Counted from the stretch's first letter, positions 1-64,000 are shown. The stretch: DNA of 64,000 nucleotides from an uncultured delta proteobacterium (GCA_963737265.1 CAVTRY010000012.1:256001-320000); one strand, 5' to 3'. Numbers and translations are program-made. The notes: a model not told the origin generated them from the sequence alone.

Positions 1-1284
1 GAAGGCCAGCATGGCCTCGTAAAAGGTCAGGTTGTGGTCGGCCGGGATGCCTTCGTTGGCCTTCTTCAAACCCAGAAGAAGCCTTGGCGAGATGCCGTAG
101 ATGTGGTTCTTCTTGTAGCAATCGTGGTTTCCCGTCACCGCGAACGCCGGTTTGCCTTTGCTCGCGCAGAAGTTCCGGATCGCCGTGAAGAAGGCGATGT
201 AGTCGACGTAGGATTGGTAGTTGCGTTTGTAGTTGTTGTCGACGTCGACCAGATCCCAGATGGCGGCGGCGCTTGGAGAGCGCAGCTTTTCCGCGCCGAC
301 GCCGTTGTGATAGGGGAAGGCATTGTCGACGTGCTCGATAAGGTCGCCGCCGACGAGCAGCACGTCGATGCCCTTGTTGTCGAGGGCATCGAGGATCGAC
401 AGAAATGAACGCTCGAAGGTGTTCATCATCGAGCCGATAACTGGCGATTCCGCGGTTCCGGATTCGGCATCGATCACGCGGGCGGGGCTTTTGGCCAAGA
501 GCTTCTGCCGGGCGTTGATGTGGATATCGGTGACATGCCCGAGGTTGAGCATCTGCAAGGATCCTGCCGCGTACACATAGAGCGGGTGATAGGCCACGAT
601 GCGCTGGTCGAGGTCGACCCGCGAGTAATCCACACCCTCGCCGTCGAGCTCGAATTCGTGCGTGCCGAAGCCGCCGCTGCCTTGCAGGGCCGGGCCGTTC
701 AGGCGCTTAAAAACCTTGCGTATCTGGAGGTCCTGATATTCGGAATTCCCTGAACCGTCGTCCGCGCCAGGGCTGCCCGCTCCCTGCGAAGCTGCCGCCA
801 GGCAAGACTCGTGTACCTGGATGGCGTAGAAACCGTCCAGCTCCTTGGGCAGCCAGTTGGAAACCGTGTCGTGCAGGACGCCACGAAAGATCCCCTTGGT
901 CTTGAGCTGGCCGACTGCATCGCGCTCCACCGGCTCGACCGCGATCTTGCCCGTGGGATCGTCGAACAAATCGTCGTCCGTCACGCGTTTCTTGGCATCG
1001 AGGCCGGGCGCGAATTTGAGGTGGCGGTTTACGTCGTCGATGGCGAGGGCGGGCGACTTGGGCGCGGCCACCAGGAGCTCGATCATGCCCTTGTTCTCGC
1101 CGCGCACGTGCAGGTTGGGCGTCAGCAGCGAGGGAAACAGCACCACCGCCGGAATGTTCGGCCGCGTGTCGATGGTGTTGAGGTGCTCGGGGGCGACCTG
1201 GAATTTGCCCTGCGACGGATCGGGTCGCGACACGAACGAGAAGGCTCGCCACACCAGGTTGTAGATATCGGGTTTACTGGCCAT
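1..1284 (-). CDS. Calcineurin-like metallophosphoesterase (3' end runs off the window)
   Basis: Not in the ORF track. Manual translation from ATG 1284 (MASKPDIYNLVWRAF...) stays open to base 1 and has HVTDIH, GGDLIE and TGNHD motifs. Confidence 0.85.
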   Translation of the reverse strand, partial: MASKPDIYNLVWRAFSFVSRPDPSQGKFQVAPEHLNTIDTRPNIPAVVLFPSLLTPNLHVRGENKGMIELLVAAPKSPALAIDDVNRHLKFAPGLDAKKRVTDDDLFDDPTGKIAVEPVERDAVGQLKTKGIFRGVLHDTVSNWLPKELDGFYAIQVHESCLAAASQGAGSPGADDGSGNSEYQDLQIRKVFKRLNGPALQGSGGFGTHEFELDGEGVDYSRVDLDQRIVAYHPLYVYAAGSLQMLNLGHVTDIHINARQKLLAKSPARVIDAESGTAESPVIGSMMNTFERSFLSILDALDNKGIDVLLVGGDLIEHVDNAFPYHNGVGAEKLRSPSAAAIWDLVDVDNNYKRNYQSYVDYIAFFTAIRNFCASKGKPAFAVTGNHDCYKKNHIYGISPRLLLGLKKANEGIPADHNLTFYEAMLAF

Positions 1285-1497
1285 GTGTTTTTCCTAGCGG
1301 GTGGGGAAGCGGGCGCCCGGGCCATAGCTTAGCCCATCGGCTCGCACGACAAGGTCAGGGGCATAAGAAACTCGTCTGGCTTCGGCCAAGAAGACCGGGT
1401 CGATTAGCAGCCGCTGCTCTTCGTCGGTGAGGGGTGGTCGGGCGGAGGGATTGGGGGGCGCCATGGGTTCTCCTGCGGGCGGTTCGGCCGTGCCGGG

Positions 1498-2229
1498 TTA
1501 CCTGCCGTGGGCCGCGTGGAGTGCGGCGAGGAAGTCGTCATCGACCACGTCTTGGTCATCCAGCAGCTTGACCCAGCGGAAATGCGCGATGGCGGTGTGG
1601 GTGGCATCGTCGGCGTTTCCGTCGATCGGGCCCGTGTAGAAGCCGAGGTTCTGCAGGCGAGCTTGGATTCCCGCGGTGGTGTCGGACGGATCCAGTCCGC
1701 CCACGGCGAAATCGTAGGCAGCAAAGGGCTGGTCGGCGTCGCTGCCCGCGCGCGAAAGCTCGACGTGGACCTTGCTGGTATCGGGTGGCAAGTCGATTTC
1801 CAGTTTTCCGGTCGAAGGTAGCGTGCCTTCCACGGCGCCACCGGTGTCAGGGGTTGCCTTGAAGGTGACCGGGTTCTCCTCGCTGCACTTGACTCCGGCG
1901 AAGCGCACGCGCAGCACCTCGGACGCGCCCTGCACGACGTATTCAGCCGCGCCACCCGGGACCTCCGCCTCGCGCGCGAGCTTGCTCGGGATGGCGACCT
2001 TGTCGCCCGGCAAGAGGATGTGGGCGGTTCCGCGCAACTTGCGCAGGTCTTCGTTCTTCGCAAAATCCCAAATGGTTTGCCAACGAATGAAGCCATGCGC
2101 CCGAGCGATCGTGGGCAACCGGTCGCCTTGCTCGACCGTGTACTGCGACGCCTCGCTACGCTCGTCCTCGGCCAGATCGAGCGCGCCATCCCCGTCCCAG
2201 TCGGCGCCATCGAGGTCGGGGAAGGTCAC
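1498..2229 (-). CDS. LysM-like plus peptidoglycan-binding domain protein (5' end probably damaged)
   Basis: YTVEQGDRLPTIARAHG...HILLPGDKVAIP (LysM-like); IQARLQNLGFYTGPIDG...THTAIAHF (PG_binding_1). Confidence 0.8.
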   Translation of the reverse strand: MTFPDLDGADWDGDGALDLAEDERSEASQYTVEQGDRLPTIARAHGFIRWQTIWDFAKNEDLRKLRGTAHILLPGDKVAIPSKLAREAEVPGGAAEYVVQGASEVLRVRFAGVKCSEENPVTFKATPDTGGAVEGTLPSTGKLEIDLPPDTSKVHVELSRAGSDADQPFAAYDFAVGGLDPSDTTAGIQARLQNLGFYTGPIDGNADDATHTAIAHFRWVKLLDDQDVVDDDFLAALHAAHGR

Positions 2230-2396
2230 CGTGAAGACGCCCGGTGAAGAGCTCGTCGCCCGAACAGCGCGTGGAGGGGACTGAGAGCCTCGTATTCACC
2301 CTCGCGACACAGCCGACTGGCATCGAGCCTGCCGACCAAGATGACCTTGTTCTCGATTTGCCAAAAAGGCGAGATGCCAAGCGAGGGGCCAAACAT
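2226..2396 (-). pseudogene. Truncated paralogue of the N-terminus of the 9851-12184 OmpA-family protein
   Basis: MFGPSLGISPFWQIENKVILVGRLDASRLCREGEYEAL is nearly identical to the peptide starting at 9860; homology stops after about 44 codons. Confidence 0.75.
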
Positions 2397-2638
2397 GTGT
2401 GTCCTTTCACCTGCGCCGTCCGAGGTGTCTGCCCGGATAGCCAATGTTTCTAAACCACTAGGGCGCCTTGTGGATATTCATTTTAGACGCCATCTTCGTT
2501 CACCTGGATGATACGCTCGGGTACCCGAGTCCCCTCGTTTACTACTCGCGGGATGACGCGCAATCGATCGCAGTTTCGCTGCGACTCAATACCTTGGCCT
2601 GTACACCTGCACCGCCTTGTTCGGCATCATCCCGCGTC

Positions 2639-2667
2639 TTGACGTCAGAACGTTATGACGTCACAAT
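2639..2667 (+). promoter_or_regulatory. Sigma70-like promoter with two TGACGTCA palindromes (putative antitoxin operator)
   Basis: TTGACG (2639)-N17-CACAAT (2662); TGACGTCA at 2640-2647 and 2656-2663. Confidence 0.65.
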
Positions 2668-2674
2668 GTTTACC

Positions 2675-2905
2675 ATGGCACAGGCAAAGAGAGCCACCGT
2701 TCACTTGGAGCCGACACTACACCGCGCCCTTCGCGTCAAGGCCGCGGAGACGGATTTGTCGGTGTCTGAACTTGTGAACAACGCCGTTCGCGCAGGACTA
2801 GCTGAGGACGCCGAGGATCTGGAGGCGTTCCGAGCCCGGGCGAAGGAGCCCACGTCGTCCTTTGAGAAACTCGTCAGCGATCTGAAGCGACGTGGAAAGC
2901 CATAG
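2675..2905 (+). CDS. CopG/ribbon-helix-helix antitoxin
   Basis: KRATVHLEPTLHRALRVKAAETDLSVSELVNNAVR; overlaps the downstream RelE gene. Confidence 0.85.
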   Translation: MAQAKRATVHLEPTLHRALRVKAAETDLSVSELVNNAVRAGLAEDAEDLEAFRARAKEPTSSFEKLVSDLKRRGKP

Positions 2906-3149
2906 ACTCGAAGTCAAGCCTTCGGCTGCCAGGGAGATCGGAGATCTGCGGAAGGCCGACTGCCAGCGTGTTGTCGCGAAGATTCAACTGCTCGCGAGCA
3001 ACCCACGACCCAAGGGCTGCGAGAGACTGAGCGGCGCGGAGAAGTACCGCATTCGCCAAGGGGACTACCGCATTCTCTACGAAATCGACGACTCGATGAA
3101 ATTGGTGACCATAGTGAAGGTCGGCAACCGGCGAGAAGTCTACCGCTGA
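2892..3149 (+). CDS. relE: RelE/ParE-family toxin
   Basis: NPRPKGCERLSGAEKYRIRQGDYRILYEIDD...KVGNRREVYR. Confidence 0.92.
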   Translation: MESHRLEVKPSAAREIGDLRKADCQRVVAKIQLLASNPRPKGCERLSGAEKYRIRQGDYRILYEIDDSMKLVTIVKVGNRREVYR

Positions 3150-3381
3150 ACCACCCGCTGTCTGCCGAACGCCTTGATCGGCATAGGGGCCTCGACAGAT
3201 CGCTAAATACTCTGCCAAGATCTCGCGCCGTGCGCTTGGGGTCATCTGTGGAGCTGGGGGCTCGACCGAGGAGTTGCTGGAGCTGCTGTGTCCTTCCGGC
3301 ACGCGTGCGCAGGCGCCGGGTTGATGCCAGCGTAGGGTTGGCGGCCGACTCGGGGGGGGGCGCTGGCGCCTGGCACTGCAG

Positions 3382-4589
3382 TCAGGTTGAGGTCGGATCG
3401 AGCGTGGCTAGGCCCTGGCGGTAGTTCCATGGCATCCAGGCGGCCGGCTCGTCGGCGGCTGCCTCTGGATGGCGGAGGATCTCGACCAGGTAGGGAAACG
3501 GCTGGACACCGCAGAGCTCGGCCGTGTGAATCAGGCTCATGAAGATGTCGCCGACGTGCGCGCCGTGCTCGGTCTTGAAGAAGTACGAGTTCTTCCGATG
3601 CAGGATCGCCTTCTTCAAAATTCTCTCGCAAATATTGTTATCCAGTGGGGCGCCGGCCACGCGCAGAAAGAGGGTGAGCTTGAGCCAGTGCTTCTGCATG
3701 TACTCGATGGCCTCGCCGAGGCCAGAATTGGGCTCGGTCTTGCGCTCTTCGAACTGCGCCTTCATCCAATCCTCGAGCGACTTCATGTGCGGGGCGCTTT
3801 CGGCCTGGTGAAAGGCCAGTCGATCCTCGGTGGACAGGCCTCGCTGACGAGCGAGCTGGTCGTTGTGGTAGACCCCGCGCAGGGTTTCTAGGACGAAACG
3901 ACACTCCTCGGGAAAGTCGTCGACGACATCGACATAGCGGCGACGTGCGTGGCTGAGGCAATTAGCCAGGATGGTTTGCATTGCTGGTGAGGTATTTGCG
4001 GCGAGGGCGTCGCACATCTGAATGGGGGGGCCCAATTCCTGCGAGCGTCGGGCCAGGACATCGGCGATGTTCTCGCCAGCGTGCTTGCGCCCGGTAAAAA
4101 ACAGGGCAACACGATGGTCATCGACGACGGACACGATGCCCGAGGTATACATGCCCGTGCGGTCAGGCACATCCGGGCTGGCATCGGGGCCTGCTCTTTT
4201 CCCCACCCGGGTTGTGTTCTCGTCGGGCTTCTCCTTCTCCTTCTCCTCTTCGGCCTGGGCCATCAGCTCGAGGATCTTGGCCGGCGTATCGTCATTGTGC
4301 AGGACCGATCCCTGTGCGCCCTGGTTGATGAGTTCACTGTAGACCGGCTCAAGCCGGTCGGCCGCGCGCTCGACGATTTCCCACTGCGTGGCCGCAGGCA
4401 ACGGAACGCCCATGTTGGCCTGCAACCGTTCGAGGCGATTGAACGGCAGGCCTGCCCCATACTTGACGGTGCCGACCATCGCAGCCGCCGTCTCGTCGTA
4501 CTTCGCGCTGCCAACGCCGTCGGGCGCCGGGGCGGTAAAGACTTCGCCACAGAGATTGCAGCGCAGACGATCCAGCTCGTGCACGGTGA
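3382..4589 (-). pseudogene. tnpC: IS66 transposase TnpC, C-terminal part (split by ISAs1)
   Basis: LHNDDT, CLSHARR and PLDNNICERILK motifs. Confidence 0.92.
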
Positions 4590-5877
4590 CAGGGTCATCG
4601 CATCATCCGACATCGGGTTGGGCCATGAGGACTTGCAGAATGAAGTCCTGATCCCATGCCGCGCGCATTCGGCGAAGCCTGATGCTGAGCTTGCAGTCTT
4701 TGACTGATTTGAGGAGGTTGAGTGAGATGTGGCGCATCACTGCAAAGTTCTGGGCGGCGTTGCCGGCGCGAACACGGCATTCGTCCTCACGGAAAGTGAC
4801 GTCGAGAACCCAGTGCAATTCATTTTCGATTCCCCAGTGCTTCCGAGCGGCGTCGAGAGCGGCATCTGCTGGGAGGTTCTTTCGCGAACTGATGTAGTAG
4901 CGGCACTCGGTTGAAGTGTGCCCCGAGACCGTGCGCTCGGACTCGATCAATACCAAGCTGCTCAGACCCGTCCATTCCTGGTACTGGGAGATGCTCTCGA
5001 CCATGTTTGTGGTCCAGCACCGGCGAACCTCGGTTCGTCCGTGCCCAACATCGCGTGTCTCGTGAAAATCCACGTCCAATCCCGTCGGGTCGCGACGACA
5101 ATGCGCGAAGATTGTCGTCACTTCAGCGCTGAGCGTGGGTTGGTTCTCCTTCACCGCGAGCAGGTAATCCGCGTCGGCGTCCTGGATATCTGCGGTGATC
5201 TGCTTCTGGCAGCCCATCGCATCGATAGTTACTAGACAGCCCTTGATCTTCAGGAGCTTGAGCAACCGCGGAATGGCAGTGATCTCGTTGGATTTCTCCT
5301 CTGTCTTGACCTGCCCAAGAACCACGTGGTTGTTGGTGGCCCAGGCACTAACCATGTGGACGAAAGCGTGGCTGCCGGCCTCTTGGAAGGATCGTCGCAG
5401 CGTCTTGCCGTCGATGGCCACGACCTCGCCTTTCGTGAGTCGCGCCACGCTCAAGATCCACTGCCGGAACCTCTCAGCCAGGGCATCTGGATTCAGGGCT
5501 GCAAACACCCTCCCGATGGTGTCGTGTGTGGGAATCCCGCCGCGCAGACCGATAAACGTTCGTAACCAGGCTTCTCTTGCCCGCCCATAGGTCTCGATAG
5601 CACAGAAGGAGTCAGCACCACAGACCACGGCACACAACGATAGCATCAGGATGTCCGTCAGCGCGTGGTGCCGCGTCCGCTCCACCCGCGGATCCGGCAC
5701 CGACGCGAAGTACTCCAGGATCGATGCCGCCAGCTCTTCCTTTTCTCGTTCCGCCACGGTTGTTCGCTTCATGACTTACGAACAAGCCACGATATCGCCC
5801 TTCAATCAAAAAACGTTCCTCTCTGGTGCGCCGGCTATACCACGAAGATCGTTCGGGATTTAGATGCGATGACCCTG
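4590..5877 (-). mobile_element. ISAs1-family insertion sequence
   Basis: Perfect 15-bp inverted repeats CAGGGTCATCGCATC/GATGCGATGACCCTG; imperfect 10-11 bp flanking duplication GTGCA(C/T)GGTG. Confidence 0.93.
4603..5772 (-). CDS. ISAs1-family transposase
   Basis: AIDGKTLRRS, KSNEITAIP, TIDAMGCQ and HWGIENELHWVLDVTFRED motifs. Confidence 0.97.
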   Translation of the reverse strand: MKRTTVAEREKEELAASILEYFASVPDPRVERTRHHALTDILMLSLCAVVCGADSFCAIETYGRAREAWLRTFIGLRGGIPTHDTIGRVFAALNPDALAERFRQWILSVARLTKGEVVAIDGKTLRRSFQEAGSHAFVHMVSAWATNNHVVLGQVKTEEKSNEITAIPRLLKLLKIKGCLVTIDAMGCQKQITADIQDADADYLLAVKENQPTLSAEVTTIFAHCRRDPTGLDVDFHETRDVGHGRTEVRRCWTTNMVESISQYQEWTGLSSLVLIESERTVSGHTSTECRYYISSRKNLPADAALDAARKHWGIENELHWVLDVTFREDECRVRAGNAAQNFAVMRHISLNLLKSVKDCKLSIRLRRMRAAWDQDFILQVLMAQPDVG

Positions 5878-6423
5878 GTGCATGGTGGCGGACAATGGCG
5901 CCATGCCCACAATGCGCACGATCACTGCTGGTTCGGCCATCGTGTAGACCTTGCCTTTGAAACACGCGGGGCACGAATCGCCCTTCTTGAGCGACGGGTG
6001 CGCTACCTTGATCCTTTTCGCTCCCGTGTAGCTGGCGGCGCCGTTGCGGCCATGCCCTGCCGTCGCCGGCTTCTCCCGATTGCCGGTTGCTTTGCCTTCC
6101 TCGTCGCTGCTCCCAGTGGCCGATGTCCCCGCCGTATCAGATCCCGGCGGAGGATCTTTTGGGGGTTCGTCGCCAAGCACCTTGCCGGTCTTCTCGGTGG
6201 GTGCCCCGAACAGCATGTGCCGCAGTCGCTGCAACGAAGCGCCCTTTGCCTCGAGTTCCTGCGTGAGAAAGGCAAGCGTGTCCACCGCGCTCTTGAGGGC
6301 TTCGTAGTCCGCCGGGCTCAAAGCTCCCCGTGTTTGCTCTACAATCGCATTGAGCTCTTCACGCCGCAGTTGTTGCCTTTGCGGTTTCTGGCGCTGCTTG
6401 TGTCGCTGCTTGTGTTCTTTCAT
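5878..6423 (-). pseudogene. tnpC: IS66 transposase TnpC, N-terminal part
   Basis: Coiled coil plus LFGAPTEK, GHGR and CPAC; rejoins the 3382-4589 part as ...PLSATVHELDRLRC. Confidence 0.9.
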
Positions 6424-7286
6424 GGTGCCCCCGACAGTAGTGCGCGAAAGTTCTTCACTAGCGCGAGCCCAAGCACATCCTTGATTGGGCGATTTTGCTT
6501 ATGCGTGTGGTCGTCTTTTCCTCGGCCCGTGGTGCGACCGAGCAGAACCCAGTTGGCCGCTCGATAGCACGTGCCACGAAATCGTTCCGCATGAACGAAC
6601 GTCTCCACGAAGTGAATCGGGTGACTGTAGACACGCACCCATTCGTCGGACAACAGCCTCGTCATTCGCCCCAGCAGGTGCGACGCCAGGTATGGAACCA
6701 CCACCCACGGCATGATCAGAAAACGACTATTGTAGGCCACAAACCCAATGTTCTTTCGCCGCCACTCCGCCGACCACCCGATGTAGCGGTCGCGTGGGCC
6801 CAGGTGCCGCGGCGCCGAACTCCACGCGAAGGCCGCCACTGGCCGCTGCCCCGCCAACACCAGATACTTGAGGTGCTCGCCCACCGGCTGCGTGTAGCCC
6901 AGGTAGTGGTGCGCCTCCATCAGTCCGTTGAACGTCGTTTCCTCGTGGCTGCGCCGCACTTGCCGAAACTCCAGCAGGCCTAGTTCCGCCAAGCTCATCC
7001 GCAGTGGCGTCCGATCAATCTCCACGGACGCAGGCCGCGCCCGGCGGGCCAGCGGGTTGCGCGGCACCATGCGCACCGCAGGTAGCTCAATATGCCCGGC
7101 GCGATGTAGTGCCAGCATCAGGCCCCGGCACACCATGTCCCGAGGCCGACCGTTCGCCTGGGTCCAGCCCCACGCCGCGCACAGCTTCTCCGACAGCCGG
7201 CGGCGGCTCGCCTCCGCATGCTCCGCGATGAGGCTGCGAATGAACTCAACATCCGCCGCGGTCACCGCGCGTCCTCGGTGGGTCAA
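6420..7286 (-). CDS. DUF4338 (DruA-like) protein
   Basis: HHYLGY...GEHLKYLV, NSRFLIMPWVVVPYLASHLL and ETFV...RFRGTCYRAANW motifs. Confidence 0.88.
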   Translation of the reverse strand: MTHRGRAVTAADVEFIRSLIAEHAEASRRRLSEKLCAAWGWTQANGRPRDMVCRGLMLALHRAGHIELPAVRMVPRNPLARRARPASVEIDRTPLRMSLAELGLLEFRQVRRSHEETTFNGLMEAHHYLGYTQPVGEHLKYLVLAGQRPVAAFAWSSAPRHLGPRDRYIGWSAEWRRKNIGFVAYNSRFLIMPWVVVPYLASHLLGRMTRLLSDEWVRVYSHPIHFVETFVHAERFRGTCYRAANWVLLGRTTGRGKDDHTHKQNRPIKDVLGLALVKNFRALLSGAP

Positions 7287-7350
7287 CAGGGTTTCGATGC
7301 GGACCTACGTACCAGAGCGGACCCTGGAACGCAAGCTCTTTTCTCGCCGA

Positions 7351-7713
7351 CTATCTTGCCGGCCCGACCTGCCGCCACACCGGCGCTGCCTGCGTCGCCG
7401 ACGGATCGCCGCCAAACAGCAAGACCTGCAGCTCATGCGCTTGCAGCGTCGTCGCGACCGCGCCATCGGCCGAGGGCCACCAGCGGAATTGCCCCTGGGT
7501 CAGTCGCTTCTGACACAGCCAGAATCCCTGCCCATCGTAGACCAGCAGCTTCACGGACTTTCGCCGACGGCTGCGGAAAACAAAGACCGTGCCCCCCAGC
7601 GGATCCGCGGCCAGGCGCTCGCGGCAGACCTGTGCGAGCCCATCCATGCCGCGGCGAAAATCGACGGGCTCCACCGCGACCAACACGCGCATCTGTGGCG
7701 TTATCTGGATCAT
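7351..7713 (-). CDS. tnpB: IS66 accessory protein TnpB (Orf2)
   Basis: PVDFRRGMDGL...VFVFRSRRRKSVKLLVYDGQGFWLCQKRL. Confidence 0.95.
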   Translation of the reverse strand: MIQITPQMRVLVAVEPVDFRRGMDGLAQVCRERLAADPLGGTVFVFRSRRRKSVKLLVYDGQGFWLCQKRLTQGQFRWWPSADGAVATTLQAHELQVLLFGGDPSATQAAPVWRQVGPAR

Positions 7714-7715
7714 TC

Positions 7716-8222
7716 CTAGCCTCGGCCGAACGCCGCCAAGATTCCCGCCACGTCGACAGCCATCCCAGCTCCAAGCCGCAATGTCAGTCGCCGACCCTCA
7801 CCGTCTGCTATCTCGATAACCGTGCCGCAGACATCTGGCGGGTGCCCCGCCACTCGAATTTGTCCAATCTCGACGAAGCCCACACGCTCGTCGCTGCGGG
7901 CATTGGCGCGCTTGCCAGCCGCACCCGCCGCCGCCGTCGTCCCCCCGCCTAAATCTGCCTTGGAACTCACGTGCGCAGCCCCTGCAGCACGGACTTGGCC
8001 CTTCAGCGACTCGTACGGCAACCCAACTGCGCGTGCCGTCCGATACGCCCCGAGCCGCTTCGCCAGCCAAATCGCATCCACCCATAATTCCGCAGGCACC
8101 CGCGTCCGCCGCACCCGCGTCCGTCGCCACTCCTCGACCCGCCGTCGTAGCTCCTCGATCCGCTTCGCCTCCGAGGCCGCCGTCTGAGGTGTTTCGCCTT
8201 TCTCGATCCGCTCCGTGTCCAT
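7716..8222 (-). CDS. IS66 TnpA-like HTH accessory protein
   Basis: WRRTR...RVPAELW...GFVEI; first gene inside the left inverted repeat. Confidence 0.8.
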   Translation of the reverse strand: MDTERIEKGETPQTAASEAKRIEELRRRVEEWRRTRVRRTRVPAELWVDAIWLAKRLGAYRTARAVGLPYESLKGQVRAAGAAHVSSKADLGGGTTAAAGAAGKRANARSDERVGFVEIGQIRVAGHPPDVCGTVIEIADGEGRRLTLRLGAGMAVDVAGILAAFGRG

Positions 8223-8336
8223 GCCGCCCACGGTACCCGGCCTCCCACCATCGAGTCATACACGCTTACCGGAAGGACACGAGCTGCTGCGCGAAGGGCG
8301 TCGCATGGGTGGGTCGAAGGAGCCGCCGAAGGGGCT

Positions 8337-8759
8337 GTGAGACTCCTGCTCGATGCCAACGTGCTCGTGTTCGCCCTGAATGACACTGGTGGTGTGCGTG
8401 GGCGATTGAACGACGCCCAGGCGTCCGGAGACTGGATTCTCACCAGCGCGGTAGTTGTGGGCGAGCTTGCCTTCGGCGCATCGGCTTCGGCCAGACCGGA
8501 ACAGAACCATACCCGCCTCCGCGCGATGCTGGCGAGAATGGAAGTGCTTCCGTTCACCGAAAGTGCCGCCCAGAAGTTTGGCGAAATCAAGGCAGCACTC
8601 CGCGCGCGTGGACTCGCCAAGAGCGACGCAGATCTGCAGATCGCTGCAAGGGCTATCGTTGAAGACGCCACGCTCGTCACCGATGACCGAGCGCTACTTG
8701 ACGAATCCATCGCGAATCTCAAGGCGGTGAACTGGGTGGTGCGAAGCCAGCGGACCTGA
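8337..8759 (+). CDS. vapC: VapC/PIN toxin
   Basis: LLDANVL...ELAFG...DLQIAA...TLVTDD. Confidence 0.92.
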   Translation: MRLLLDANVLVFALNDTGGVRGRLNDAQASGDWILTSAVVVGELAFGASASARPEQNHTRLRAMLARMEVLPFTESAAQKFGEIKAALRARGLAKSDADLQIAARAIVEDATLVTDDRALLDESIANLKAVNWVVRSQRT

Positions 8760-8773
8760 GGCAGACTGGGAAT

Positions 8774-9466
8774 GTGACGAAAGACCCCACTCAGCTACCC
8801 GACTGGGAGAAACTTCTGGCGGCGGAGCGGCACATTCAGGCGCTTGTGCCAGGGACGGTCCTCGTGGGGGGAACGGCGGCAGCCATCCATGTCGGCCATC
8901 GCGTGAGCCTGGACGGCGATCATGTCGTTGCCGACCTGCGCGATCGTTTCGACGAAGTCATCCGGCAGCTCGAATCGGCCGCCGGCTGGCAGACCGAGCG
9001 ACTGCAAAAGCCGGTGCTGATTCTCGGGCAAATGGACGGGATACTGACCGGGATAAGGCAACTGCGCCGCGCGCACCCGCTCGAATGGGAAATCGTGGAC
9101 GGCTTGCGCGTGCCGACGCTCGCGGAGATGGCGCGCGTGAAGGCTTGGCTGCTCGCGACCCGGTACACGGTTCGCGACTACCTCGATACCGTCGTCCTGT
9201 TCGAGCGCATCGGGCAGGAACACCTGGAGTCGGCCCTGCGCGATTTCGACGTACTGTACGCACAGCCGACCGGCGCTTCCGTATTGGCCGAGGTTGCCGA
9301 CCGATTGGCGGTGGCCGCGCCCGGCGACGCGGATCGCATCGACCTATCCAGCTACCGTGGCCTACGGGCACCGTGGAATGACTGGAACTACCTTGTCGAG
9401 CGCGGGCGGTCGTATGCGGCGATCGTCGCGCGCATTGCACTGACCGGCGGGCGAGGCTCGCCGTGA
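8774..9466 (+). CDS. AbiEii-like nucleotidyltransferase
   Basis: VLVGGTAAAIHVGHRVSLDGDH and K...R..RDYLD motifs. Confidence 0.8.
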   Translation: MTKDPTQLPDWEKLLAAERHIQALVPGTVLVGGTAAAIHVGHRVSLDGDHVVADLRDRFDEVIRQLESAAGWQTERLQKPVLILGQMDGILTGIRQLRRAHPLEWEIVDGLRVPTLAEMARVKAWLLATRYTVRDYLDTVVLFERIGQEHLESALRDFDVLYAQPTGASVLAEVADRLAVAAPGDADRIDLSSYRGLRAPWNDWNYLVERGRSYAAIVARIALTGGRGSP

Positions 9467-9750
9467 CGAACGCAACCTTGGCGCAATCGCGGGCGCTGTG
9501 GAATCGCCGCCAGCCTGTGGACTTGAACGACGAGGGCGTTCTTGCGCAAATCCTAGACCGCGGCGAGATGTCCGCTTGGCGGGAGCTGTACCGCCTTGCC
9601 GGTGCAGACCCGGATCTGCGTGCGCGAATCGCCCGGGTGGTGGCGAAAGTGCCATTGCTCATGCCGAGGTTTTGGCTTGCGGCCCTGAAGAGTCTTGGCG
9701 AGCCGGTCGACCTCGGCATGGATCTGCCGCGAGCCGATCTCGGGCTTTGA
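9463..9750 (+). CDS. Small partner protein of the nucleotidyltransferase (putative antitoxin)
   Basis: 4-bp overlap with the upstream gene; SRALWN...AQILDRG...WRELY. Confidence 0.65.
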   Translation: MTNATLAQSRALWNRRQPVDLNDEGVLAQILDRGEMSAWRELYRLAGADPDLRARIARVVAKVPLLMPRFWLAALKSLGEPVDLGMDLPRADLGL

Positions 9751-9850
9751 TCTACTACCTCCGGGCCGTCGCCCCAAAAGGCCAGGGGGTTAGGGAAGAA
9801 CTAGCCGCGGCCAGGCTGGACCAAAAAACAACTTCGTATAGCATGGCGCC

Positions 9851-12184
9851 ATGGATTTGATGTTTGGCCCCTCGCTTGGCATCTCGCCTTTTTGGCAGCT
9901 CGAAAACAAGGTCATCTTGGTTGGCAGGCTCGATGCCAGTCGGCTATGTCGCGACGGCGAATACGAGGCTCTCAATCTCCTCCAGGCGCTGTGGGACTTT
10001 CGCCGCCTGTGGCCGAGGCCGCCCTGGCGCATGCGGCGCTTCGCCGCCGACGCCCGGCTGTCGAGATTCCCGCTGTCGTCGCTCGACGATCGCAAGGTGG
10101 ACGAGCTGATTGAAAGCGCCATCCGGCTCGGCGATTTGGTCGCCATCAGGAAGGTCGACCCGGCCGTGCTTGCGGCGCGGCCCGTGGATCCAGCCGTGGC
10201 GAAGCTGCGCCTGATTCGCGAGATCGAAGCCAAGACCGGCGGGAAGATGACCGAGTCGGGCCGTCACTACCGGCTGCTGCGCGACATCGACTTCGAAAAG
10301 TTCCCCGAGCGCAACTACTACTATGTGGTCCGCCAGGACGAGGCCAAGCAAGTCCTGGACGCCCTGGCCAAAGGGACCGGCACGTCCGGCGAGCTGGCAG
10401 CACTTTTCGCCAAGGCGCGCGACCAGATTACCCGCGACTGGCGTCGGCCCTTTTCATCGCCCGACGGTCTCATCCTTCTTCGCCGCGCGCCGGTCGAGCG
10501 CGCGCCAGCGAAGGATACCGGACCCGCCATCACGCCGTCGCAGATGAAGGCGCTGCTCGATGCCGAAAAGCCGGTCACGTTCTTTGCCCGTTTCGTCGAC
10601 GAGCACGGCAAGGGGCTGTCCGGTTTTACCGGCACGCTGGCGCACGGCTCGGATCCCGATAGCGACTTGGCGTTTCCCGGCAGCGGATTCGCCAAGGTCA
10701 CCCTCAAGGGCAAAGCGCAGGCGTGGCTCACCCTATCGGACGATGCGACCCAGGACTTGGTCGATGCCTTGAAAGCCCGCTGGAAGGAAATTCGCGGCAA
10801 GGTGGACAAGGCGTGGAAAGCGAAGGAAGAAGCGCTGGTCGAAGTGTCGTTCGAGAAGGGCAAGCTGCCCGAACTGCAACTGGAAGCCGAGAAGAAGCAC
10901 ACCTTCATGCTCCGGCCCCCCGTGGCGTTGGCGCGCATGCACGGCATGTACTTCGATGCCAACAAATGCTTCCTGCTGCCCACGGCGATTGCCAGCCTTA
11001 AGCGTCTGGTCCAAATCTACGAGCTGCACCTCGATTCGGAGTTGCTGATCGTCGGCCACACCGACACGGCGGGCTCCGAGGCTTTCAACCTGGATTTGTC
11101 CGCCGATCGGGCCGAGGCGATGCGGGCATACCTGCGCGACGACGCCGACACCTGGCTCGCCTGGTGGAACGAAGGCGTCAGGAAGAGCAAACGCTGGGGC
11201 GAGCACGAGGATCTCCAGATGATCGACGCCCTGGTGCCCGACGACCGATTCGGCGACGGCAGTCACGTCAAAGCTTACCAGAACTGGCACAACGGCGAGG
11301 CGCCCGACGCGCGCCAAGAAGACCAGGCACGCGGCCAGCCCGACGGATGGGAAGAGCTGAAAGTCGACGGTATCCTGGGACCGAAAACGCGCCGGCAACT
11401 GATCCTCGATTACATGAATCTGGCCGGCACGTCGCTGGAAGACGACGTGCGCGTAGTCACCTACGGTTGCGGGGAATACTTTCCGCTTGAAAGCGAGGAA
11501 GGCGAGGTCGATCAAAAGGCCGAGGACAATGAAGAGGTGCAATTCGACCGGCGCGTGGAAGTGTTCTTCTTCGCCAAACCGTTCGGCATCCTTCCGCCCG
11601 TGCCTGGGGTGGCCGACGGCGTGTCGTCGAAGACAGCGACCAAGGCAGCCAAGGGCGACAAGCTGTATCCCGAGTGGCGGCTGCGCGCATCCCGTTTCCA
11701 TGCCGTCGAGACCGAGGCCGATGGTTTTCGGTTTCGCTTGTGCGACAGCGACCTTGCGCCCTATGCCAACCGACCGTTTGCCTTGTGCCTGGAAGACTAT
11801 CCCGAGCTTCGCGGTACTACCGACGACGGCGGCTTCGTCATTGTCGACTCGCCGCCGGCGGGTGCGCAAGGCTACGTCGAGGTGTGGCCCGACGACGAGC
11901 TTCCCGAGGAAACCGTTCGCTGGGAGCTCGGCATCGACGCCATGATTTCGCCCGCAACGCCGCTTGGCGCATCAACTCGACTGTTCAATCTGGACTACTT
12001 CGCCGGCGAGCCGAGCGACGAAATGACGGACGAGCTGCAGGACGCCATCAGTTACTTCCAGGGCGACACCGCCGGGCTGGAAATTACGGGCGAGCTGGAC
12101 GACGACACTTGCGCAGGGTTGCGCAACCTCCACGAGTGCGAGCCACTGGCCGCTTCCCCTGGCTCCGAGGAGCCGACCGGATGA
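9851..12184 (+). CDS. Large OmpA-family and peptidoglycan-binding multidomain protein
   Basis: YFDANK...LIVGHTDTAGSEAFNLDLSADRA...FDRRVEV (OmpA C-terminal domain); LKVDGILGPKT and a C-terminal PG-binding repeat; no obvious signal peptide. Confidence 0.85.
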   Translation: MDLMFGPSLGISPFWQLENKVILVGRLDASRLCRDGEYEALNLLQALWDFRRLWPRPPWRMRRFAADARLSRFPLSSLDDRKVDELIESAIRLGDLVAIRKVDPAVLAARPVDPAVAKLRLIREIEAKTGGKMTESGRHYRLLRDIDFEKFPERNYYYVVRQDEAKQVLDALAKGTGTSGELAALFAKARDQITRDWRRPFSSPDGLILLRRAPVERAPAKDTGPAITPSQMKALLDAEKPVTFFARFVDEHGKGLSGFTGTLAHGSDPDSDLAFPGSGFAKVTLKGKAQAWLTLSDDATQDLVDALKARWKEIRGKVDKAWKAKEEALVEVSFEKGKLPELQLEAEKKHTFMLRPPVALARMHGMYFDANKCFLLPTAIASLKRLVQIYELHLDSELLIVGHTDTAGSEAFNLDLSADRAEAMRAYLRDDADTWLAWWNEGVRKSKRWGEHEDLQMIDALVPDDRFGDGSHVKAYQNWHNGEAPDARQEDQARGQPDGWEELKVDGILGPKTRRQLILDYMNLAGTSLEDDVRVVTYGCGEYFPLESEEGEVDQKAEDNEEVQFDRRVEVFFFAKPFGILPPVPGVADGVSSKTATKAAKGDKLYPEWRLRASRFHAVETEADGFRFRLCDSDLAPYANRPFALCLEDYPELRGTTDDGGFVIVDSPPAGAQGYVEVWPDDELPEETVRWELGIDAMISPATPLGASTRLFNLDYFAGEPSDEMTDELQDAISYFQGDTAGLEITGELDDDTCAGLRNLHECEPLAASPGSEEPTG

Positions 12185-13053
12185 CGAGGCGCCGCGGTAT
12201 CTTCCTGGTTGCCTGGGTCGTTGGGGGATGGCTGGCGGCACTGGTCGCGGTGCCGCATCTGCGCTGGTGGATCGAGGAGCACAACCATCGCACGACAGGA
12301 CCGTCGTACGGGCTGGCCAACGACGCGGCGGCGTCCCTCGCGGCGGCTCTCGATCAACCAGCGCGCGTTGCCGAGCTGGTGGCAGTTCCGGAATCCGAGC
12401 CCACGCCCGCGACCTCGTGCGAGCTCACCTGGACCGATCGAGAAAAGACCTATGTCTACGCGCAGCGGGCCTCGCGGGCAGCGCCCGAGACCGCGTGGCG
12501 GGCGGTCACGGTCGCCGGCAAGGCGATCCTCGGCCGCTATGTCGCGGACTTGTGGGCGGGCGACTGCAGGGAGAAGGGCTCCGACTACAAAAGGGACTGC
12601 ACCGTGGTGGAGCGCGCGCGACTGGTCGAGCGGCGGGAGATCCCCGTGGCACCTTCACCCGACAGGGCGACACCGCTGCTGCCCGGTGAGTGCACGCTCG
12701 GAACCTTCGCGGGCAAGCCAGGCGTCGTCGGCCGGTACAAGGTGACCCTGCCCGCGGAGCGCGAGATCACGGTGCGCGCATTCGTGATCCCGGCCACCGC
12801 GTTCCTGGCGTACCGGCTGTCGCTGCGCGGACAGGATGCCCCACACGTCGACAAGGAGAGCACCATGTTTCGCTCGCTCGGCCAGGGCGAATACGACCTG
12901 GAGGTCACCCTGCTACCCGCAGTCGGCGCCGCCGACCTGCCCGGCGAGTACAGCCTGCAAGTCCACTGGGGCCGCGCTGTCGGCCCTCGCTGTCCCATTC
13001 CGAGCTTCGACGAGAGCAACTGCTACGACGTTCCGGGCGGGAAGCAGCCATGA
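12181..13053 (+). CDS. Hypothetical membrane-anchored protein A1 (putative immunity)
   Basis: ATGA overlap with the OmpA gene; N-terminal hydrophobic helix; near-identical copy at 17264. Confidence 0.8.
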   Translation: MTRRRGIFLVAWVVGGWLAALVAVPHLRWWIEEHNHRTTGPSYGLANDAAASLAAALDQPARVAELVAVPESEPTPATSCELTWTDREKTYVYAQRASRAAPETAWRAVTVAGKAILGRYVADLWAGDCREKGSDYKRDCTVVERARLVERREIPVAPSPDRATPLLPGECTLGTFAGKPGVVGRYKVTLPAEREITVRAFVIPATAFLAYRLSLRGQDAPHVDKESTMFRSLGQGEYDLEVTLLPAVGAADLPGEYSLQVHWGRAVGPRCPIPSFDESNCYDVPGGKQP

Positions 13054-13931
13054 AGGCTAACGGATCGCCCATCGAACACCTCGCGCGGGCTGTCGGAGCC
13101 GTGGGCTGGGCGTGGGCGACGATCCTGCTCCTGGGGACGGTGCTGACCCTGGAACGCGACCGTGGGGCGCCGTATCCGGCGGGCCAGTTGGGAGAGGCGT
13201 TTGCGAGCACAAAGCCAGTGGACCGTGAGATTTTCGGTCCATCGGGGACGCGTCTCCTAGGGCACGGTACTTGTCGCGATATGTGGTTCGATGATGACGC
13301 TGTACTGATTCGCGGAATCGGACCCATGAACGGCTCGACGGCATCGGCCTGGCTGACCCTGACAGTTGGCTCCCAGGTCTTCGTTGGCAGAGTGACCGTG
13401 GACCTGTGGAACGGAGCCGGGGCAGGAACGGGTGGCCTGGAATCCTCGACAAACTATATCATCGCCACCAACCTTCGTTTTGTGGAGCGAGTTCCGCCAC
13501 CCCGCTCTGCCCCCCCCGGATGGCGGGTCATGCGTCCGGGCGAGTGCGTCCTCTGCAGCGCAGAGCCACTGGATGCTTCCGGAGTCATCGGAAGGTTCTT
13601 GATCGACCTGCCGGCAGAACGCTTCGTCAACATTGGACTGATGCCGGAAGCTGAAGGCGAGTACATACCAATGGACTGGAAGCTCACTTTCGATGGGCAG
13701 GATGTCCGAACGGTCCAAGAGGACGAGTACAAAGAAGGCCGATATCGGCCACAACGAGAAGGACGATACGGGCTTACGGTCCGTCGAACCGATGGACCAG
13801 ATGCCGGCCGGATACCCGGAAGACCATGGCAACACTACAGCGTCCAGGTGGATTGGGGTGCGGCGATAACAGGGTCGTGCGAGCCACCTCATGGCAATTC
13901 CGACTGTTTCATGGAGGTCCATCGTGAGTGA
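13050..13931 (+). CDS. Hypothetical membrane-anchored protein B1, distant paralogue of A
   Basis: ATGA overlap; shares with A the blocks AW..TV...GR...DLW.G, PGEC.L, GV.GR....LPAER and YS.QV.WG.A....C..P. Confidence 0.8.
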   Translation: MKANGSPIEHLARAVGAVGWAWATILLLGTVLTLERDRGAPYPAGQLGEAFASTKPVDREIFGPSGTRLLGHGTCRDMWFDDDAVLIRGIGPMNGSTASAWLTLTVGSQVFVGRVTVDLWNGAGAGTGGLESSTNYIIATNLRFVERVPPPRSAPPGWRVMRPGECVLCSAEPLDASGVIGRFLIDLPAERFVNIGLMPEAEGEYIPMDWKLTFDGQDVRTVQEDEYKEGRYRPQREGRYGLTVRRTDGPDAGRIPGRPWQHYSVQVDWGAAITGSCEPPHGNSDCFMEVHRE

Positions 13932-14297
13932 TTCACCGGGAAGATTTCGAGGCAAGGACGTGAAGGCGACAGGAGCACACCAGAAAGCAGATGCCAATGA
14001 GAAGCGCAATCACCCGCTGCCGGACTCGATCGAATACCAAGTTCGGCCCGAGATCGCCAAGACCCTGCGGGCTCCGTCCGCGCACAGCGTCGATCCTCAT
14101 GGCACTTCGACGCTCGTTCAGAAAGAAGTGGCCACCCTCATCTACATGGACGTAGGCCGCTGGAGCGGGAGTGCGCCGACGGAGCATGATACGCAGTCTC
14201 ATTGGGGCAAGCATCGCGACTTCGGAATCGTCTGCGGTCGCCTCGCCGTCCTCTGCACCTATACAGGCGATCCTTCGTCGGGGGGACCGGATGATCC

Positions 14298-15725
14298 CAT
14301 AGGCATTAACCCAAAAACTTGCGATTTCTCCAAGAACGCCCGCATATGCTCGGGATGGACAACATAGCGAAGGACAGCACCACGGGCGACTGGCCAATGA
14401 TTGCGGCGCAGCTTCCATCCGGATGGGAGGATCTGGCGGTCGAGATGGGCGTGGTCTACACGAAGTTTCCGGCGCACATGGGCACGAAGGTGACCGAGGC
14501 GGCACATTTGCTGCAGCCGATTCTGTACCAGGTGGCGACGAACTCGTCGCTGGCCGTGACGGTGGCGATGGCGGCGGCGGCCGGGGTGATCAAGATGTCG
14601 GCAGTCGGGCTGCACAAGCGAATGAGAACCATTGGTCCCTACCTGGCGCGACTGGTGACGCTGATGACGGATGCCGAGGCTTCGTTCGCAGCGGAGCGAT
14701 GGGCGGGCTACGACGTGGTGATCGTGGACGGCTCTTCGGTGTCGCGGCCAGGAGCCGAGGGCACCACGGCTCGCGTTCACTATGCGCTGCGCTTGAGCAC
14801 GTTGCGGCCTGTGCAAATCGAGGTCACGGATGACAAGGGCGGCGAGACGTTCAGAAACTTCGATGCCGAGGCGGGACAACTGTGGATGGGCGACCGCGGC
14901 TACTCGAACCCGCCTGGCATAGCGGCGATCATGGCGGCGGATGCCGACGTACTGGTCCGATACAACCGTGGCTCGCTTCCTCTGTACGGCATGAACGGGC
15001 AGCTACTCGACGTTCAGCGAATGCTGGCTCGCCTCAAGCATCCGGGGGTTGCACGCGAATGGTACGCAGAGGTCCATCCGCAGGGTGGCAAGGCGATCGC
15101 TGGCCGGCTGTGCGCGTTGCTCTTGCCGCCCGACAAAGCAGAGGAGGCTCGGCAGCGCGCGCGACGGGAACAAGGTCCGTCTGTGACTGAGGAAACCCTT
15201 GCGGCCGCGCAGTACGTGGTGGTGTTCACGACCGTACCGAGGTCGCGGCTGACCGCCGCCCTGGTCATGGAACTATACGGCCTCCGCTGGCAAATCGAGC
15301 TTCACATCAAGCGGGACAAATCCATCGCAGGGCTCAACCGACTGCCCAACTTTCGCAACGACACTGTCTATTCCTGGATTTGCGCCAAGATGCTGCTTAC
15401 CCAGATCGCCCGCAAACTTGCTACACCCAACGTGGCTATTCCCCCCTGTGGAGAACTCGACTGGTTCGGCATCCGACGAGCCGCAGAAAGGCGTCAGGGC
15501 CGGACTCAGGCGATCAAAGCACCGGGTCGTAGCCGAGCCATGGCGTCTCATGACCGTCCTCTGGCAAACCGTATGCGCGGCGCTCACGCCGATCAGCGCC
15601 AGTCGGTTTCCCGATTTCTTGCAGGCATTCCTTGACCACCTTCAACTCCAAGTCCCGCGCAAGCGTCTACGCAGCGCCGTTAAGTTCCAGCAACATCTTG
15701 CGGAGGAATTGGGTTAATGCCTATG
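14298..15725 (+). mobile_element. IS4-family insertion sequence
   Basis: 17-bp perfect inverted repeats CATAGGCATTAACCCAA/TTGGGTTAATGCCTATG; 11-bp target duplication C(C/T)GGATGATCC. Confidence 0.93.
14355..15717 (+). CDS. IS4-family DDE transposase (apparent +1 frameshift in a C run near 15445)
   Basis: IVDGS, GDRGY and YGLRWQIELHIKRDKS (YREK motif); the +1 frame continues to the right inverted repeat. Confidence 0.9.
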
Positions 15726-17263
15726 CTGGATGATCCTGTGCTCAAAGCCGTAGAAGACTCAATCAAATCCTCACCCGAATTCGAGAAGATCCTCCCCCTT
15801 CTCAACATCCTCTCCTCCGATCCCAAGCTTGGCTGGGTTCAGGTAACCAAGGCGGCGCTGGGCCGCAAGTTGAACAACGAGATCCCGAAGGAGGACAGGA
15901 TCTACGTGATTCTCGGGGATCTCCATGCCCCGGTCATGACCGACGGCAGGCGCACGTACTCGGACGAGCCCCAGCAGAGGTCGCTGGCCGACGCGATGGG
16001 CGTCCAATCAATTCCTGGCGGCTACGCCAGTGCCGCTCTTGCATCGGGGGTGCTCAAGCGCGGACCCCTGCACAGATGGCGCGGGCGCTACGATCCGGGC
16101 GTTCTGGCCAGCGAGGTCTTGCCTGACGTCGCCCGCGACTTGGGCGAGAGCGCGAAGGCGATCGTCGAGGCCAATCCCATCGCGCTCTATGCTGGGGAGA
16201 CCCTGGCCGTGGCGGAGGCTCCGGGGACCGCGACGGCGCTCATTACCGTGGGCGGCGCCGCCTCGGCGGTTCTGATCGAGCTTGCCGCCAAGACCCGCCT
16301 GCGCGAATGGCCCGACACGGAGGGTGGCCATGCCGAGAACGTCCGCGATTGGTTCGCCCGATACCACGGCACCCACGACAAGAAAGGCGCCGACATCTTC
16401 GAGGACGCGGGGACCGACTTGTTGCTCTGGCTCGCGCTGCTCAAGGACTACAACCAGGCAAAAGAGGGAAACAACCTGCCGGTGCGGCTGATGCAACTCG
16501 GGGATCTCTTCGATTTCTGGATCGGGCTCAAGTGCCCTTTCAGCCTGACCCACGGGTCCAGGAGCTTCCCGAACAAGAAAGCGGCCTTGGAGTTCGTGCA
16601 GTACTGGATGGACGAAACCCTGCGCTCTCCGTCCATTAACTACCTGTGGAACTTCGACAAGCACGCGGCGACCAGGCCCGACCTCAAGACCGTGTTTCTG
16701 TACGGAAACCACGACACGTACATGGGCAGCCTTCTTCCGGCAATCGTAAAAGAGCGTTTCGAAGACGATCCCGGTCTGGTCGCGCAGCACGGCCACCAGG
16801 AAGACACCTTCAACAAAGAGGAGAACGCGGCGAGGGGTTACCTGCTCACCCAGGCTGCCTTTTCCGACGACTACATTCGCGGCATCGAAGATCCCATGTC
16901 CGCCCTGGGTCCCACGCTCTTCGGCGGAAGCTGGACGCGCCTGGATCTGGCCGAGATGGCACTTCGGACCTGCGTCTTCGATAGGGTCAACCTAGGAAAG
17001 AAGCCGGCCATGACCTTCGTCATGGGCCACACCCACGAGCCGGTGCTGCAGGTGATCCATGTCGTCGCAGTCCACCAGGACGAGTCCCGAGCGACATCGA
17101 AGCCCCCAGGCGCGCCCACACCCATGTTGCAGGCCCCGTCCGCGGCCGAGTCCCAATCTCGAAATACGTCCACCAAGACTGGGTATAGGGGATAATTCCG
17201 CCGTGTAGGCGGATGTAGTTTACATGGTCTCTGTTCATCGGCGTTTTTTTCGAGCGAGGGAAA

Positions 17264-18154
17264 ATGGCGCTTGAAATGACTATCCACAGGCGCCGGGGCC
17301 TCTCCCTGGTTGCTTGGGTCGTTGGGGGATGGCTGGCGGCACTGGTCGCGGTGCCGCATCTGCGCTGGTGGATCGAGGAGCACAACCATCGCACGACAGG
17401 ACCGTCGTACGGGCTGGCCAACGACGCGGCGGCGTCCCTCGCGGCGGCTCTCGATCAACCAGCGCGCGTTGCCGAGCTGGTGGCAGTTCCGGAATCCGAG
17501 CCCACGCCCGCGACCTCGTGCGAGCTCACCTGGACCGATCGAGAAAAGACCTATGTCTACGCGCAGCGGGCCTCGCGGGCAGCGCCCGAGACCGCGTGGC
17601 GGGCGGTCACGGTCGCCGGCAAGGCGATCCTCGGCCGCTATGTCGCGGACTTGTGGGCGGGCGACTGCAGGGAGAAGGGCTCCGACTACAAAAGGGACTG
17701 CACCGTGGTGGAGCGCGCGCGACTGGTCGAGCGGCGGGAGATCCCCGTGGCACCTTCACCCGACAGGGCGACACCGCTGCTGCCCGGTGAGTGCACGCTC
17801 GGAACCTTCGCGGGCAAGCCAGGCATCGTCGGCCGGTACAAGGTGACCCTGCCCGCGGAGCGCGAGATCACGGTGCGCGCATTCGTGATCCCAGCCACCG
17901 CGTTCCTGGCGTACCGGCTGTCGCTGCGCGGACAGGATGCCCCACACGTCGACAAGGAGAGCACCATGTTTCGCTCGCTCGGCCAGGGCGAATACGACCT
18001 GGAGGTCACCCTGCTACCCGCAGTCGGCGCCGCCGACCTGCCCGGCGAATACAGCCTGCAAGTCCACTGGGGCCGCGCTGTCGGCCCTCGCTGTCCCATT
18101 CCGAGCTTCGACGAGAGCAACTGCTACGGCGTTCCGGGCGGGAAGCAGCCTTGA
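17264..18154 (+). CDS. Protein A2 (copy of A1)
   Basis: Identical to A1 apart from the N-terminus and two residues. Confidence 0.8.
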   Translation: MALEMTIHRRRGLSLVAWVVGGWLAALVAVPHLRWWIEEHNHRTTGPSYGLANDAAASLAAALDQPARVAELVAVPESEPTPATSCELTWTDREKTYVYAQRASRAAPETAWRAVTVAGKAILGRYVADLWAGDCREKGSDYKRDCTVVERARLVERREIPVAPSPDRATPLLPGECTLGTFAGKPGIVGRYKVTLPAEREITVRAFVIPATAFLAYRLSLRGQDAPHVDKESTMFRSLGQGEYDLEVTLLPAVGAADLPGEYSLQVHWGRAVGPRCPIPSFDESNCYGVPGGKQP

Positions 18155-19033
18155 AGACTAACGGATCGCCCATCGAGCACCTCGCGCGGGCTGTCGGAGC
18201 CGTGGGCTGGGCGTGGGCGATGATCCTGCTCCTGGGGACGGTGCTGACCCTGGAACGCGACCGTGGGGCGCCGTATCCGGCGGGGGAGCCGCAAGACGCG
18301 TTTGAGCACATCCACCCAATCTACCGAGAGCTTCTCGGCCACGCGGAACCCGCCTTCAGGGACGAGGCACCTGCGATAAAGATGTGGTTCGATGACGATG
18401 GGGTGCGAATTCGCGGGACTCGGTCCGATGAACGGTTCCACTGCCCCAGTATGGATGACCCTGACAGTTGCCGGCCAGGTTTTTGTCGGCAAGAGTCACC
18501 GTGGACCTGTGGCGCGGAACCTCCCTGGGAACTGGTGGCCTGGATTCCACGCACAACTACACCGTTGGTGACAACCTTCGCTTCGTGGAGCGAGTGCCAC
18601 CGCCCCGCCCTGGCCCGCCAGGGTTGGCGGGTCATTCGGCCAGGCGAGTGCGTCCTCGGCAGCACGGAGCCACTGGATGCTTCCGGAGTCATCGGGCGGT
18701 TCTTGATCGACCTGCCGGCAGAACGATTCGTCAACATTGGATTGATGCCAGAAGCTGAAGGGGATTACATACCAATGGACTGGAAGCTCACTTTCGATGG
18801 GCAGGATGTCCGAACGGTCCAAGAGGACGAGTACAAAGAAGGCCGATATCGGCCAGAACGATCGGGACGATATGAGCTTACGGTCCGTCGAACCGACGGA
18901 CCAGACGCCGGCCAGATACCCGGAAGGCCATGGCAACACTACAGCGTCCAGGTGGACATGGGGTGCGTCGATAACAGGATCGTGTCAGCCGCCTCATAGC
19001 GATTCCAACTGTTTCATGGAGGTCCGACCATGA
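18151..19033 (+). pseudogene. Protein B2, diverged copy of B1 with several frameshifts
   Basis: Homology to B1 is spread across ORFs 17791, 18468 and 18797. Confidence 0.75.
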
Positions 19034-20858
19034 GTAACTCACCAGGCAAGTTCCGCAATCGTGACGTGAAGGGCGACAGGCGCGCACCAGAAAGCGGAGG
19101 AGAAAGATAAAGAGAATATTCCGCTGCCAGACTCAATCGAATATCAGGTTCCGCCTGAGGTGGCCAAGACCCTGCGGGCCCCGTCCGTACACAGCGTCGA
19201 TCCTCATGGCACTTCGACGCTCGTTCAGCAAGAAGTGGCCACCCTCATCTACATGGACGTAGGCCGCTGGAGCGGCAGCGCACCGACGAAGCATGATACT
19301 CAGTCTCATTGGGGCAGGCATCGCGACTTCGGAATCGTCTGCGGTCGCCTCGCCGTACTCTGCACCTACACACAAGAACGCTCCACGGAATGGAAAGGAT
19401 GAGCCCGTGATCGACCATGCCGTCGAAGACTCAATCAAATCCTCACCCGAATTCGAGAAGGTTCGTCCCCTTCTCAACATCCTCTCCTCCAATCCCAAGC
19501 TTGGCTGGGTTCAGGTAACCAAGGCGGCGCTGGGCCGCAAGTTGAACAACGAGATCCCGAAGGAGGACAGGATCTACGTGATTCTCGGGGATCTCCATGC
19601 CCCGGTCATGACCGACGGCAGGCGCACGTACTCGGACGAGCCCCAGCAGAGGTCGCTGGCCGACGCGATGGGCGTCCAATCAATTCCTGGCGGCTACGCC
19701 AGTGCCGCTCTTGCATCGGGGGTGCTCAAGCGCGGACCCCTGCACGGATGGCGCGGGCGCTACGATCCGGGCGTTCTGGCCAGCGAGGTCTTGCCTGACG
19801 TCGCCCGCGACTTGGGCGAGAGCGCGAAGGCGATCGTCGAGGCCAATCCCATCGCGCTCTATGCTGGGGAGACCCTGGCCGTGGCGGAGGCTCCGGGGAC
19901 CGCGACGGCGCTCATTACCGTGGGCGGCGCCGCCTCGGCGGTTCTGATCGAGCTTGCCGCCAAGACCCGCCTGCGCGAATGGCCCGACACGGAGGGTGGC
20001 CATGCCGAGAACGTCCGCGATTGGTTCGCCCGATACCACGGCACCCACGACAAGAAAGGCGCCGACATCTTCGAGGACGCGGGGACCGACTTGTTGCTCT
20101 GGCTCGCGCTGCTCAAGGACTACAACCAGGCAAAAGAGGGAAACAACCTGCCGGTGCGGCTGATGCAACTCGGGGATCTCTTCGATTTCTGGATCGGGCT
20201 CAAGTGCCCTTTCAGCCTGACCCACGGGTCCAGGAGCTTCCCGTACAAGAAAGCGGCCTTGGAGTTCGTGCAGTACTGGATGGACGAAACCCTGCGCTCT
20301 CCGTCCATTAACTACCTGTGGAACTTCGACAAGCACGCGGCGACCAGGCCCGACCTCAAGACCGTGTTTCTGTACGGAAACCACGATACGTACATGGGCA
20401 GCCTTCTTCCGGCAATCGTAAAAGAGCGTTTCGAAGACGATCCCGGTCTGGTCGCGCAGCACGGCCACCAGGAAGACACCTTCAACAAAGAGGAGAACGC
20501 GGCGAGGGGTTACCTGCTCACCCAGGCTGCCTTTTCCGACGACTACATTCGCGGCATCGAAGATCCCATGTCCGCCCTGGGTCCCACGCTCTTCGGCGGA
20601 AGCTGGACGCGCCTGGATCTGGCCGAGATGGCACTTCGGACCTGCGTCTTCGATAGGGTCAACCTAGGAAAGAAGCCGGCCATGACCTTCGTCATGGGCC
20701 ACACCCACGAGCCGGTGCTGCAGGTGATCCACGTCGTCGCAGTCCACCAGGACGAGTCCCGAGCGACATCGAAGCCCCCAGGCGCGCCCACACCCATGTT
20801 GCAGGCCCCGTCCGCGGCCGAGTCCCAATCTCGAAATACGTCCACCAAGACCCGCTGA
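19030..20858 (+). pseudogene. Metallophosphoesterase C2, with +1 frameshifts near 19071 and 19380
   Basis: MSNSPGKFRNRDVK start is homologous to C1; GAAGGGCG versus GAAGGCG; a 25-nt versus 24-nt linker; catalytic part intact. Confidence 0.8.
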
Positions 20859-21149
20859 CCTTCACGCCGAGCCTAGTCCTTTTGAATGTGCTTCTGCGAC
20901 GTCAGAGGACCCTTTGAACACGGGCGCAGTCGGCTTTCCTGAATATGGCACAAGTCCGGTCGTTCCAACTTCGCCCTGCCCATCTTGACTATGTTCCGGT
21001 CGAAGGCACGTGGGCACAGCCTGCACAGGCGGCTCGGGTGACTCTATCGCCAAGAGATCCTCGGGAGACGAGGCTCTCTGGCGCCTTAGCAGCCGCCAGC
21101 TCCGTCGGCGATGGCACGCAGTCGAGCCGGAAACGGTGTCCGAATGGCT

Positions 21150-23177
21150 CTACGGCATCGTGCCGTCGGTGCCGGAGATCTTCACCATCACCACGCCGTG
21201 CGCGGGCACGGTTGCGCTGTAGCTGTCGGTGAAGCTGCCGAGATCCTCTTGGGCCCACAGATCGCGCACGGTAGCGGCGCCGGATGCCAGCCAGATCTGG
21301 CCCCAGCTCACCTGGATGACGAGGGCCCCGGTGCCGTGATTGAACAGCAAGACGGCGCGCTGTCCAGCTCCGTTCAAAATCCTTCCGTAAATCTGTTGGT
21401 CACCACTTGAATAAACGCTGACGCCTTGCTTGCCCAGAGGATCTTGGTCGACCGCGATCACTTCCGGGGCAGTGAGGATGTCCTTGGTTGCTTGCGACAT
21501 GGAACGCAGATCGTTACCCGCGATAAGCGGCGCGGCCATGATGGACCACAAGCTGAAGTGCGTGCGGTATTCGGTGTCGCTCATTCCGCCGTTTCCCACC
21601 TCAAGTACGTCGGGATCGTTCCAGTGCCCCGGGCTGGCATATTTTGCCAGCCCAGAGTTCGTGTTAGCGTTACCCGTCATGGAGCCCCAGCTATCGTTGA
21701 TGTCGCCGGTCGTGCGCCAGAGATTGCCGAGTACCGGCTCCCAGGTCTGGAACGACCAGGCACAAATACTGAAAACGATGGCGTGCCCCGAGTTCTTCAA
21801 GGCGTCGCTCATGGTCTTGTACTGCGTCTGCTGGTCCAGATTCGCGTTGCAGTTGTCGTATTTCAGATAGTCGATTCCCCAGGCCGCATAGGTGTTTGCG
21901 TCTTGGACCTCATGGCCCTGAGATCCCGGACGCCCTTCGCAGGTCGCCGTTCCGCGATCCGAGTAGGTTCCGAGCTTCAAACCGAGACCATGGACATAGT
22001 CCGCCACAGTCTTCAGACTTTGCCCGGTAAAGGCAGTGGATGCCTGGATGGTTCCGTCCCCTGCCCGGCTGACTTGCCAGCAGTCGTCGATGTTCACGTA
22101 CTGATAGCCAACGTCTTTCATGCCGGACGACACCATGGCGTCGGCCATCCCTTTGATCATCGTCTCGTTGACGTTGCATCCAAAGTAGTTCCAACTGTCC
22201 CATCCCATGGGAGGGGTTGCGGCGAGAATGCCGCCTGTGCCACTCGCGCCGCCCGCAGCGGGCGTGCCACCCGCGCCGGGCGCGCCACCCGCCGCGCCGG
22301 GCGCGCCGCCGGTACTCGGTGCGCCGCCCGCGCTCATTGTACCGCCCGAAATCACCACGCCGCCCGCACCCGGTGCGCCTCCGGAGCCGGTCGCGCCGCC
22401 GCTAGCCGTTGCGCCGCCCGCACCCGGTGCGCCTCCGGAGCCAGTTGCGCCACCGCTACCCGTCGTTCCACCGCTGGTCGTTGAACCACCCGTGCCGATC
22501 ACACCACCGGTACTCGTTGCGCCGCCCGCGCTCATTGCACCGCCTGAAATCACCACGCCACCTGCACCCGTTGCGCCGCCTTTGGCGCTCGTCCCGCCGA
22601 CTATTGCCGTACCGCCTGACCCCGTCGCACCGCCTGCCCCGGTCGCGCCGCCCGCGCCGGTCGTTCCACCGCCACCTGGCGCCCCGCCTGCGCCCGTTAT
22701 TCCGCCCGTGGCCACTACCCCTCCAGCTCCGGATTGATTTTGGTCCTGGCCTGCGTCGGCGGTATAGGGCGCATCTGGAATTTGGGTCTGCGGAACATCG
22801 ACTGTACCGTCGCTTGAGAGTGCGTCCGGATGGGCATTGCCAATGGCATCGGGGCTGCCGTCCCCTGCGCGAGCGACATCGGTGGTCGTCGGCGCGTCGT
22901 TGCCACCGTCGCCGGAGAGAAGCGCCGCGATTACGTCCGAAGGCAGGCTGGCCCCACAACCCGTGCCCTTACAGCACACGCTGACCACTGGAGGCTGTGC
23001 AACACTTTTCGGGAACTGGACCTGCTCGCAGGTGTAGCCAGATGGACAATCAGCCTGTGTTTGGCAGCTGATGTGGCCATTCGGAATATTTGGCGAAAAG
23101 CTACAGGCGGCAAGAGCGTATGCGTAGCCCGCGAGCGCCAGCCGGCGAACCTGAAATCTGGGAATGGTCATCCTCAT
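21150..23177 (-). CDS. GH27 alpha-galactosidase lipoprotein with N-terminal Cys-rich domain and Gly/Thr/Ala linker
   Basis: LAAC lipobox; TPPMGWDSWN, NIDDCW, DYLKYDNC, WRTTGDI and WNDPD motifs. Confidence 0.93.
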   Translation of the reverse strand: MRMTIPRFQVRRLALAGYAYALAACSFSPNIPNGHISCQTQADCPSGYTCEQVQFPKSVAQPPVVSVCCKGTGCGASLPSDVIAALLSGDGGNDAPTTTDVARAGDGSPDAIGNAHPDALSSDGTVDVPQTQIPDAPYTADAGQDQNQSGAGGVVATGGITGAGGAPGGGGTTGAGGATGAGGATGSGGTAIVGGTSAKGGATGAGGVVISGGAMSAGGATSTGGVIGTGGSTTSGGTTGSGGATGSGGAPGAGGATASGGATGSGGAPGAGGVVISGGTMSAGGAPSTGGAPGAAGGAPGAGGTPAAGGASGTGGILAATPPMGWDSWNYFGCNVNETMIKGMADAMVSSGMKDVGYQYVNIDDCWQVSRAGDGTIQASTAFTGQSLKTVADYVHGLGLKLGTYSDRGTATCEGRPGSQGHEVQDANTYAAWGIDYLKYDNCNANLDQQTQYKTMSDALKNSGHAIVFSICAWSFQTWEPVLGNLWRTTGDINDSWGSMTGNANTNSGLAKYASPGHWNDPDVLEVGNGGMSDTEYRTHFSLWSIMAAPLIAGNDLRSMSQATKDILTAPEVIAVDQDPLGKQGVSVYSSGDQQIYGRILNGAGQRAVLLFNHGTGALVIQVSWGQIWLASGAATVRDLWAQEDLGSFTDSYSATVPAHGVVMVKISGTDGTMP

Positions 23178-23189
23178 CGGAAAACGCGA

Positions 23190-23960
23190 CTAGAAAACCA
23201 TGTTCAGGCCGGCGCCCGCGCCGCCGGCCATGAATACGGGAGAGACATACGTCGATGTTACCCGAGTTTTGTGCGCGGTGGACGTCGTTCCCATCCAGTA
23301 CAGCACGCTGCCAGCGACAACCGCCGCCGCGCCCACACCATACGAAATCCATTGCATGGTCTCGTAGCGACGACCGTCCGCGAGCTTTCCGCTGACCGCG
23401 GACAGCTGGACCCCATAGCCCTTGGTCTGATTCTCGACGTCGCTTGCCGTCTGCTTCACGAGCAGCGTGAACACGGCCCCGGTAACCAAGGCCGCGCCCC
23501 CGAAAATGCCAACTCCGATTCCTGCGTAGCGCAGACCGCGTTCGGGCTCGGGCGGGATGGCTTGCGCGGAGGTGACGGGCACGAGTGCCGCGGCGGTCGA
23601 CGCGGCCCCGCCAGCCGGCTGCTCCCGTTGCTGATCGGCTTCGATTTCAGCGATGTATTTCTTCGCGTCCTTGATATCTTCATCGAGCGCGCCCTGACTC
23701 TTGCGCAAGAATTCCTTGAATCTGGACAGGGCGAGGGCAGGCTGAGCGTTCTGGTGATAGCAACGTCCCTGGTTGAAAATCCAGATCGAGTCGCCCGACG
23801 CCATATACAGCTCAGCCAGAAGTCGAACACCCTTCTGGACGTCGCCCGCCACGCAGGCTGCCTTCGCCTCGCCCACGCGTGGGTCCTGGCCAGCCTCCTC
23901 GGCCCGCGCAACACGGCCCGCAAGCAGGCAACACACAAGCAAGCCAAAGATCTTCTGCAT
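23190..23960 (-). CDS. Exported TPR protein with two Gly-rich hydrophobic segments and a terminal beta-strand ending in Phe
   Basis: Signal peptide MQKIFGLLVCCLLAGRVARA; IFNQGRC; ends GAGLNMVF; paralogue at 47999-48838. Confidence 0.8.
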   Translation of the reverse strand: MQKIFGLLVCCLLAGRVARAEEAGQDPRVGEAKAACVAGDVQKGVRLLAELYMASGDSIWIFNQGRCYHQNAQPALALSRFKEFLRKSQGALDEDIKDAKKYIAEIEADQQREQPAGGAASTAAALVPVTSAQAIPPEPERGLRYAGIGVGIFGGAALVTGAVFTLLVKQTASDVENQTKGYGVQLSAVSGKLADGRRYETMQWISYGVGAAAVVAGSVLYWMGTTSTAHKTRVTSTYVSPVFMAGGAGAGLNMVF

Positions 23961-23976
23961 TCTCTTTCCTCGCCAG

Positions 23977-24016
23977 AGGCCGAAATAGTACCAGACAGGC
24001 CGAAATAGTACAAGAC
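23977..24016. repeat. 20-bp tandem direct repeat just upstream of the TPR gene
   Basis: AGGCCGAAATAGTACCAGAC followed by AGGCCGAAATAGTACAAGAC. Confidence 0.8.
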
Positions 24017-24099
24017 AACTTCTCGGATGCATACAACACCCGGAGAAGGCTGGGGTGCCGAGACCCTGCGCGTAGCTACTTGGCTGAAACCGAATGGCT

Positions 24100-25677
24100 C
24101 TACGGCATCGTGCCGTCGGTGCCGGAGATATTCACCATCACTGCGCCATGCGCGGGAACGGTTGCGCTGTAGCTGTCGGTGAAGCTGCCAAGATCCTTTT
24201 GGGCCCACAGATCGCGCACGGTGGCGGCGCCGGATGCCAGCCAGATCTGGTTCCAGGACACCTTGATGGTGGGGTTTCCGGTGCCGTGATTGAACAGTAG
24301 AACGGCGCGCTGTCCAGCCCCGTTCAAAATCCGTCCGTAGATCTGTTGGTCACCGTTCGAATAAACGCTGACGCCTTGCTTGCCTAGGGGATCTTGGTCG
24401 ACCGCAATCACTTCTGGGGCGGTCAGGATGTCCGTGGTCGCCTGCGACATGGAACGTAGATCGTTTCCGGCGATAAGCGGCGCGGCCATGATGGACCACA
24501 AGCTGAAGTGCGTGCGGTATTCGGTGTCGCTCATTCCGCCGTTTCCGACCTCAAGCATGTCGGGATCGTTCCAGTGCCCTGGGCTGGCATACTTCGCCAG
24601 CCCGGTGTTCGTGTTAGCGTTACCCGTCATGGAGCCCCAGCTGTCGTTGATGTCGCCGGTCGTGCGCCAGAGATTGCCGAGTACCGGCTCCCAGGTCTGG
24701 AACGACCAGGCGCAAATACTGAATACGATGGGGTGATTCAATTTGTTGTTCTTCAAGGCGTCGCTCATGGTCTTGTACTGCGTCTGCTGGTCCAGATTCG
24801 CGTTGCAGTTGTCGTATTTCAGATAATCGACCCCCCAGGCCGCATAGGTGTTTGCGTCTTGGACCTCGTAACCCTGCCCCCCCGGGCGCCCAGCGCAGGT
24901 GTTGGTTCCGCGATCCGAGTAGGCTCCGAGCTTCAAACCGAGCCCATGAACGTAGTCCGCCAAGGTCTTCAGACTTTGCCCAGTGAAGCCAGTGGAGGCC
25001 TGGATGGTTCCGTCCCCAGCCCGGCTGACTTGCCAGCAGTCGTCGATGTTCACGTATTGATAGCCAGCGGCCTTCATGCCTGACGACACCATGGCGTCGG
25101 CCATCCCTTTGATCATCGACTCGTTGACGTTGCATCCAAACTTGTTCCAACTGTTCCATCCCATGGGCGGGGTTGCGGCGAGGATCCCGGTGCCACTCGC
25201 GCCGCCCGCGGCGGACGTGCCACCCGTGCCGGTTTTGCCACCTGAGCCCGACGCGCCGCCCGCGCTGGATGCGCCGCCCGAAGCGGTTGTGCCGCCAGAG
25301 CCCGACGCACCACCCGAACCAGGCGCACCGCCCGAGCCAACCGCGCCGCCGAGGATTGGCGCTCCTCCGGTCGCGCTCGCGCCGCCGCTGCCGGTGGGCG
25401 CTGTCGCTCCACCACTGCTGGCGGGCAACGTGGATCCACCCATGCCGGTTCGTCCACCCGTGGCCGCAACAGCTCCCCCGGTCGCGCTCGCACCGCCACT
25501 GCTGGCGGGCGCTGCCGACCCACCCGCGCCCGTTCGTCCACCGGTGGCCGCGACGGTTCCTCCGCTGGCGACCGAGCCGCCGGTCTTGCTGCCTCCCGTG
25601 TCTGTGCTCGAACCACCGCCGCCTGAGGAACAACCGGCCAAAATCATCCCTAGAAACGTGAGCTTGTGGATTCTCAT
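24100..25677 (-). CDS. GH27 alpha-galactosidase lipoprotein (paralogue)
   Basis: ILAGC lipobox; catalytic domain nearly identical to that of 21150-23177. Confidence 0.93.
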   Translation of the reverse strand: MRIHKLTFLGMILAGCSSGGGGSSTDTGGSKTGGSVASGGTVAATGGRTGAGGSAAPASSGGASATGGAVAATGGRTGMGGSTLPASSGGATAPTGSGGASATGGAPILGGAVGSGGAPGSGGASGSGGTTASGGASSAGGASGSGGKTGTGGTSAAGGASGTGILAATPPMGWNSWNKFGCNVNESMIKGMADAMVSSGMKAAGYQYVNIDDCWQVSRAGDGTIQASTGFTGQSLKTLADYVHGLGLKLGAYSDRGTNTCAGRPGGQGYEVQDANTYAAWGVDYLKYDNCNANLDQQTQYKTMSDALKNNKLNHPIVFSICAWSFQTWEPVLGNLWRTTGDINDSWGSMTGNANTNTGLAKYASPGHWNDPDMLEVGNGGMSDTEYRTHFSLWSIMAAPLIAGNDLRSMSQATTDILTAPEVIAVDQDPLGKQGVSVYSNGDQQIYGRILNGAGQRAVLLFNHGTGNPTIKVSWNQIWLASGAATVRDLWAQKDLGSFTDSYSATVPAHGAVMVNISGTDGTMP

Positions 25678-25989
25678 GATTACCCCTCGTGCTGGTGGTA
25701 GGTCCGCGTGGCGAGTCCGCACGTTGACAACCAATGTGTCGAGGCTTCCAGAAGCTTCAACCCAATGCATTTTGTTGAGATCGAGGTACGGGGCACGAGG
25801 CGTGCCAGCGGGAAGTGCGGCGGCAGTCGGCCCCGGCGACGTGCCATCAGCGACTTAGAAAGATCAAGCTCACGCCGTAGATGTTTTGCGGGAAGGTCGC
25901 GGTCCACGATGGGCCCGCGGCCGTGGTCGAGTATAGCAAAGTTCGGCGGCGTTGCTGATCTGTGTCCACTGCGCTTGCGAGGGCTTGGC

Positions 25990-26200
25990 GGGCTTTCCCA
26001 GGCCGGCTGGGTGAAGCCGATCTCCAACGACCGGACGCATGCCGGCCGCGACGATGCCGTCGTAGACCCGATCGAACTTGGCCCAGGTGTAGACCGGCGT
26101 TCCGTTTTTTTCGCTGTACACGCCAATGTCGGAGTCGAGAACGCCGTGAAAACGAACAGACTGGAAACCGGCATGGTCGTGTCCCTTTTCCAAGGCGGCC
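25990..26200 (-). pseudogene. GH39 beta-xylosidase fragment
   Basis: AGFQSVRFHGVLDSDIGVY...YTWAKFDRVYDGIVAAGMRPVV, after which the frame is lost. Confidence 0.75.
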
Positions 26201-26239
26201 TGGGCCTGTCCCAGCCGGCGGCGACAGGGGTTTTCCAGA

Positions 26240-27436
26240 TCAGCGATATTGTGGGGCGGCTGCGAAAGCTTTGCCTAACGAGGTGATGACGGAAACGCCG
26301 GCCGCGTTGGCCTGGTAAAGTTCGTTGTAGGTGTTCCAGGGGTACCAGGCGTAGCGTTCGACCAGCGGATGATTCTTGAGCATCGCGATCGCGTTGCCAA
26401 AGAAGGTGAGCACGGTCTGTTCGTCCGGATTGCTCGATCCCATGCACCCGAACTCGGTAATCCAGACGGGAAGGCCCCACTGCGAAGCCCAGTTGATCGC
26501 ACCCTGGAGCTGACCTGACGTACAGGAGCCAGCATTCCAGCCATACCAGTGCATAGCAATAGAGTCGACACGCAGACCCTTCGCCTTGACCTGAGTCATG
26601 AAGCTCTCGAGCCAAGCGCGCCCGTCGTCGGAAACAGCGGGGCTGCTGACCCGGATGTTCGGATTGCTGGTTAGGGTCGGCCAAAGCGCGATGGCGGCAT
26701 CTACCGTCATGTTGGCCTGGTCGGCCTTGTTGGGTTCGTTGAAGCCGAGCACCGTCTTGTACCCGGCGTTACCAATTGCCTTGATGGCGCCTGCGACGTC
26801 GCCCCCTCCCCAGACCATCGGCACGAAGTAGGGATCGTTGCAGTCCGTGGCTTTCGGCGAGGTTCCCCAGTTGTAACACCAGGTGGAGCCCAAAGCCGCG
26901 AGCTGTGCCGCTGGGGAATTCGCCACGCCTTTATAAGGAGATTGGCCCGTGGTTCCGCCCGTACTGGTCGCGCCGCCCGTGCCGGCGCCGCCCGTGCCCG
27001 CGCCGCCCGTGCCCGTCCGTCCACCGGCGGCGACGGCAGCGTCCGCAGACGCGCCACCGGACCCAAGGTTTCCGCTGGTTTGTCCGCCCGTGGCAGCGTC
27101 GGCCGATGTCCCACCGGCCCCGATGACGCCACCAGAGCCCGTCCGTCCGCCCGTGACCGCCCCGCCAACCGCTGACGCACCACCGTTCGCGGTAGCGCCG
27201 CCGTTTTTCTGGCCGCCCACGCCACCGCTGGTTTGCGGTGATGCGCCACCGCTGCCCGTTGCGCCGCCATGCAGGGTCGAGGTGCCGCCCGAACCTCCCT
27301 GACCAATCGCGCCCCCAGTCCCAGGCGTGGCACCACCACTAGCTGGCCCGGGCGAGCCGCCTTGGGGATCGGCGCTGCAGCTGAAAAAACCGAGACCGAA
27401 TAGTGCAGTCACGAAGACCGCCGCTACTTTGTGCAT
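26240..27436 (-). CDS. GH128-like (Glyco_hydro_cc) beta-1,3-glucanase lipoprotein
   Basis: WCYNW, FVPMVWG, LGFNEP, HWY, PVWITEFG and VERYAW motifs; Gly-rich linker. Confidence 0.88.
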   Translation of the reverse strand: MHKVAAVFVTALFGLGFFSCSADPQGGSPGPASGGATPGTGGAIGQGGSGGTSTLHGGATGSGGASPQTSGGVGGQKNGGATANGGASAVGGAVTGGRTGSGGVIGAGGTSADAATGGQTSGNLGSGGASADAAVAAGGRTGTGGAGTGGAGTGGATSTGGTTGQSPYKGVANSPAAQLAALGSTWCYNWGTSPKATDCNDPYFVPMVWGGGDVAGAIKAIGNAGYKTVLGFNEPNKADQANMTVDAAIALWPTLTSNPNIRVSSPAVSDDGRAWLESFMTQVKAKGLRVDSIAMHWYGWNAGSCTSGQLQGAINWASQWGLPVWITEFGCMGSSNPDEQTVLTFFGNAIAMLKNHPLVERYAWYPWNTYNELYQANAAGVSVITSLGKAFAAAPQYR

Positions 27437-27564
27437 ACCAATCCCTCCGTTGGCACGCACTTACTCTACAGGAAAAGCGGGTCTTGGGAACGCGCAAATG
27501 GGCTTGCACGCGGGCGCCGCCGCGATCTTGGTTGCCGGCTACTCTGGCCTTGTCCGTCGCGACT

Positions 27565-27939
27565 TCACGCGACCTTGGCAGAGACGCGGTCCCGATCTCC
27601 GATTGCGCCGTACTGGCTCTCATCGACCCGTATGCAAATCGCCTCAGCGACTGGATAGACGAAGATATTGCCGTTGCCTACTTCCCCGGGGCGAGCGGTC
27701 GACACGATGGCGTCCACGGCTGGCTTCACCAGTTCCTCGTCGAGAACAATCTGGACGCGCACCATGGGTACGGAGTCGATCACGAAGGACGAACCACGGT
27801 AGATTCTCGGCTTGCCATCGGTGAAGGCGCAATCCTTGACATCCGAAAGCGTCATAGCCCTCACTCCCACCTGCCGGACCAGTTTCTTCACCGCCTCCAC
27901 GTTTGACGGTTTGATGATGGCGTCGATGCATTTCATCAT
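27565..27939 (-). CDS. P-II family nitrogen regulator (divergent)
   Basis: IDAIIKP...YRG...ARPGEVGNGNIFVYPVAEAICIR. Confidence 0.88.
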   Translation of the reverse strand: MMKCIDAIIKPSNVEAVKKLVRQVGVRAMTLSDVKDCAFTDGKPRIYRGSSFVIDSVPMVRVQIVLDEELVKPAVDAIVSTARPGEVGNGNIFVYPVAEAICIRVDESQYGAIGDRDRVSAKVA

Positions 27940-28159
27940 GTTGGCTCCTTTTACTGAGGAAAGCAGAGCGGACGGGATATCACAATGGATCGAGGCACGA
28001 GTTTTCGCCGGATTTGCCCGACAGAAACAGCTACGAAACGTCAGAAACAACGGGGCAACATTCCGTTCTTAACCTAGTTTGCAGGTGTGACGGCGCAAGC
28101 CAGGATCGAGTCGGTATCGAGATCCGTGGCAATGTGCCGCATGTAACCGTCGAATCGCC

Positions 28160-28323
28160 GCGCTCAAGACGTGTCCATAAATGGACCCGTCTTGAAGATT
28201 TTTGAAGGGAGGGCCGCTGCCCTCCCCTCGTCCGCGAAGTAAATTCGCGGACTTCACCCCACCTGCGGCCGAGCCCTTGGCTCGGCTGCTGAAGAACTGT
28301 CCAATTTTTGGACAGTTCTTCAG
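28160..28323. repeat. Multi-hairpin dispersed repeat (MITE/REPIN-like), long copy
   Basis: Both ends match 62803-62909 in inverted orientation. Confidence 0.85.
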
Positions 28324-30572
28324 CGCAACCGAAAGCCCGCCAGGAGCAGCCTTGGCGGGCCGATGGTGTCGACGCCGGGGCGGCCGACCAGGTACCTCGT
28401 GTCGAAGAGGTTTTGCACCAGGCCGTAGGCTTCGAGGCCGCGGTAGAGGGGAAGGGCGGCGAAAAGGTCGACGACGGCGAAACCACGCATCGGCAGCGTG
28501 TTGAGAGCGTCTTCGTATTGCGCGGATTGGGCGCGCACCTGCACGGAGATGAAGGCCAAGTGTGGGTCGACGTAACGAATTTCGGCGCGGCCGCGGTGGA
28601 CGGGATCTTGGGGCAAGCGTTTGCCCTGCAACGCCGGAGTGTCGGCCTCGACGACCCTGGCGTCGATGGCGTCGTAGGACAGCGACGCAATGAAATGCCG
28701 AAAAGGGCGCACGTCCAATGAGCTTTCGATGCCGCGCACGTCGGCCTTGCCCAGGTTTTGGCGCTGCTGGGTGGCGCCATTGATGGGCTGGGCCAGCGTG
28801 ACGCTGAGGATTGGATCGTCGAGGCGGTTGACGAACCCGGTGACACGAACGGCGCCGAGGTCGGTGAAAAGGTACTCGAGCCCGAGGTCAGCGCCGAGCA
28901 AGTGCTCGGACGTCAGGTTTTCATTGGCGGCGGTCAACACGGTGCCGACCTGAAACGGGCGGTACAGCTCGCTCAGCGTCGGCGCGCGGAATGCGGTGTA
29001 GCCGGCTGCGCGGATGCGCCAGGCCTGCGCGGGTTTAAGCAGCAGGCCCAAACGCGGGTTGATCTCCGAGGCGCTGCGATCGGCGAAGTCATTCACAATG
29101 GTCGTGCCCGACTGCTGACGGACAGTGCGCTCCCCGTCGACATTGCTCCAGCGATCGAAGCGAAGCGCGAAGGACGCCTCGATCCATTGGGCCGGGTCGT
29201 ACACGTCCTGCGCGAAAATACCGACGAAACGCTGTTCGCCGCCCGCGGCGCGGTGAACTGTGGAGGTGTCGGTCAGCACCGCGGGGAAGAGCGTATCGTC
29301 CGCCGTGCCCGAGACGCGAAAGGCGTCGGCACCGATCATCAAAGTGTGAGCGCCAGCGGCCTCGAGCGGGCGGCTGGTGAAAACCACACTGCCCCCCTGC
29401 GAATCGTCCTTGACCTGCTGCTGGTCGGCGAGGGCTTCGGACGACCGGTCGCTGGCCACGCTCGATCGGCCTTGCAGAAAGGTTTCCCAGCCGAGGAACG
29501 CATTTGCGGTCAGAGCCCCCGCGTTTTCGAAGGCGTGTTCGAAGGTCAGACCGAAGGATTGCGTGCTTGGGCGGCCGGTCGTCAGGGGCGTGCCGCCGTT
29601 TTCGCTTTCTTCGAAGACGCGAAACTGCGCGCCCACCCGCGTGGCCTCCGATGGATCCCAGGCAACGCGCGCGTTGATGGCGCCGTGGCGGCTCCACGCG
29701 GGTTGATCGATGGCGCCCCGCTGATTGGCAGCGACCTGCACGTAGCCGTCGAAGTCGGTCCCTTCCGCCTCGACGGCGACACCCAGATTGCGGTAGCGAT
29801 AGCCGGCCGCCACAGACGCCGTTTTCAGGCCAAAATTGCCAAGCGCCGCTTCGGCCTCGACCCGGTTCGCAATCGGCCGCGAGAACATTTGGATGACACC
29901 ACCCATCGCCGTGTTGCCGAACAACGCGGACGTGCCACCGGGGACGACTTCGACGCGGTCGATGCCCAGGCGCGGAAGCGCTTGCCAATAAATCCAGCCG
30001 CCAAAGGCTTGCGTGACCGGAACCCCGTCGAGCAGCACCAGCGCACGCGACACGCCCGAAGGCGCCAGCCCGCGCAGGGTCAGGCCCTGGGACGTGGGAT
30101 CGGCGGTCAGGCTCGAGGATCGCCGAAAGGTGGCGACCGTCGGCAGCGCGCGCACCAGCTCGTCGGTCGCGAGCGCCGGCGTGGTGTCGATTTCATCGCG
30201 GGTGAGCACCGTGACGGTGTTCGGCACGTCTGGCAGCGGGCGCGGCAGGCGCAAAGAAGTGACCGTGGTCTCGTAAACGGGCTGGCGCCTGGGCGCCGAT
30301 CCCGCGTTGCCCGAAACGGCGGAGGCTGTGGGGGTTGCGTTCGCAGGCACATTCGCCGGCGCGGCAGGCGTACCCGTCGGCTGGTTCGCCGATGCGGCGA
30401 GCGCATCCTTCGGCGAAGCCGGCGCAGGCGCGGATTCGGCCGGCGTTGGTGGTGGGCCTTCCGAGGATACCGGCGGTGGGTCCGTGCCCTGGGCCCGCGC
30501 CCAGCTCGGCGCCAATCCCAACGCCAGGAACAGGAGAGACCGATGCAGCAGTTCTCCAGGGGATCCGCGCAT
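28320..30572 (-). CDS. TonB-dependent receptor
   Basis: Plug motif LVLLDGVP...IDRVEVVPGGTSALFG..AMGGVI; C-terminal QNLFDTRY...GFRLR. Confidence 0.95.
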   Translation of the reverse strand: MRGSPGELLHRSLLFLALGLAPSWARAQGTDPPPVSSEGPPPTPAESAPAPASPKDALAASANQPTGTPAAPANVPANATPTASAVSGNAGSAPRRQPVYETTVTSLRLPRPLPDVPNTVTVLTRDEIDTTPALATDELVRALPTVATFRRSSSLTADPTSQGLTLRGLAPSGVSRALVLLDGVPVTQAFGGWIYWQALPRLGIDRVEVVPGGTSALFGNTAMGGVIQMFSRPIANRVEAEAALGNFGLKTASVAAGYRYRNLGVAVEAEGTDFDGYVQVAANQRGAIDQPAWSRHGAINARVAWDPSEATRVGAQFRVFEESENGGTPLTTGRPSTQSFGLTFEHAFENAGALTANAFLGWETFLQGRSSVASDRSSEALADQQQVKDDSQGGSVVFTSRPLEAAGAHTLMIGADAFRVSGTADDTLFPAVLTDTSTVHRAAGGEQRFVGIFAQDVYDPAQWIEASFALRFDRWSNVDGERTVRQQSGTTIVNDFADRSASEINPRLGLLLKPAQAWRIRAAGYTAFRAPTLSELYRPFQVGTVLTAANENLTSEHLLGADLGLEYLFTDLGAVRVTGFVNRLDDPILSVTLAQPINGATQQRQNLGKADVRGIESSLDVRPFRHFIASLSYDAIDARVVEADTPALQGKRLPQDPVHRGRAEIRYVDPHLAFISVQVRAQSAQYEDALNTLPMRGFAVVDLFAALPLYRGLEAYGLVQNLFDTRYLVGRPGVDTIGPPRLLLAGFRLR

Positions 30573-30729
30573 GGTGCGGGCACGTTACTGAAAATTCTCT
30601 TCGTTGTCTACGGACGGGAATTCCGTGAATTCCGTGCTTGACGTCCCCTTTTCCAGACGGACGGGAATTCCGCAAACGGTACCTTTTTCAGACTTGAATT
30701 AGGACTTGTTTGCGCCCATGATCCCGCGC

Positions 30730-31017
30730 ATGCGGGCCATCAAAGTTGCCGAAGACATCGTTCCGGTGGGCGAGTTCAAGGGACAGACAGCGCGTTGGCT
30801 CAGGCATGCCGCCGAAACGGGGCAACCCGTGGTGATCACCCAGAACGGCAAGCCGGCCGGCGTCCTGGTCTCGCCGACCGAGTACGACCGTCTGACGGAG
30901 CGGGAACGTTTCATCGAGTCGGTCGCGCTCGGTCTTGCCGATTCTGAAGCTGGTAAAACCATGGACACGAAGAAACTCCTGCGCCGACTTGAAGAGCGGC
31001 GGTCGCTCGGACGGTAG
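30730..31017 (+). CDS. Phd/YefM antitoxin
   Basis: PVGEFK...GQPVVITQNGKPAGVLVSPTEYD. Confidence 0.92.
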   Translation: MRAIKVAEDIVPVGEFKGQTARWLRHAAETGQPVVITQNGKPAGVLVSPTEYDRLTERERFIESVALGLADSEAGKTMDTKKLLRRLEERRSLGR

Positions 31018-31019
31018 CC

Positions 31020-31316
31020 TTGAAGGTCGTCTGGAGTGAGCAGGCGCTCGTGCGCTTAACCGAGATTCAGGACTTCGTCGCCCGCGCCAATCCCGAGGCG
31101 GCCGAGCGTCTCGTACACCGAATCGCCGACCGAGGCGAGGAGTTGTCCAAGTTTCCCGAAATGGGAAGAACGGTGTCCGAGCTTCCTGGAACGGGTCTGC
31201 GTGAAATCATTGAGGGACGTCACCGAATCGTCTACCGAATCCAGTCGAAGGACATCGAGGTTCTGACCGTCTTCGAAGGACACCGTCAGTTCCCGGCGGA
31301 GGATGTGGTTAAGTAA
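31020..31316 (+). CDS. RelE/ParE toxin
   Basis: MKVVWSEQA...FPEMGR...LREII...RIVYRI. Confidence 0.92.
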   Translation: MKVVWSEQALVRLTEIQDFVARANPEAAERLVHRIADRGEELSKFPEMGRTVSELPGTGLREIIEGRHRIVYRIQSKDIEVLTVFEGHRQFPAEDVVK

Positions 31317-31637
31317 CGATTTCGGACAATCGTGTGCTCGATCGCTGCGGGTTCCATCAGCGGATCTCGAGGAAAGTACCCTCGGACGGGATCTGCCGGG
31401 ATCTGCCGGGCAATGGGCAGAGCCGCTCGTGCGTCAGTTCCACTCCCTCGCTCGCCTCAGGTTCTGGCTGCGACTACTAATCTGCCCGTGCCCGGCATCA
31501 TCTGGGATCGCGGGGCATGGAAAGGGCAGCGGAAAGTTGCGCGAAAAGCGCCCTGGGCGGGATTTTGGGGAAGAGCGTTGCCCGGTGATCGGAATCTGTC
31601 CATAGTTACCAGACATACCGAACGGAGCACAGCGCGA

Positions 31638-31905
31638 ATGCGTCAATCGTGGACCTTCGCCACAAGACCGAGCAGATTATCGAGGCACTGGACCGGAGAG
31701 AGACCGTCTCGGTTCTCTATCGCGGCAAGGTGAAGGGCCGACTGGTGCCGGCGGTGTTGGCGGACCGCCCAAAGTGCAGAACAGCGCCTTCTTCGGCATG
31801 CGGGCGAAAGACCGCACGCCGGTGCCAAAGGTGATGCAGGCGCTCAGGGGCGGATGGTATCGCAATCTTTGATACGGACGTCCTTATCTACGCGCAACGT
31901 GGCGT
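31638..31905 (+). pseudogene. Decayed Phd-like antitoxin plus the first codons of a VapC
   Basis: DLRHKTEQIIEALDRRETVSVLYRGK, then IFDTDVLIYAQRG, truncated. Confidence 0.7.
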
Positions 31906-32047
31906 GCGCCGGGCAGCGCTCCACGCGACAGGAAGCGAACCGCCCGGGCTCGGACGCCTGCCTCACCGTGTCTTCATCGGATGCAACAGTTTCTCGGACA
32001 GGGGACGGGAAAGGTTGTTCGAGGGAGAGTACCCGTGGAGTGGGTTT

Positions 32048-32065
32048 CCATACCCTCCGGTATGG
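32048..32065. promoter_or_regulatory. Palindromic putative antitoxin operator
   Basis: CCATACC-ctcc-GGTATGG, about 26 bp upstream of the antitoxin start. Confidence 0.55.
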
Positions 32066-32091
32066 TAGTATGCGTACCTGATGAGGGCGCA

Positions 32092-32337
32092 ATGAAGACG
32101 ACCATCGAACTTTCGGATAACCTCTTTGCTCGCGCGAGAAAACTGGCTCGCGAGGAGCGCAAGACCTTGCGGGCCATCGTCGAGGAGGGAGTCTCACTCG
32201 CGCTCGATGCGCATGCCCGCCGTCGCTCACCCCGGATCAAACCGGTCGTGTTCGCCGGGAAGGGCTTGAGCGACGAGTTCCGCCATGCTCCTTGGCATCG
32301 CGTGCGAGATCTCATTCACGCTGGGCGGGGCGGATGA
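32092..32337 (+). CDS. VapB-type RHH antitoxin
   Basis: MKTTIELSDNLFARARKLA...TLRAIVEEG. Confidence 0.88.
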   Translation: MKTTIELSDNLFARARKLAREERKTLRAIVEEGVSLALDAHARRRSPRIKPVVFAGKGLSDEFRHAPWHRVRDLIHAGRGG

Positions 32338-32768
32338 TCGCGGTCGACACGAACATCCTGGTCTACGCGCATCGTGCCGACAGCGAATGGCACGAAGTCG
32401 CGCTCGAAAAAGTCCTGTCGCTTGCACGCGGCACATCCCGGTGGGCGATCCCGTGGCCCTGTGTCCACGAGTTCCTCGCAATTTGCACGCATCCCCGCAT
32501 TTACGTTCCGCCATCGCCGCTTGCCTTGGCCATGGATGCGCTTGCGGAATGGTTCAAGTCGCCTCGCTGCGATGTCGTCGGAGAAGGACCGGAATACTTT
32601 GGTCTACTCCGCGACCTCTGCGAGAAGGGCCGAGTATCCGGCGGCGCCATCCACGACGCCAGGATCGCCGCCATCTGCATGCATCATGGCGTTTCCGAAC
32701 TGTGGAGCGCCGATCGCGACTTCGGCCGTTTCTCGGGCCTAAAGGTGACAAACCCGCTTCTTGCCTGA
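32334..32768 (+). CDS. vapC: VapC/PIN toxin
   Basis: MIAVDTNILVYAH...HDARIAA...WSADRDF. Confidence 0.93.
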   Translation: MIAVDTNILVYAHRADSEWHEVALEKVLSLARGTSRWAIPWPCVHEFLAICTHPRIYVPPSPLALAMDALAEWFKSPRCDVVGEGPEYFGLLRDLCEKGRVSGGAIHDARIAAICMHHGVSELWSADRDFGRFSGLKVTNPLLA

Positions 32769-33064
32769 CTTGGTGGATCGCGCAGGACCCTTTCGACTGT
32801 CCGAAAAGCCCCGAACTTCACTTCGACATCAGCCCGCGCATCGCCGCCAAGAGCAAGTGGCCAAGAATCGAGGCCATCGGCCGCAGCAGGGCCTTCCTTG
32901 ACCAATACCGGTTGGCCATCAAGGCATGGATGGATGGCGTCGCCCACGTCGTCTTCCCCTACGGAACCTATTGGATGCGGAAGTTCGCGCGCGTCCTTTG
33001 CGAGGCGGCGGATGGGATGCAAGAGGCCTTTGCAACACCCGACGAAGCGTCAGCACCGGCGTAA
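32769..33064 (+). pseudogene. C-terminal remnant of a myxobacterial Y1/HUH (RAYT/IS200-like) transposase
   Basis: SPRIAAKSKWPRIEA...FLDQYR.A...W..G...VVFPYGTYWMR; recognised from memory of this family, not searched. Confidence 0.7.
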
Positions 33065-33226
33065 GGCCGGTCCGCAGGCATGGCCGTGACAGGAAAGTGT
33101 CGTTCGAGAAGACACATCCCAAGGCTATCCAAGGACGTTCGCAACCGAATCCGCAGGGCCATTGTTCCAAGCCCGCGCGTTCCAGGAAAGGCTGACCCCT
33201 GATGCGAGATGCTGGCGCCGAAGGTT

Positions 33227-33826
33227 CTATGATTCGTCGGCGGCATCCTCGGCAATCGTGACGGGTTCCAGCGCCGCCTCGCTCGACGGTGAGAGGAGCG
33301 GCCACGTCGCAGTGGGGTGGCTTGGCTTGGGCGAGTTGAGGCGGATTTGCTCGCCGTTCAACGCCACGTCGTCGTTTGCGCTGAGCTCGATGTTGCCGCG
33401 GCGAGCGCGGTGCTGCTGCGCATGGGCCTCGGACTGGATAGTTCCCCCGGCGCGGACTTCGATATTCCTGTCGACGACTTCGGTGAGATTCGCGCTGCGC
33501 AGGGTGATTTGTTCGCGGGCGTTCAATTCGAGCCGCTCACAATCGAGGCGCAGCTCGCCCGCGGCAGCGAGCCGCAGCGATTGTGCCTGCATTTCCACCA
33601 CCGGCCCATCCGCGCCAAGAGTCATGCGCAGACACATCTGCCCGTCCCGTCCCGTGACCGACAAAACATCCTCGCCGTTCACCTGGTTGCAAGCCAAGAC
33701 GTAGCCCGAACGCAGAAGAATGGACTCGTTGGTTCTTTGGGTGGCCGCAAGCTCGGCAGGCTGCGAGTCGTGCGACGGGCGATTCTGGTTGGGGGGCGCG
33801 GCTTGCGTTTTGGGCGTGTCATTCAT
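33227..33826 (-). CDS. Putative VgrG/gp5 C-terminal-like spike protein
   Basis: Repeated short beta-strand pattern ending GNIELSANDDVALNGEQIRLN; downstream of DUF2169 genes. Confidence 0.6.
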   Translation of the reverse strand: MNDTPKTQAAPPNQNRPSHDSQPAELAATQRTNESILLRSGYVLACNQVNGEDVLSVTGRDGQMCLRMTLGADGPVVEMQAQSLRLAAAGELRLDCERLELNAREQITLRSANLTEVVDRNIEVRAGGTIQSEAHAQQHRARRGNIELSANDDVALNGEQIRLNSPKPSHPTATWPLLSPSSEAALEPVTIAEDAADES

Positions 33827-33952
33827 GATGGAACCTTCGTGGCAAGTTGATGGAAGCTCAATCGTAGTCCCTCAGCGGCAGGGCGTCGGCGATACTCAAG
33901 GTGTTTGGACAAGGTTGGTCACAGTGAACCCTCTTGACACGGCCGGTCAAGA

Positions 33953-34645
33953 TCACTCGTGGTCCTTCAGCGGCAACGCGTCGACAATACCTGCGAGATC
34001 GTCGATAATCTTCCGCAGATCGACGGGATCGGTACGCAAGCAGAAGGAATATCCCTGGAATTTCACCTTGGGTCGATCTGCGTACTCAGCGGTGATGGCG
34101 ATGCGCCGCGGTTCTATGGCCACTTCTGTGATGCGCAAAGGCCGTCGCGCTGGATCGAGGAGTCCGAGAATACGGTTCTGTTCCGTCGGAATAAGGTCAA
34201 GCAACTGCACCTTCGCCTCCCGCAAATACTTCTCCTTCCAATACCCGAATAGATTGTCACCAGATCGTTGACGGAAAGTTGGTGGAATAGCCCACCCGTC
34301 ATCATGTCTGGGTGCAAGTGCAACGGAAATACAAGGTTCGCGATATGGATGATGGCCTGAGATGCCGTCGCCGCTGCCCTGGGTTTCGTAGGCAGGCTGG
34401 ATCTCGATTCCATAGCCAAGATATTTCCCGGTCAGGACTGGTACTAGTGGAATGTCGAGTCCCGACGGGAGGGGGGCATAGGTCAGATTCAAGTCTAGCG
34501 GCTGGGAAGCTTTCTCCAACAAGGAAACGGTGAAAGCCATTTCGGCAGCTGCACATTTTTTGTACCGAGCTTCGCTTGCAAACGTGTGTACAAGCAATCC
34601 CCCGAGCGCCACCACGGCTAGAAAGAGACCTAGGACTTCCAACAT
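33953..34645 (-). CDS. Hypothetical membrane-anchored protein (possible immunity)
   Basis: N-terminal hydrophobic helix; visibly AT-richer; inside the DUF2169 operon. Confidence 0.65.
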   Translation of the reverse strand: MLEVLGLFLAVVALGGLLVHTFASEARYKKCAAAEMAFTVSLLEKASQPLDLNLTYAPLPSGLDIPLVPVLTGKYLGYGIEIQPAYETQGSGDGISGHHPYREPCISVALAPRHDDGWAIPPTFRQRSGDNLFGYWKEKYLREAKVQLLDLIPTEQNRILGLLDPARRPLRITEVAIEPRRIAITAEYADRPKVKFQGYSFCLRTDPVDLRKIIDDLAGIVDALPLKDHE

Positions 34646-34660
34646 CTGAAGGTTGAACCC

Positions 34661-35866
34661 CTATGCGACTGGCTCCGCATCCAACGGTTGGAGCCTTTCT
34701 CGGTCGACAAAGACCTCCACGCTCTCCGAGACGGTCTTTAGCGGATCTTCCGATCTTTTCAGTGAATCTAGGAGTCCTTGGGGGAGCACCCAGGATGCGT
34801 GCCAAATTGCATAGACGCCCATCTCCAGAAGGCTGATAAGGATCCGATGGGTTGTAACTCTTGGCTCGCTGACTTTGCCAAGGTGTCGGACGAGCACGCG
34901 AGGTTGATCGGGTGGAACTTGGACCACCATTGAACCGTCGGGGGAGAGAGAGGTGAGTTCGATTGGGTCAATACGGTCAAGCTTGGGCAGAATTAGCGCC
35001 GGCGATGCTGCGTCAGCGCATCGCCAATCCAATGGGGTATCGAGCTTCGCACTCATGACCTTCCGAACGTGGCCCACATCCAAATAGCCACAGCGAACTT
35101 CGGGCACCAGGCGATCGTCAGCCGGCAAGCCGTCGGGAATAGCGCCGTAGTGAACCAAGCGCGGATACCAACCCTTGGAAAACCAGTTGCAGCTCCACGG
35201 CATGGGCTGGCGCCACCAGTGGAGGGGATCTACCGTCACGAGGCGCTGTGGCGTCAGTAGATCTGCGGGGTTCTCAATATTGGGCAAGACCAGACCGTCG
35301 AGACGCGCACTCTCAGATACGACATACCCCCTTCCGATGGGATTGCGTGGATAAACACCGGGGTCGAGGGACAACATCTGCTCAAGGTGAGTGACCTTTG
35401 GGAGCGGCACGGTATCGTCAAAGCCGCCGTAGGCATTTTCGTACCGCATTTCGATTGCATCGAAAGGTTCGGGAGGTGTGAATTACCAGGTTCCCTTGCC
35501 GTGGTACGCGACTCGTCGGTCGCCACTGATTCGATAGCAGACCTCGTGACCGCCAACCCGAATTTTCGCTGTCTCATGCCGAGCGCCACGACCCCATGCC
35601 TTTGCCATAACGATCAGATCGGTGCGTTGTTTGAGGGGAATGATGTCGGTTTCGTTGAAGTCCGCTTCGTCTTCCGCCATGTCATTGCCAGCGAGCAAGG
35701 GAATCTCCCCTTCAGCACGCGTGCAGCGCCCGTCGGGGCGGAGACGATAGACCCTCTTCACATGAACCGACAGACTCGGACGGCCCTGCTCGTCGGCAGC
35801 CAGCAAATAGGTCCTGCTGGGTGGAGGTCGGGTTGCTTGGGGGTCGGTATCAACCACTGACGTCAT
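34661..35866 (-). pseudogene. DUF2169-family protein with an in-frame TAA at 35483-35485
   Basis: The two ORFs are in the same frame: ...ISGDRRV...GTW*FTPPEPFDAIEMRYENAYGG...YPRNPIGRG...LPNIENP. Confidence 0.8.
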
Positions 35867-35869
35867 GTG

Positions 35870-36712
35870 CTACCACCATTTTGCGTCAAAGAATTTGTAG
35901 CTGTAGTCACCCCGGCCGACGCTCGGGGATCCGCGCGCAGCACCCGTGACTAGGGGTGACACAACCCAGCTCTTGAGAAGGTGATCAATCGCTTTGTTAC
36001 CCAGTTGCGGAAGCATGTACCTGGCGGCCAGTCGCGCACCCCCCTGCGCCATCACCGTGAAGATTCCCGCGTTGGGCTGCAGGGTGAATCCCAAGAGAAG
36101 AGTCCTCGCGCACCTATTCGCGATCGCGTTCTTTTCCGGAAAGAACTTGAAGAGCTTTTCGAAAAGAGGGTTCTTGCTGACGAATTTGCTCCAAAGTTTG
36201 TCGACCAGAATGTCCATGGCGATGTACAGAACGCCTTTTATCAAGTCGCCGACGGACGGACTTGTCCACACAGTGCATTTGAAAAGGAGAACGACACCCG
36301 TTGGAAGTGAGACAGGATTACAGCAAATTTCTCCAAACAGAAAAGCTAGGTAGGTTCCTACTGGACTTCCCTTGAGTTGAACGCTGGAGATCGGAAACAT
36401 GACTTTATGCTTGGAGAGCAGCGTGTTGACTGCGCACAAGGCGTTCATGGGAATGGCAAAATGCGGAATCATGTAGCCGACGTCATGGCCCTGCTTGACG
36501 CCGGGATTGCCGTCTACGAGTACGGTGAGGGCTTTCTTGTGTGACAGGGTTCCAGCGGGATTCCCCATCGGCATTGGCCCCTCAAGCAAGCCGGGAAGAG
36601 CAGTTGGAGACGGCGGAATCGGGGGGCATGCAGCGTTGTGCATGGTGAACGCCGAAATCACCCATTGCCCGTATCCAGCATTCAGTATTGGACAAGGAAT
36701 TCCTAAACCCAT
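35870..36712 (-). CDS. PAAR-like domain protein with a hydrophobic/basic C-terminal extension
   Basis: MH..CPP.PP...TVLVDGNPGVKQGHD...PH...SSVQLKGSPVG; sits between two DUF2169 genes. Confidence 0.55.
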   Translation of the reverse strand: MGLGIPCPILNAGYGQWVISAFTMHNAACPPIPPSPTALPGLLEGPMPMGNPAGTLSHKKALTVLVDGNPGVKQGHDVGYMIPHFAIPMNALCAVNTLLSKHKVMFPISSVQLKGSPVGTYLAFLFGEICCNPVSLPTGVVLLFKCTVWTSPSVGDLIKGVLYIAMDILVDKLWSKFVSKNPLFEKLFKFFPEKNAIANRCARTLLLGFTLQPNAGIFTVMAQGGARLAARYMLPQLGNKAIDHLLKSWVVSPLVTGAARGSPSVGRGDYSYKFFDAKWW

Positions 36713-36720
36713 GATGACTC

Positions 36721-37857
36721 CTAACCAGAGGCGAGCAGGGGAAGCGATTCGATGATTTGAGTTAGGGGATGCATTTCGCGCAGCATGTCCCAGGGGATCG
36801 GCATGTTCTCGGGAAGGTCGGGCGATTCGATGGAGATCGCCGTGGGCTTTGCCGCCAGTTCATTGGTGATAATCGTCGTGGACGAATCGAGCGGGGGTGT
36901 GTCGCTGACGAACAGGCGAACGTGGCGCAGGCGTTCGGGGATGAATTGGTACAGAAACGCGCGCCGGGCGACGACCCACAGGCGGCGTTGATCGGGCACC
37001 AGGCACAGGGTATCGGGAATCAATTGCAGCTGGTGTTTGCGCTGGCCCAGCATGATTTCGGCGGCGAGGTTCAGGCTGGGCAGGCGGCATTGCCAGGGCG
37101 AGCTGGACATGCCAGTAACGGACACCGGGGCGCCCGCTGGGAAGGCGGGCAGGTGCATGCGTGGGTGCGATGACACGAAAGCCAGCGGCGTGAAGGTGGT
37201 CTTTTGTCGTTCGAGATCGACGTTGATTCCTCGCGTGCCGCGCAGTGCGCTGGTTCTGGGCAAGGGCAACAGGCTGGCGGGCAGGGGCGTCTGGTCCCAG
37301 CTGGTCATCGGCTGGTCGACCTCTTCGAGGTTGGGAAGGCGAATGCCAGGCGCAAGCTTCGCGGAAAGGCACCATCCTCGGCCAAGGGGATTGTTGGGCT
37401 CGGTGGTTTCGATGCCGCTGGGGTGGATGGCCTTGCCCCCGAAGGCTCGGGAATAGTCGAGGGACATGGTTTGAAAGAGGGCGGTTCGCGAAACCGAGAC
37501 GCCGAAGGTCCTGGGCAGCCAAGCGCGATCTCCCGTCACCTGGAGCGTCCGCGCGAAGTTACCGATCTTGATGGTGACCAGCATTTTCTCGGCCAAGCCC
37601 TTGGGGCTAACGGCGGGCCCATAGACCGCGAAATCGCAGCCCTGTTTGATGGGCACCAAATCGTTTTCCAGGACGCCGAGGGGTGTTTCCACATCGCCCT
37701 CGTTGATGCCAAGTGGCTCGCCTGCCGGGGTCGCCGTCCCGTTTGCGTCAACCTGGTAGGACGCCTTGGCGACGAGCGTTGCGAGAACGAGATCTCGATA
37801 GTGAAGCTGGGCGCGAAGAATCTGCGCTGGAAAAGGGGTAGGCTCGATAAGCTGCAT
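36721..37857 (-). CDS. DUF2169-family T6SS/spike adaptor
   Basis: DLVPIKQGCD, LQVTGDRAW, LDYSRAFGG, NPLGRG, LPNLE and DTLCL motifs. Confidence 0.88.
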   Translation of the reverse strand: MQLIEPTPFPAQILRAQLHYRDLVLATLVAKASYQVDANGTATPAGEPLGINEGDVETPLGVLENDLVPIKQGCDFAVYGPAVSPKGLAEKMLVTIKIGNFARTLQVTGDRAWLPRTFGVSVSRTALFQTMSLDYSRAFGGKAIHPSGIETTEPNNPLGRGWCLSAKLAPGIRLPNLEEVDQPMTSWDQTPLPASLLPLPRTSALRGTRGINVDLERQKTTFTPLAFVSSHPRMHLPAFPAGAPVSVTGMSSSPWQCRLPSLNLAAEIMLGQRKHQLQLIPDTLCLVPDQRRLWVVARRAFLYQFIPERLRHVRLFVSDTPPLDSSTTIITNELAAKPTAISIESPDLPENMPIPWDMLREMHPLTQIIESLPLLASG

Positions 37858-37972
37858 AGGGAACGAAGTCTCGGTCGGTATTTAGGATGATGTCAACGAA
37901 AACGGTCAGGGAGAGGACACCGAACGGTCCGAACGGTTATCGGCCCTGCCAAAATCCTGGGATCCAGGCAAT

Positions 37973-38354
37973 ATGGCCACTCTGTGTCCCGCGGGCCCGA
38001 CATGTGGGCCCGTAAGTCGTCGCTTCATCGAAATCGGAATCAGCGGCCATCTTCCGAAGACGGGGACCACATGTCATCTTAGCGTCTGCGTGCCATTCGA
38101 CCCGCAAGTGGATCGCCTCCCGGTCGATTTCGAATTCGCCCCGGAGATGCTGACGGCGCGCGGAGGCCCATGGTTGCAAGAATATGTCTGCTCCGGCTAC
38201 TCCGAGGAGACAGTGCTGCCAAGGGCTCGCGGGGAAGGTAATCTCATATATCCCGTTTCGTCACTTGATGGTTCCCCTCCACGCTGGAAGGGCCGCGTTG
38301 TGCTAAAGAAGGTAGGTGGATTGGGCGAGCTGGTACTTGGAAACCTCGACTACA
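37973..38354 (+). other. Hypothetical ORF whose 3' end runs into a repeat element
   Basis: Protein-like composition; abuts the transposase 5' remnant at about 38355. Confidence 0.3.
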
Positions 38355-38457
38355 GGGTAATCATGCAGTCACGGCCGGGCACGACCTGGCGAGGGAGGGT
38401 CATGCATGGGTTCTCGGCAACGGCAGTTGCGAGGGAAGTACCCTCGGACGGGATTTC
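38355..38457 (-). mobile_element. 5'-end remnant of the HUH-transposase element
   Basis: Motif, conserved leader and MTLPRQVVPGRDCMIT. Confidence 0.75.
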
Positions 38458-38519
38458 CGATTGGAAGGGAAACACGATGTTCGCCAAACCAGCCACGTGA
38501 CCCAGGAAGGCATCCCGAC

Positions 38520-38779
38520 ACTTCTCGACGAAGCCTCGGTTGCCTACTTACCTCGATAAACGTCTTTCCGACGATGATCCTATAGCCACCGTGATCGTAC
38601 CTCCAGAAGTCGCCGAGTTTGGAACCCTTCAACGCCTCCCCAAGAGCGCGAGGATTTTCCAACGGCGCGATCCTTTCATCGAGATACTTCAAGATGCGCT
38701 TGGAAATCTGACGGTCGAAGGATTCGAGATTTCGCGCTGCCTCGGGAGAGTATCGTAAACGCTAGGGCGCCTTACTCAT
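38520..38779 (-). pseudogene. RelE toxin pseudogene
   Basis: MSKAP*RLRYSPEA...ENPRALGEALKGSKLGDFWRY; in-frame TAG and a damaged 3' end. Confidence 0.78.
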
Positions 38780-38992
38780 TTGCCGTCTTGAGGCCGTACC
38801 GCTTCATCATGTCTTCGTGTGAGATCGTGACGCCGCCAGCACGAATTTCAGCAAGACTCTTCTCGGCCAGGTAGATGTCTTCCATGTCGTCGATGCGCTC
38901 CTCGATGGCCTTGCGCGCGTAGAACGACTTCGTCCTCCCGGTGGATTCCGCCAGGGATGCGAGGCGCTTTTCTAGGTCTTGGGGAAGCCGTA
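38772..38992 (-). pseudogene. RelB-like RHH antitoxin with its start replaced by the repeat cluster
   Basis: VRLPQDLEKRLASLAESTGRTKSFYARKAI...EDIYLAE. Confidence 0.8.
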
Positions 38993-39250
38993 CATGTGCA
39001 TGAGTTCTCGGAAAACGGCAGGGGAAAGTTGCGCGAAAAAGCACCTTGGAAGGGACTTGGGGGAAGACTATCGGACGGAATTTCTGAGTTGCGCTAAAGA
39101 GTACCCTCGGAGGGGATTTCGGATTTCCGGAGGAAAAAGTACCCTCGGACGGGATTTTGGATTGAAGTACCCTCGGACGGGGATCTGCGAAGAAGTACCC
39201 TCGGACGGGGATCTAAATTCCGACGTACCCTGGATGGGAGTCGGGATTTT
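38993..39250 (+). repeat. Cluster of motif copies with the element leader
   Basis: Four exact copies plus several degenerate ones; near-duplicate of 40988-41230. Confidence 0.9.
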
Positions 39251-39270
39251 TGGATTTGCGAGCTCGGCGC

Positions 39271-39675
39271 TCAGTCTTTCCAGCTCTCGACAGTGAGACC
39301 GGTGATCGTGCCATCGAGCAAGGCGCCGTCGTTCGTCACCAGCGTGGCCCCCAGGTCAAGCGCAGTCGCCGCGATCAGCATGTCCAGGTCCGCTTTGTTG
39401 ATGCCCTTCGCGCGTAGCTCCGCCTTCAAGCGCCCAAAATGAGCCGCTCCCCCGAGGCTGAGCGGCACGATCTCCAGCGGCTCCAATTCCTTCTCCAGGT
39501 GGCGGCAGTTCGCTTCCTGTCGCGTGGAGCGCTGCACGCCGCAAAACAGCTCCGCCACCACGACGATGCTGGTCACCACTCGTCCAGTTCGCCCAGCTTC
39601 ATTGGCCCGGGCTCGGACGCCTGCCTCACCGTTCAGGATGTAGACCAGCGTGTTGGTGTCGAGTAGCCAAGTCAC
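39271..39675 (-). CDS. vapC: VapC/PIN toxin
   Basis: WLLDTNTL...DMLIAATAL...TLVTND; paralogue of 8337-8759. Confidence 0.93.
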   Translation of the reverse strand: MTWLLDTNTLVYILNGEAGVRARANEAGRTGRVVTSIVVVAELFCGVQRSTRQEANCRHLEKELEPLEIVPLSLGGAAHFGRLKAELRAKGINKADLDMLIAATALDLGATLVTNDGALLDGTITGLTVESWKD

Positions 39676-39968
39676 AGGATCTCAGGCGTCTCCGCGTTTC
39701 CACCAGCGTCCCGTCCCTCTCGCAGGATCCGGATGATCTCCTCGGTGGACTCCCCTTCCCACGGCCCCGCCGCTGCCATCCGATCTCCCAGGCCAGGCGC
39801 CGGCTCCTCGCCACGAGCGGTGACTACCCGCAACTCCACGTCGAGTTCGTCCAGGTGCGCACGCACCGGCTGCGACGGGTCGCGCCTCAGCTTTGCCAGT
39901 GCTTCCTCCAGCGCTTTCGGAATTTGTTTTTGCGGTGTCGACCGGATCCGTGGCGGCTGGATTTTCAT
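39672..39968 (-). CDS. Putative antitoxin
   Basis: Overlaps vapC; acidic C-terminus GPWEGESTEEIIRILREGR. Confidence 0.75.
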   Translation of the reverse strand: MKIQPPRIRSTPQKQIPKALEEALAKLRRDPSQPVRAHLDELDVELRVVTARGEEPAPGLGDRMAAAGPWEGESTEEIIRILREGRDAGGNAETPEIL

Positions 39969-39987
39969 TCCGTCAGCGCCTTTCCCA

Positions 39988-40497
39988 TCAAGCCGCGGCA
40001 TTCCAGTCCTCGCCCTGCAACGTCATCTTGATTCGGCTCGGCTTGGCGATCGAGCCGAGTCGCGCGAACAGGCCAATATCTGGCCGCGCATCCCAGTCGT
40101 GCAACAGGACCAACGTCCGCAACAGACGATCCGGAACTTGCCCGATCGGTTCACGCCCTGTCTCCCAGCGTGAAACCGACGTCTTGGTGACGCCCAAGTG
40201 TTGTGCCATTTCTTCGCCGGTGAAGTTGAGATGGTGGCGAAGAAATGCCACCTCCGACGCTGCCAGCCGGCCCGGCTTCTTCACAACCGCTGCTGCGACA
40301 GCTCGATGTAGACGTGCAGGGGCATGGATCGCGACGCTTTCCCCAGCGCAAAGCACGCACCTCAGGATCGTCGCGTTCTCCAGCGTCACCGACAACCCTC
40401 CCTCGAAGCGGTAGCGATAGGGACGTCGCTCGGTTTCGAGCATACCGCCGCAGTCAAGACACTTCCCCGCTCCAGGTTTCTTCCTATTGCTTCGCAT
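39988..40497 (-). CDS. MqsA-like zinc-finger/HTH antitoxin
   Basis: CLDC...CVLC; LRHHLNFTGEEMAQHLGVTKTSVSRWETG. Confidence 0.88.
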   Translation of the reverse strand: MRSNRKKPGAGKCLDCGGMLETERRPYRYRFEGGLSVTLENATILRCVLCAGESVAIHAPARLHRAVAAAVVKKPGRLAASEVAFLRHHLNFTGEEMAQHLGVTKTSVSRWETGREPIGQVPDRLLRTLVLLHDWDARPDIGLFARLGSIAKPSRIKMTLQGEDWNAAA

Positions 40498-40514
40498 GAT
40501 GCCTTTCCTCCCTT

Positions 40515-40853
40515 TCACCTGGCGCGCCACGCCGTCACGACCACCGTCCAGCTCTCGGTTCGCAAGCTGATCACCACGCACACCTTCGACCGACGAACCC
40601 GATATCTCCACGATCCCCGCTCCTGCTCCCCCGGCTCGACAACACCTCCGCGAAGAACGCCCACGACTTCATCCTCCGTGATGTCGTCATCTGCCATTTC
40701 CTTGCGGGCGTGTGGCGAGTATTCAATGGTTCCGTTCTCCAGCAGCGCCACCAGAAGCGATTTGACTCTACCGGGCTCCAGAGGCTCCTTTATCCATCGT
40801 GAGACTATGCCGTTGGTATACATAATGTCAACCCAATCGGCGATTTTGGCCAA
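40515..40853 (-). CDS. DUF4258-like toxin
   Basis: YSPHARKEMADDDITEDEV...WRYRV...VVVTAW; true start may lie downstream. Confidence 0.8.
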   Translation of the reverse strand: MAKIADWVDIMYTNGIVSRWIKEPLEPGRVKSLLVALLENGTIEYSPHARKEMADDDITEDEVVGVLRGGVVEPGEQERGSWRYRVRRSKVCVVISLRTESWTVVVTAWRAR

Positions 40854-40947
40854 CGGCCGTGGGCCGGGTTCGACCGTCTGACCGAGCGGAACGCTTCATC
40901 GTGTCGGTCGCGCTCGGTCTTGCCGATTCTGAAGCTGGTAAAACCGT

Positions 40948-41330
40948 CATGTAGTCAGGGCCGGGCACGACCCGGCGAGGGAGGGTCATGCATGGGTTCT
41001 CGGAAAACGGCAGGGGAAAGTTGCGCGAAAAAGTACCTTGGAAGGGACTTGGGGGGAAGACTATCGGACGGAATTTCTGAGTTGCGCGAAAGAGTACCCT
41101 CGGACGGGATTTCCGGGAGAAAAAGTACCCTCGGACGGGATTTTACGGGATTTTAAAGAGGGTATTTCCGGGGGAAAAAGTACCCTCGGACGGGATTTTG
41201 GATTGAAGTACCCTCGGACGGGGATCTGGGGATTTTAAGGATTTTGGATTGAAGTACCCTCGGACGGGGATCTGCGGACGGGGATCTGCGGACGGGGATC
41301 TAAGAAGTACCCTCGGACGGGGATCTGCCG
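40948..41330 (-). mobile_element. HUH-transposase 5' remnant plus an amplified motif cluster
   Basis: MTLPRRVVPGPDYM, the leader, six exact motif copies and a CGGACGGGGATCT(G) triplication. Confidence 0.8.
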
Positions 41331-41671
41331 GAATAGTCCTTGTGCCCCGAGGCTCAAACTATCGCGACCAGCTGGCGCAAACCCGTCTCGAAGCCGACGC
41401 CCGTCGGCTAACCAATCTCCGCGACCATTTCGAGCAGCAGATCCTTGCCCGTGTCGGGGACCAGGCTCACGCAGGCTCGAAAGCGCGTCGGCCCGACCAA
41501 GCAAGCGCTGGTGACCACCACGCGGGATGGACTGGCATGTCCTTGACATCTCCTTTTCCAGAGGACCGGTGTCTACCGAAATGACCCTCGGACCGGGGTC
41601 TCTGTCTCCGGACCGAGACCGACCGTCAGGATCTCCGAAGCGGGAATGTTTCATCTGCTGCAACCTGTGAA

Positions 41672-41685
41672 ACATGTTAACATGT
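41672..41685. promoter_or_regulatory. Perfect palindrome, putative antitoxin operator
   Basis: ACATGTTAACATGT, 4 bp before the ATG. Confidence 0.6.
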
Positions 41686-41689
41686 ACCC

Positions 41690-41953
41690 ATGACTCACAT
41701 GACAGTGCGTGACGTCCGACTCCACTGGCCCGCGGCCGAGAAAGCTCTGGCCAATGGTGAGGAGATCGTGGTTACCCGAGACGCGAAGCCAGTCGCACGT
41801 CTCCTACCCTTCGTTCCGTCTACGCCACGGGTTCGTTCTCCCTTCAATCCAGCGTTGCACTTCCGTCGACTCAAACGCTTCTGGACGAACCAGTCTACGC
41901 AACCGTCAACGGACGAATGGCTGGCGCGCGATCGCTCAGATGCCACCCAATGA
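41690..41953 (+). CDS. Phd-like antitoxin
   Basis: GEEIVVTRDAKPVARLLP. Confidence 0.85.
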   Translation: MTHMTVRDVRLHWPAAEKALANGEEIVVTRDAKPVARLLPFVPSTPRVRSPFNPALHFRRLKRFWTNQSTQPSTDEWLARDRSDATQ

Positions 41954-42384
41954 GCCTGTACCTCGACACCAGTTGTCTCCTCAAGCTCCTCTTTCCTGAA
42001 CCAGAGAGCCCGACCACTGCGCTACTAATCACCGCTGAGAGCCGTGTCGTGGTATCCACGCTCGCTCGCCTCGAAGCCATGGTTCAAATCCAGGGTCGCG
42101 TCGCAGGTGGACTATTCACGGCTCGATCCGCGTCCACGCTCACTCGCCTTCTCGACCAAACCCTCGCGGCCACTCCGTTCGATCTGGTTCCCACACCTCC
42201 CGGCGTTGACGGTGTTGCTGTTGGTCAGCTCTTTCCCCTCGGTCGTTCAGTTCACTGCCGAACCCTCGACCGGTTGCACCTGGCGGCCATGCAAGCCATT
42301 GGTTTGCGCCGCATTCTCACCAACGACGAGATCCAGGCCCGCGCTGCCGCCGCCCTCGGGTTCGATGTCCTCCGTCCACGATAG
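41950..42384 (+). CDS. vapC: VapC/PIN toxin
   Basis: LYLDTSCLLKL...RTLDRLHLAA...TND. Confidence 0.9.
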   Translation: MSLYLDTSCLLKLLFPEPESPTTALLITAESRVVVSTLARLEAMVQIQGRVAGGLFTARSASTLTRLLDQTLAATPFDLVPTPPGVDGVAVGQLFPLGRSVHCRTLDRLHLAAMQAIGLRRILTNDEIQARAAAALGFDVLRPR

Positions 42385-42469
42385 TCTCCCGATTGACAAC
42401 TCGGCATGTATGGGTTCTCGGAAACGGCGGCAGAAAGTTGCGCGCAAAAGTACCCTCGGACGGGATCTC

Positions 42470-42921
42470 GCGCGACCCTTGCTGGGAGCCTGCGACACGT
42501 CGATGTACGGGACGTGGGGCACACGAAAACGCTGCGACAGCTTCTCGCCGATTTCGGACTCGGAAAAACCCGCATCGGCCAGACGCGCGACGTAGCGGAC
42601 GGCGTAGAAGGAAGCCCGGCAGGCGCTGTCGCGTTTGACCGAGTGGAGCAGGCTGTGCCCCTTGCCACACGCCGAGGGCTCGCGGTTGACGACCTGGTCG
42701 AAGACCTTGTGCTTGAATGCGTCCAGCTTACCGAGGTCGATGCCGGCCGGCCAAGCATCGTCGTCGGCAGGGCCGGCTGGCCGCTGGTCGTCAGTCGGCT
42801 TGGCGAGCGCAGACGATGCGGTGTTTGCCGGTTGACTGGGAGGGGCTTTCTTCGTGCATGCGCTGGCCGCTGCGACGATCACGATGGGGAGCATACCTCG
42901 GAGCATGCGAGACAAGAGCAT
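42470..42921 (-). pseudogene. 5' half of a DsbA/thioredoxin-family lipoprotein, cut at the motif
   Basis: Lipobox ASAC; EPSACGKGHSL...C; ends IDVSQAPSKG just before the expected thioredoxin fold. Confidence 0.65.
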
Positions 42922-43185
42922 TGGGCGAAGAATAGTCCCTGTGCTCCGAGGCGCAAACTATCGCGACCAGCACCGTCGTGTGCCGACGAACCGTCCAAAA
43001 TCAGTGGTTGCTTGCCATCTTCCGCGGTAAAGGAAGACCTCGTTTCGGGCCCCGCACATGATCTGCTGGCGCGAACCCGTCTCGAAGCCGACGCCCGTCG
43101 GGTAACCGATCTCCGCGACCATTTCGAGCAGCAGATCCTTGCCCGTGTCGGGGCGTGCGCCTCAACGGAGGAAGTCATCGCCTGC

Positions 43186-43450
43186 GGCGGGTAATCATGT
43201 AGTCACGGCCGGGCACGACCTGGCGAGGGAGGGTCACGCATGGGTTCTCGGAAACGGCAGCAGAAAGTTGCGCGCAAAAATGACCCTCGGATGGGATCTG
43301 AAGCATCCTGGCGCAGGAAAAATCGCCGCTCGGAACAGCGGCGGGTAATCATGTAGTCACGACCGGGAACGACCTGGCGAGGAATGGTCACGCATGGGTT
43401 CTCGGAAACGGCAGCAGAGAGTTGGGCGAAAAGTACCCTCGGACGGGGTC
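43186..43450 (-). mobile_element. Two tandem 5'-end remnants of the HUH-transposase element
   Basis: VTLPRQVVPGRDYMITRR and VTIPRQVVPGRDYMITRRCSERRFFLR, each about 40 bp from a motif copy. Confidence 0.8.
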
Positions 43451-43619
43451 TTCGACGACGAAGCAATCGGCGATTGTGCGTTGGGGAAAATTGGGGTGAT
43501 GCTTTTTGTGCGCGATGGTGTCGATGAAAGTCAGCAAGGCGCGATTACCTTGATCGATGCCGTGGATCTCGCGACCGGGGAGCGCTCTCACCCCGATCTG
43601 CTCGAATTGCTGGCGCAAG

Positions 43620-44380
43620 GGCCCGGCCTACGACACATCTCGCCAGGCGCGTGGTTTCACCTTCATTCCGCTTTGGGGCTTCGCCGTCGTCCTGTGGTAC
43701 TACATGCGACGGGTCGACTGTTGCCGGTGTGGGGTGACCGTCGAGGTGGTGCCGTGTCCAACCGGCAAGGAGAGGTCGTGCACGGTCTACCAGCACTTCC
43801 TCGCTTTCTGGGCCAAGCGCCTGGCCTGGTCCGACATCGCGCGGCTGTTTCACACCGCGCCGTCGAGCATGTCGTGCCCTTGGGCCTTGGGCACCGCAAC
43901 CTCGACGGCATCAAGGCCATCGGCATCGACGAGATCGCCGTCTGGTCCGGCCACAGGTACCTTACCGTCGTCTACCAACTCGACGCTGGGGTCCACCGGT
44001 TGACTTGGGTGGGCTACGGCCGAACCAAGGGGAGCTGCTGCCGGGCTTTCTTCGTCTGGTTCGGACGAGCGCGCCGGGCTTTCTCGAGTTCGTCTCCTCG
44101 GACATGTGGCGCGCGTGCATCGGCGTTGCAGCGCCCCGCGTCTGCCTTCTCAGCTGCATCCTGCGGACCGTCCGTGCCTACCTCCACAAGGAGGCATTCG
44201 AAGCCTTCTGGCGCTATCGCTCCGCCGCCTGGGCCGGCTGGTTCCTCGATGCCTGGTGCAAACGCGTGATGCGTTCGCGCTTGGCCCCGCTCAAGGCCAT
44301 CGCCAAGCCCCTGCGCAATCACCGCGAGCTAATCCTCAACTGGTTCCTCGCCAAGAAGGAGATTTCCCAGGGCGTTGTGC
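43620..44380 (+). pseudogene. ISL3-family transposase, fragmented
   Basis: RRVDCCRCGV, AIGIDEIA...YLTVVY and RAYLHKEAF...RSRLAPLK...HRELILNWF spread across three frames. Confidence 0.88.
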
Positions 44381-44473
44381 AGACTGGTGAGGAGGCAAAA
44401 GAGGCACCCTCGGACGGAATTTTGGCTGACGGGGATTTGGATGCTCCGGACGGGATTTGCCGATACTTGTATC

Positions 44474-47400
44474 TCACGGGCAGCTGGACGGATCGGGTAC
44501 AGTCAAATATGCGGGACCTGACGTCCCAGGATTCCCGCAATTGTCTACAATTGTACAAGACACCACGTCTGACCATGCCGGGGCAACTTGTAGAACGAGG
44601 GTAGTTGCACCAATATAGTATCTATTGTCGCAATTCAGCACGTTCTGACAATGCCATTGTGCAGATGCTGCAGTAGCTCCACCTGAAAGGCTCGCCGTAA
44701 AATTAGCATAATCGCCAGATCCGCAGGGTGCAGCATAGGACTGAGGAAGGATTGCAACTTGCGGAGGATTGGGGTAGACGAAAACTGTTTTGCTTGCGGG
44801 TGAAGTGATATTGCAAGGTCCTTCAGCGCGAACATAGTACGTCGTGTTTGAAGTGACCGGTACGGTAAGCGCAGGCCCGGTTCCTATGCGCGTCCCTGAA
44901 GTGGAGTTCGCATACCATGCCCAGAAAGCGCCGCCGGTCCCCAGCGAACCGCCCGAGACGAAAAGGCTAAGCAGTTGTCCTGCACACACGGTTGTTGCTC
45001 CAGAGTAACTGATCCCCGTTGGCGACAAAGACGCGCCCGGCGTGGTGGCGCAGGAGACACACTGTGTCGTGCCACTACAAGAACCAGACGTACACTTTGT
45101 TGGCGTGGGCGCAGTACAAACACCGGTTTGGCAAGTCGACTGGCCAGTATAATATGCGCTTGAGCAAGATGGCCCGGCGCCGCAGGCGGTGCCATTGGCT
45201 TTGTTGGAGGCGTTACATACTGGATACCCGCTCGAACAGTCGGTAGTGCCAGTCTGGCAGTCGGTGTTGATGCCAGTTGTGCATGCACTACCCTGGCTGC
45301 ACGCGTTGCAGGTTCCAGTCGCGTCGCAAACGCCGCTGGTTGAGCCTGTCGTCGTGCAGGCCGCGCCAACGGAAAGTGGATAGCACGTCCCGGTCGAGCA
45401 GGAGTGGCACGTACCGCAGGCCGTGGAGCAGCAAACATTGGCGACGCAGGTGAGGCCGGGAGAGCACAGTGCGGTTGCCGAACAAGTCCCACCCACGCCC
45501 GCCCCATTGGCGCAGACGGCGCCGTTGCAACCGTAACCATTGCATCCTTTGGTTGTGGCTGTCGGGCAGATGCCAGGTGCGGGGGGACTATTTCCGGGGC
45601 ATAATGCAGCATAGGTTTGCGTTTGGGCCGTGCAGCTTGCCTGGATACAGGTGGTCTCCGCACCCGGATAGGAGCACGAGCTCAATCCATTGCAGGCTCC
45701 TTTGCAAATACCCTGGCCGGCGCAACCTGGGTGGTTGGCATGAGGCGCGCCGCCGGAGCTCAGGGTCGTGCATGTGCCAAAGTAGCCGGTGACGTTACAG
45801 GCCTGACAGGAGTCGGTGCAAGCATTGTTGCAGCAATAGCCGTCCGCGCAGGACAACCCGCTTGCGCATTCGGCTGTCGATGCGCATGCCGTGCCCTGCG
45901 TTTTCGGCGGGGCGCACACGGCTCCGTTGCAGCCGTAGTTACAGGTGTCAACGATGGGCGCGGCACAACCTCCCACGCCATCGCACATTTGGGCGCGGGT
46001 TGCTTGGTTCGTCGTCGTGTTACACGAAGCAGCCGGTCCGCAGGCATGGGTCGTGTCCAGGGGCTGGTCCTCCTTGCAGACCGGCGCGCCAGTCGAACAG
46101 TCGAGCTTTCCAGTCTTGCATACGTTGGTGGGAGGGCAGGAGTTGCCCTGCACGCAGGGCTCGCAGGCCGGAGTCGTGCTAGTGGTGCTATTGCAAACGC
46201 CGCCGGTGCATGCCGATCCGGGCGTCATGTTGGCGCAGGTCCCGTCTTGGACTCCCGTCTTGCTGCCCAGGCACGAACGGCAGGTTTGCCCGCATGCGCT
46301 GTCGCAACAGACACCTTCGACGCAGTTCCCGTTCTTGCATTGGTTGGTGGCGCCGCACTTGACTCCGAGGGCCAATTTCGCCGTACATGCTCCCGACGCG
46401 CAGTAGTCGCCGGTTATGCAATCCGAGTCAGCGGTGCAAGTCTTCTTGCACGCCGAGGTCGAAGCGCACACCAAGTCTGCCTGGCAGGCGTTGCTACTCG
46501 CAACGCAGGCGTGCTTGACGCCATCGCAGGCGGAAGTCGTCAGGGTCGAACCCAGGCATGAGTCGGTTGCGCAAGAGGTTGCCGCCGGGGTGTAGTGGCA
46601 AGCGCCGTTCCCATCACACATGCCGTCTAGTCCACAAGGCGGCGCGGCCGTACAAGTGCCGTGGCCTGGCTTGCCCGCCATCACGGGAAGACATTGCCCG
46701 GTGGTGGACACGGCCTGACCATTGAGAGTGCTCGTGCAGGCGAGACACCCTGTGCACACCAGCGTGTCGCAGCAGACACTGTCGGCAACGATCCCGCTCG
46801 TACACTGCGACCCAGCGGTCGCAGTCACCCCAAGTGCCAATTTCGTCGCGCAGGTTCCGGCGGCAGAGCAGTAGTTTGTCGTCCCGCAATCGGCATCCTT
46901 GGTACACGTCTTTAGACAGCCCGTCAGCGCACATTGAAAGGCCCCGCAGCTCTGTGGCGTACTGGTCGCGCAGGTCCCGGCACCATCGCAGGTCGCGGCG
47001 GGGGTGAAGTTCGTCCCGTTGCACGTGGCGGCGGCGCAGACCTTGCCGTTGCTCACCTTGTGGCAAAGCCCTTTTCCGTCGCAGGTACCGTCGTTGCCGC
47101 ACGGGTTGCTGGACGTCTCGTCCGCGCAAGCGGCGTGCGGATCCAGCCCGAGGCTTACAGGAGCGCAGGTCCCATCGTCGACACCGGTTAGGGTATTCTT
47201 GCAGGCGTTGCACCCAGCGCAGGGTTTGTCGCAGCACATGCCGTCGACGCAGCTATTGGAAACACAGTCGCCATTCGCTGAGCAGATCGCTCCGGCGGAC
47301 AAACCCCAGGGCCATCGCATCATCCTACATCGACGCAGGATCCATCAGAGTCTCGGCCATTTCTGGAAGGTTTTCCCCTGGGGTCGGTGCGCGCGCCGGT

Positions 47401-47999
47401 GTGCAGGCAGGTTCGGCAGCGCGCACGGGCGCGGAGACCGGCATAACTATCGGCATCTCCGCAAGATCACTTACAATTTAGATGCGTTGGCCCTGGGACA
47501 AACCCCCAGGGGCATCGTTGATCTGGGCTGGGGCATCGCGTCCGCCGCTGGTTCCACCACTACCTGTGCTGCCGCCAGCACCATTGCCAGCAAGACCACC
47601 GCCGTTCCCGGCGCCGCCGCCGGCATTGGCGCCGCCACTACCCCCACCGCCCGCGCCCCCTGCGCTGCCTGGTTGTGCGTCGAATACCACGGGCGTGCCG
47701 CCCGCGCCGAGGGCGCTATCGACCGGGCCGCCACCGTTGCCACCGTTTGGCCGTGCGTCGATCGCCACGGACGCCCCATCTGCGCCGTGCGCGCCATCGA
47801 CCGGGCCGTTGCCGCCGTCGAGAGCCAGAACACAGTGTCCGTTAGAGCAGAAATAGGGGCTAGGACAGGTTGACGCACTGTTACACTTGACCTTCGAAAC
47901 GTCGAGGCTGCGGAAGCAGGCCACGTTGAGGCAAACCAGCGCGGCGGCCCACAGCGCGATGTTTGGATATCGACGATTTCGAAAGGATGTCGCGTTCAT
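44474..47999 (-). CDS. Large Cys-rich repeat surface lipoprotein with a C-terminal Ig-like domain (frame damaged at about 47320-47480)
   Basis: LNVAC lipobox in the 47478-47999 part; C..G.CC...C...C..C repeats; TTYYVRAEG Ig-like motif. Confidence 0.8.
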
Positions 48000-48838
48000 C
48001 AGAAGCCTCCTGTCAACATAGCACCCATGTGTCCGGGGCCAACTGCGGGAACTAGAGCCACATTGGTCGACGAGCTTGCGCGGGACTTGATGCCGACCCC
48101 GATTAGAATTGCCCCGGTGGCCACGCAGGCCGCCCCAGCCCCGTAGCCCACCCAAGCGAGGGTCTTATAGGTCTTCTGGTTGTTTGCCTGGGCGGATGAA
48201 TAGCCGCCGACCGAGGTCTCCATGTTGTCGACAGTGCTATTGGCTTTCAGATTCAGAATAACGCCGCCGGCCACGGCCAAGATACCCACGCTGCCAACGA
48301 TGATTCCCGCGGTCGCCAGGCCGGTCCACCGACCGGCCGACGGACCCGGCTGGGACGCGGGTTCGACTACAGTCGTGGGGGATGGCTCTGGCGATGGCTC
48401 GGGTTTAGGCACAGGTGGCGGAGACGACGTGGCCTGGGTCGGCGAGATGCCGCGCTCCTCGGCAAGTTTTTGCTTGCAATCCGCGAGGTGCTTCTCGGCC
48501 GCGGCCTTGTCCTCGGGGCTCAACTTCTCTGGATCTGCACGCAGGTATTCGTCGAATTTGGCCACCGCGTCATCGTACTTTCGGCTCTGTTCAAGACAAC
48601 GACCCTGATTAAAAATATACGTTGGGTCATTAGTTTCAATAAAAAGGTCGGAGAGAATAGAAACGCCCTTGGCGTAGTCGCCGTTGAGACAAGCCTTCCG
48701 GGCCGCGCGATCTTGCGCCTGGTGGCTCGCGGCCACCGCCGGCGCGGCCGCTAGCAGCAAAGGAACGACCAAAAGAACGATGGCGAGAGCCGCCTTCAAA
48801 AAGAGGCTCCGCTGGGTGCGACTTCGACACTGGCTCAT
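47999..48838 (-). CDS. Exported TPR protein, paralogue of 23190-23960
   Basis: AC..GD..KGV..L..L; IFNQGRC; W(V/I).YG.GAA; terminal Phe; TGATG coupling to the lipoprotein gene. Confidence 0.82.
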   Translation of the reverse strand: MSQCRSRTQRSLFLKAALAIVLLVVPLLLAAAPAVAASHQAQDRAARKACLNGDYAKGVSILSDLFIETNDPTYIFNQGRCLEQSRKYDDAVAKFDEYLRADPEKLSPEDKAAAEKHLADCKQKLAEERGISPTQATSSPPPVPKPEPSPEPSPTTVVEPASQPGPSAGRWTGLATAGIIVGSVGILAVAGGVILNLKANSTVDNMETSVGGYSSAQANNQKTYKTLAWVGYGAGAACVATGAILIGVGIKSRASSSTNVALVPAVGPGHMGAMLTGGF

Positions 48839-48971
48839 AGCGGTAGATTCTGACGCAAAAGGTGGTCGTTGGCAAGCGAAATAGTGAAAATGCGGGTACG
48901 TTGCACGAACCGGTGCTCGGTGACTCTGTGGTGAAAACAAAAGAACAGCTTCATGGGCCACATCTATTGGG

Positions 48972-48991
48972 TTGACATGCACATGCATGTC
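48972..48991 (+). promoter_or_regulatory. -35 TTGACA overlapping a palindromic operator
   Basis: GACATGCA-CA-TGCATGTC upstream of the antitoxin. Confidence 0.6.
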
Positions 48992-49007
48992 TGAAATGCT
49001 GTCGAGC

Positions 49008-49247
49008 ATGAGAACGACGGTAGAAATCCCCGATGTGCAGCGGGCTCGCTTACTCGAGCTCGCCGCCCGGCGTGGGGAGAAGGGCTTTTCTCGTTTGGTT
49101 CAGGAGGCCGTCGACCGGTTATTGGCCGAGGACGATTCACGGGAGGTTCGCACCAAGGCGGCGCTCGCTCTTGAAGGGTCCATGGGGGCCAAGGAGGCGG
49201 ATGCGCTACTGGCATCGGTCGTGCGTATCAGGAGTACTTGGCGATGA
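49008..49247 (+). CDS. RHH antitoxin
   Basis: MRTTVEIPDVQRARLLELAARRGEKGFSRLVQEAVD. Confidence 0.85.
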   Translation: MRTTVEIPDVQRARLLELAARRGEKGFSRLVQEAVDRLLAEDDSREVRTKAALALEGSMGAKEADALLASVVRIRSTWR

Positions 49248-49630
49248 TGGTCGCCGATTCCGACGTCCTCATCGACTACCTGCGTGGCCAGTCGCCCTGG
49301 GCCGAGCGAATTAGGCTAGAGATCGAGACTGGCCATCTTGCTACGACTGCTGTCAACAGGTTCGAGCTGCTGAGCAGTGCGAAGAGCATAGTGGAGCTCG
49401 AAAAGGTGTCGAGCCTGCTTGCGGCGATGACCGTGCTTGGGTTTTCCGCGCAGGCGAGCGAACGAGCGGCAGAAGCACGACGTGCGCTCGAAGGGGAAGG
49501 ACAGGGCATCGGGATGGCGGACTACCTCATCGCGGGCGTCTGCCTGGCTAACGGCGGAGTACTCCTGACCCGCAACACGAAGCACTTTGAGCGAGTTCCC
49601 GGCCTGAAAATCAGTGGGCGCTATCTGTAG
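49244..49630 (+). CDS. vapC: VapC/PIN toxin
   Basis: DSDVLIDYLRG...DYLIAG...TRNTKHFERV. Confidence 0.93.
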   Translation: MMVADSDVLIDYLRGQSPWAERIRLEIETGHLATTAVNRFELLSSAKSIVELEKVSSLLAAMTVLGFSAQASERAAEARRALEGEGQGIGMADYLIAGVCLANGGVLLTRNTKHFERVPGLKISGRYL

Positions 49631-49688
49631 TTTTGTTAGAGCCGACTGCAACCCTTGCTGTCAGACGTGGATCCTTGCGATCTCGATA

Positions 49689-49982
49689 TCATCCTGACCA
49701 GCCTTCTGCGTCCCTTCGGTTCTGAGCGTCGCTTCTTCCTCCACGAGGTGCCGCGCCCCGCGCTGTGGATCGGACAGCGACGATGGCTCGGTCGCGGACC
49801 TCGCGCACGTCGGTCTCCTTCAAGGTCACCAAAGCGCGGGTTTGGCCAGAGGCAGTCACGAACTCGACATCCAGGCCATCCGGTTCATACGTCCCGACCA
49901 CGGCACCGAGATCCCCCACGCACAGCCCGCGTTTTGGAAGAGGCTTGTTCAACACCACCGTATCGAGCGCGTGAAATCTCAT
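49689..49982 (-). CDS. DUF4926-like protein
   Basis: LDTVVL...GL..GDLGAVV...VEFVTASGQTRALVTL. Confidence 0.8.
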   Translation of the reverse strand: MRFHALDTVVLNKPLPKRGLCVGDLGAVVGTYEPDGLDVEFVTASGQTRALVTLKETDVREVRDRAIVAVRSTARGAAPRGGRSDAQNRRDAEGWSG

Positions 49983-50170
49983 CGCGAGTCTCCTGGAAAG
50001 GCTGTCACGAACCTAGGAAAGTCTTCGCCCGCGAGGACGATCCAGGCTGTATAGCCGAGGCTTGCGAAGAATACAGCCTTGAAGCGGCCGACTGGGTGCG
50101 AGGGCGAGAGTAGGTAGTCCCGAATCTTGGCCGAGTCGATGACCGCACGTTCCGCGCCCGGCATCCTCAT
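49979..50170 (-). pseudogene. DUF6883-like protein with an apparent internal deletion
   Basis: AVIDSAKIRDYLLSPSHPVGRFKAVFF..LGY joined directly to WIV...PRFVTAFP. Confidence 0.7.
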
Positions 50171-50355
50171 ATTGCGGGCCTCGTTGTCGACGGTGTTCTC
50201 GGCACACCTGACTATCGGCAGCGCCTTCGCGGAAGTTGCGGGACAGCCGATGTCCCGCAGACGGTGAGCGGTGACCAACCAAATCCGAAGCCCCGGCACC
50301 AATCTACTCGGCGTCGGGGCTTTCGCTTTTCCGCCGATCGACCGGCGGCAACTCC

Positions 50356-52395
50356 CTACTTTCCGTACCCGGCGGCCTGGGCGTTTTGCAGAACGGCGAG
50401 GTCGGTGGCGTCCGACGGCCGACCGGATGTGATGGCGCCTTCGAAGAAGGTTCCATATGACGAGTTGCTATTGTCGCCGCCGGTGCCAAGGAGGACGGCA
50501 CCCTGGAGGTTCCAGCCATTCCCTGGAGCCTTTCCGTCATAAGCCGTCGTCAATCCGCCGGATTGCGCGTCACCGATCCTCATCGCCCATTGCGGCGCAC
50601 CATTGGCCGTGTCGGTCTTCACGAGGCCGAAGGCGTAATCCCATGTCACCGTCGGATCATTGGGATTATTCGTGGCCGAATTTCCCGAGCCTCCGGTCCA
50701 AACGCCGCCCTCGGGGTCCATCATGAACCAGGGTCCATTGCCCGCGCCAGTGCCCCAAACGAACTTGTCTCCAAAGGATACCGTATCCATCGTGCCGGTA
50801 CCGCCGGTGCTGCAATTGTCGCGGTTCGCGCTTCCGAAGTCCCAACAGCACCCAGAGTTGGCACGCTTGCCGTCCACAACCATATACTCACTCTGACCCA
50901 CCGGCGGAGGGTTACCTTGCGGCAAGCCCGTGGCAGTGTCGTTCCGATAGCCGTCGTATTCCGTGCCGTTTGCATTGTGGCCGCCATAGGTTGAATCCGA
51001 AACCATGTAGAGCGCGTAAACCTTGTGCCCGTTCAACGTCAACGAGCGACCTTTCGCGTTTGACTCGGTATCGGGGGTTGTGACGTAGCACCCTTTGCCC
51101 GACACGATGAGATCGTTACCCTTGCCGGACTGATCGTAGATCTTCGCGATCGTGCATGCGGAGGCGCCGCAAGCCGCATCCTGGGAGGGCCCGTCGGCGT
51201 AGACGCCACCCGCGATCAGCCCAATATTTTGGAGCGTGCCACCCGTGCCAGAATTCGATCCCCCTATCCTTACCTGGTACAGGGGCCCGCTGTACTTGCT
51301 CGAGAGAAGCCGAACCGTGCTGAATGCCGCGACGCACGGCGTGCCGCTGGCAGCGTAGATGTCGCAGGGGCCCTGGAGGGCGCAAGTCGCGCCGGTACAG
51401 GCGGTCGCGCCGCCCGAGCCAGGCGCACCACCCGACGAGCCAGTCGCGCCACCCGAGCCAGTTTTGCCGCCAGCACCGGTCGCTCCGCCCGAGCCAGTCG
51501 CGCCGCCTGCGCCGGTCGCTCCGCCCGAGCCAGTCGCGCCGCCTGCGCCCGTCGCACCGCCCGATCCGGTCGCGCCGCCCGAGCCGGTTGCGCTGCTACT
51601 CTGAAACACGACCGTACCCGTCGTTGTCGGGCTGGGCGTTTTCGGGGTCCAGGTCATCGTGTTTCCGGAGACGCAGTAGTCGTAGGTGTCGGTCTGGTCG
51701 ATTGTGATCTGGTTATTCGCGGTCGTGAAATTCCCGCTTGTCGATGCGGCACTCGATACCAGTCCAACCGAGCCAGGCTGATCGACGGTGGCCGAGCAAG
51801 TGCACCCACCGCCAGTCGGAGCGGCCGTACAGCTGACCGAGGAGTAGCCTAGGGCTTGAAGAGGTCCATTGAGACCATCGCATGTGATGGTGGTGCCAGA
51901 GAAACTCAGGCACGCAGCTATCAACGTGAGCTGCTCGTTGCCCGTGGTCGTTGTGTTGTCCGCATACGTCCCGTTGGCGTTGGCGCTCCACGTTCCGGAC
52001 ACCTGGAGGGAGCCTGTGACCTGAGCGGTGCAACCCGGGACGAAGAAATTCGACATATCCAGCGCACCGCTCACATTCAGGCATGGCGACGACACGTTCC
52101 AGGTTCCGACGACGCTACCGACGCATGGGGTCACGTTGGAACAGGATCCCGTCGCTCCCCCGCTGCCAGAGCTTCCGCCGGCACCCGAACCGCCGCTTCC
52201 GCTGCCCCCTGAAGAGGTGGTGATCGACGCATCGGGTTTCCCGCCGCTGCCCCCGCCGCCAGAAGCAGAAGCGCCGCCACTCCCGCTCGCGCCGCCAGAG
52301 CCACTGCTGGGGCTGGAAGTGCTGGTGCAACCCCAGGAGCAAATGCCCACGAGGGCGACCGCCAAGAGTTCGTTCGAAAAATTCCTTGTTCTCAT
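50356..52395 (-). CDS. abfB: GH54 alpha-L-arabinofuranosidase B lipoprotein
   Basis: GPCDIYAASGTPCVAA, NSGCCWDFG and GTGGDNSNSSYGTFFEG motifs; lipobox SWGC. Confidence 0.9.
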   Translation of the reverse strand: MRTRNFSNELLAVALVGICSWGCTSTSSPSSGSGGASGSGGASASGGGGSGGKPDASITTSSGGSGSGGSGAGGSSGSGGATGSCSNVTPCVGSVVGTWNVSSPCLNVSGALDMSNFFVPGCTAQVTGSLQVSGTWSANANGTYADNTTTTGNEQLTLIAACLSFSGTTITCDGLNGPLQALGYSSVSCTAAPTGGGCTCSATVDQPGSVGLVSSAASTSGNFTTANNQITIDQTDTYDYCVSGNTMTWTPKTPSPTTTGTVVFQSSSATGSGGATGSGGATGAGGATGSGGATGAGGATGSGGATGAGGKTGSGGATGSSGGAPGSGGATACTGATCALQGPCDIYAASGTPCVAAFSTVRLLSSKYSGPLYQVRIGGSNSGTGGTLQNIGLIAGGVYADGPSQDAACGASACTIAKIYDQSGKGNDLIVSGKGCYVTTPDTESNAKGRSLTLNGHKVYALYMVSDSTYGGHNANGTEYDGYRNDTATGLPQGNPPPVGQSEYMVVDGKRANSGCCWDFGSANRDNCSTGGTGTMDTVSFGDKFVWGTGAGNGPWFMMDPEGGVWTGGSGNSATNNPNDPTVTWDYAFGLVKTDTANGAPQWAMRIGDAQSGGLTTAYDGKAPGNGWNLQGAVLLGTGGDNSNSSYGTFFEGAITSGRPSDATDLAVLQNAQAAGYGK

Positions 52396-52577
52396 CGAAA
52401 GCTTACCTCCGGGGTGAAAGGCGGGAACGAGCCAGCCGTCATTTTGAGTGGTTAATGTGGTAAAGCAGTCTAAAGCTTCAATCGGAGTGTGGGGACGGTG
52501 CGGTACAAGGGAACGCCACAAGGCGATCCAATGTGGTTGTCCGCCTTTGCCCCTGCCCCGCGTAATCTTGCCGAGCT

Positions 52578-52648
52578 CTATTTTCCGTACCCAGCGGCCT
52601 GGGCGTTTTGCAGGACGGCGAGGTCGGTGGCGTCCGACGGCCGGCCGG
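52578..52648 (-). pseudogene. Orphan 3' end of a second abfB copy
   Basis: Near-identical to 50356-50426, including the stop codon. Confidence 0.8.
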
Positions 52649-52847
52649 CAAGAAAAGCGGACTGGATTTTCATCACACGTCTCCTTTGTTTTGGAACCCG
52701 GAACCTCAGGGAGTCGAGAGAGCGCCGGTGGCAGCGCTCATCTCTCAGCAGACAGCTACTAATGTTATTAGCCTCTCGAAATTGTCAGAATAAATCATCA
52801 AATCGACAAACCCGACGCGTTACGGTGTCCCACCGTCTGCAACGCGC

Positions 52848-54032
52848 TCATGGGCCGTCGCCCGCCGGTCGCGTTGAGAATTGGTAGGTGGTGGTCTGCG
52901 TGTAGGTCTGCCCCGGCCGCAGCACTGCACTGGGGAACGTCGGATGGTTCGGCGCATCCGGAAATAGCTGTGCTTCCAGACACAGCGCCGTGCGGTGCTG
53001 ATACGCCACGCCGTTCTTGCCATGGATGGTCCCATTGAGGAAATTGCCTGAATAGAACTGGATGCCAGGCTGATCGGTGAGGATCCGCATGACGATTCCA
53101 CTGGTCGGGTCGTATAGCTCGGCTACCTTGCGCACCTTCTTGCCGGGGTTGCGCAGAACCCAGTTGTGATCGTAGCCCTTGCCGAGCTCGAGCTGCGCGT
53201 CCTTAGCGTCAATGCGGGCGCCAATCTTGGTCGCCTTGCGGAAATCCATCGGTGTGCCGGCGACGTCCGCCAGCTTTCCGGTCGGAATGAGGCCTGGACC
53301 GACTGGGGTCGTCTTTTCAGCATCGATCATCAGTTCCTCGTCGAGGATGGTTCGCGTGGGATCGCCACTGAGGTTGAAATAGGAATGGTGGGTCGGGTTG
53401 AGGATGGTGGGCTTGTCGGTCGTTCCCCGGTAGTCGATGCGCAGCCCGTTGTCGCGTGTCAGCGTGTAGGTCACGGCGAGCGTGACCTTTCCGGGATATC
53501 CTTCTTCGCCGTCCTTGCTCACATAGGTGAGCTTCACGCCGGGGCCTTCCTTGCCTTTTACCGGCTCCGCCTTCCACAGCTTCTTGAAGAAGCCGTGGGC
53601 GCCTCCGTGCAAGTGGTTGGGCCCGTTATTAATGTCCAATTGATAGCGCGTGCCATCGAGCGTGAATTTGCCTTCGGCGATGCGGTTTCCATAGCGTCCG
53701 ACGGTGGACCCGAAGAAATCCTTGTCTTTGACGTACCCAGCGAGATCGTCGTAGCCGAGGACAACATCGCGCGGCTTTCCTTGCCGGTCCGGAACCTTCA
53801 GCGAGACGACAATGGCGCCGTAGTTGATGATTTTCGCCTCGGCGCCTGATGGGTTGGTGAGCGTGTAGAGGGTCACCTTGCCGCCGTCCTCGAGGGTACC
53901 GAAGGCAGTTTCAGCGACCGATGGCTCGGCCTTCTTGCCGGGCTCGGCGGATGCCGTCGCCGCTGCCACCATCGGCAGCGCAAACGCCAGGACAAATGCT
54001 GACAGATTCGATTTCACGGCCATAGCTGCCAT
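52848..54032 (-). CDS. galM: Aldose 1-epimerase with a signal peptide
   Basis: GRYGNRI, NHLHGG, HSYFNL, GYDHN and CLEAQ motifs. Confidence 0.96.
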   Translation of the reverse strand: MAAMAVKSNLSAFVLAFALPMVAAATASAEPGKKAEPSVAETAFGTLEDGGKVTLYTLTNPSGAEAKIINYGAIVVSLKVPDRQGKPRDVVLGYDDLAGYVKDKDFFGSTVGRYGNRIAEGKFTLDGTRYQLDINNGPNHLHGGAHGFFKKLWKAEPVKGKEGPGVKLTYVSKDGEEGYPGKVTLAVTYTLTRDNGLRIDYRGTTDKPTILNPTHHSYFNLSGDPTRTILDEELMIDAEKTTPVGPGLIPTGKLADVAGTPMDFRKATKIGARIDAKDAQLELGKGYDHNWVLRNPGKKVRKVAELYDPTSGIVMRILTDQPGIQFYSGNFLNGTIHGKNGVAYQHRTALCLEAQLFPDAPNHPTFPSAVLRPGQTYTQTTTYQFSTRPAGDGP

Positions 54033-54041
54033 GCTCCCGGG

Positions 54042-55550
54042 CTACCACATGGCTTCGGCTTGCAGGCCGGCCGTGGTGCCGCTCAACTTGAATACGCCGG
54101 TATTGGGGTCGGGGTCGGTGTACAATCTGCCAGAATCGACGGTGGCGATTGCGGCATTCTTATCCCACACCGCCCACGTGACGAAGAGGCGAAGCTCCGG
54201 GCGGGCCCAAAATCCCTTGGCCGAGGTGAGCGCAAGGGCGCCGGTGAGCTTGGTCAACTGGCGGCTTCCTTGGGTGTTGGTCGGACTGAGTTGGTCGTGA
54301 CCGACCTCGCCGAGCAGCTTGGCGTGCTGGGTGAACGCGAAGCTCAAACGTGTGCCGGCGGAAATCCAAGTCCCGGCGGCCGGACCAGAGTTCTTGTCAC
54401 GCTGATACACGAGGTTCGCCTGCAGGCCGAGCCAGTCGGTGGGCTGAATGGTGAGCACATCGAGGGCCCGAATCCGCCACGAGCTGGTTTCGTTATTGAG
54501 CGAGAAATCCGGGTAATAGAAGCGCGAGAGGGTCCCAAAACCCGTACCACCGCCTCTTCCATATTGGACGGCCACCTTGTTGTCGCCGCCGAGCACTTCC
54601 TGCACGTACCGGAAGGTACCACCCCAACCGCCATAAGTTGTGGCGGGATTGCCGTTGGAATCTACGCTTCCGCTCCAATCCAAGATGTACTGGAACCCGA
54701 ATTGCAGCTCACCGCTTTCCCACGGCCGGAGCCCTCGAAGCTGGAAATCGTTGCGAATGCCGAGGCCATATAGGTCCGGCAACGCCGGCGTCCCAGAAGG
54801 CTGTCCGTCGACGGCGAAGGCACCATAGCTGAACGTCAGGTCGCGCACAGCGTTCCCGCTCCACCCGAATGCCTTGCCGAGTCTGATGTCCTCGATTCCC
54901 GCACCCACACCCGAGGGATTCCAATAGAAGAAGTCGCTGATGTAGACGCTTTCGCGCTTGTAATAGCGGGTACCAACCCAGGCCGTCCCGCCGAAGAGCC
55001 ACGGAATACCCTGGATGTCGGCGTAGAGATTGGGGAAGGCCACAGTCGCGCCGGTACCTGGCGAGCCCTTGTCCGACGAGGTGACCCCGGTCGGAGTATA
55101 GCCGATATAGGTCGTCGGTATGTAGGCAACTGGCATGAAGTGCAAGTGCGCGACCGAGCCATCCTCCCCAGCGTAGACCACCGTCGTGGTGTGCAGCTCG
55201 CCCCACACCTCGCACTCGTTGCCAAGCCGGTACTTGGAGAGCAAGCCGCCAATATTGAGTTGGAAGCAGGTCTGGCGGCCCTTTTCGCGGACGTTTGCGC
55301 CGAAACCGCCACGAAAGTATCCGTTCACGGTCATGTCGCCGACTTTGGGTTTGGCGGCTGGAACAGCGGCCGGCGCGGCGGAATCACCCACCGCGGCGAC
55401 GGGCGCCACCGGCGCCGGCTGCTCGGCCTTTTGTTCGTCAGTGGGCGCTTGGACGCCGGCGACTGTGGATTCCTCGGCGAAGGCAGAAGGCGACAGGAAG
55501 CCCGTCACTAGCAATCCCCATAGCCCTGATAGCTGTAATACTCGTCGCAT
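54042..55550 (-). CDS. LamB-type carbohydrate porin
   Basis: GYFRGG, KYRLGNECE, RPELRLF and terminal QAEAMW. Confidence 0.92.
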   Translation of the reverse strand: MRRVLQLSGLWGLLVTGFLSPSAFAEESTVAGVQAPTDEQKAEQPAPVAPVAAVGDSAAPAAVPAAKPKVGDMTVNGYFRGGFGANVREKGRQTCFQLNIGGLLSKYRLGNECEVWGELHTTTVVYAGEDGSVAHLHFMPVAYIPTTYIGYTPTGVTSSDKGSPGTGATVAFPNLYADIQGIPWLFGGTAWVGTRYYKRESVYISDFFYWNPSGVGAGIEDIRLGKAFGWSGNAVRDLTFSYGAFAVDGQPSGTPALPDLYGLGIRNDFQLRGLRPWESGELQFGFQYILDWSGSVDSNGNPATTYGGWGGTFRYVQEVLGGDNKVAVQYGRGGGTGFGTLSRFYYPDFSLNNETSSWRIRALDVLTIQPTDWLGLQANLVYQRDKNSGPAAGTWISAGTRLSFAFTQHAKLLGEVGHDQLSPTNTQGSRQLTKLTGALALTSAKGFWARPELRLFVTWAVWDKNAAIATVDSGRLYTDPDPNTGVFKLSGTTAGLQAEAMW

Positions 55551-55621
55551 GGTTGACCTTTCCTCTCGTGTGTTACAGTGGCTAGAACTTCGTATCGGTC
55601 ATCGTCTACCGGAAACGGTAG

Positions 55622-57358
55622 CTACCAGAAGCAGTAGTAGAAAATGCCGATAATAGTTACGATAATTGCGCTGTGGATGACGTCCCAGTAGTTCCAGCTA
55701 GCGCGGGTGGCGGCTTTCTCTTCGGCGGTCGCGCCGTAATAGGTGTAGCGCACGGTGCTTGGATCGGGTGCCTTGGTGAACGCGCTAATGGCGAAGACTA
55801 GGACGGCGCAAAGGATCAGCAGACCTTCCGCGAAGTACAGCCAGTGGATCTGCTGCAGGCCGAACAAGATGCCATACCGGTCGCGGAGCATGTCGGCGGT
55901 CGCGACCCCTTCTTTGAGCGGGCGCTCGATGAGCAGATCGAGGCCGAGACGGAGGAAGCCGCCCACCGCGCCGACCAGGAAGGCCCAGAAGGCGGCGGGA
56001 GCCGTGGCGCGTTTCCAGAAGATGCCCATCACAAAAAGCACCGCGATGGCGGGCGACATGTAGCCTTGCACGCTTTGCAGGTATTCGTAGAGGTTCTTGC
56101 CGAGGCTCTTCATCACCAGCACCCACAGGATGCCGACCAGCACGATGACCGCGGTGGACATACGCCCCACGAAGACCTGGGTCTTGCCCGAGGCATTGGG
56201 CCGCCACTTCTGGAAGAAGTCCATGGTGACCAAGGTGGCGGACGCGTTGTACTTCGAGGCCAGCGACGCCATCAGGGCGGTCAGCATGCCGCACGCCACG
56301 ATGCCACGGATGCCGTGGGGCAGGAGCTGGGCGACGAGGCTGGTGTAGGCTTGGTCGCCATTCCCCGCGGTGGTGAAGCCGCTTCCGGGCGTGCTGAAGA
56401 GCGCGAAGGCGATCATGCCGGGAATCAGGAAGATGAACACCGGCGTGAGCTTGAGGTAGCCGGCCAGGATGCTGCCGCGCCGGCTTTCTTTCTGGTTCTT
56501 GCCGGCCAGCACGCGCTGGACGATGTACTGGTCGGTGCACCAGTACCAGAACCCGATGATGGCCGACCCCGGCAGCACCGCCAGCCAGGGGAACCTCGCG
56601 TCCGAGTTGGAACGGATGAGGTGGATGTTGCTTCCCGCCGAGTCGAGCATCTTGTGCCAACCGGCGACCAGGTTGCCCGCGCCCAGCTTGTCGAGGCCAA
56701 TATAGAGGATGCAGATGGACCCAAACAGCAAGACGGGTGTTTGCAGTACGGCGGTGTACATGATAACGCGCAAGCCGCCGAGCGCCGTGTAGATTCCGGT
56801 GGCCACGGCAAGTCCGACGGAAACCACCCAAAAGAGCGGTATCTCGTGTCCCAACATGGACACGCTGTCTCGGCCGAGCAACACAGTGAAGACCACGTCC
56901 GCGGCATAAAGGGTCGCGGCGATCTTGGTGAGCACCAGGCTGGCGATAGTGAGAAAACTCAGGATGGAGCGCGATCCAGGAGAAAAGCGCCGTTCCAGGA
57001 ATTCCGGCATGGTGAAGACCTGGATGCGGTCGTAGATGGGCACGAAGACCCAGCCCAAAATCAGGATGATCCAGGCCTGAATTTCCCAGTGTGCCATGGC
57101 CATGCCCGACGCGAAGCCCGCGCCGGCCAAGCCCACGAGATGCTCGGAACCAATGTTGGAGGAATAGATCGAGGTGCCGATCTGCAGCCATCCCGCCTGG
57201 CGCCCGGAAAGAAAATAGTCGGTGCCGGATTGGGCCTTCTTGCGCGTGGAGGCCCACACCACCACCACCATCCCGAGAAGGAACAGCACGATGACCAGCC
57301 AGTCGAGCCCGTTGAAAACCGAGCCTGTGTTGTGCGCCGCCAGCAGCGGTAGGTTCAT
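55622..57358 (-). CDS. Sodium:solute symporter (sugar)
   Basis: DYFLSGR, SNIGSEHLVGLAG, TMPEFLERRF and WYWCTDQYIVQR motifs. Confidence 0.95.
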   Translation of the reverse strand: MNLPLLAAHNTGSVFNGLDWLVIVLFLLGMVVVVWASTRKKAQSGTDYFLSGRQAGWLQIGTSIYSSNIGSEHLVGLAGAGFASGMAMAHWEIQAWIILILGWVFVPIYDRIQVFTMPEFLERRFSPGSRSILSFLTIASLVLTKIAATLYAADVVFTVLLGRDSVSMLGHEIPLFWVVSVGLAVATGIYTALGGLRVIMYTAVLQTPVLLFGSICILYIGLDKLGAGNLVAGWHKMLDSAGSNIHLIRSNSDARFPWLAVLPGSAIIGFWYWCTDQYIVQRVLAGKNQKESRRGSILAGYLKLTPVFIFLIPGMIAFALFSTPGSGFTTAGNGDQAYTSLVAQLLPHGIRGIVACGMLTALMASLASKYNASATLVTMDFFQKWRPNASGKTQVFVGRMSTAVIVLVGILWVLVMKSLGKNLYEYLQSVQGYMSPAIAVLFVMGIFWKRATAPAAFWAFLVGAVGGFLRLGLDLLIERPLKEGVATADMLRDRYGILFGLQQIHWLYFAEGLLILCAVLVFAISAFTKAPDPSTVRYTYYGATAEEKAATRASWNYWDVIHSAIIVTIIGIFYYCFW

Positions 57359-57429
57359 GTTGGCACTCCCATCCGGAGGCGTTCCCCGTTGGCTTGCTCC
57401 TTGACGATCGCTCGTGCTGCTTCCATGGT

Positions 57430-57445
57430 CCGTGTACGTACACGG
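57430..57445. promoter_or_regulatory. LacI-type operator 1
   Basis: Perfect palindrome CCGTGTACGTACACGG just downstream of a minus-strand TTGACG-N17-TACACG promoter-like sequence. Confidence 0.85.
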
Positions 57446-57740
57446 CCCGTCTCGTGTACCATTGCCCCATTTTTCCGTCAACCCCCAAAACGACTGGGCG
57501 GGTCGCACCGGCCCGGCTCTTACATCCACTTTCTCGACGGACACACCGATATGTAGCCGCCTCGCCCCGCGTATCGGGCGAGGGCGCGGCGAAGCCGCGG
57601 GGGGTGGGGTTGGGAGGGGTGGACCCGAAGTGCCCCGGGCGGAGAGGTCGCCTCGCGCAGCAAGGTGGGTGAGGGGAGGGGTCGATGCAACGTACCCAAC
57701 AACCTTTGGGGTTGACGGAGAACTAGGGCGATGGTACAGA

Positions 57741-57756
57741 CCGTGTACGTACACGG
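57741..57756. promoter_or_regulatory. LacI-type operator 2
   Basis: Identical palindrome after TTGACG (57712)-N17-TACAGA, 3 bp before the regulator ATG. Confidence 0.85.
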
Positions 57757-57759
57757 GCC

Positions 57760-58857
57760 ATGGGAACGACACGCGCGACCGTCAAGGAAATAGCCCGTCT
57801 CGCGGGCGTTTCCATCGGCACCGTCGATCGGGTGCTGCACGATAGAGGCGAGGTCTCGGCCGACACCAAGGCGAAGGTCGGCGCGATTGTAGCTACCCTG
57901 GGCTACGAGCCCAATATCATGGCCCGACAGCTCGCAAAGGGCAGGGTCTATACCTTCCGCGCAATTTTTCCTCGCGCCGAACAGGACTCGGGCTACTGGG
58001 CACTGTGCCTCGCCGGCATCCACCGCGCCGAACGCGACCTGGCGCCCTATGGAACGAGGCTCAGGGTGCACGAATTCGATCGCTACGACCGAGCCTCCTA
58101 CCGCGCCCTGCTTAAAGACATCGTGGTCGAGCCGTGCGACGGTCTCCTCATAGCCCCGGTGCTGCCCGACGATCTTTTGCCGGCGCTGGACAAATTGAGC
58201 GACAGGGCCCGCGCGGGCCGCGCCGGCGGCCCCGCGCCCTACGTCTTCTTCGACTGCGACGCCGAGGGTGCCAGCCCGCTCGCGGCCATCGGTCAAGACG
58301 CCCGACGCGGAGGTTACCTCGCCGGACGTATGATGTCCGTGCTCGCGAAGGGACGCGGGCCGCTCGTCGCGGTGAGTGCCCACGCTGGAGACCGGCACAT
58401 TAGGTTGCGCATCGAGGGCTTCGAGACTTTCTTTCGCGATGTGAGCAATGGAAAATCAGGGGCCGGATCGCGCAAGGTCGTGGTGACGGAATGCCGGGGA
58501 CTCGAGAGCGCCGAGGACTGCGAGCGTACCCTCGGCCAGATCTTTAGCTCCAATCGCGACGTCGCGGGGATTTTGGTCGCCAATGCCTCGGGCCATATCG
58601 CGGGCGAATGGCTTGCCGCAAAAGGCGCCAAGGAAAACTGCGCCGTCGTCTCGTGGGACTTGGTGCCGGCCAACGCGCAAGCTCTCCGCGAGGACAAGAT
58701 CGACTGCATCGTCTCTCAACACCCCGCCGAGCAGGCGCGCGAGGGTCTCGAGAGGCTCTACAAGGCAGTCGTCCGCGGCGAGGCGGATTCCTCGCCCGCA
58801 TCGATTCCGCTCGAAGTGTATTTCAAAGAGAACCTGCCAGAGAAGGAGTTGGAATGA
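57760..58857 (+). CDS. LacI-family transcriptional regulator of the arabinose locus
   Basis: TVKEIARLAGVSIGTVDRVLH...LGYEPN. Confidence 0.95.
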   Translation: MGTTRATVKEIARLAGVSIGTVDRVLHDRGEVSADTKAKVGAIVATLGYEPNIMARQLAKGRVYTFRAIFPRAEQDSGYWALCLAGIHRAERDLAPYGTRLRVHEFDRYDRASYRALLKDIVVEPCDGLLIAPVLPDDLLPALDKLSDRARAGRAGGPAPYVFFDCDAEGASPLAAIGQDARRGGYLAGRMMSVLAKGRGPLVAVSAHAGDRHIRLRIEGFETFFRDVSNGKSGAGSRKVVVTECRGLESAEDCERTLGQIFSSNRDVAGILVANASGHIAGEWLAAKGAKENCAVVSWDLVPANAQALREDKIDCIVSQHPAEQAREGLERLYKAVVRGEADSSPASIPLEVYFKENLPEKELE

Positions 58858-60512
58858 CCGTCAAGAAGGGACAAGACTACGTCCTCGGCATCGATTTCGG
58901 CACCGACTCGGTTCGGGCCCTCGTCGTGGACGCGGCCGACGGGTCGAGCGCGGGCACGGCGGTAAGCGCGTACAAGCGCTGGGCCACGGGCGAATTCTGC
59001 GACGCCCGCTCCAACCGCTTTCGCCAGCATCCCCTCGACTACGTCGAAGGAATCGAGGACGCCACCCGGCGAGCCCTCGCCGAGGCGGGCGCCGCGGCCG
59101 CCGCCAAGGTGCGGGGTATCACCATCGACACGACGGGCTCCACCCCGTGCCTCGCCGACGAGACGGGCACGCCACTCGCAATCAATCCCGAATTCGCAGC
59201 GGAGCCCGATGCGATGTTCGTCCTGTGGAAAGACCACACGGCTGTCGCCCAGGCTGAGCGGATCAATGAGCTTGCCCGCAGTTGGGGCGGCGAGGACTTC
59301 ACCAAGTACGAAGGCGGCATCTACTCCTCCGAGTGGTTCTGGGCTAAGGTGCTTCGGCTCGTCTTGAACAAGACCAGGGCCGCCGCCGCTGCCCGCACCA
59401 TAGTCGAGCACTGCGATTGGATGCCTGCCCTACTCACCGGGACGAAAGATCTGGCCCAGTACAAGCGCAGCCGCTGCGCCGCCGGGCACAAGGCGATGTG
59501 GCACGCGTCTTGGGGCGGATATCCACCCGCCGCCTTCCTCGACAAGCTCGGTCCCCGACTCTCGGAGCTCGCTGCCTCCCTCGGCACGGACACCTACACG
59601 GCCGAGACTCCCTTCGGCAAGCTCAGCGCGGAATGGGCCAAGCGCCTCGGCCTGTCGACCGAGGTGGTGGTGTCGGTGGGCGCTTTCGACGCGCACATCG
59701 GCGCGGTGGGCGGCGACGTGGCACCCGGCACGCTGCTCAAGATCATGGGCACGAGTACCTGCGACATCATGATCGGCCCGAGGCCCACGGGCGCGGAGAA
59801 GCTCGTGCGCGGGATCTGCGGCCAGATGGACGGCTCGGTCGTGCAGGGCATGATCGGCTACGAGGCGGGGCAGTCGGCCTTCGGCGATGTCTTCGCCTGG
59901 TTCCGCAAAATCCTCGCCTGGCCGGCCCGCGCCCTGCCAGGACTCGGCGACCCGCAGGCGATCGAGGACAAGCTCCTCCCCGCCCTCGAGGCCGAGGCCG
60001 CCAAGATCGACCCCTCCCTGTCGGGCCTGGTGGCCCTCGACTGGCACAACGGCCGCCGCACGCCCGACGCCGACCAGGCCCTGACCGGCGCGCTCGCCGG
60101 AATCAGCCTCGGCACCGACGCGCCCGCGGTCTACCGCGCCCTAATCGAGTCGGCCGCCTTCGGCTCGCGCGCCATTGTGGAGCGCCTACGTTCCGAGGGC
60201 GTGAAGGTCGAGCGCGTAGCCGCCATCGGTGGCGTCGCCCGCAAGAGTCCCCTCGTGATGCAGATTTGCGCCGACGTCCTCGGCATGGACATCTCGGTCT
60301 CCGCCAACGACCAGTCCGTCGCGCTCGGCGGCGCCATGTTCGCCGCCACGGCGGCCGGCCTCTATCCCGACGCCCTCGCGGCCCAGGCCGCCATGCGCGC
60401 CCCGGTCGAGCACGTCTACAAGCCCGATCCGGCGCGTCGCGCCGCCTACGACAAGATTTACCTGAAATACAAGGCACTCGGCGCCTTTGCCGAAAAGGAG
60501 ATGCGCAAATGA
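58854..60512 (+). CDS. araB: L-ribulokinase
   Basis: [26 protein letters not shown] and DWHNGRRTP motifs. Confidence 0.96.
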
Positions 60513-61994
60513 TCGACCTCAAAAAGTTCGAAATCTATTTCGTGACCGGTAGCCAGGATCTGTACGGCGCCGAAACACTCAGGAAAGTCGACGAGCATTC
60601 GAAAGCCATGGTCGAGGCCCTCGACCCCAAGCTGCCCTGCAAGCTCATCTGGAAACCTGTGGTGAAGGGGTCGGATGCCATCCTGGCCCTGGTTCGCGAA
60701 GCCAACTCCAACCCGAATTGCGCGGGCATCGTCACGTGGATGCACACCTTCAGCCCGTCGAAGATGTGGATCGCCGGCCTCACCCAGCTAGCCAAGCCGC
60801 TGTGCCACCTGCACACCCAGTTCAACCGCGACATCCCGTGGGATTCCATCGATATGGACTTCATGAACCTCAACCAGTCGGCCCACGGCGACCGGGAGCA
60901 CGGCTTCATCGGCGCGCGCTTGCGCCTGCCGCGCAAGGTAGTCGTGGGGCACTGGGAGGCGCCCGCCGTCCTCGACAAGCTGTCCGGCTGGATGCGCACG
61001 GCGTCCGCCTTCGCCGACGGGCGTAGCCTCAAGGTCGCCCGCTTCGGCGACAACATGCGCGAAGTGGCGGTCACCGAGGGCGACAAGGTCGAGGCCCAGA
61101 TCAAGCTAGGCTGGTCCATCAACGGCTACGGCGTGGGCGACCTGGTCAAGGTTGTGAAGGAGATCTCCGACTCCGAGGTGGAGAAGCTGGTCAAGGTCTA
61201 CGCCGACGAGTACGAGATCGCCCCCGACGCCAAGTCAGGCGCAGGCCTTGAGCGCGTGAAGGTGCAGGCTCGCATCGAGCTCGGCCTCAAGACCTTCCTC
61301 GAGGGCGGGAAATTCGGCGCCTACACCGATACCTTCGAAGATCTCCACGGTCTGTCCCAGCTTCCCGGCCTCGCCTCCCAGCGCTTGATGGCGGCCGGGT
61401 ACGGCTTCGGCGCCGAGGGCGACTGGAAGACCTCGGCCCTGGTGCGGGCCATGAAGGTCATGGCCAACGGCCTCGGCGGGGCCTCCTTCCTCGAAGACTA
61501 CACCTACAACCTCGACCCGGCCGCGCCGGCCGGTTCTTGGTTCGCACATGCTCGAGATCTGTCCCTCCATCGCGAAGGGCAAGCCGAGGCTCGAGGTCCA
61601 TCCCCTCGGCATTGGCGGCAAGGACGACCCCGCGCGGCTCGTCTTCGCCGGCGATCCCGGTCCCGCTCTCAACGCAACCCTGGTCGACATGGGCGGCCGC
61701 ATGCGGCTCATCCTCAACGAGGTCGACGCCATCGAGGCCAAGGCGATGCCGAAGCTTCCCGTGGCCCGCGTCCTGCTCAAGCCCAGGCCCGACCTCGAGC
61801 GCGCCGCGGAGAGCTGGATCATCGCCGGTGGCGCCCACCACACTGGCTACTCGCGCATCGTCAAGACCGAGTGGATGCGCGACTGGGCCGAGATGGCCGG
61901 GATCGAATGCCTCGTCATCGACGCCAAGACCGACCCCAACGAGCTCCGCAAGGAGATCCGCTGGAACGAGATCGGTTATCGGCTCGGGATGTGA
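60509..61994 (+). CDS. araA: L-arabinose isomerase (+1 frameshift near 61532, probably a sequencing error)
   Basis: [38 protein letters not shown] and AGGAHHT motifs. Confidence 0.95.
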
Positions 61995-62001
61995 GCAGGC
62001 C

Positions 62002-62701
62002 ATGAGCCAGTACGACGCCCTCCGCGAGGAGGCCTGTGCGGCCAACCTCGAAATCGCCCGGCTCAGACTGGCGATCCTCACCTGGGGTAACGCCTCGGCA
62101 TTCGACCGAGCGGCGGGCGTCTTTGCCATCAAGCCCTCGGGCCTTGAGTACTCCCAGCTTACGCCCGAGAGCATGGTCGTCGTCGATCTCGATGGCAAGG
62201 TCGTCGCGGGGGCCATGCGGGCCTCCTCCGACACGAAGACCCACCTCGTCCTCTATCGCGCCTTCGCGGGCATACGGGGCGTCTGCCACAGCCATTCCCC
62301 CCACGCGGTCGCCTGGGCCCAGGCGAGGCGCCCTATCCCCTGCCTCGGCACCACCCACGCCGACCAGACCGCCGGCGAGATCCCTTGCACCGAAATGATC
62401 GGCGCCCAGGCCCTCGAGCGGGATTACGAGCTGGGCACGGGCGAGCTCATCGTCGAGACCTTCAAGGGCAAGAAGCCCCTTGAGATTCCGATGGTCATCG
62501 TCGCCGGCCACGGGCCCTTCACTTGGGGCGGAAGCGCCATGGCGGCGGTGCAGCTACGCGGCTGCCCTCGAGGAAGTCGCGCGCATGGCCATTCTCACGT
62601 ATCAGGTGGACCCGGGCGTAGCTCCCCTACCGGCGCACGTCATGCGCAAGCACTACGAGCGCAAGCACGGCGCAGGCGCCTACTACGGCCAGCCCAAGTA
62701 G
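62002..62701 (+). CDS. araD: L-ribulose-5-phosphate 4-epimerase (+1 frameshift near 62553)
   Basis: TWGNAS, IKPSG, SSDTKTH, GTTHAD, HGPFTWG and [13 protein letters not shown] motifs. Confidence 0.95.
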
Positions 62702-62802
62702 TTAGCGATATTTTCTAGCGCGGGCTTCGCCCGCAACCCAAGGCTTCGCGAACGTCTGACTCCTCGTCTGTCATCCCTTCGAATCACTTGCTCGCTTTCT
62801 GT

Positions 62803-62909
62803 CTGAAGAACTGTCCAAAAATTGGACAGTTCTTCAGCAGCCGAGCAGCCGGCGGCCCTCCCTTCAAAAATCTTCAAGACGGGTCCATTTATGGACACGT
62901 CTTGAGCGC
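62803..62909. repeat. Multi-hairpin dispersed repeat, short copy
   Basis: Inverted match to both ends of 28160-28323. Confidence 0.85.
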
Positions 62910-64000
62910 TGTGCCGAGACGGTGTTGCGCCGCAGCGAAGCCAGGCTTCAATCGGATGGCTTCTTGAAGCTGGCCGATCGCCCTATCGAGTTGGCCTTTC
63001 AGCTCGAACGCAATTCCCAGATCGTAGTGCGCCTCGGCATAGTCGGGGTTCAGGCGGATGGCATCCTGCAGTTTGCCAATTGCCTCGTCGATTTGGCCTT
63101 TCGAGCCGAGGGCTACGCCGAGGCTGGTGTAGGCCTCGGCGAGATCCGGTTTTAGGCGAATGGCTTCCTGGAAATCACCGATCGCCTCGTCGGTTTTGCC
63201 TCTCCTAAAAAGGGCGTTGCCCAAGTTGTTGTACGCTATCCAGCAGCCGGGGTTTCGGCTGATCGTGATTCGCCACGACGATTCCAAGTCCGTGTACATT
63301 CCGGCCTGCCGCCATGTCATTACCCCGAGTGCCAGCAACAGTAGTGCGCCAATTGCGGATTTCAGAAATCGTGCTCCACCAAGATATTTTGGGATCCCGA
63401 TCAATCCACGCGCCGCCAGCGCTATGGGCCCCAGGCTGGACAGGTAGACCCAGTGGTCACACACGAACGAATATCGCATGAAATACACATTCACGAAGCC
63501 CAGCACGGGAAACAGCGTCCCCGCGAAAAACAACAGCGCCGTGACGGGCCCCCGCCCAATGCGCTGCCTCGCCAGCCAGAGCGTGGAAAGCATCCCCAGC
63601 GCCGTCATCGGATACAGCCATTGCCTCCAGTCCCCGGCGTTGGGCTGCCAGCGCGTATAAACAAAACAGAGGTTCGCCGGCCAAAGCAGCTTGCCAAGAT
63701 AGAACCAGAACGCCCGGCCAGCAATCAGAAACCGTTGCGCAATGGTCAGGGCATAGTCCCGTCCTTGAGCTCCTACATGATTCTTCTCCAGCCAAGCTGT
63801 CACGGCACACATGCCGAGAGCCAGAGCGAAGAACGGCAGTGTTGGCAACACGTCCTCGCGCCACCGGAGTTGACCGCGCCGCCACCAGGCCACCAGCAGA
63901 ATGACCGCCGGCAAGGAGCAGACCGTGGTCTTGGCCAGCAGCGCACCCAGAAACAGGAGCAAAGCCAGAACATAGGAAAGTGACACGCAACCAGTGACAA
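62889..64000 (-). CDS. Multi-pass membrane protein with TPR repeats (TMTC-like); 5' end outside the window
   Basis: LLAK, FYLGKLLWP..L...Y and DHWVY motifs; C-terminal AYNNLG TPR repeats. Confidence 0.88.
   Translation of the reverse strand, partial: VTGCVSLSYVLALLLFLGALLAKTTVCSLPAVILLVAWWRRGQLRWREDVLPTLPFFALALGMCAVTAWLEKNHVGAQGRDYALTIAQRFLIAGRAFWFYLGKLLWPANLCFVYTRWQPNAGDWRQWLYPMTALGMLSTLWLARQRIGRGPVTALLFFAGTLFPVLGFVNVYFMRYSFVCDHWVYLSSLGPIALAARGLIGIPKYLGGARFLKSAIGALLLLALGVMTWRQAGMYTDLESSWRITISRNPGCWIAYNNLGNALFRRGKTDEAIGDFQEAIRLKPDLAEAYTSLGVALGSKGQIDEAIGKLQDAIRLNPDYAEAHYDLGIAFELKGQLDRAIGQLQEAIRLKPGFAAAQHRLGTALKTCP

Follow-up and report, generated by a model that had tools for sequence, protein, structure and literature searches.

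The window, by which we mean the whole 64-kb stretch of DNA analysed, contains between 30.6 and 44.5 kb a run of toxin-antitoxin (TA) modules interspersed with unit repeats and transposase gene fragments. The first-pass annotation had listed seven TA pairs or relics here, and Pfam matches bear out all but one of them. On the + strand, a Phd/YefM antitoxin (30706-31017; PF02604, E 1.2e-16) is paired with a ParE/RelE toxin (31020-31316; PF05016, E 2.5e-17); a relic at 31649-31990, in which an antitoxin-like ORF with no Pfam match accompanies a PIN fragment, was read by eye, its one supporting match being a 40-nt segment (31905-31944) that is 92.5% identical to 39543-39504 in a PIN gene; and a third pair (32095-32768) combines a small upstream ORF, again with no Pfam match, with a PIN toxin (32292-32768; PF01850, E 2.1e-9). 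On the - strand lie a relic at approximately 38369-39044, made up of a truncated ParE (38570-38692) and an RHH antitoxin (38772-39044) whose start has been replaced by the leader of a transposase stub, a PIN toxin (39271-39675; PF01850, E 3.5e-17) with an upstream ORF at 39672-40001 that has no Pfam match, and a pair consisting of an MqsA-like zinc-ribbon/HTH protein and a DUF4258 protein (39988-40853). The seventh module, on the + strand at 41690-42384, joins a weak Phd-like ORF to a PIN toxin (41917-42384).

Other genes share this space. An unrelated block on the - strand (33227-37857) comprises a weak DUF2345-like ORF, two unknown ORFs, a split DUF2169 gene (34661-35866) and a second DUF2169 gene (36721-37857). 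Further along are a Phd antitoxin gene fragment (40864-40945, +) that is 92.8% identical to 30878-30960 and is fused to the next stub; an 'X' repeat at 41331-41459, with neither an assigned strand nor a Pfam match, which recurs at 42930-43153 (93-97% identity); an N-terminal ORF fragment (42476-42921, -; no Pfam match) with paralogues at C22:129835 (84.6%) and C11:134258 (77%); and a relic of an ISL3-family transposase, spread over several frames of the + strand (43557-44604; PF14690, PF01610).

Among these genes are the remains of a transposable element: in addition to two arrays and two C-terminal fragments, the window holds eight leader-bearing stubs that retain 0-88 nt of the coding region, and no intact transposase gene. 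All eight stubs, identified with a profile of unit, leader and 5' coding sequence, lie on the - strand. The left edge (30605-30680, +) is marked by two half-units CGGACGGGAATTCCG at 30611 and 30658, and a solo unit at 31367-31401 (+), with an exact 16-mer at 31376, is followed by a 10-nt microrepeat (x2.4). Stubs made up of a degenerate unit and leader are found at 31519-31567 (profile E 1.8e-4; 83.6% identity to 39013-39067) and 31988-32051 (E 1.1e-3). At 38355-38462, an exact unit (38438-38453) is linked to the leader and the first ~49 nt of the gene (E 2e-30), and a RAYT-like C-terminal fragment (38458-38571, -; residues 248-285) is joined directly to the same unit at 38453. A leader stub ending at the ATG (38997-39063) is followed by an array of four units (39101, 39139, 39167 and 39195) and a degenerate fifth, the whole covering 38997-39240, while the feature at 40946-41329 pairs a stub with leader and the first ~44 nt of the gene (40946-41053) with a six-unit array (41094-41322) that includes three perfect 14-nt half-units. 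Another stub, whose leader runs up to the start codon and which bears an exact unit (42450-42465), lies at 42405-42470 (E 4e-17), and two stubs joined directly in tandem carry unit, leader and either 88 nt (43304-43456) or 56 nt (43182-43299) of coding sequence (E 1e-43 and 3e-35 for the pair). The right edge (44401-44455, +) holds a degenerate unit (44404, two mismatches) and a half-unit (44447). The join on the - strand between the motif and the peptide (M/V)T(L/I)PR(Q/R)VVPG.D(Y/C)M, which had been noticed at first reading, was recovered at 38403, 40989, 43237 and 43391, and the C-terminal fragment that had been placed near 32769-33064 was found at 32780-33043. This diverged RAYT-like fragment (residues 223-310, 50% identity) is on the + strand, opposite to the stubs, and shares 78.7% nucleotide identity with a copy on C16. 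Three of the stubs break within 12 nt of one another (gene nt 45, 51 and 57).

The 16-mer GTACCCTCGGACGGGA occurs in seven exact copies in the window; the 14 exact copies originally reported are reached only when one mismatch is allowed, and 16 copies are found with up to three. All 16 are on the + strand, as had been claimed, and span 31376-44419, whereas shuffled sequence gives a mean of 0.77 copies and a maximum of 4. The half-unit CGGACGGGR, with 22 matches in the window against 3.4 expected and 18 of them inside 30611-44455, adds copies at 30611, 30658, 41275, 41289 and 44447, all on the + strand. The description of the motif as confined to 14 kb holds within the window but not across the genome, where 82 copies with up to two mismatches form approximately nine clusters. 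Similarly, the core TACCCTCGG has 165 matches genome-wide, and with 119 of these in 11 clusters it lacks the genome-wide dispersal of abundant intergenic repeats; the 46 singletons are comparable in number to matches of control 9-mers (31-99).

Each unit consists of an invariant core, GTACCCTCGGA, and a locus-specific tail, with the tetranucleotide GTAC conserved at the 5' end. Units are 16-25 nt long and non-palindromic, and they form direct repeats at irregular spacings of 25-58 nt. Perfect tandem repetition, as expected if arrays grow by duplication, is seen at 41261-41301 (14-nt unit x2.9, 100% identity) and on C14 (102-bp unit x2, 100% identity). No hairpin was found when eight single units were folded (MFE -1 to -4.9 kcal/mol, z -0.8 to +1.6 relative to shuffles), and RAYT-type recognition of a single-strand hairpin is therefore not evident here; folding of the leader region is also weak (z -1.5).

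The stub gene has 16 matches in the genome, three of them intact 316-aa copies and hence at least 13 of them fragments. At first reading, the stub peptide had been matched to the N-terminal end of myxobacterial Y1/IS200-like HUH transposases, and the full-length proteins agree with that identification, carrying both the HUH motif and the tyrosine. Residues S58, N59, H60, H62, Y120 and N124 are invariant in 17/17 aligned homologues; H60-x-H62, together with a single tyrosine (Y120) and the polar N124 four positions on, is the arrangement of a RAYT Y1 enzyme, and alignment to ISDra2 TnpA puts the HUH motif in the correct place. The NCBIfam model NF047646 (REP_Tyr_transpos) matches over profile positions 4-144 of 146 with an E of 8e-8, scoring 32.3 bits where the cut-off is 80, and no Pfam family, Y1_Tnp (PF01797) included, matches the transposase at E <= 1. 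An AF2 model (pLDDT 80) was compared with known structures using Foldseek, which ranked E. coli TnpA-REP (4er8_A) first (E 2.8e-6, TM (target) 0.75, over only the N-terminal ~140 residues), followed at ranks 2-23 by IS608, ISDra2 and IS200 transposases. The C-terminal region of ~170 aa is conserved in 17/17 homologues, with K248, W249, E253, R257, F281, P282 and G284 invariant, and a search for its relatives found none. From its sequence and modelled fold, the protein is predicted to be a RAYT-like Y1 HUH transposase of Myxococcota, ~300-316 aa long and encoded in multiple copies.

In intact copies, 2-16 direct units are followed by the ~40-nt conserved leader and then by the ATG (on the sense strand of the gene, the upstream units read ...TCCGAGGGTAC), and a second array in inverted orientation begins ~185 nt past the stop codon, so that the gene is flanked by its own inverted repeats. 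Within the P0001-like subfamily, direct 8-mers (2-16) lie upstream in 16/16 gene copies and inverted ones in 0/16, while exact inverted 8-mers lie downstream in 7/16 and variant cores take that position in others; more distant subfamilies have different cores and the same inverted layout. The gene is present in 25/41 related genomes, often with many fragments, and in genomes other than this one the 1.2-1.27 kb blocks that contain it share 84-97% identity within a given genome. On C13 and C23, two inverted arrays form composites that lack the gene, and where a truncated gene is followed by an array, the junction coincides with the beginning of a unit in 5/5 cases. These sequence relationships point to the 16-mer as the putative recognition or end repeat of this myxobacterial family of RAYT-like Y1 HUH transposases.

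REP sequences are 20-50-nt palindromes, or hairpins, that follow a conserved tetranucleotide, and the units described here differ from them in lacking hairpin folding though GTAC is kept. As in the REPtrons of E. coli (TnpA-REP, 4er8) and Marinomonas (REPtron Mb), a Y1 HUH enzyme, with 4er8 as its top structural match, is encoded by a gene that has short, inverted repeats on either side, the units begin with a conserved tetranucleotide (GTAC here, GTAG there), and composites of inverted units exist without the gene. Unlike in REPtrons, the units stand in direct tandem arrays and do not alternate, ~120 of them are gathered in 11 clusters where a REPtron has hundreds dispersed, and the protein has double the length, conserves a C-terminal domain and shows an NCBIfam score under the cut-off and no Pfam Y1_Tnp match. 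In the account of the Marinomonas REPtron given in PMC8266576, repeats are small and concentrated close to the gene, a feature shared by the element described here. RAYTs are characterised in PMC5581495 as usually single-copy; the present gene, by contrast, is multi-copy, in near-identical 1.2-kb blocks with many fragments, and neither this genome nor the others show the pattern of a single-copy, vertically inherited gene. The Y1 HUH fold, the compact multi-copy unit of ~1.2 kb with conserved non-coding ends and the way all copies in a nest face in one direction are all features of IS200/IS605 elements (IS608, ISDra2, IS200), from which the element differs in a transposase of twice the length and, apparently, in flanking inverted arrays of short repeats in place of one subterminal same-strand hairpin per end. 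Insertion of IS200/IS605 elements takes place 3' to a constant four- or five-base site and creates no duplication; the outer ends of the present element are variable arrays, and no target tetranucleotide or empty site was found.

Chromosomal integrons and integrase-less attC clusters hold small modules, among them numerous TA pairs, between repeats of one orientation, and the region had initially been interpreted as an integron-like gene-accretion platform, in which the units would be recombination sites for the insertion and excision of modules, mainly TA pairs, by an HUH enzyme working in trans. The region does resemble an integron in its run of small, often TA-encoding modules separated by a one-orientation repeat: most module borders in the window bear units or stubs, and the ORF fragment at 42476-42921 is cut ~10 nt from a unit (42466-42476). 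Genome-wide, moreover, nine TA matches lie near motif clusters against 0.97 expected, and both edges of the C11 nest carry TA genes (VapC, HicA/HicB and a HicB-like ORF). At the edge of that nest, the 3' end of the window relB (93%) is joined to the 3' end of the window VapC (97%) in a patchwork at C11:696066-696192; pieces of TA modules have therefore been moved or copied between the two nests. However, seven of the nine matches come from the present locus, within ~18 kb, and without it the excess is not significant (2 versus 0.75 expected, p 0.17). In many other genomes, ordinary copies of the transposase gene carry the same unit arrays without TA genes close by: 53 loci around the gene (641 kb) yielded 2 PIN, 0 ParE and 0 Phd genes, and ten nests (171 kb) yielded 2 PIN. 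Nor are the orthologues that two of the window TA modules have in relatives bounded by the motif, the core 8-mer being present at 0/5 ParE loci and an array at 0/9 VapC loci, three of which have one isolated 8-mer each. Within the window, TA genes also occur beyond the motif-bearing stretch (PIN at 8346 and 49247, ParE at 2913). The modules are not co-oriented as cassettes are (+ + + - - - +), the 16-25-nt non-palindromic units are unlike the imperfect palindrome of attC, stubs of the element's own transposase gene are attached to the repeat, and many junctions cut both partners arbitrarily, away from the motif (gene nt 45, 51 and 57; mid-antitoxin). None of the 22 genome matches to the tyrosine recombinase profile PF00589 is on contig C12, to which the window belongs. 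Taken together, the TA association is local, not general, the TA genes are probably bystanders and not captured cassettes, and we regard an accretion platform as very unlikely.

It is also unlikely, if somewhat less so, that the arrays are double-stranded, iteron-like sites bound by the C-terminal domain of the protein for expression control or end recognition, with the stubs as by-products of recombination between arrays. Such sites would fit units that are direct, irregularly spaced and non-folding, arrays immediately upstream of the gene and a C-terminal region that is kept in every homologue without a known relative, but a promoter element is a poorer fit than transposon ends for the inverted array past the gene and for the inverted composites that lack a gene, and the closest structural relative, 4er8, binds single-stranded REP DNA. 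That the mosaic results from repeats collapsed or misjoined in a metagenome-assembled contig is hardly credible: the genome comprises 25 contigs with 7.6% estimated contamination, the region is repeat-rich and the public contigs of the single run that holds it are too short to span it, yet G+C content across it is unremarkable, short contigs match it at >=99% identity (36/41 pieces), and the architecture of arrays, stubs and nests recurs at four further loci in the same genome and across numerous independent assemblies.

We therefore favor, as the probable explanation, that the 30.6-44.5 kb region is a decayed nest of a RAYT-like element among TA genes and not a new integron-like capture machine. 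In such a nest, the enzyme would act on single-stranded units, with GTAC possibly in the role that GTAG has in E. coli REPs; local tandem duplication may enlarge the arrays, new or partial copies may insert at or inside resident copies, and later deletions would leave the stubs. What surrounds the element, TA pairs as well as DUF2169 block, ISL3 relic and gene fragments, would then be neighbours in a dispensable, TA-rich island, disrupted by these events and not captured as cassettes. The layout of the element itself is the known RAYT/REP ('REPtron') arrangement, but with a gene that is multi-copy and IS-like.

The 16-mer GTACCCTCGGACGGGA (the unit) occurs in the window as 7 exact copies, 14 copies with no more than one mismatch and 16 with no more than three, against a chance level of 0.77 matches (mean of dinucleotide-preserving shuffles). 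The 14 copies that the first-pass annotation called exact are therefore reached only when one mismatch is allowed. Its observation of a repeated motif restricted to one strand stands with these corrected counts, as all 16 copies (≤3 mismatches) lie on the + strand, from 31376 to 44419. The half-unit CGGACGGGR was found 22 times in the window versus 3.4 expected; further copies at 30611, 30658, 41275, 41289 and 44447 include those that mark both edges of the region. True arrays of units are found at two positions, 39101-39210 and 41094-41322. Read on the - strand, the unit is joined to a conserved leader and, beyond it, to an ORF start, (M/V)T(L/I)PRQVVPG.DYM..., the same junction of motif, leader and peptide that had been noted from the sequence; a nucleotide profile covering the unit, the leader and the first 100 coding bases recovered eight such copies, all on the - strand and each retaining 0-88 nt of coding sequence. 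Along with these eight stubs and two arrays, the window holds two C-terminal fragments, one from a diverged copy (32780-33043, + strand) and one at 38458-38571 (- strand), and no intact gene copy is left in the region.

The source genome (6.55 Mb, 25 contigs), in which the window occupies C12:256001-320000, contains 16 matches to the gene, and the full-length form anticipated in the first pass, with an HUH motif and a catalytic tyrosine, is present as three intact 316-aa copies (contig C14 at 307715 and contig C11 at 684840 and 693766). The gene product has no Pfam match, while the NCBIfam profile REP_Tyr_transpos aligns over nearly its entire length with residues 5-138 at 32 bits, below its cut-off of 80. 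Across 17 aligned homologues, with identities down to 36%, residues S58, N59, H60, H62, Y120 and N124 are invariant, and the C-terminal half has a set of invariant residues as well. The best PDB match of an AlphaFold model (pLDDT 80) was 4er8, in which the REP-associated tyrosine transposase of E. coli binds a REP hairpin (E 2.8e-6), with the transposases of IS608, ISDra2 and IS200 ranking after it. The invariant H60, H62 and Y120 and this structural match confirm the identity given in the first pass, a myxobacterial Y1/HUH transposase. For the C-terminal ~170 residues, PDB searches by sequence and structure comparison returned nothing known, and the matches to this domain in the Atlas were Myxococcota hypothetical proteins only.

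A single search returned more than 2,000 proteins of this family, some of them titled 'REP element-mobilizing transposase RayT' by JGI, and clustering at 50% identity (E <= 1e-30) gave 1,506 clusters, nearly all of proteins about 300 aa long. Named records come from Myxococcota metagenome-assembled genomes (Polyangia, Nannocystales, Kofleriaceae and Enhygromyxa) and from one of Planctomycetota. The transposase family is large, lacks a Pfam family and has so far been found mainly in Myxococcota metagenome genomes. A non-exhaustive literature search found no description of the family, its arrays or a link between RAYTs and TA modules.

Every intact gene is preceded by a direct array of units, reading ...TCCGAGGGTAC on the sense strand, then by the leader and the ATG. 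In the close subfamily, the 1 kb upstream of all 16 copies contains between 2 and 16 direct TCCGAGGGTAC-type 8-mers and no inverted one; the exact inverted 8-mer lies 3' of the gene in 7 of the 16, and variant inverted cores, such as CGACCCTCGGACCGGAAC, lie downstream of other copies. More distant subfamilies use different cores in an identical geometry, with inverted arrays around the gene: CCGAGGTTGATT upstream and AATCAACCTCGGTGC downstream, CACCCGGGTTGATG and CATCAACCCGGGTCGG, or ACCCAGGGTTGTT and AACAACCCTGGGT. This layout, in which inverted repeats with a conserved 5' tetranucleotide enclose the gene, is known as the RAYT/REP or 'REPtron' arrangement, as set out in passages of PMC8266576. 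Two gene-less composites, C13:239510-240860 and C23:211927-213250 (loci L005/L008; the latter tandemly duplicated), consist of a ...CCGAGGGTAG unit array, a spacer of ~65 nt holding the near-perfect palindrome ACGTCCGGAAT(C/T)CGGACGT, and an inverted array of GTACCCTCGGA units. These composites resemble BIMEs/REPINs and look like non-autonomous derivatives of the element.

The accepted view of a RAYT is that of a domesticated transposase, present in one copy, which tends a set of dispersed REP hairpins. Within this layout the Myxococcota element differs in four respects: IS-like behavior, an extra conserved domain, short non-palindromic tandem units and nests of broken copies. Whereas RAYTs are typically single-copy, according to passages of PMC5581495, this gene is multi-copy and IS-like: matches occur in 25 of 41 related genomes, many of which carry several, fragments are plentiful, and blocks of 1.21-1.27 kb, from ~120 nt before the ATG to ~200 nt past the stop, share 84-97% identity within single genomes. 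Unlike classical REPs, the units are non-palindromic; the folding energies of eight single units (-1 to -4.9 kcal/mol) do not stand out from those of shuffled sequences, and unit hairpins are not supported. They are also clustered rather than dispersed. The 9-mer core has 165 matches genome-wide, of which 119 fall within 11 clusters and 46 are singletons, about the level of control 9-mers. The tail variant differs from cluster to cluster, and within a cluster all units face the same way with respect to the gene. One control 9-mer, TACCGTCGG, had 22 of its 99 whole-genome matches in clusters, with no clustering among the other controls; a second, similar family of repeats may exist, with this 9-mer as its core. 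A potential stem, CGCCGC...GCGGCG, at codons 17-23 near the stub breaks showed no covariation at synonymous sites (42 homologues, by eye) and was rejected as a by-product of Arg codons. The units measure 16-25 nt with 9-40 nt between them; a CRISPR-like reading was briefly weighed and rejected, given that the spacers are mostly half-units and microrepeats and that a transposase gene is attached. Arrays enlarge through tandem duplication, as seen in a perfect 102-bp duplication in the C14 array and a perfect 14-nt x2.9 repeat at window 41261-41301.

The junctions within the nests fall into two types. In five of five cases of a truncated gene with an array behind it, the two meet at a unit start (on C11 at gene nt 537 and 207, on contig C18 at nt 90, and in the window at nt 88, position 43304, and at residue ~285, position 38458), and the gene-side break points share no common sequence, indicating that these events are anchored at the unit. 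They may have been insertions of an end of the element, partial copying primed at a unit, or deletions next to an end. The remaining junctions are plain illegitimate joins in which both partners are cut: gene nt 45 runs into the interior of a Phd antitoxin gene duplicate (40864-40945; 92.8% identity with 30878-30960), nt 51 meets an unassigned ORF and nt 57 meets an 'X' repeat, so that three stub break points are bunched at gene nt 45-57. A leader stub also replaces the start of an RHH antitoxin gene at 39000, another ends exactly at its ATG and adjoins the stop of a PIN gene at 42405, and ~10 nt from a unit at 42466 lies the cut end of an ORF whose paralogues elsewhere are full-length. Units bound the ISL3 relic of the window, and a transposase-bearing insert on contig C16 duplicates a unit region. 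We conclude that an IS-like variant of the RAYT/REPtron type has left a decayed nest in this part of the window, within a TA-rich, rearrangement-prone island.

Several other sequences accompany these nests. The 'X' repeat (41331-41459 and 42930-43153) is 93-97% identical between copies, has a 93-nt insert in the second and contains ORFs with no Pfam match. An insert of ~2.5 kb with two ORFs that by eye resemble IS21 istA/istB (C11:682060-684590, locus L002) splits the array 5' of an intact gene, and sequence related to its end follows an N-terminal stub on C16. Just 3' of the intact C14 element (L001:10930-11300; C14:308930-309300) lies a stop-interrupted ORF start resembling, by eye, the N-terminus of a group II intron reverse transcriptase. 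The block at 33227-37857 (-) comprises a weak DUF2345-like ORF, two ORFs with no Pfam match, a split DUF2169 and an intact DUF2169; it is flanked by motif copies and bears no sign of a link to them. Such domains accompany type VI secretion spike/effector loci. A large Cys-rich, secreted-looking protein of 949 aa is encoded at 44474-47323 (-), with paralogues including C12:333592 (on the window's own contig), C14:11479 and L003:284-2290, and one paralogue sits within the C11 nest between element copies.

One public sequencing run contained 41% of sampled words, as short low-depth contigs only, and its contigs do not span 30000-45500. The single 'joint' among them, 38865->42368, was rejected as a deletion variant because it corresponds to a paralogous patchwork at C11:696066-696192. 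Among 12 same-genus genomes, the left flank gene (a TonB-type receptor) had no match at E <= 1e-50 and the right flank gene had partial, paralogue-like matches only.

The TA modules between the units had been read as the cargo of an integron-like gene-accretion platform driven by the HUH transposase. Six of the seven TA pairs or relics then listed are backed by Pfam; the seventh (31649-31990) was called by eye, with one 40-nt PIN match. With local profiles built on the PIN, ParE and Phd genes that Pfam defines in this genome, we found nine TA matches within 2 kb of motif clusters versus 0.97 expected. Seven of the nine belong to the window locus, and elsewhere in the genome two matches versus 0.75 expected (p 0.17) do not establish TA enrichment as a general feature of motif copies, although the true figure there is somewhat higher, as the profiles omit HicAB, which together with a VapC brackets the C11 nest. 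In other genomes, the surroundings of 53 gene copies (641 kb) held two PIN, no ParE and no Phd matches, and ten fragment nests (171 kb) held two PIN matches. TA genes are also present in the window beyond its motif-bearing part, and its TA modules are not co-oriented. The core 8-mer is absent around orthologues of the window's ParE module at five loci, and the array is absent at nine loci with orthologues of the VapC at 39271, three of which have one isolated 8-mer. The units are not attC-like, contig C12 encodes no tyrosine recombinase, and an Rfam search at gathering thresholds and a tRNA scan gave no hits in the window, hence neither a tRNA-linked island border nor a known RNA. With a local TA excess, module orthologues lacking the array and no recombinase on the contig, a gene-accretion platform is not supported. 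In favor of some traffic of gene pieces, the C11 patchwork joins 34 nt of the window VapC 3' end (42368-42401, 97%), 2 nt and 91 nt of the relB 3' end (38775-38865, 93%), and overlaps the end of a HicB gene.

The enzyme family, the inverted-array layout, the multi-copy state, array duplication and the unit-anchored junctions, all directly observed, can be joined into a mechanism with steps taken from TnpA-REP and IS200/IS605 chemistry, in part as covered by passages of PMC8266576 and otherwise as generally known. The enzyme would act on single-stranded DNA at or near units, with GTAC presumably standing where the GTAG guide does; either the gene together with its arrays or just units would be mobilized, and insertion beside or into resident copies would produce same-orientation nests. 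Strand-specific orientation is known for the replication-coupled transposition of IS608 and ISDra2; on the gene strand, the GC skew of this region has no uniform sign (-0.026 to +0.024). Alternatively or additionally, the arrays may be duplex binding sites for the C-terminal domain. A further reading, which we consider improbable, is that the clade is an active, self-targeting single-strand transposon with unit arrays as both ends and landing sites, and that unit-anchored partial copying and deletion then build growing mosaics which break and duplicate parts of adjacent genes, among them TA modules, and carry them from nest to nest. One trace of such self-targeting shuffling would be the relB/VapC patchwork that the nests on C12 and C11 have in common.

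For annotation, arrays and stubs flag rearrangement-prone islands and are not to be confused with cassette arrays or CRISPR-like repeats, and the invariant 11-nt core offers a simple substrate for biochemistry. Were the self-targeting reading true, the nests would be HUH-driven gene-shuffling loci, weaker than an integron yet a real route of gene-fragment traffic. Because IS-like behavior, an extra domain, tandem units and nests occur within a RAYT layout, this family could stand between IS200-type elements and domesticated REP systems as an intermediate form.
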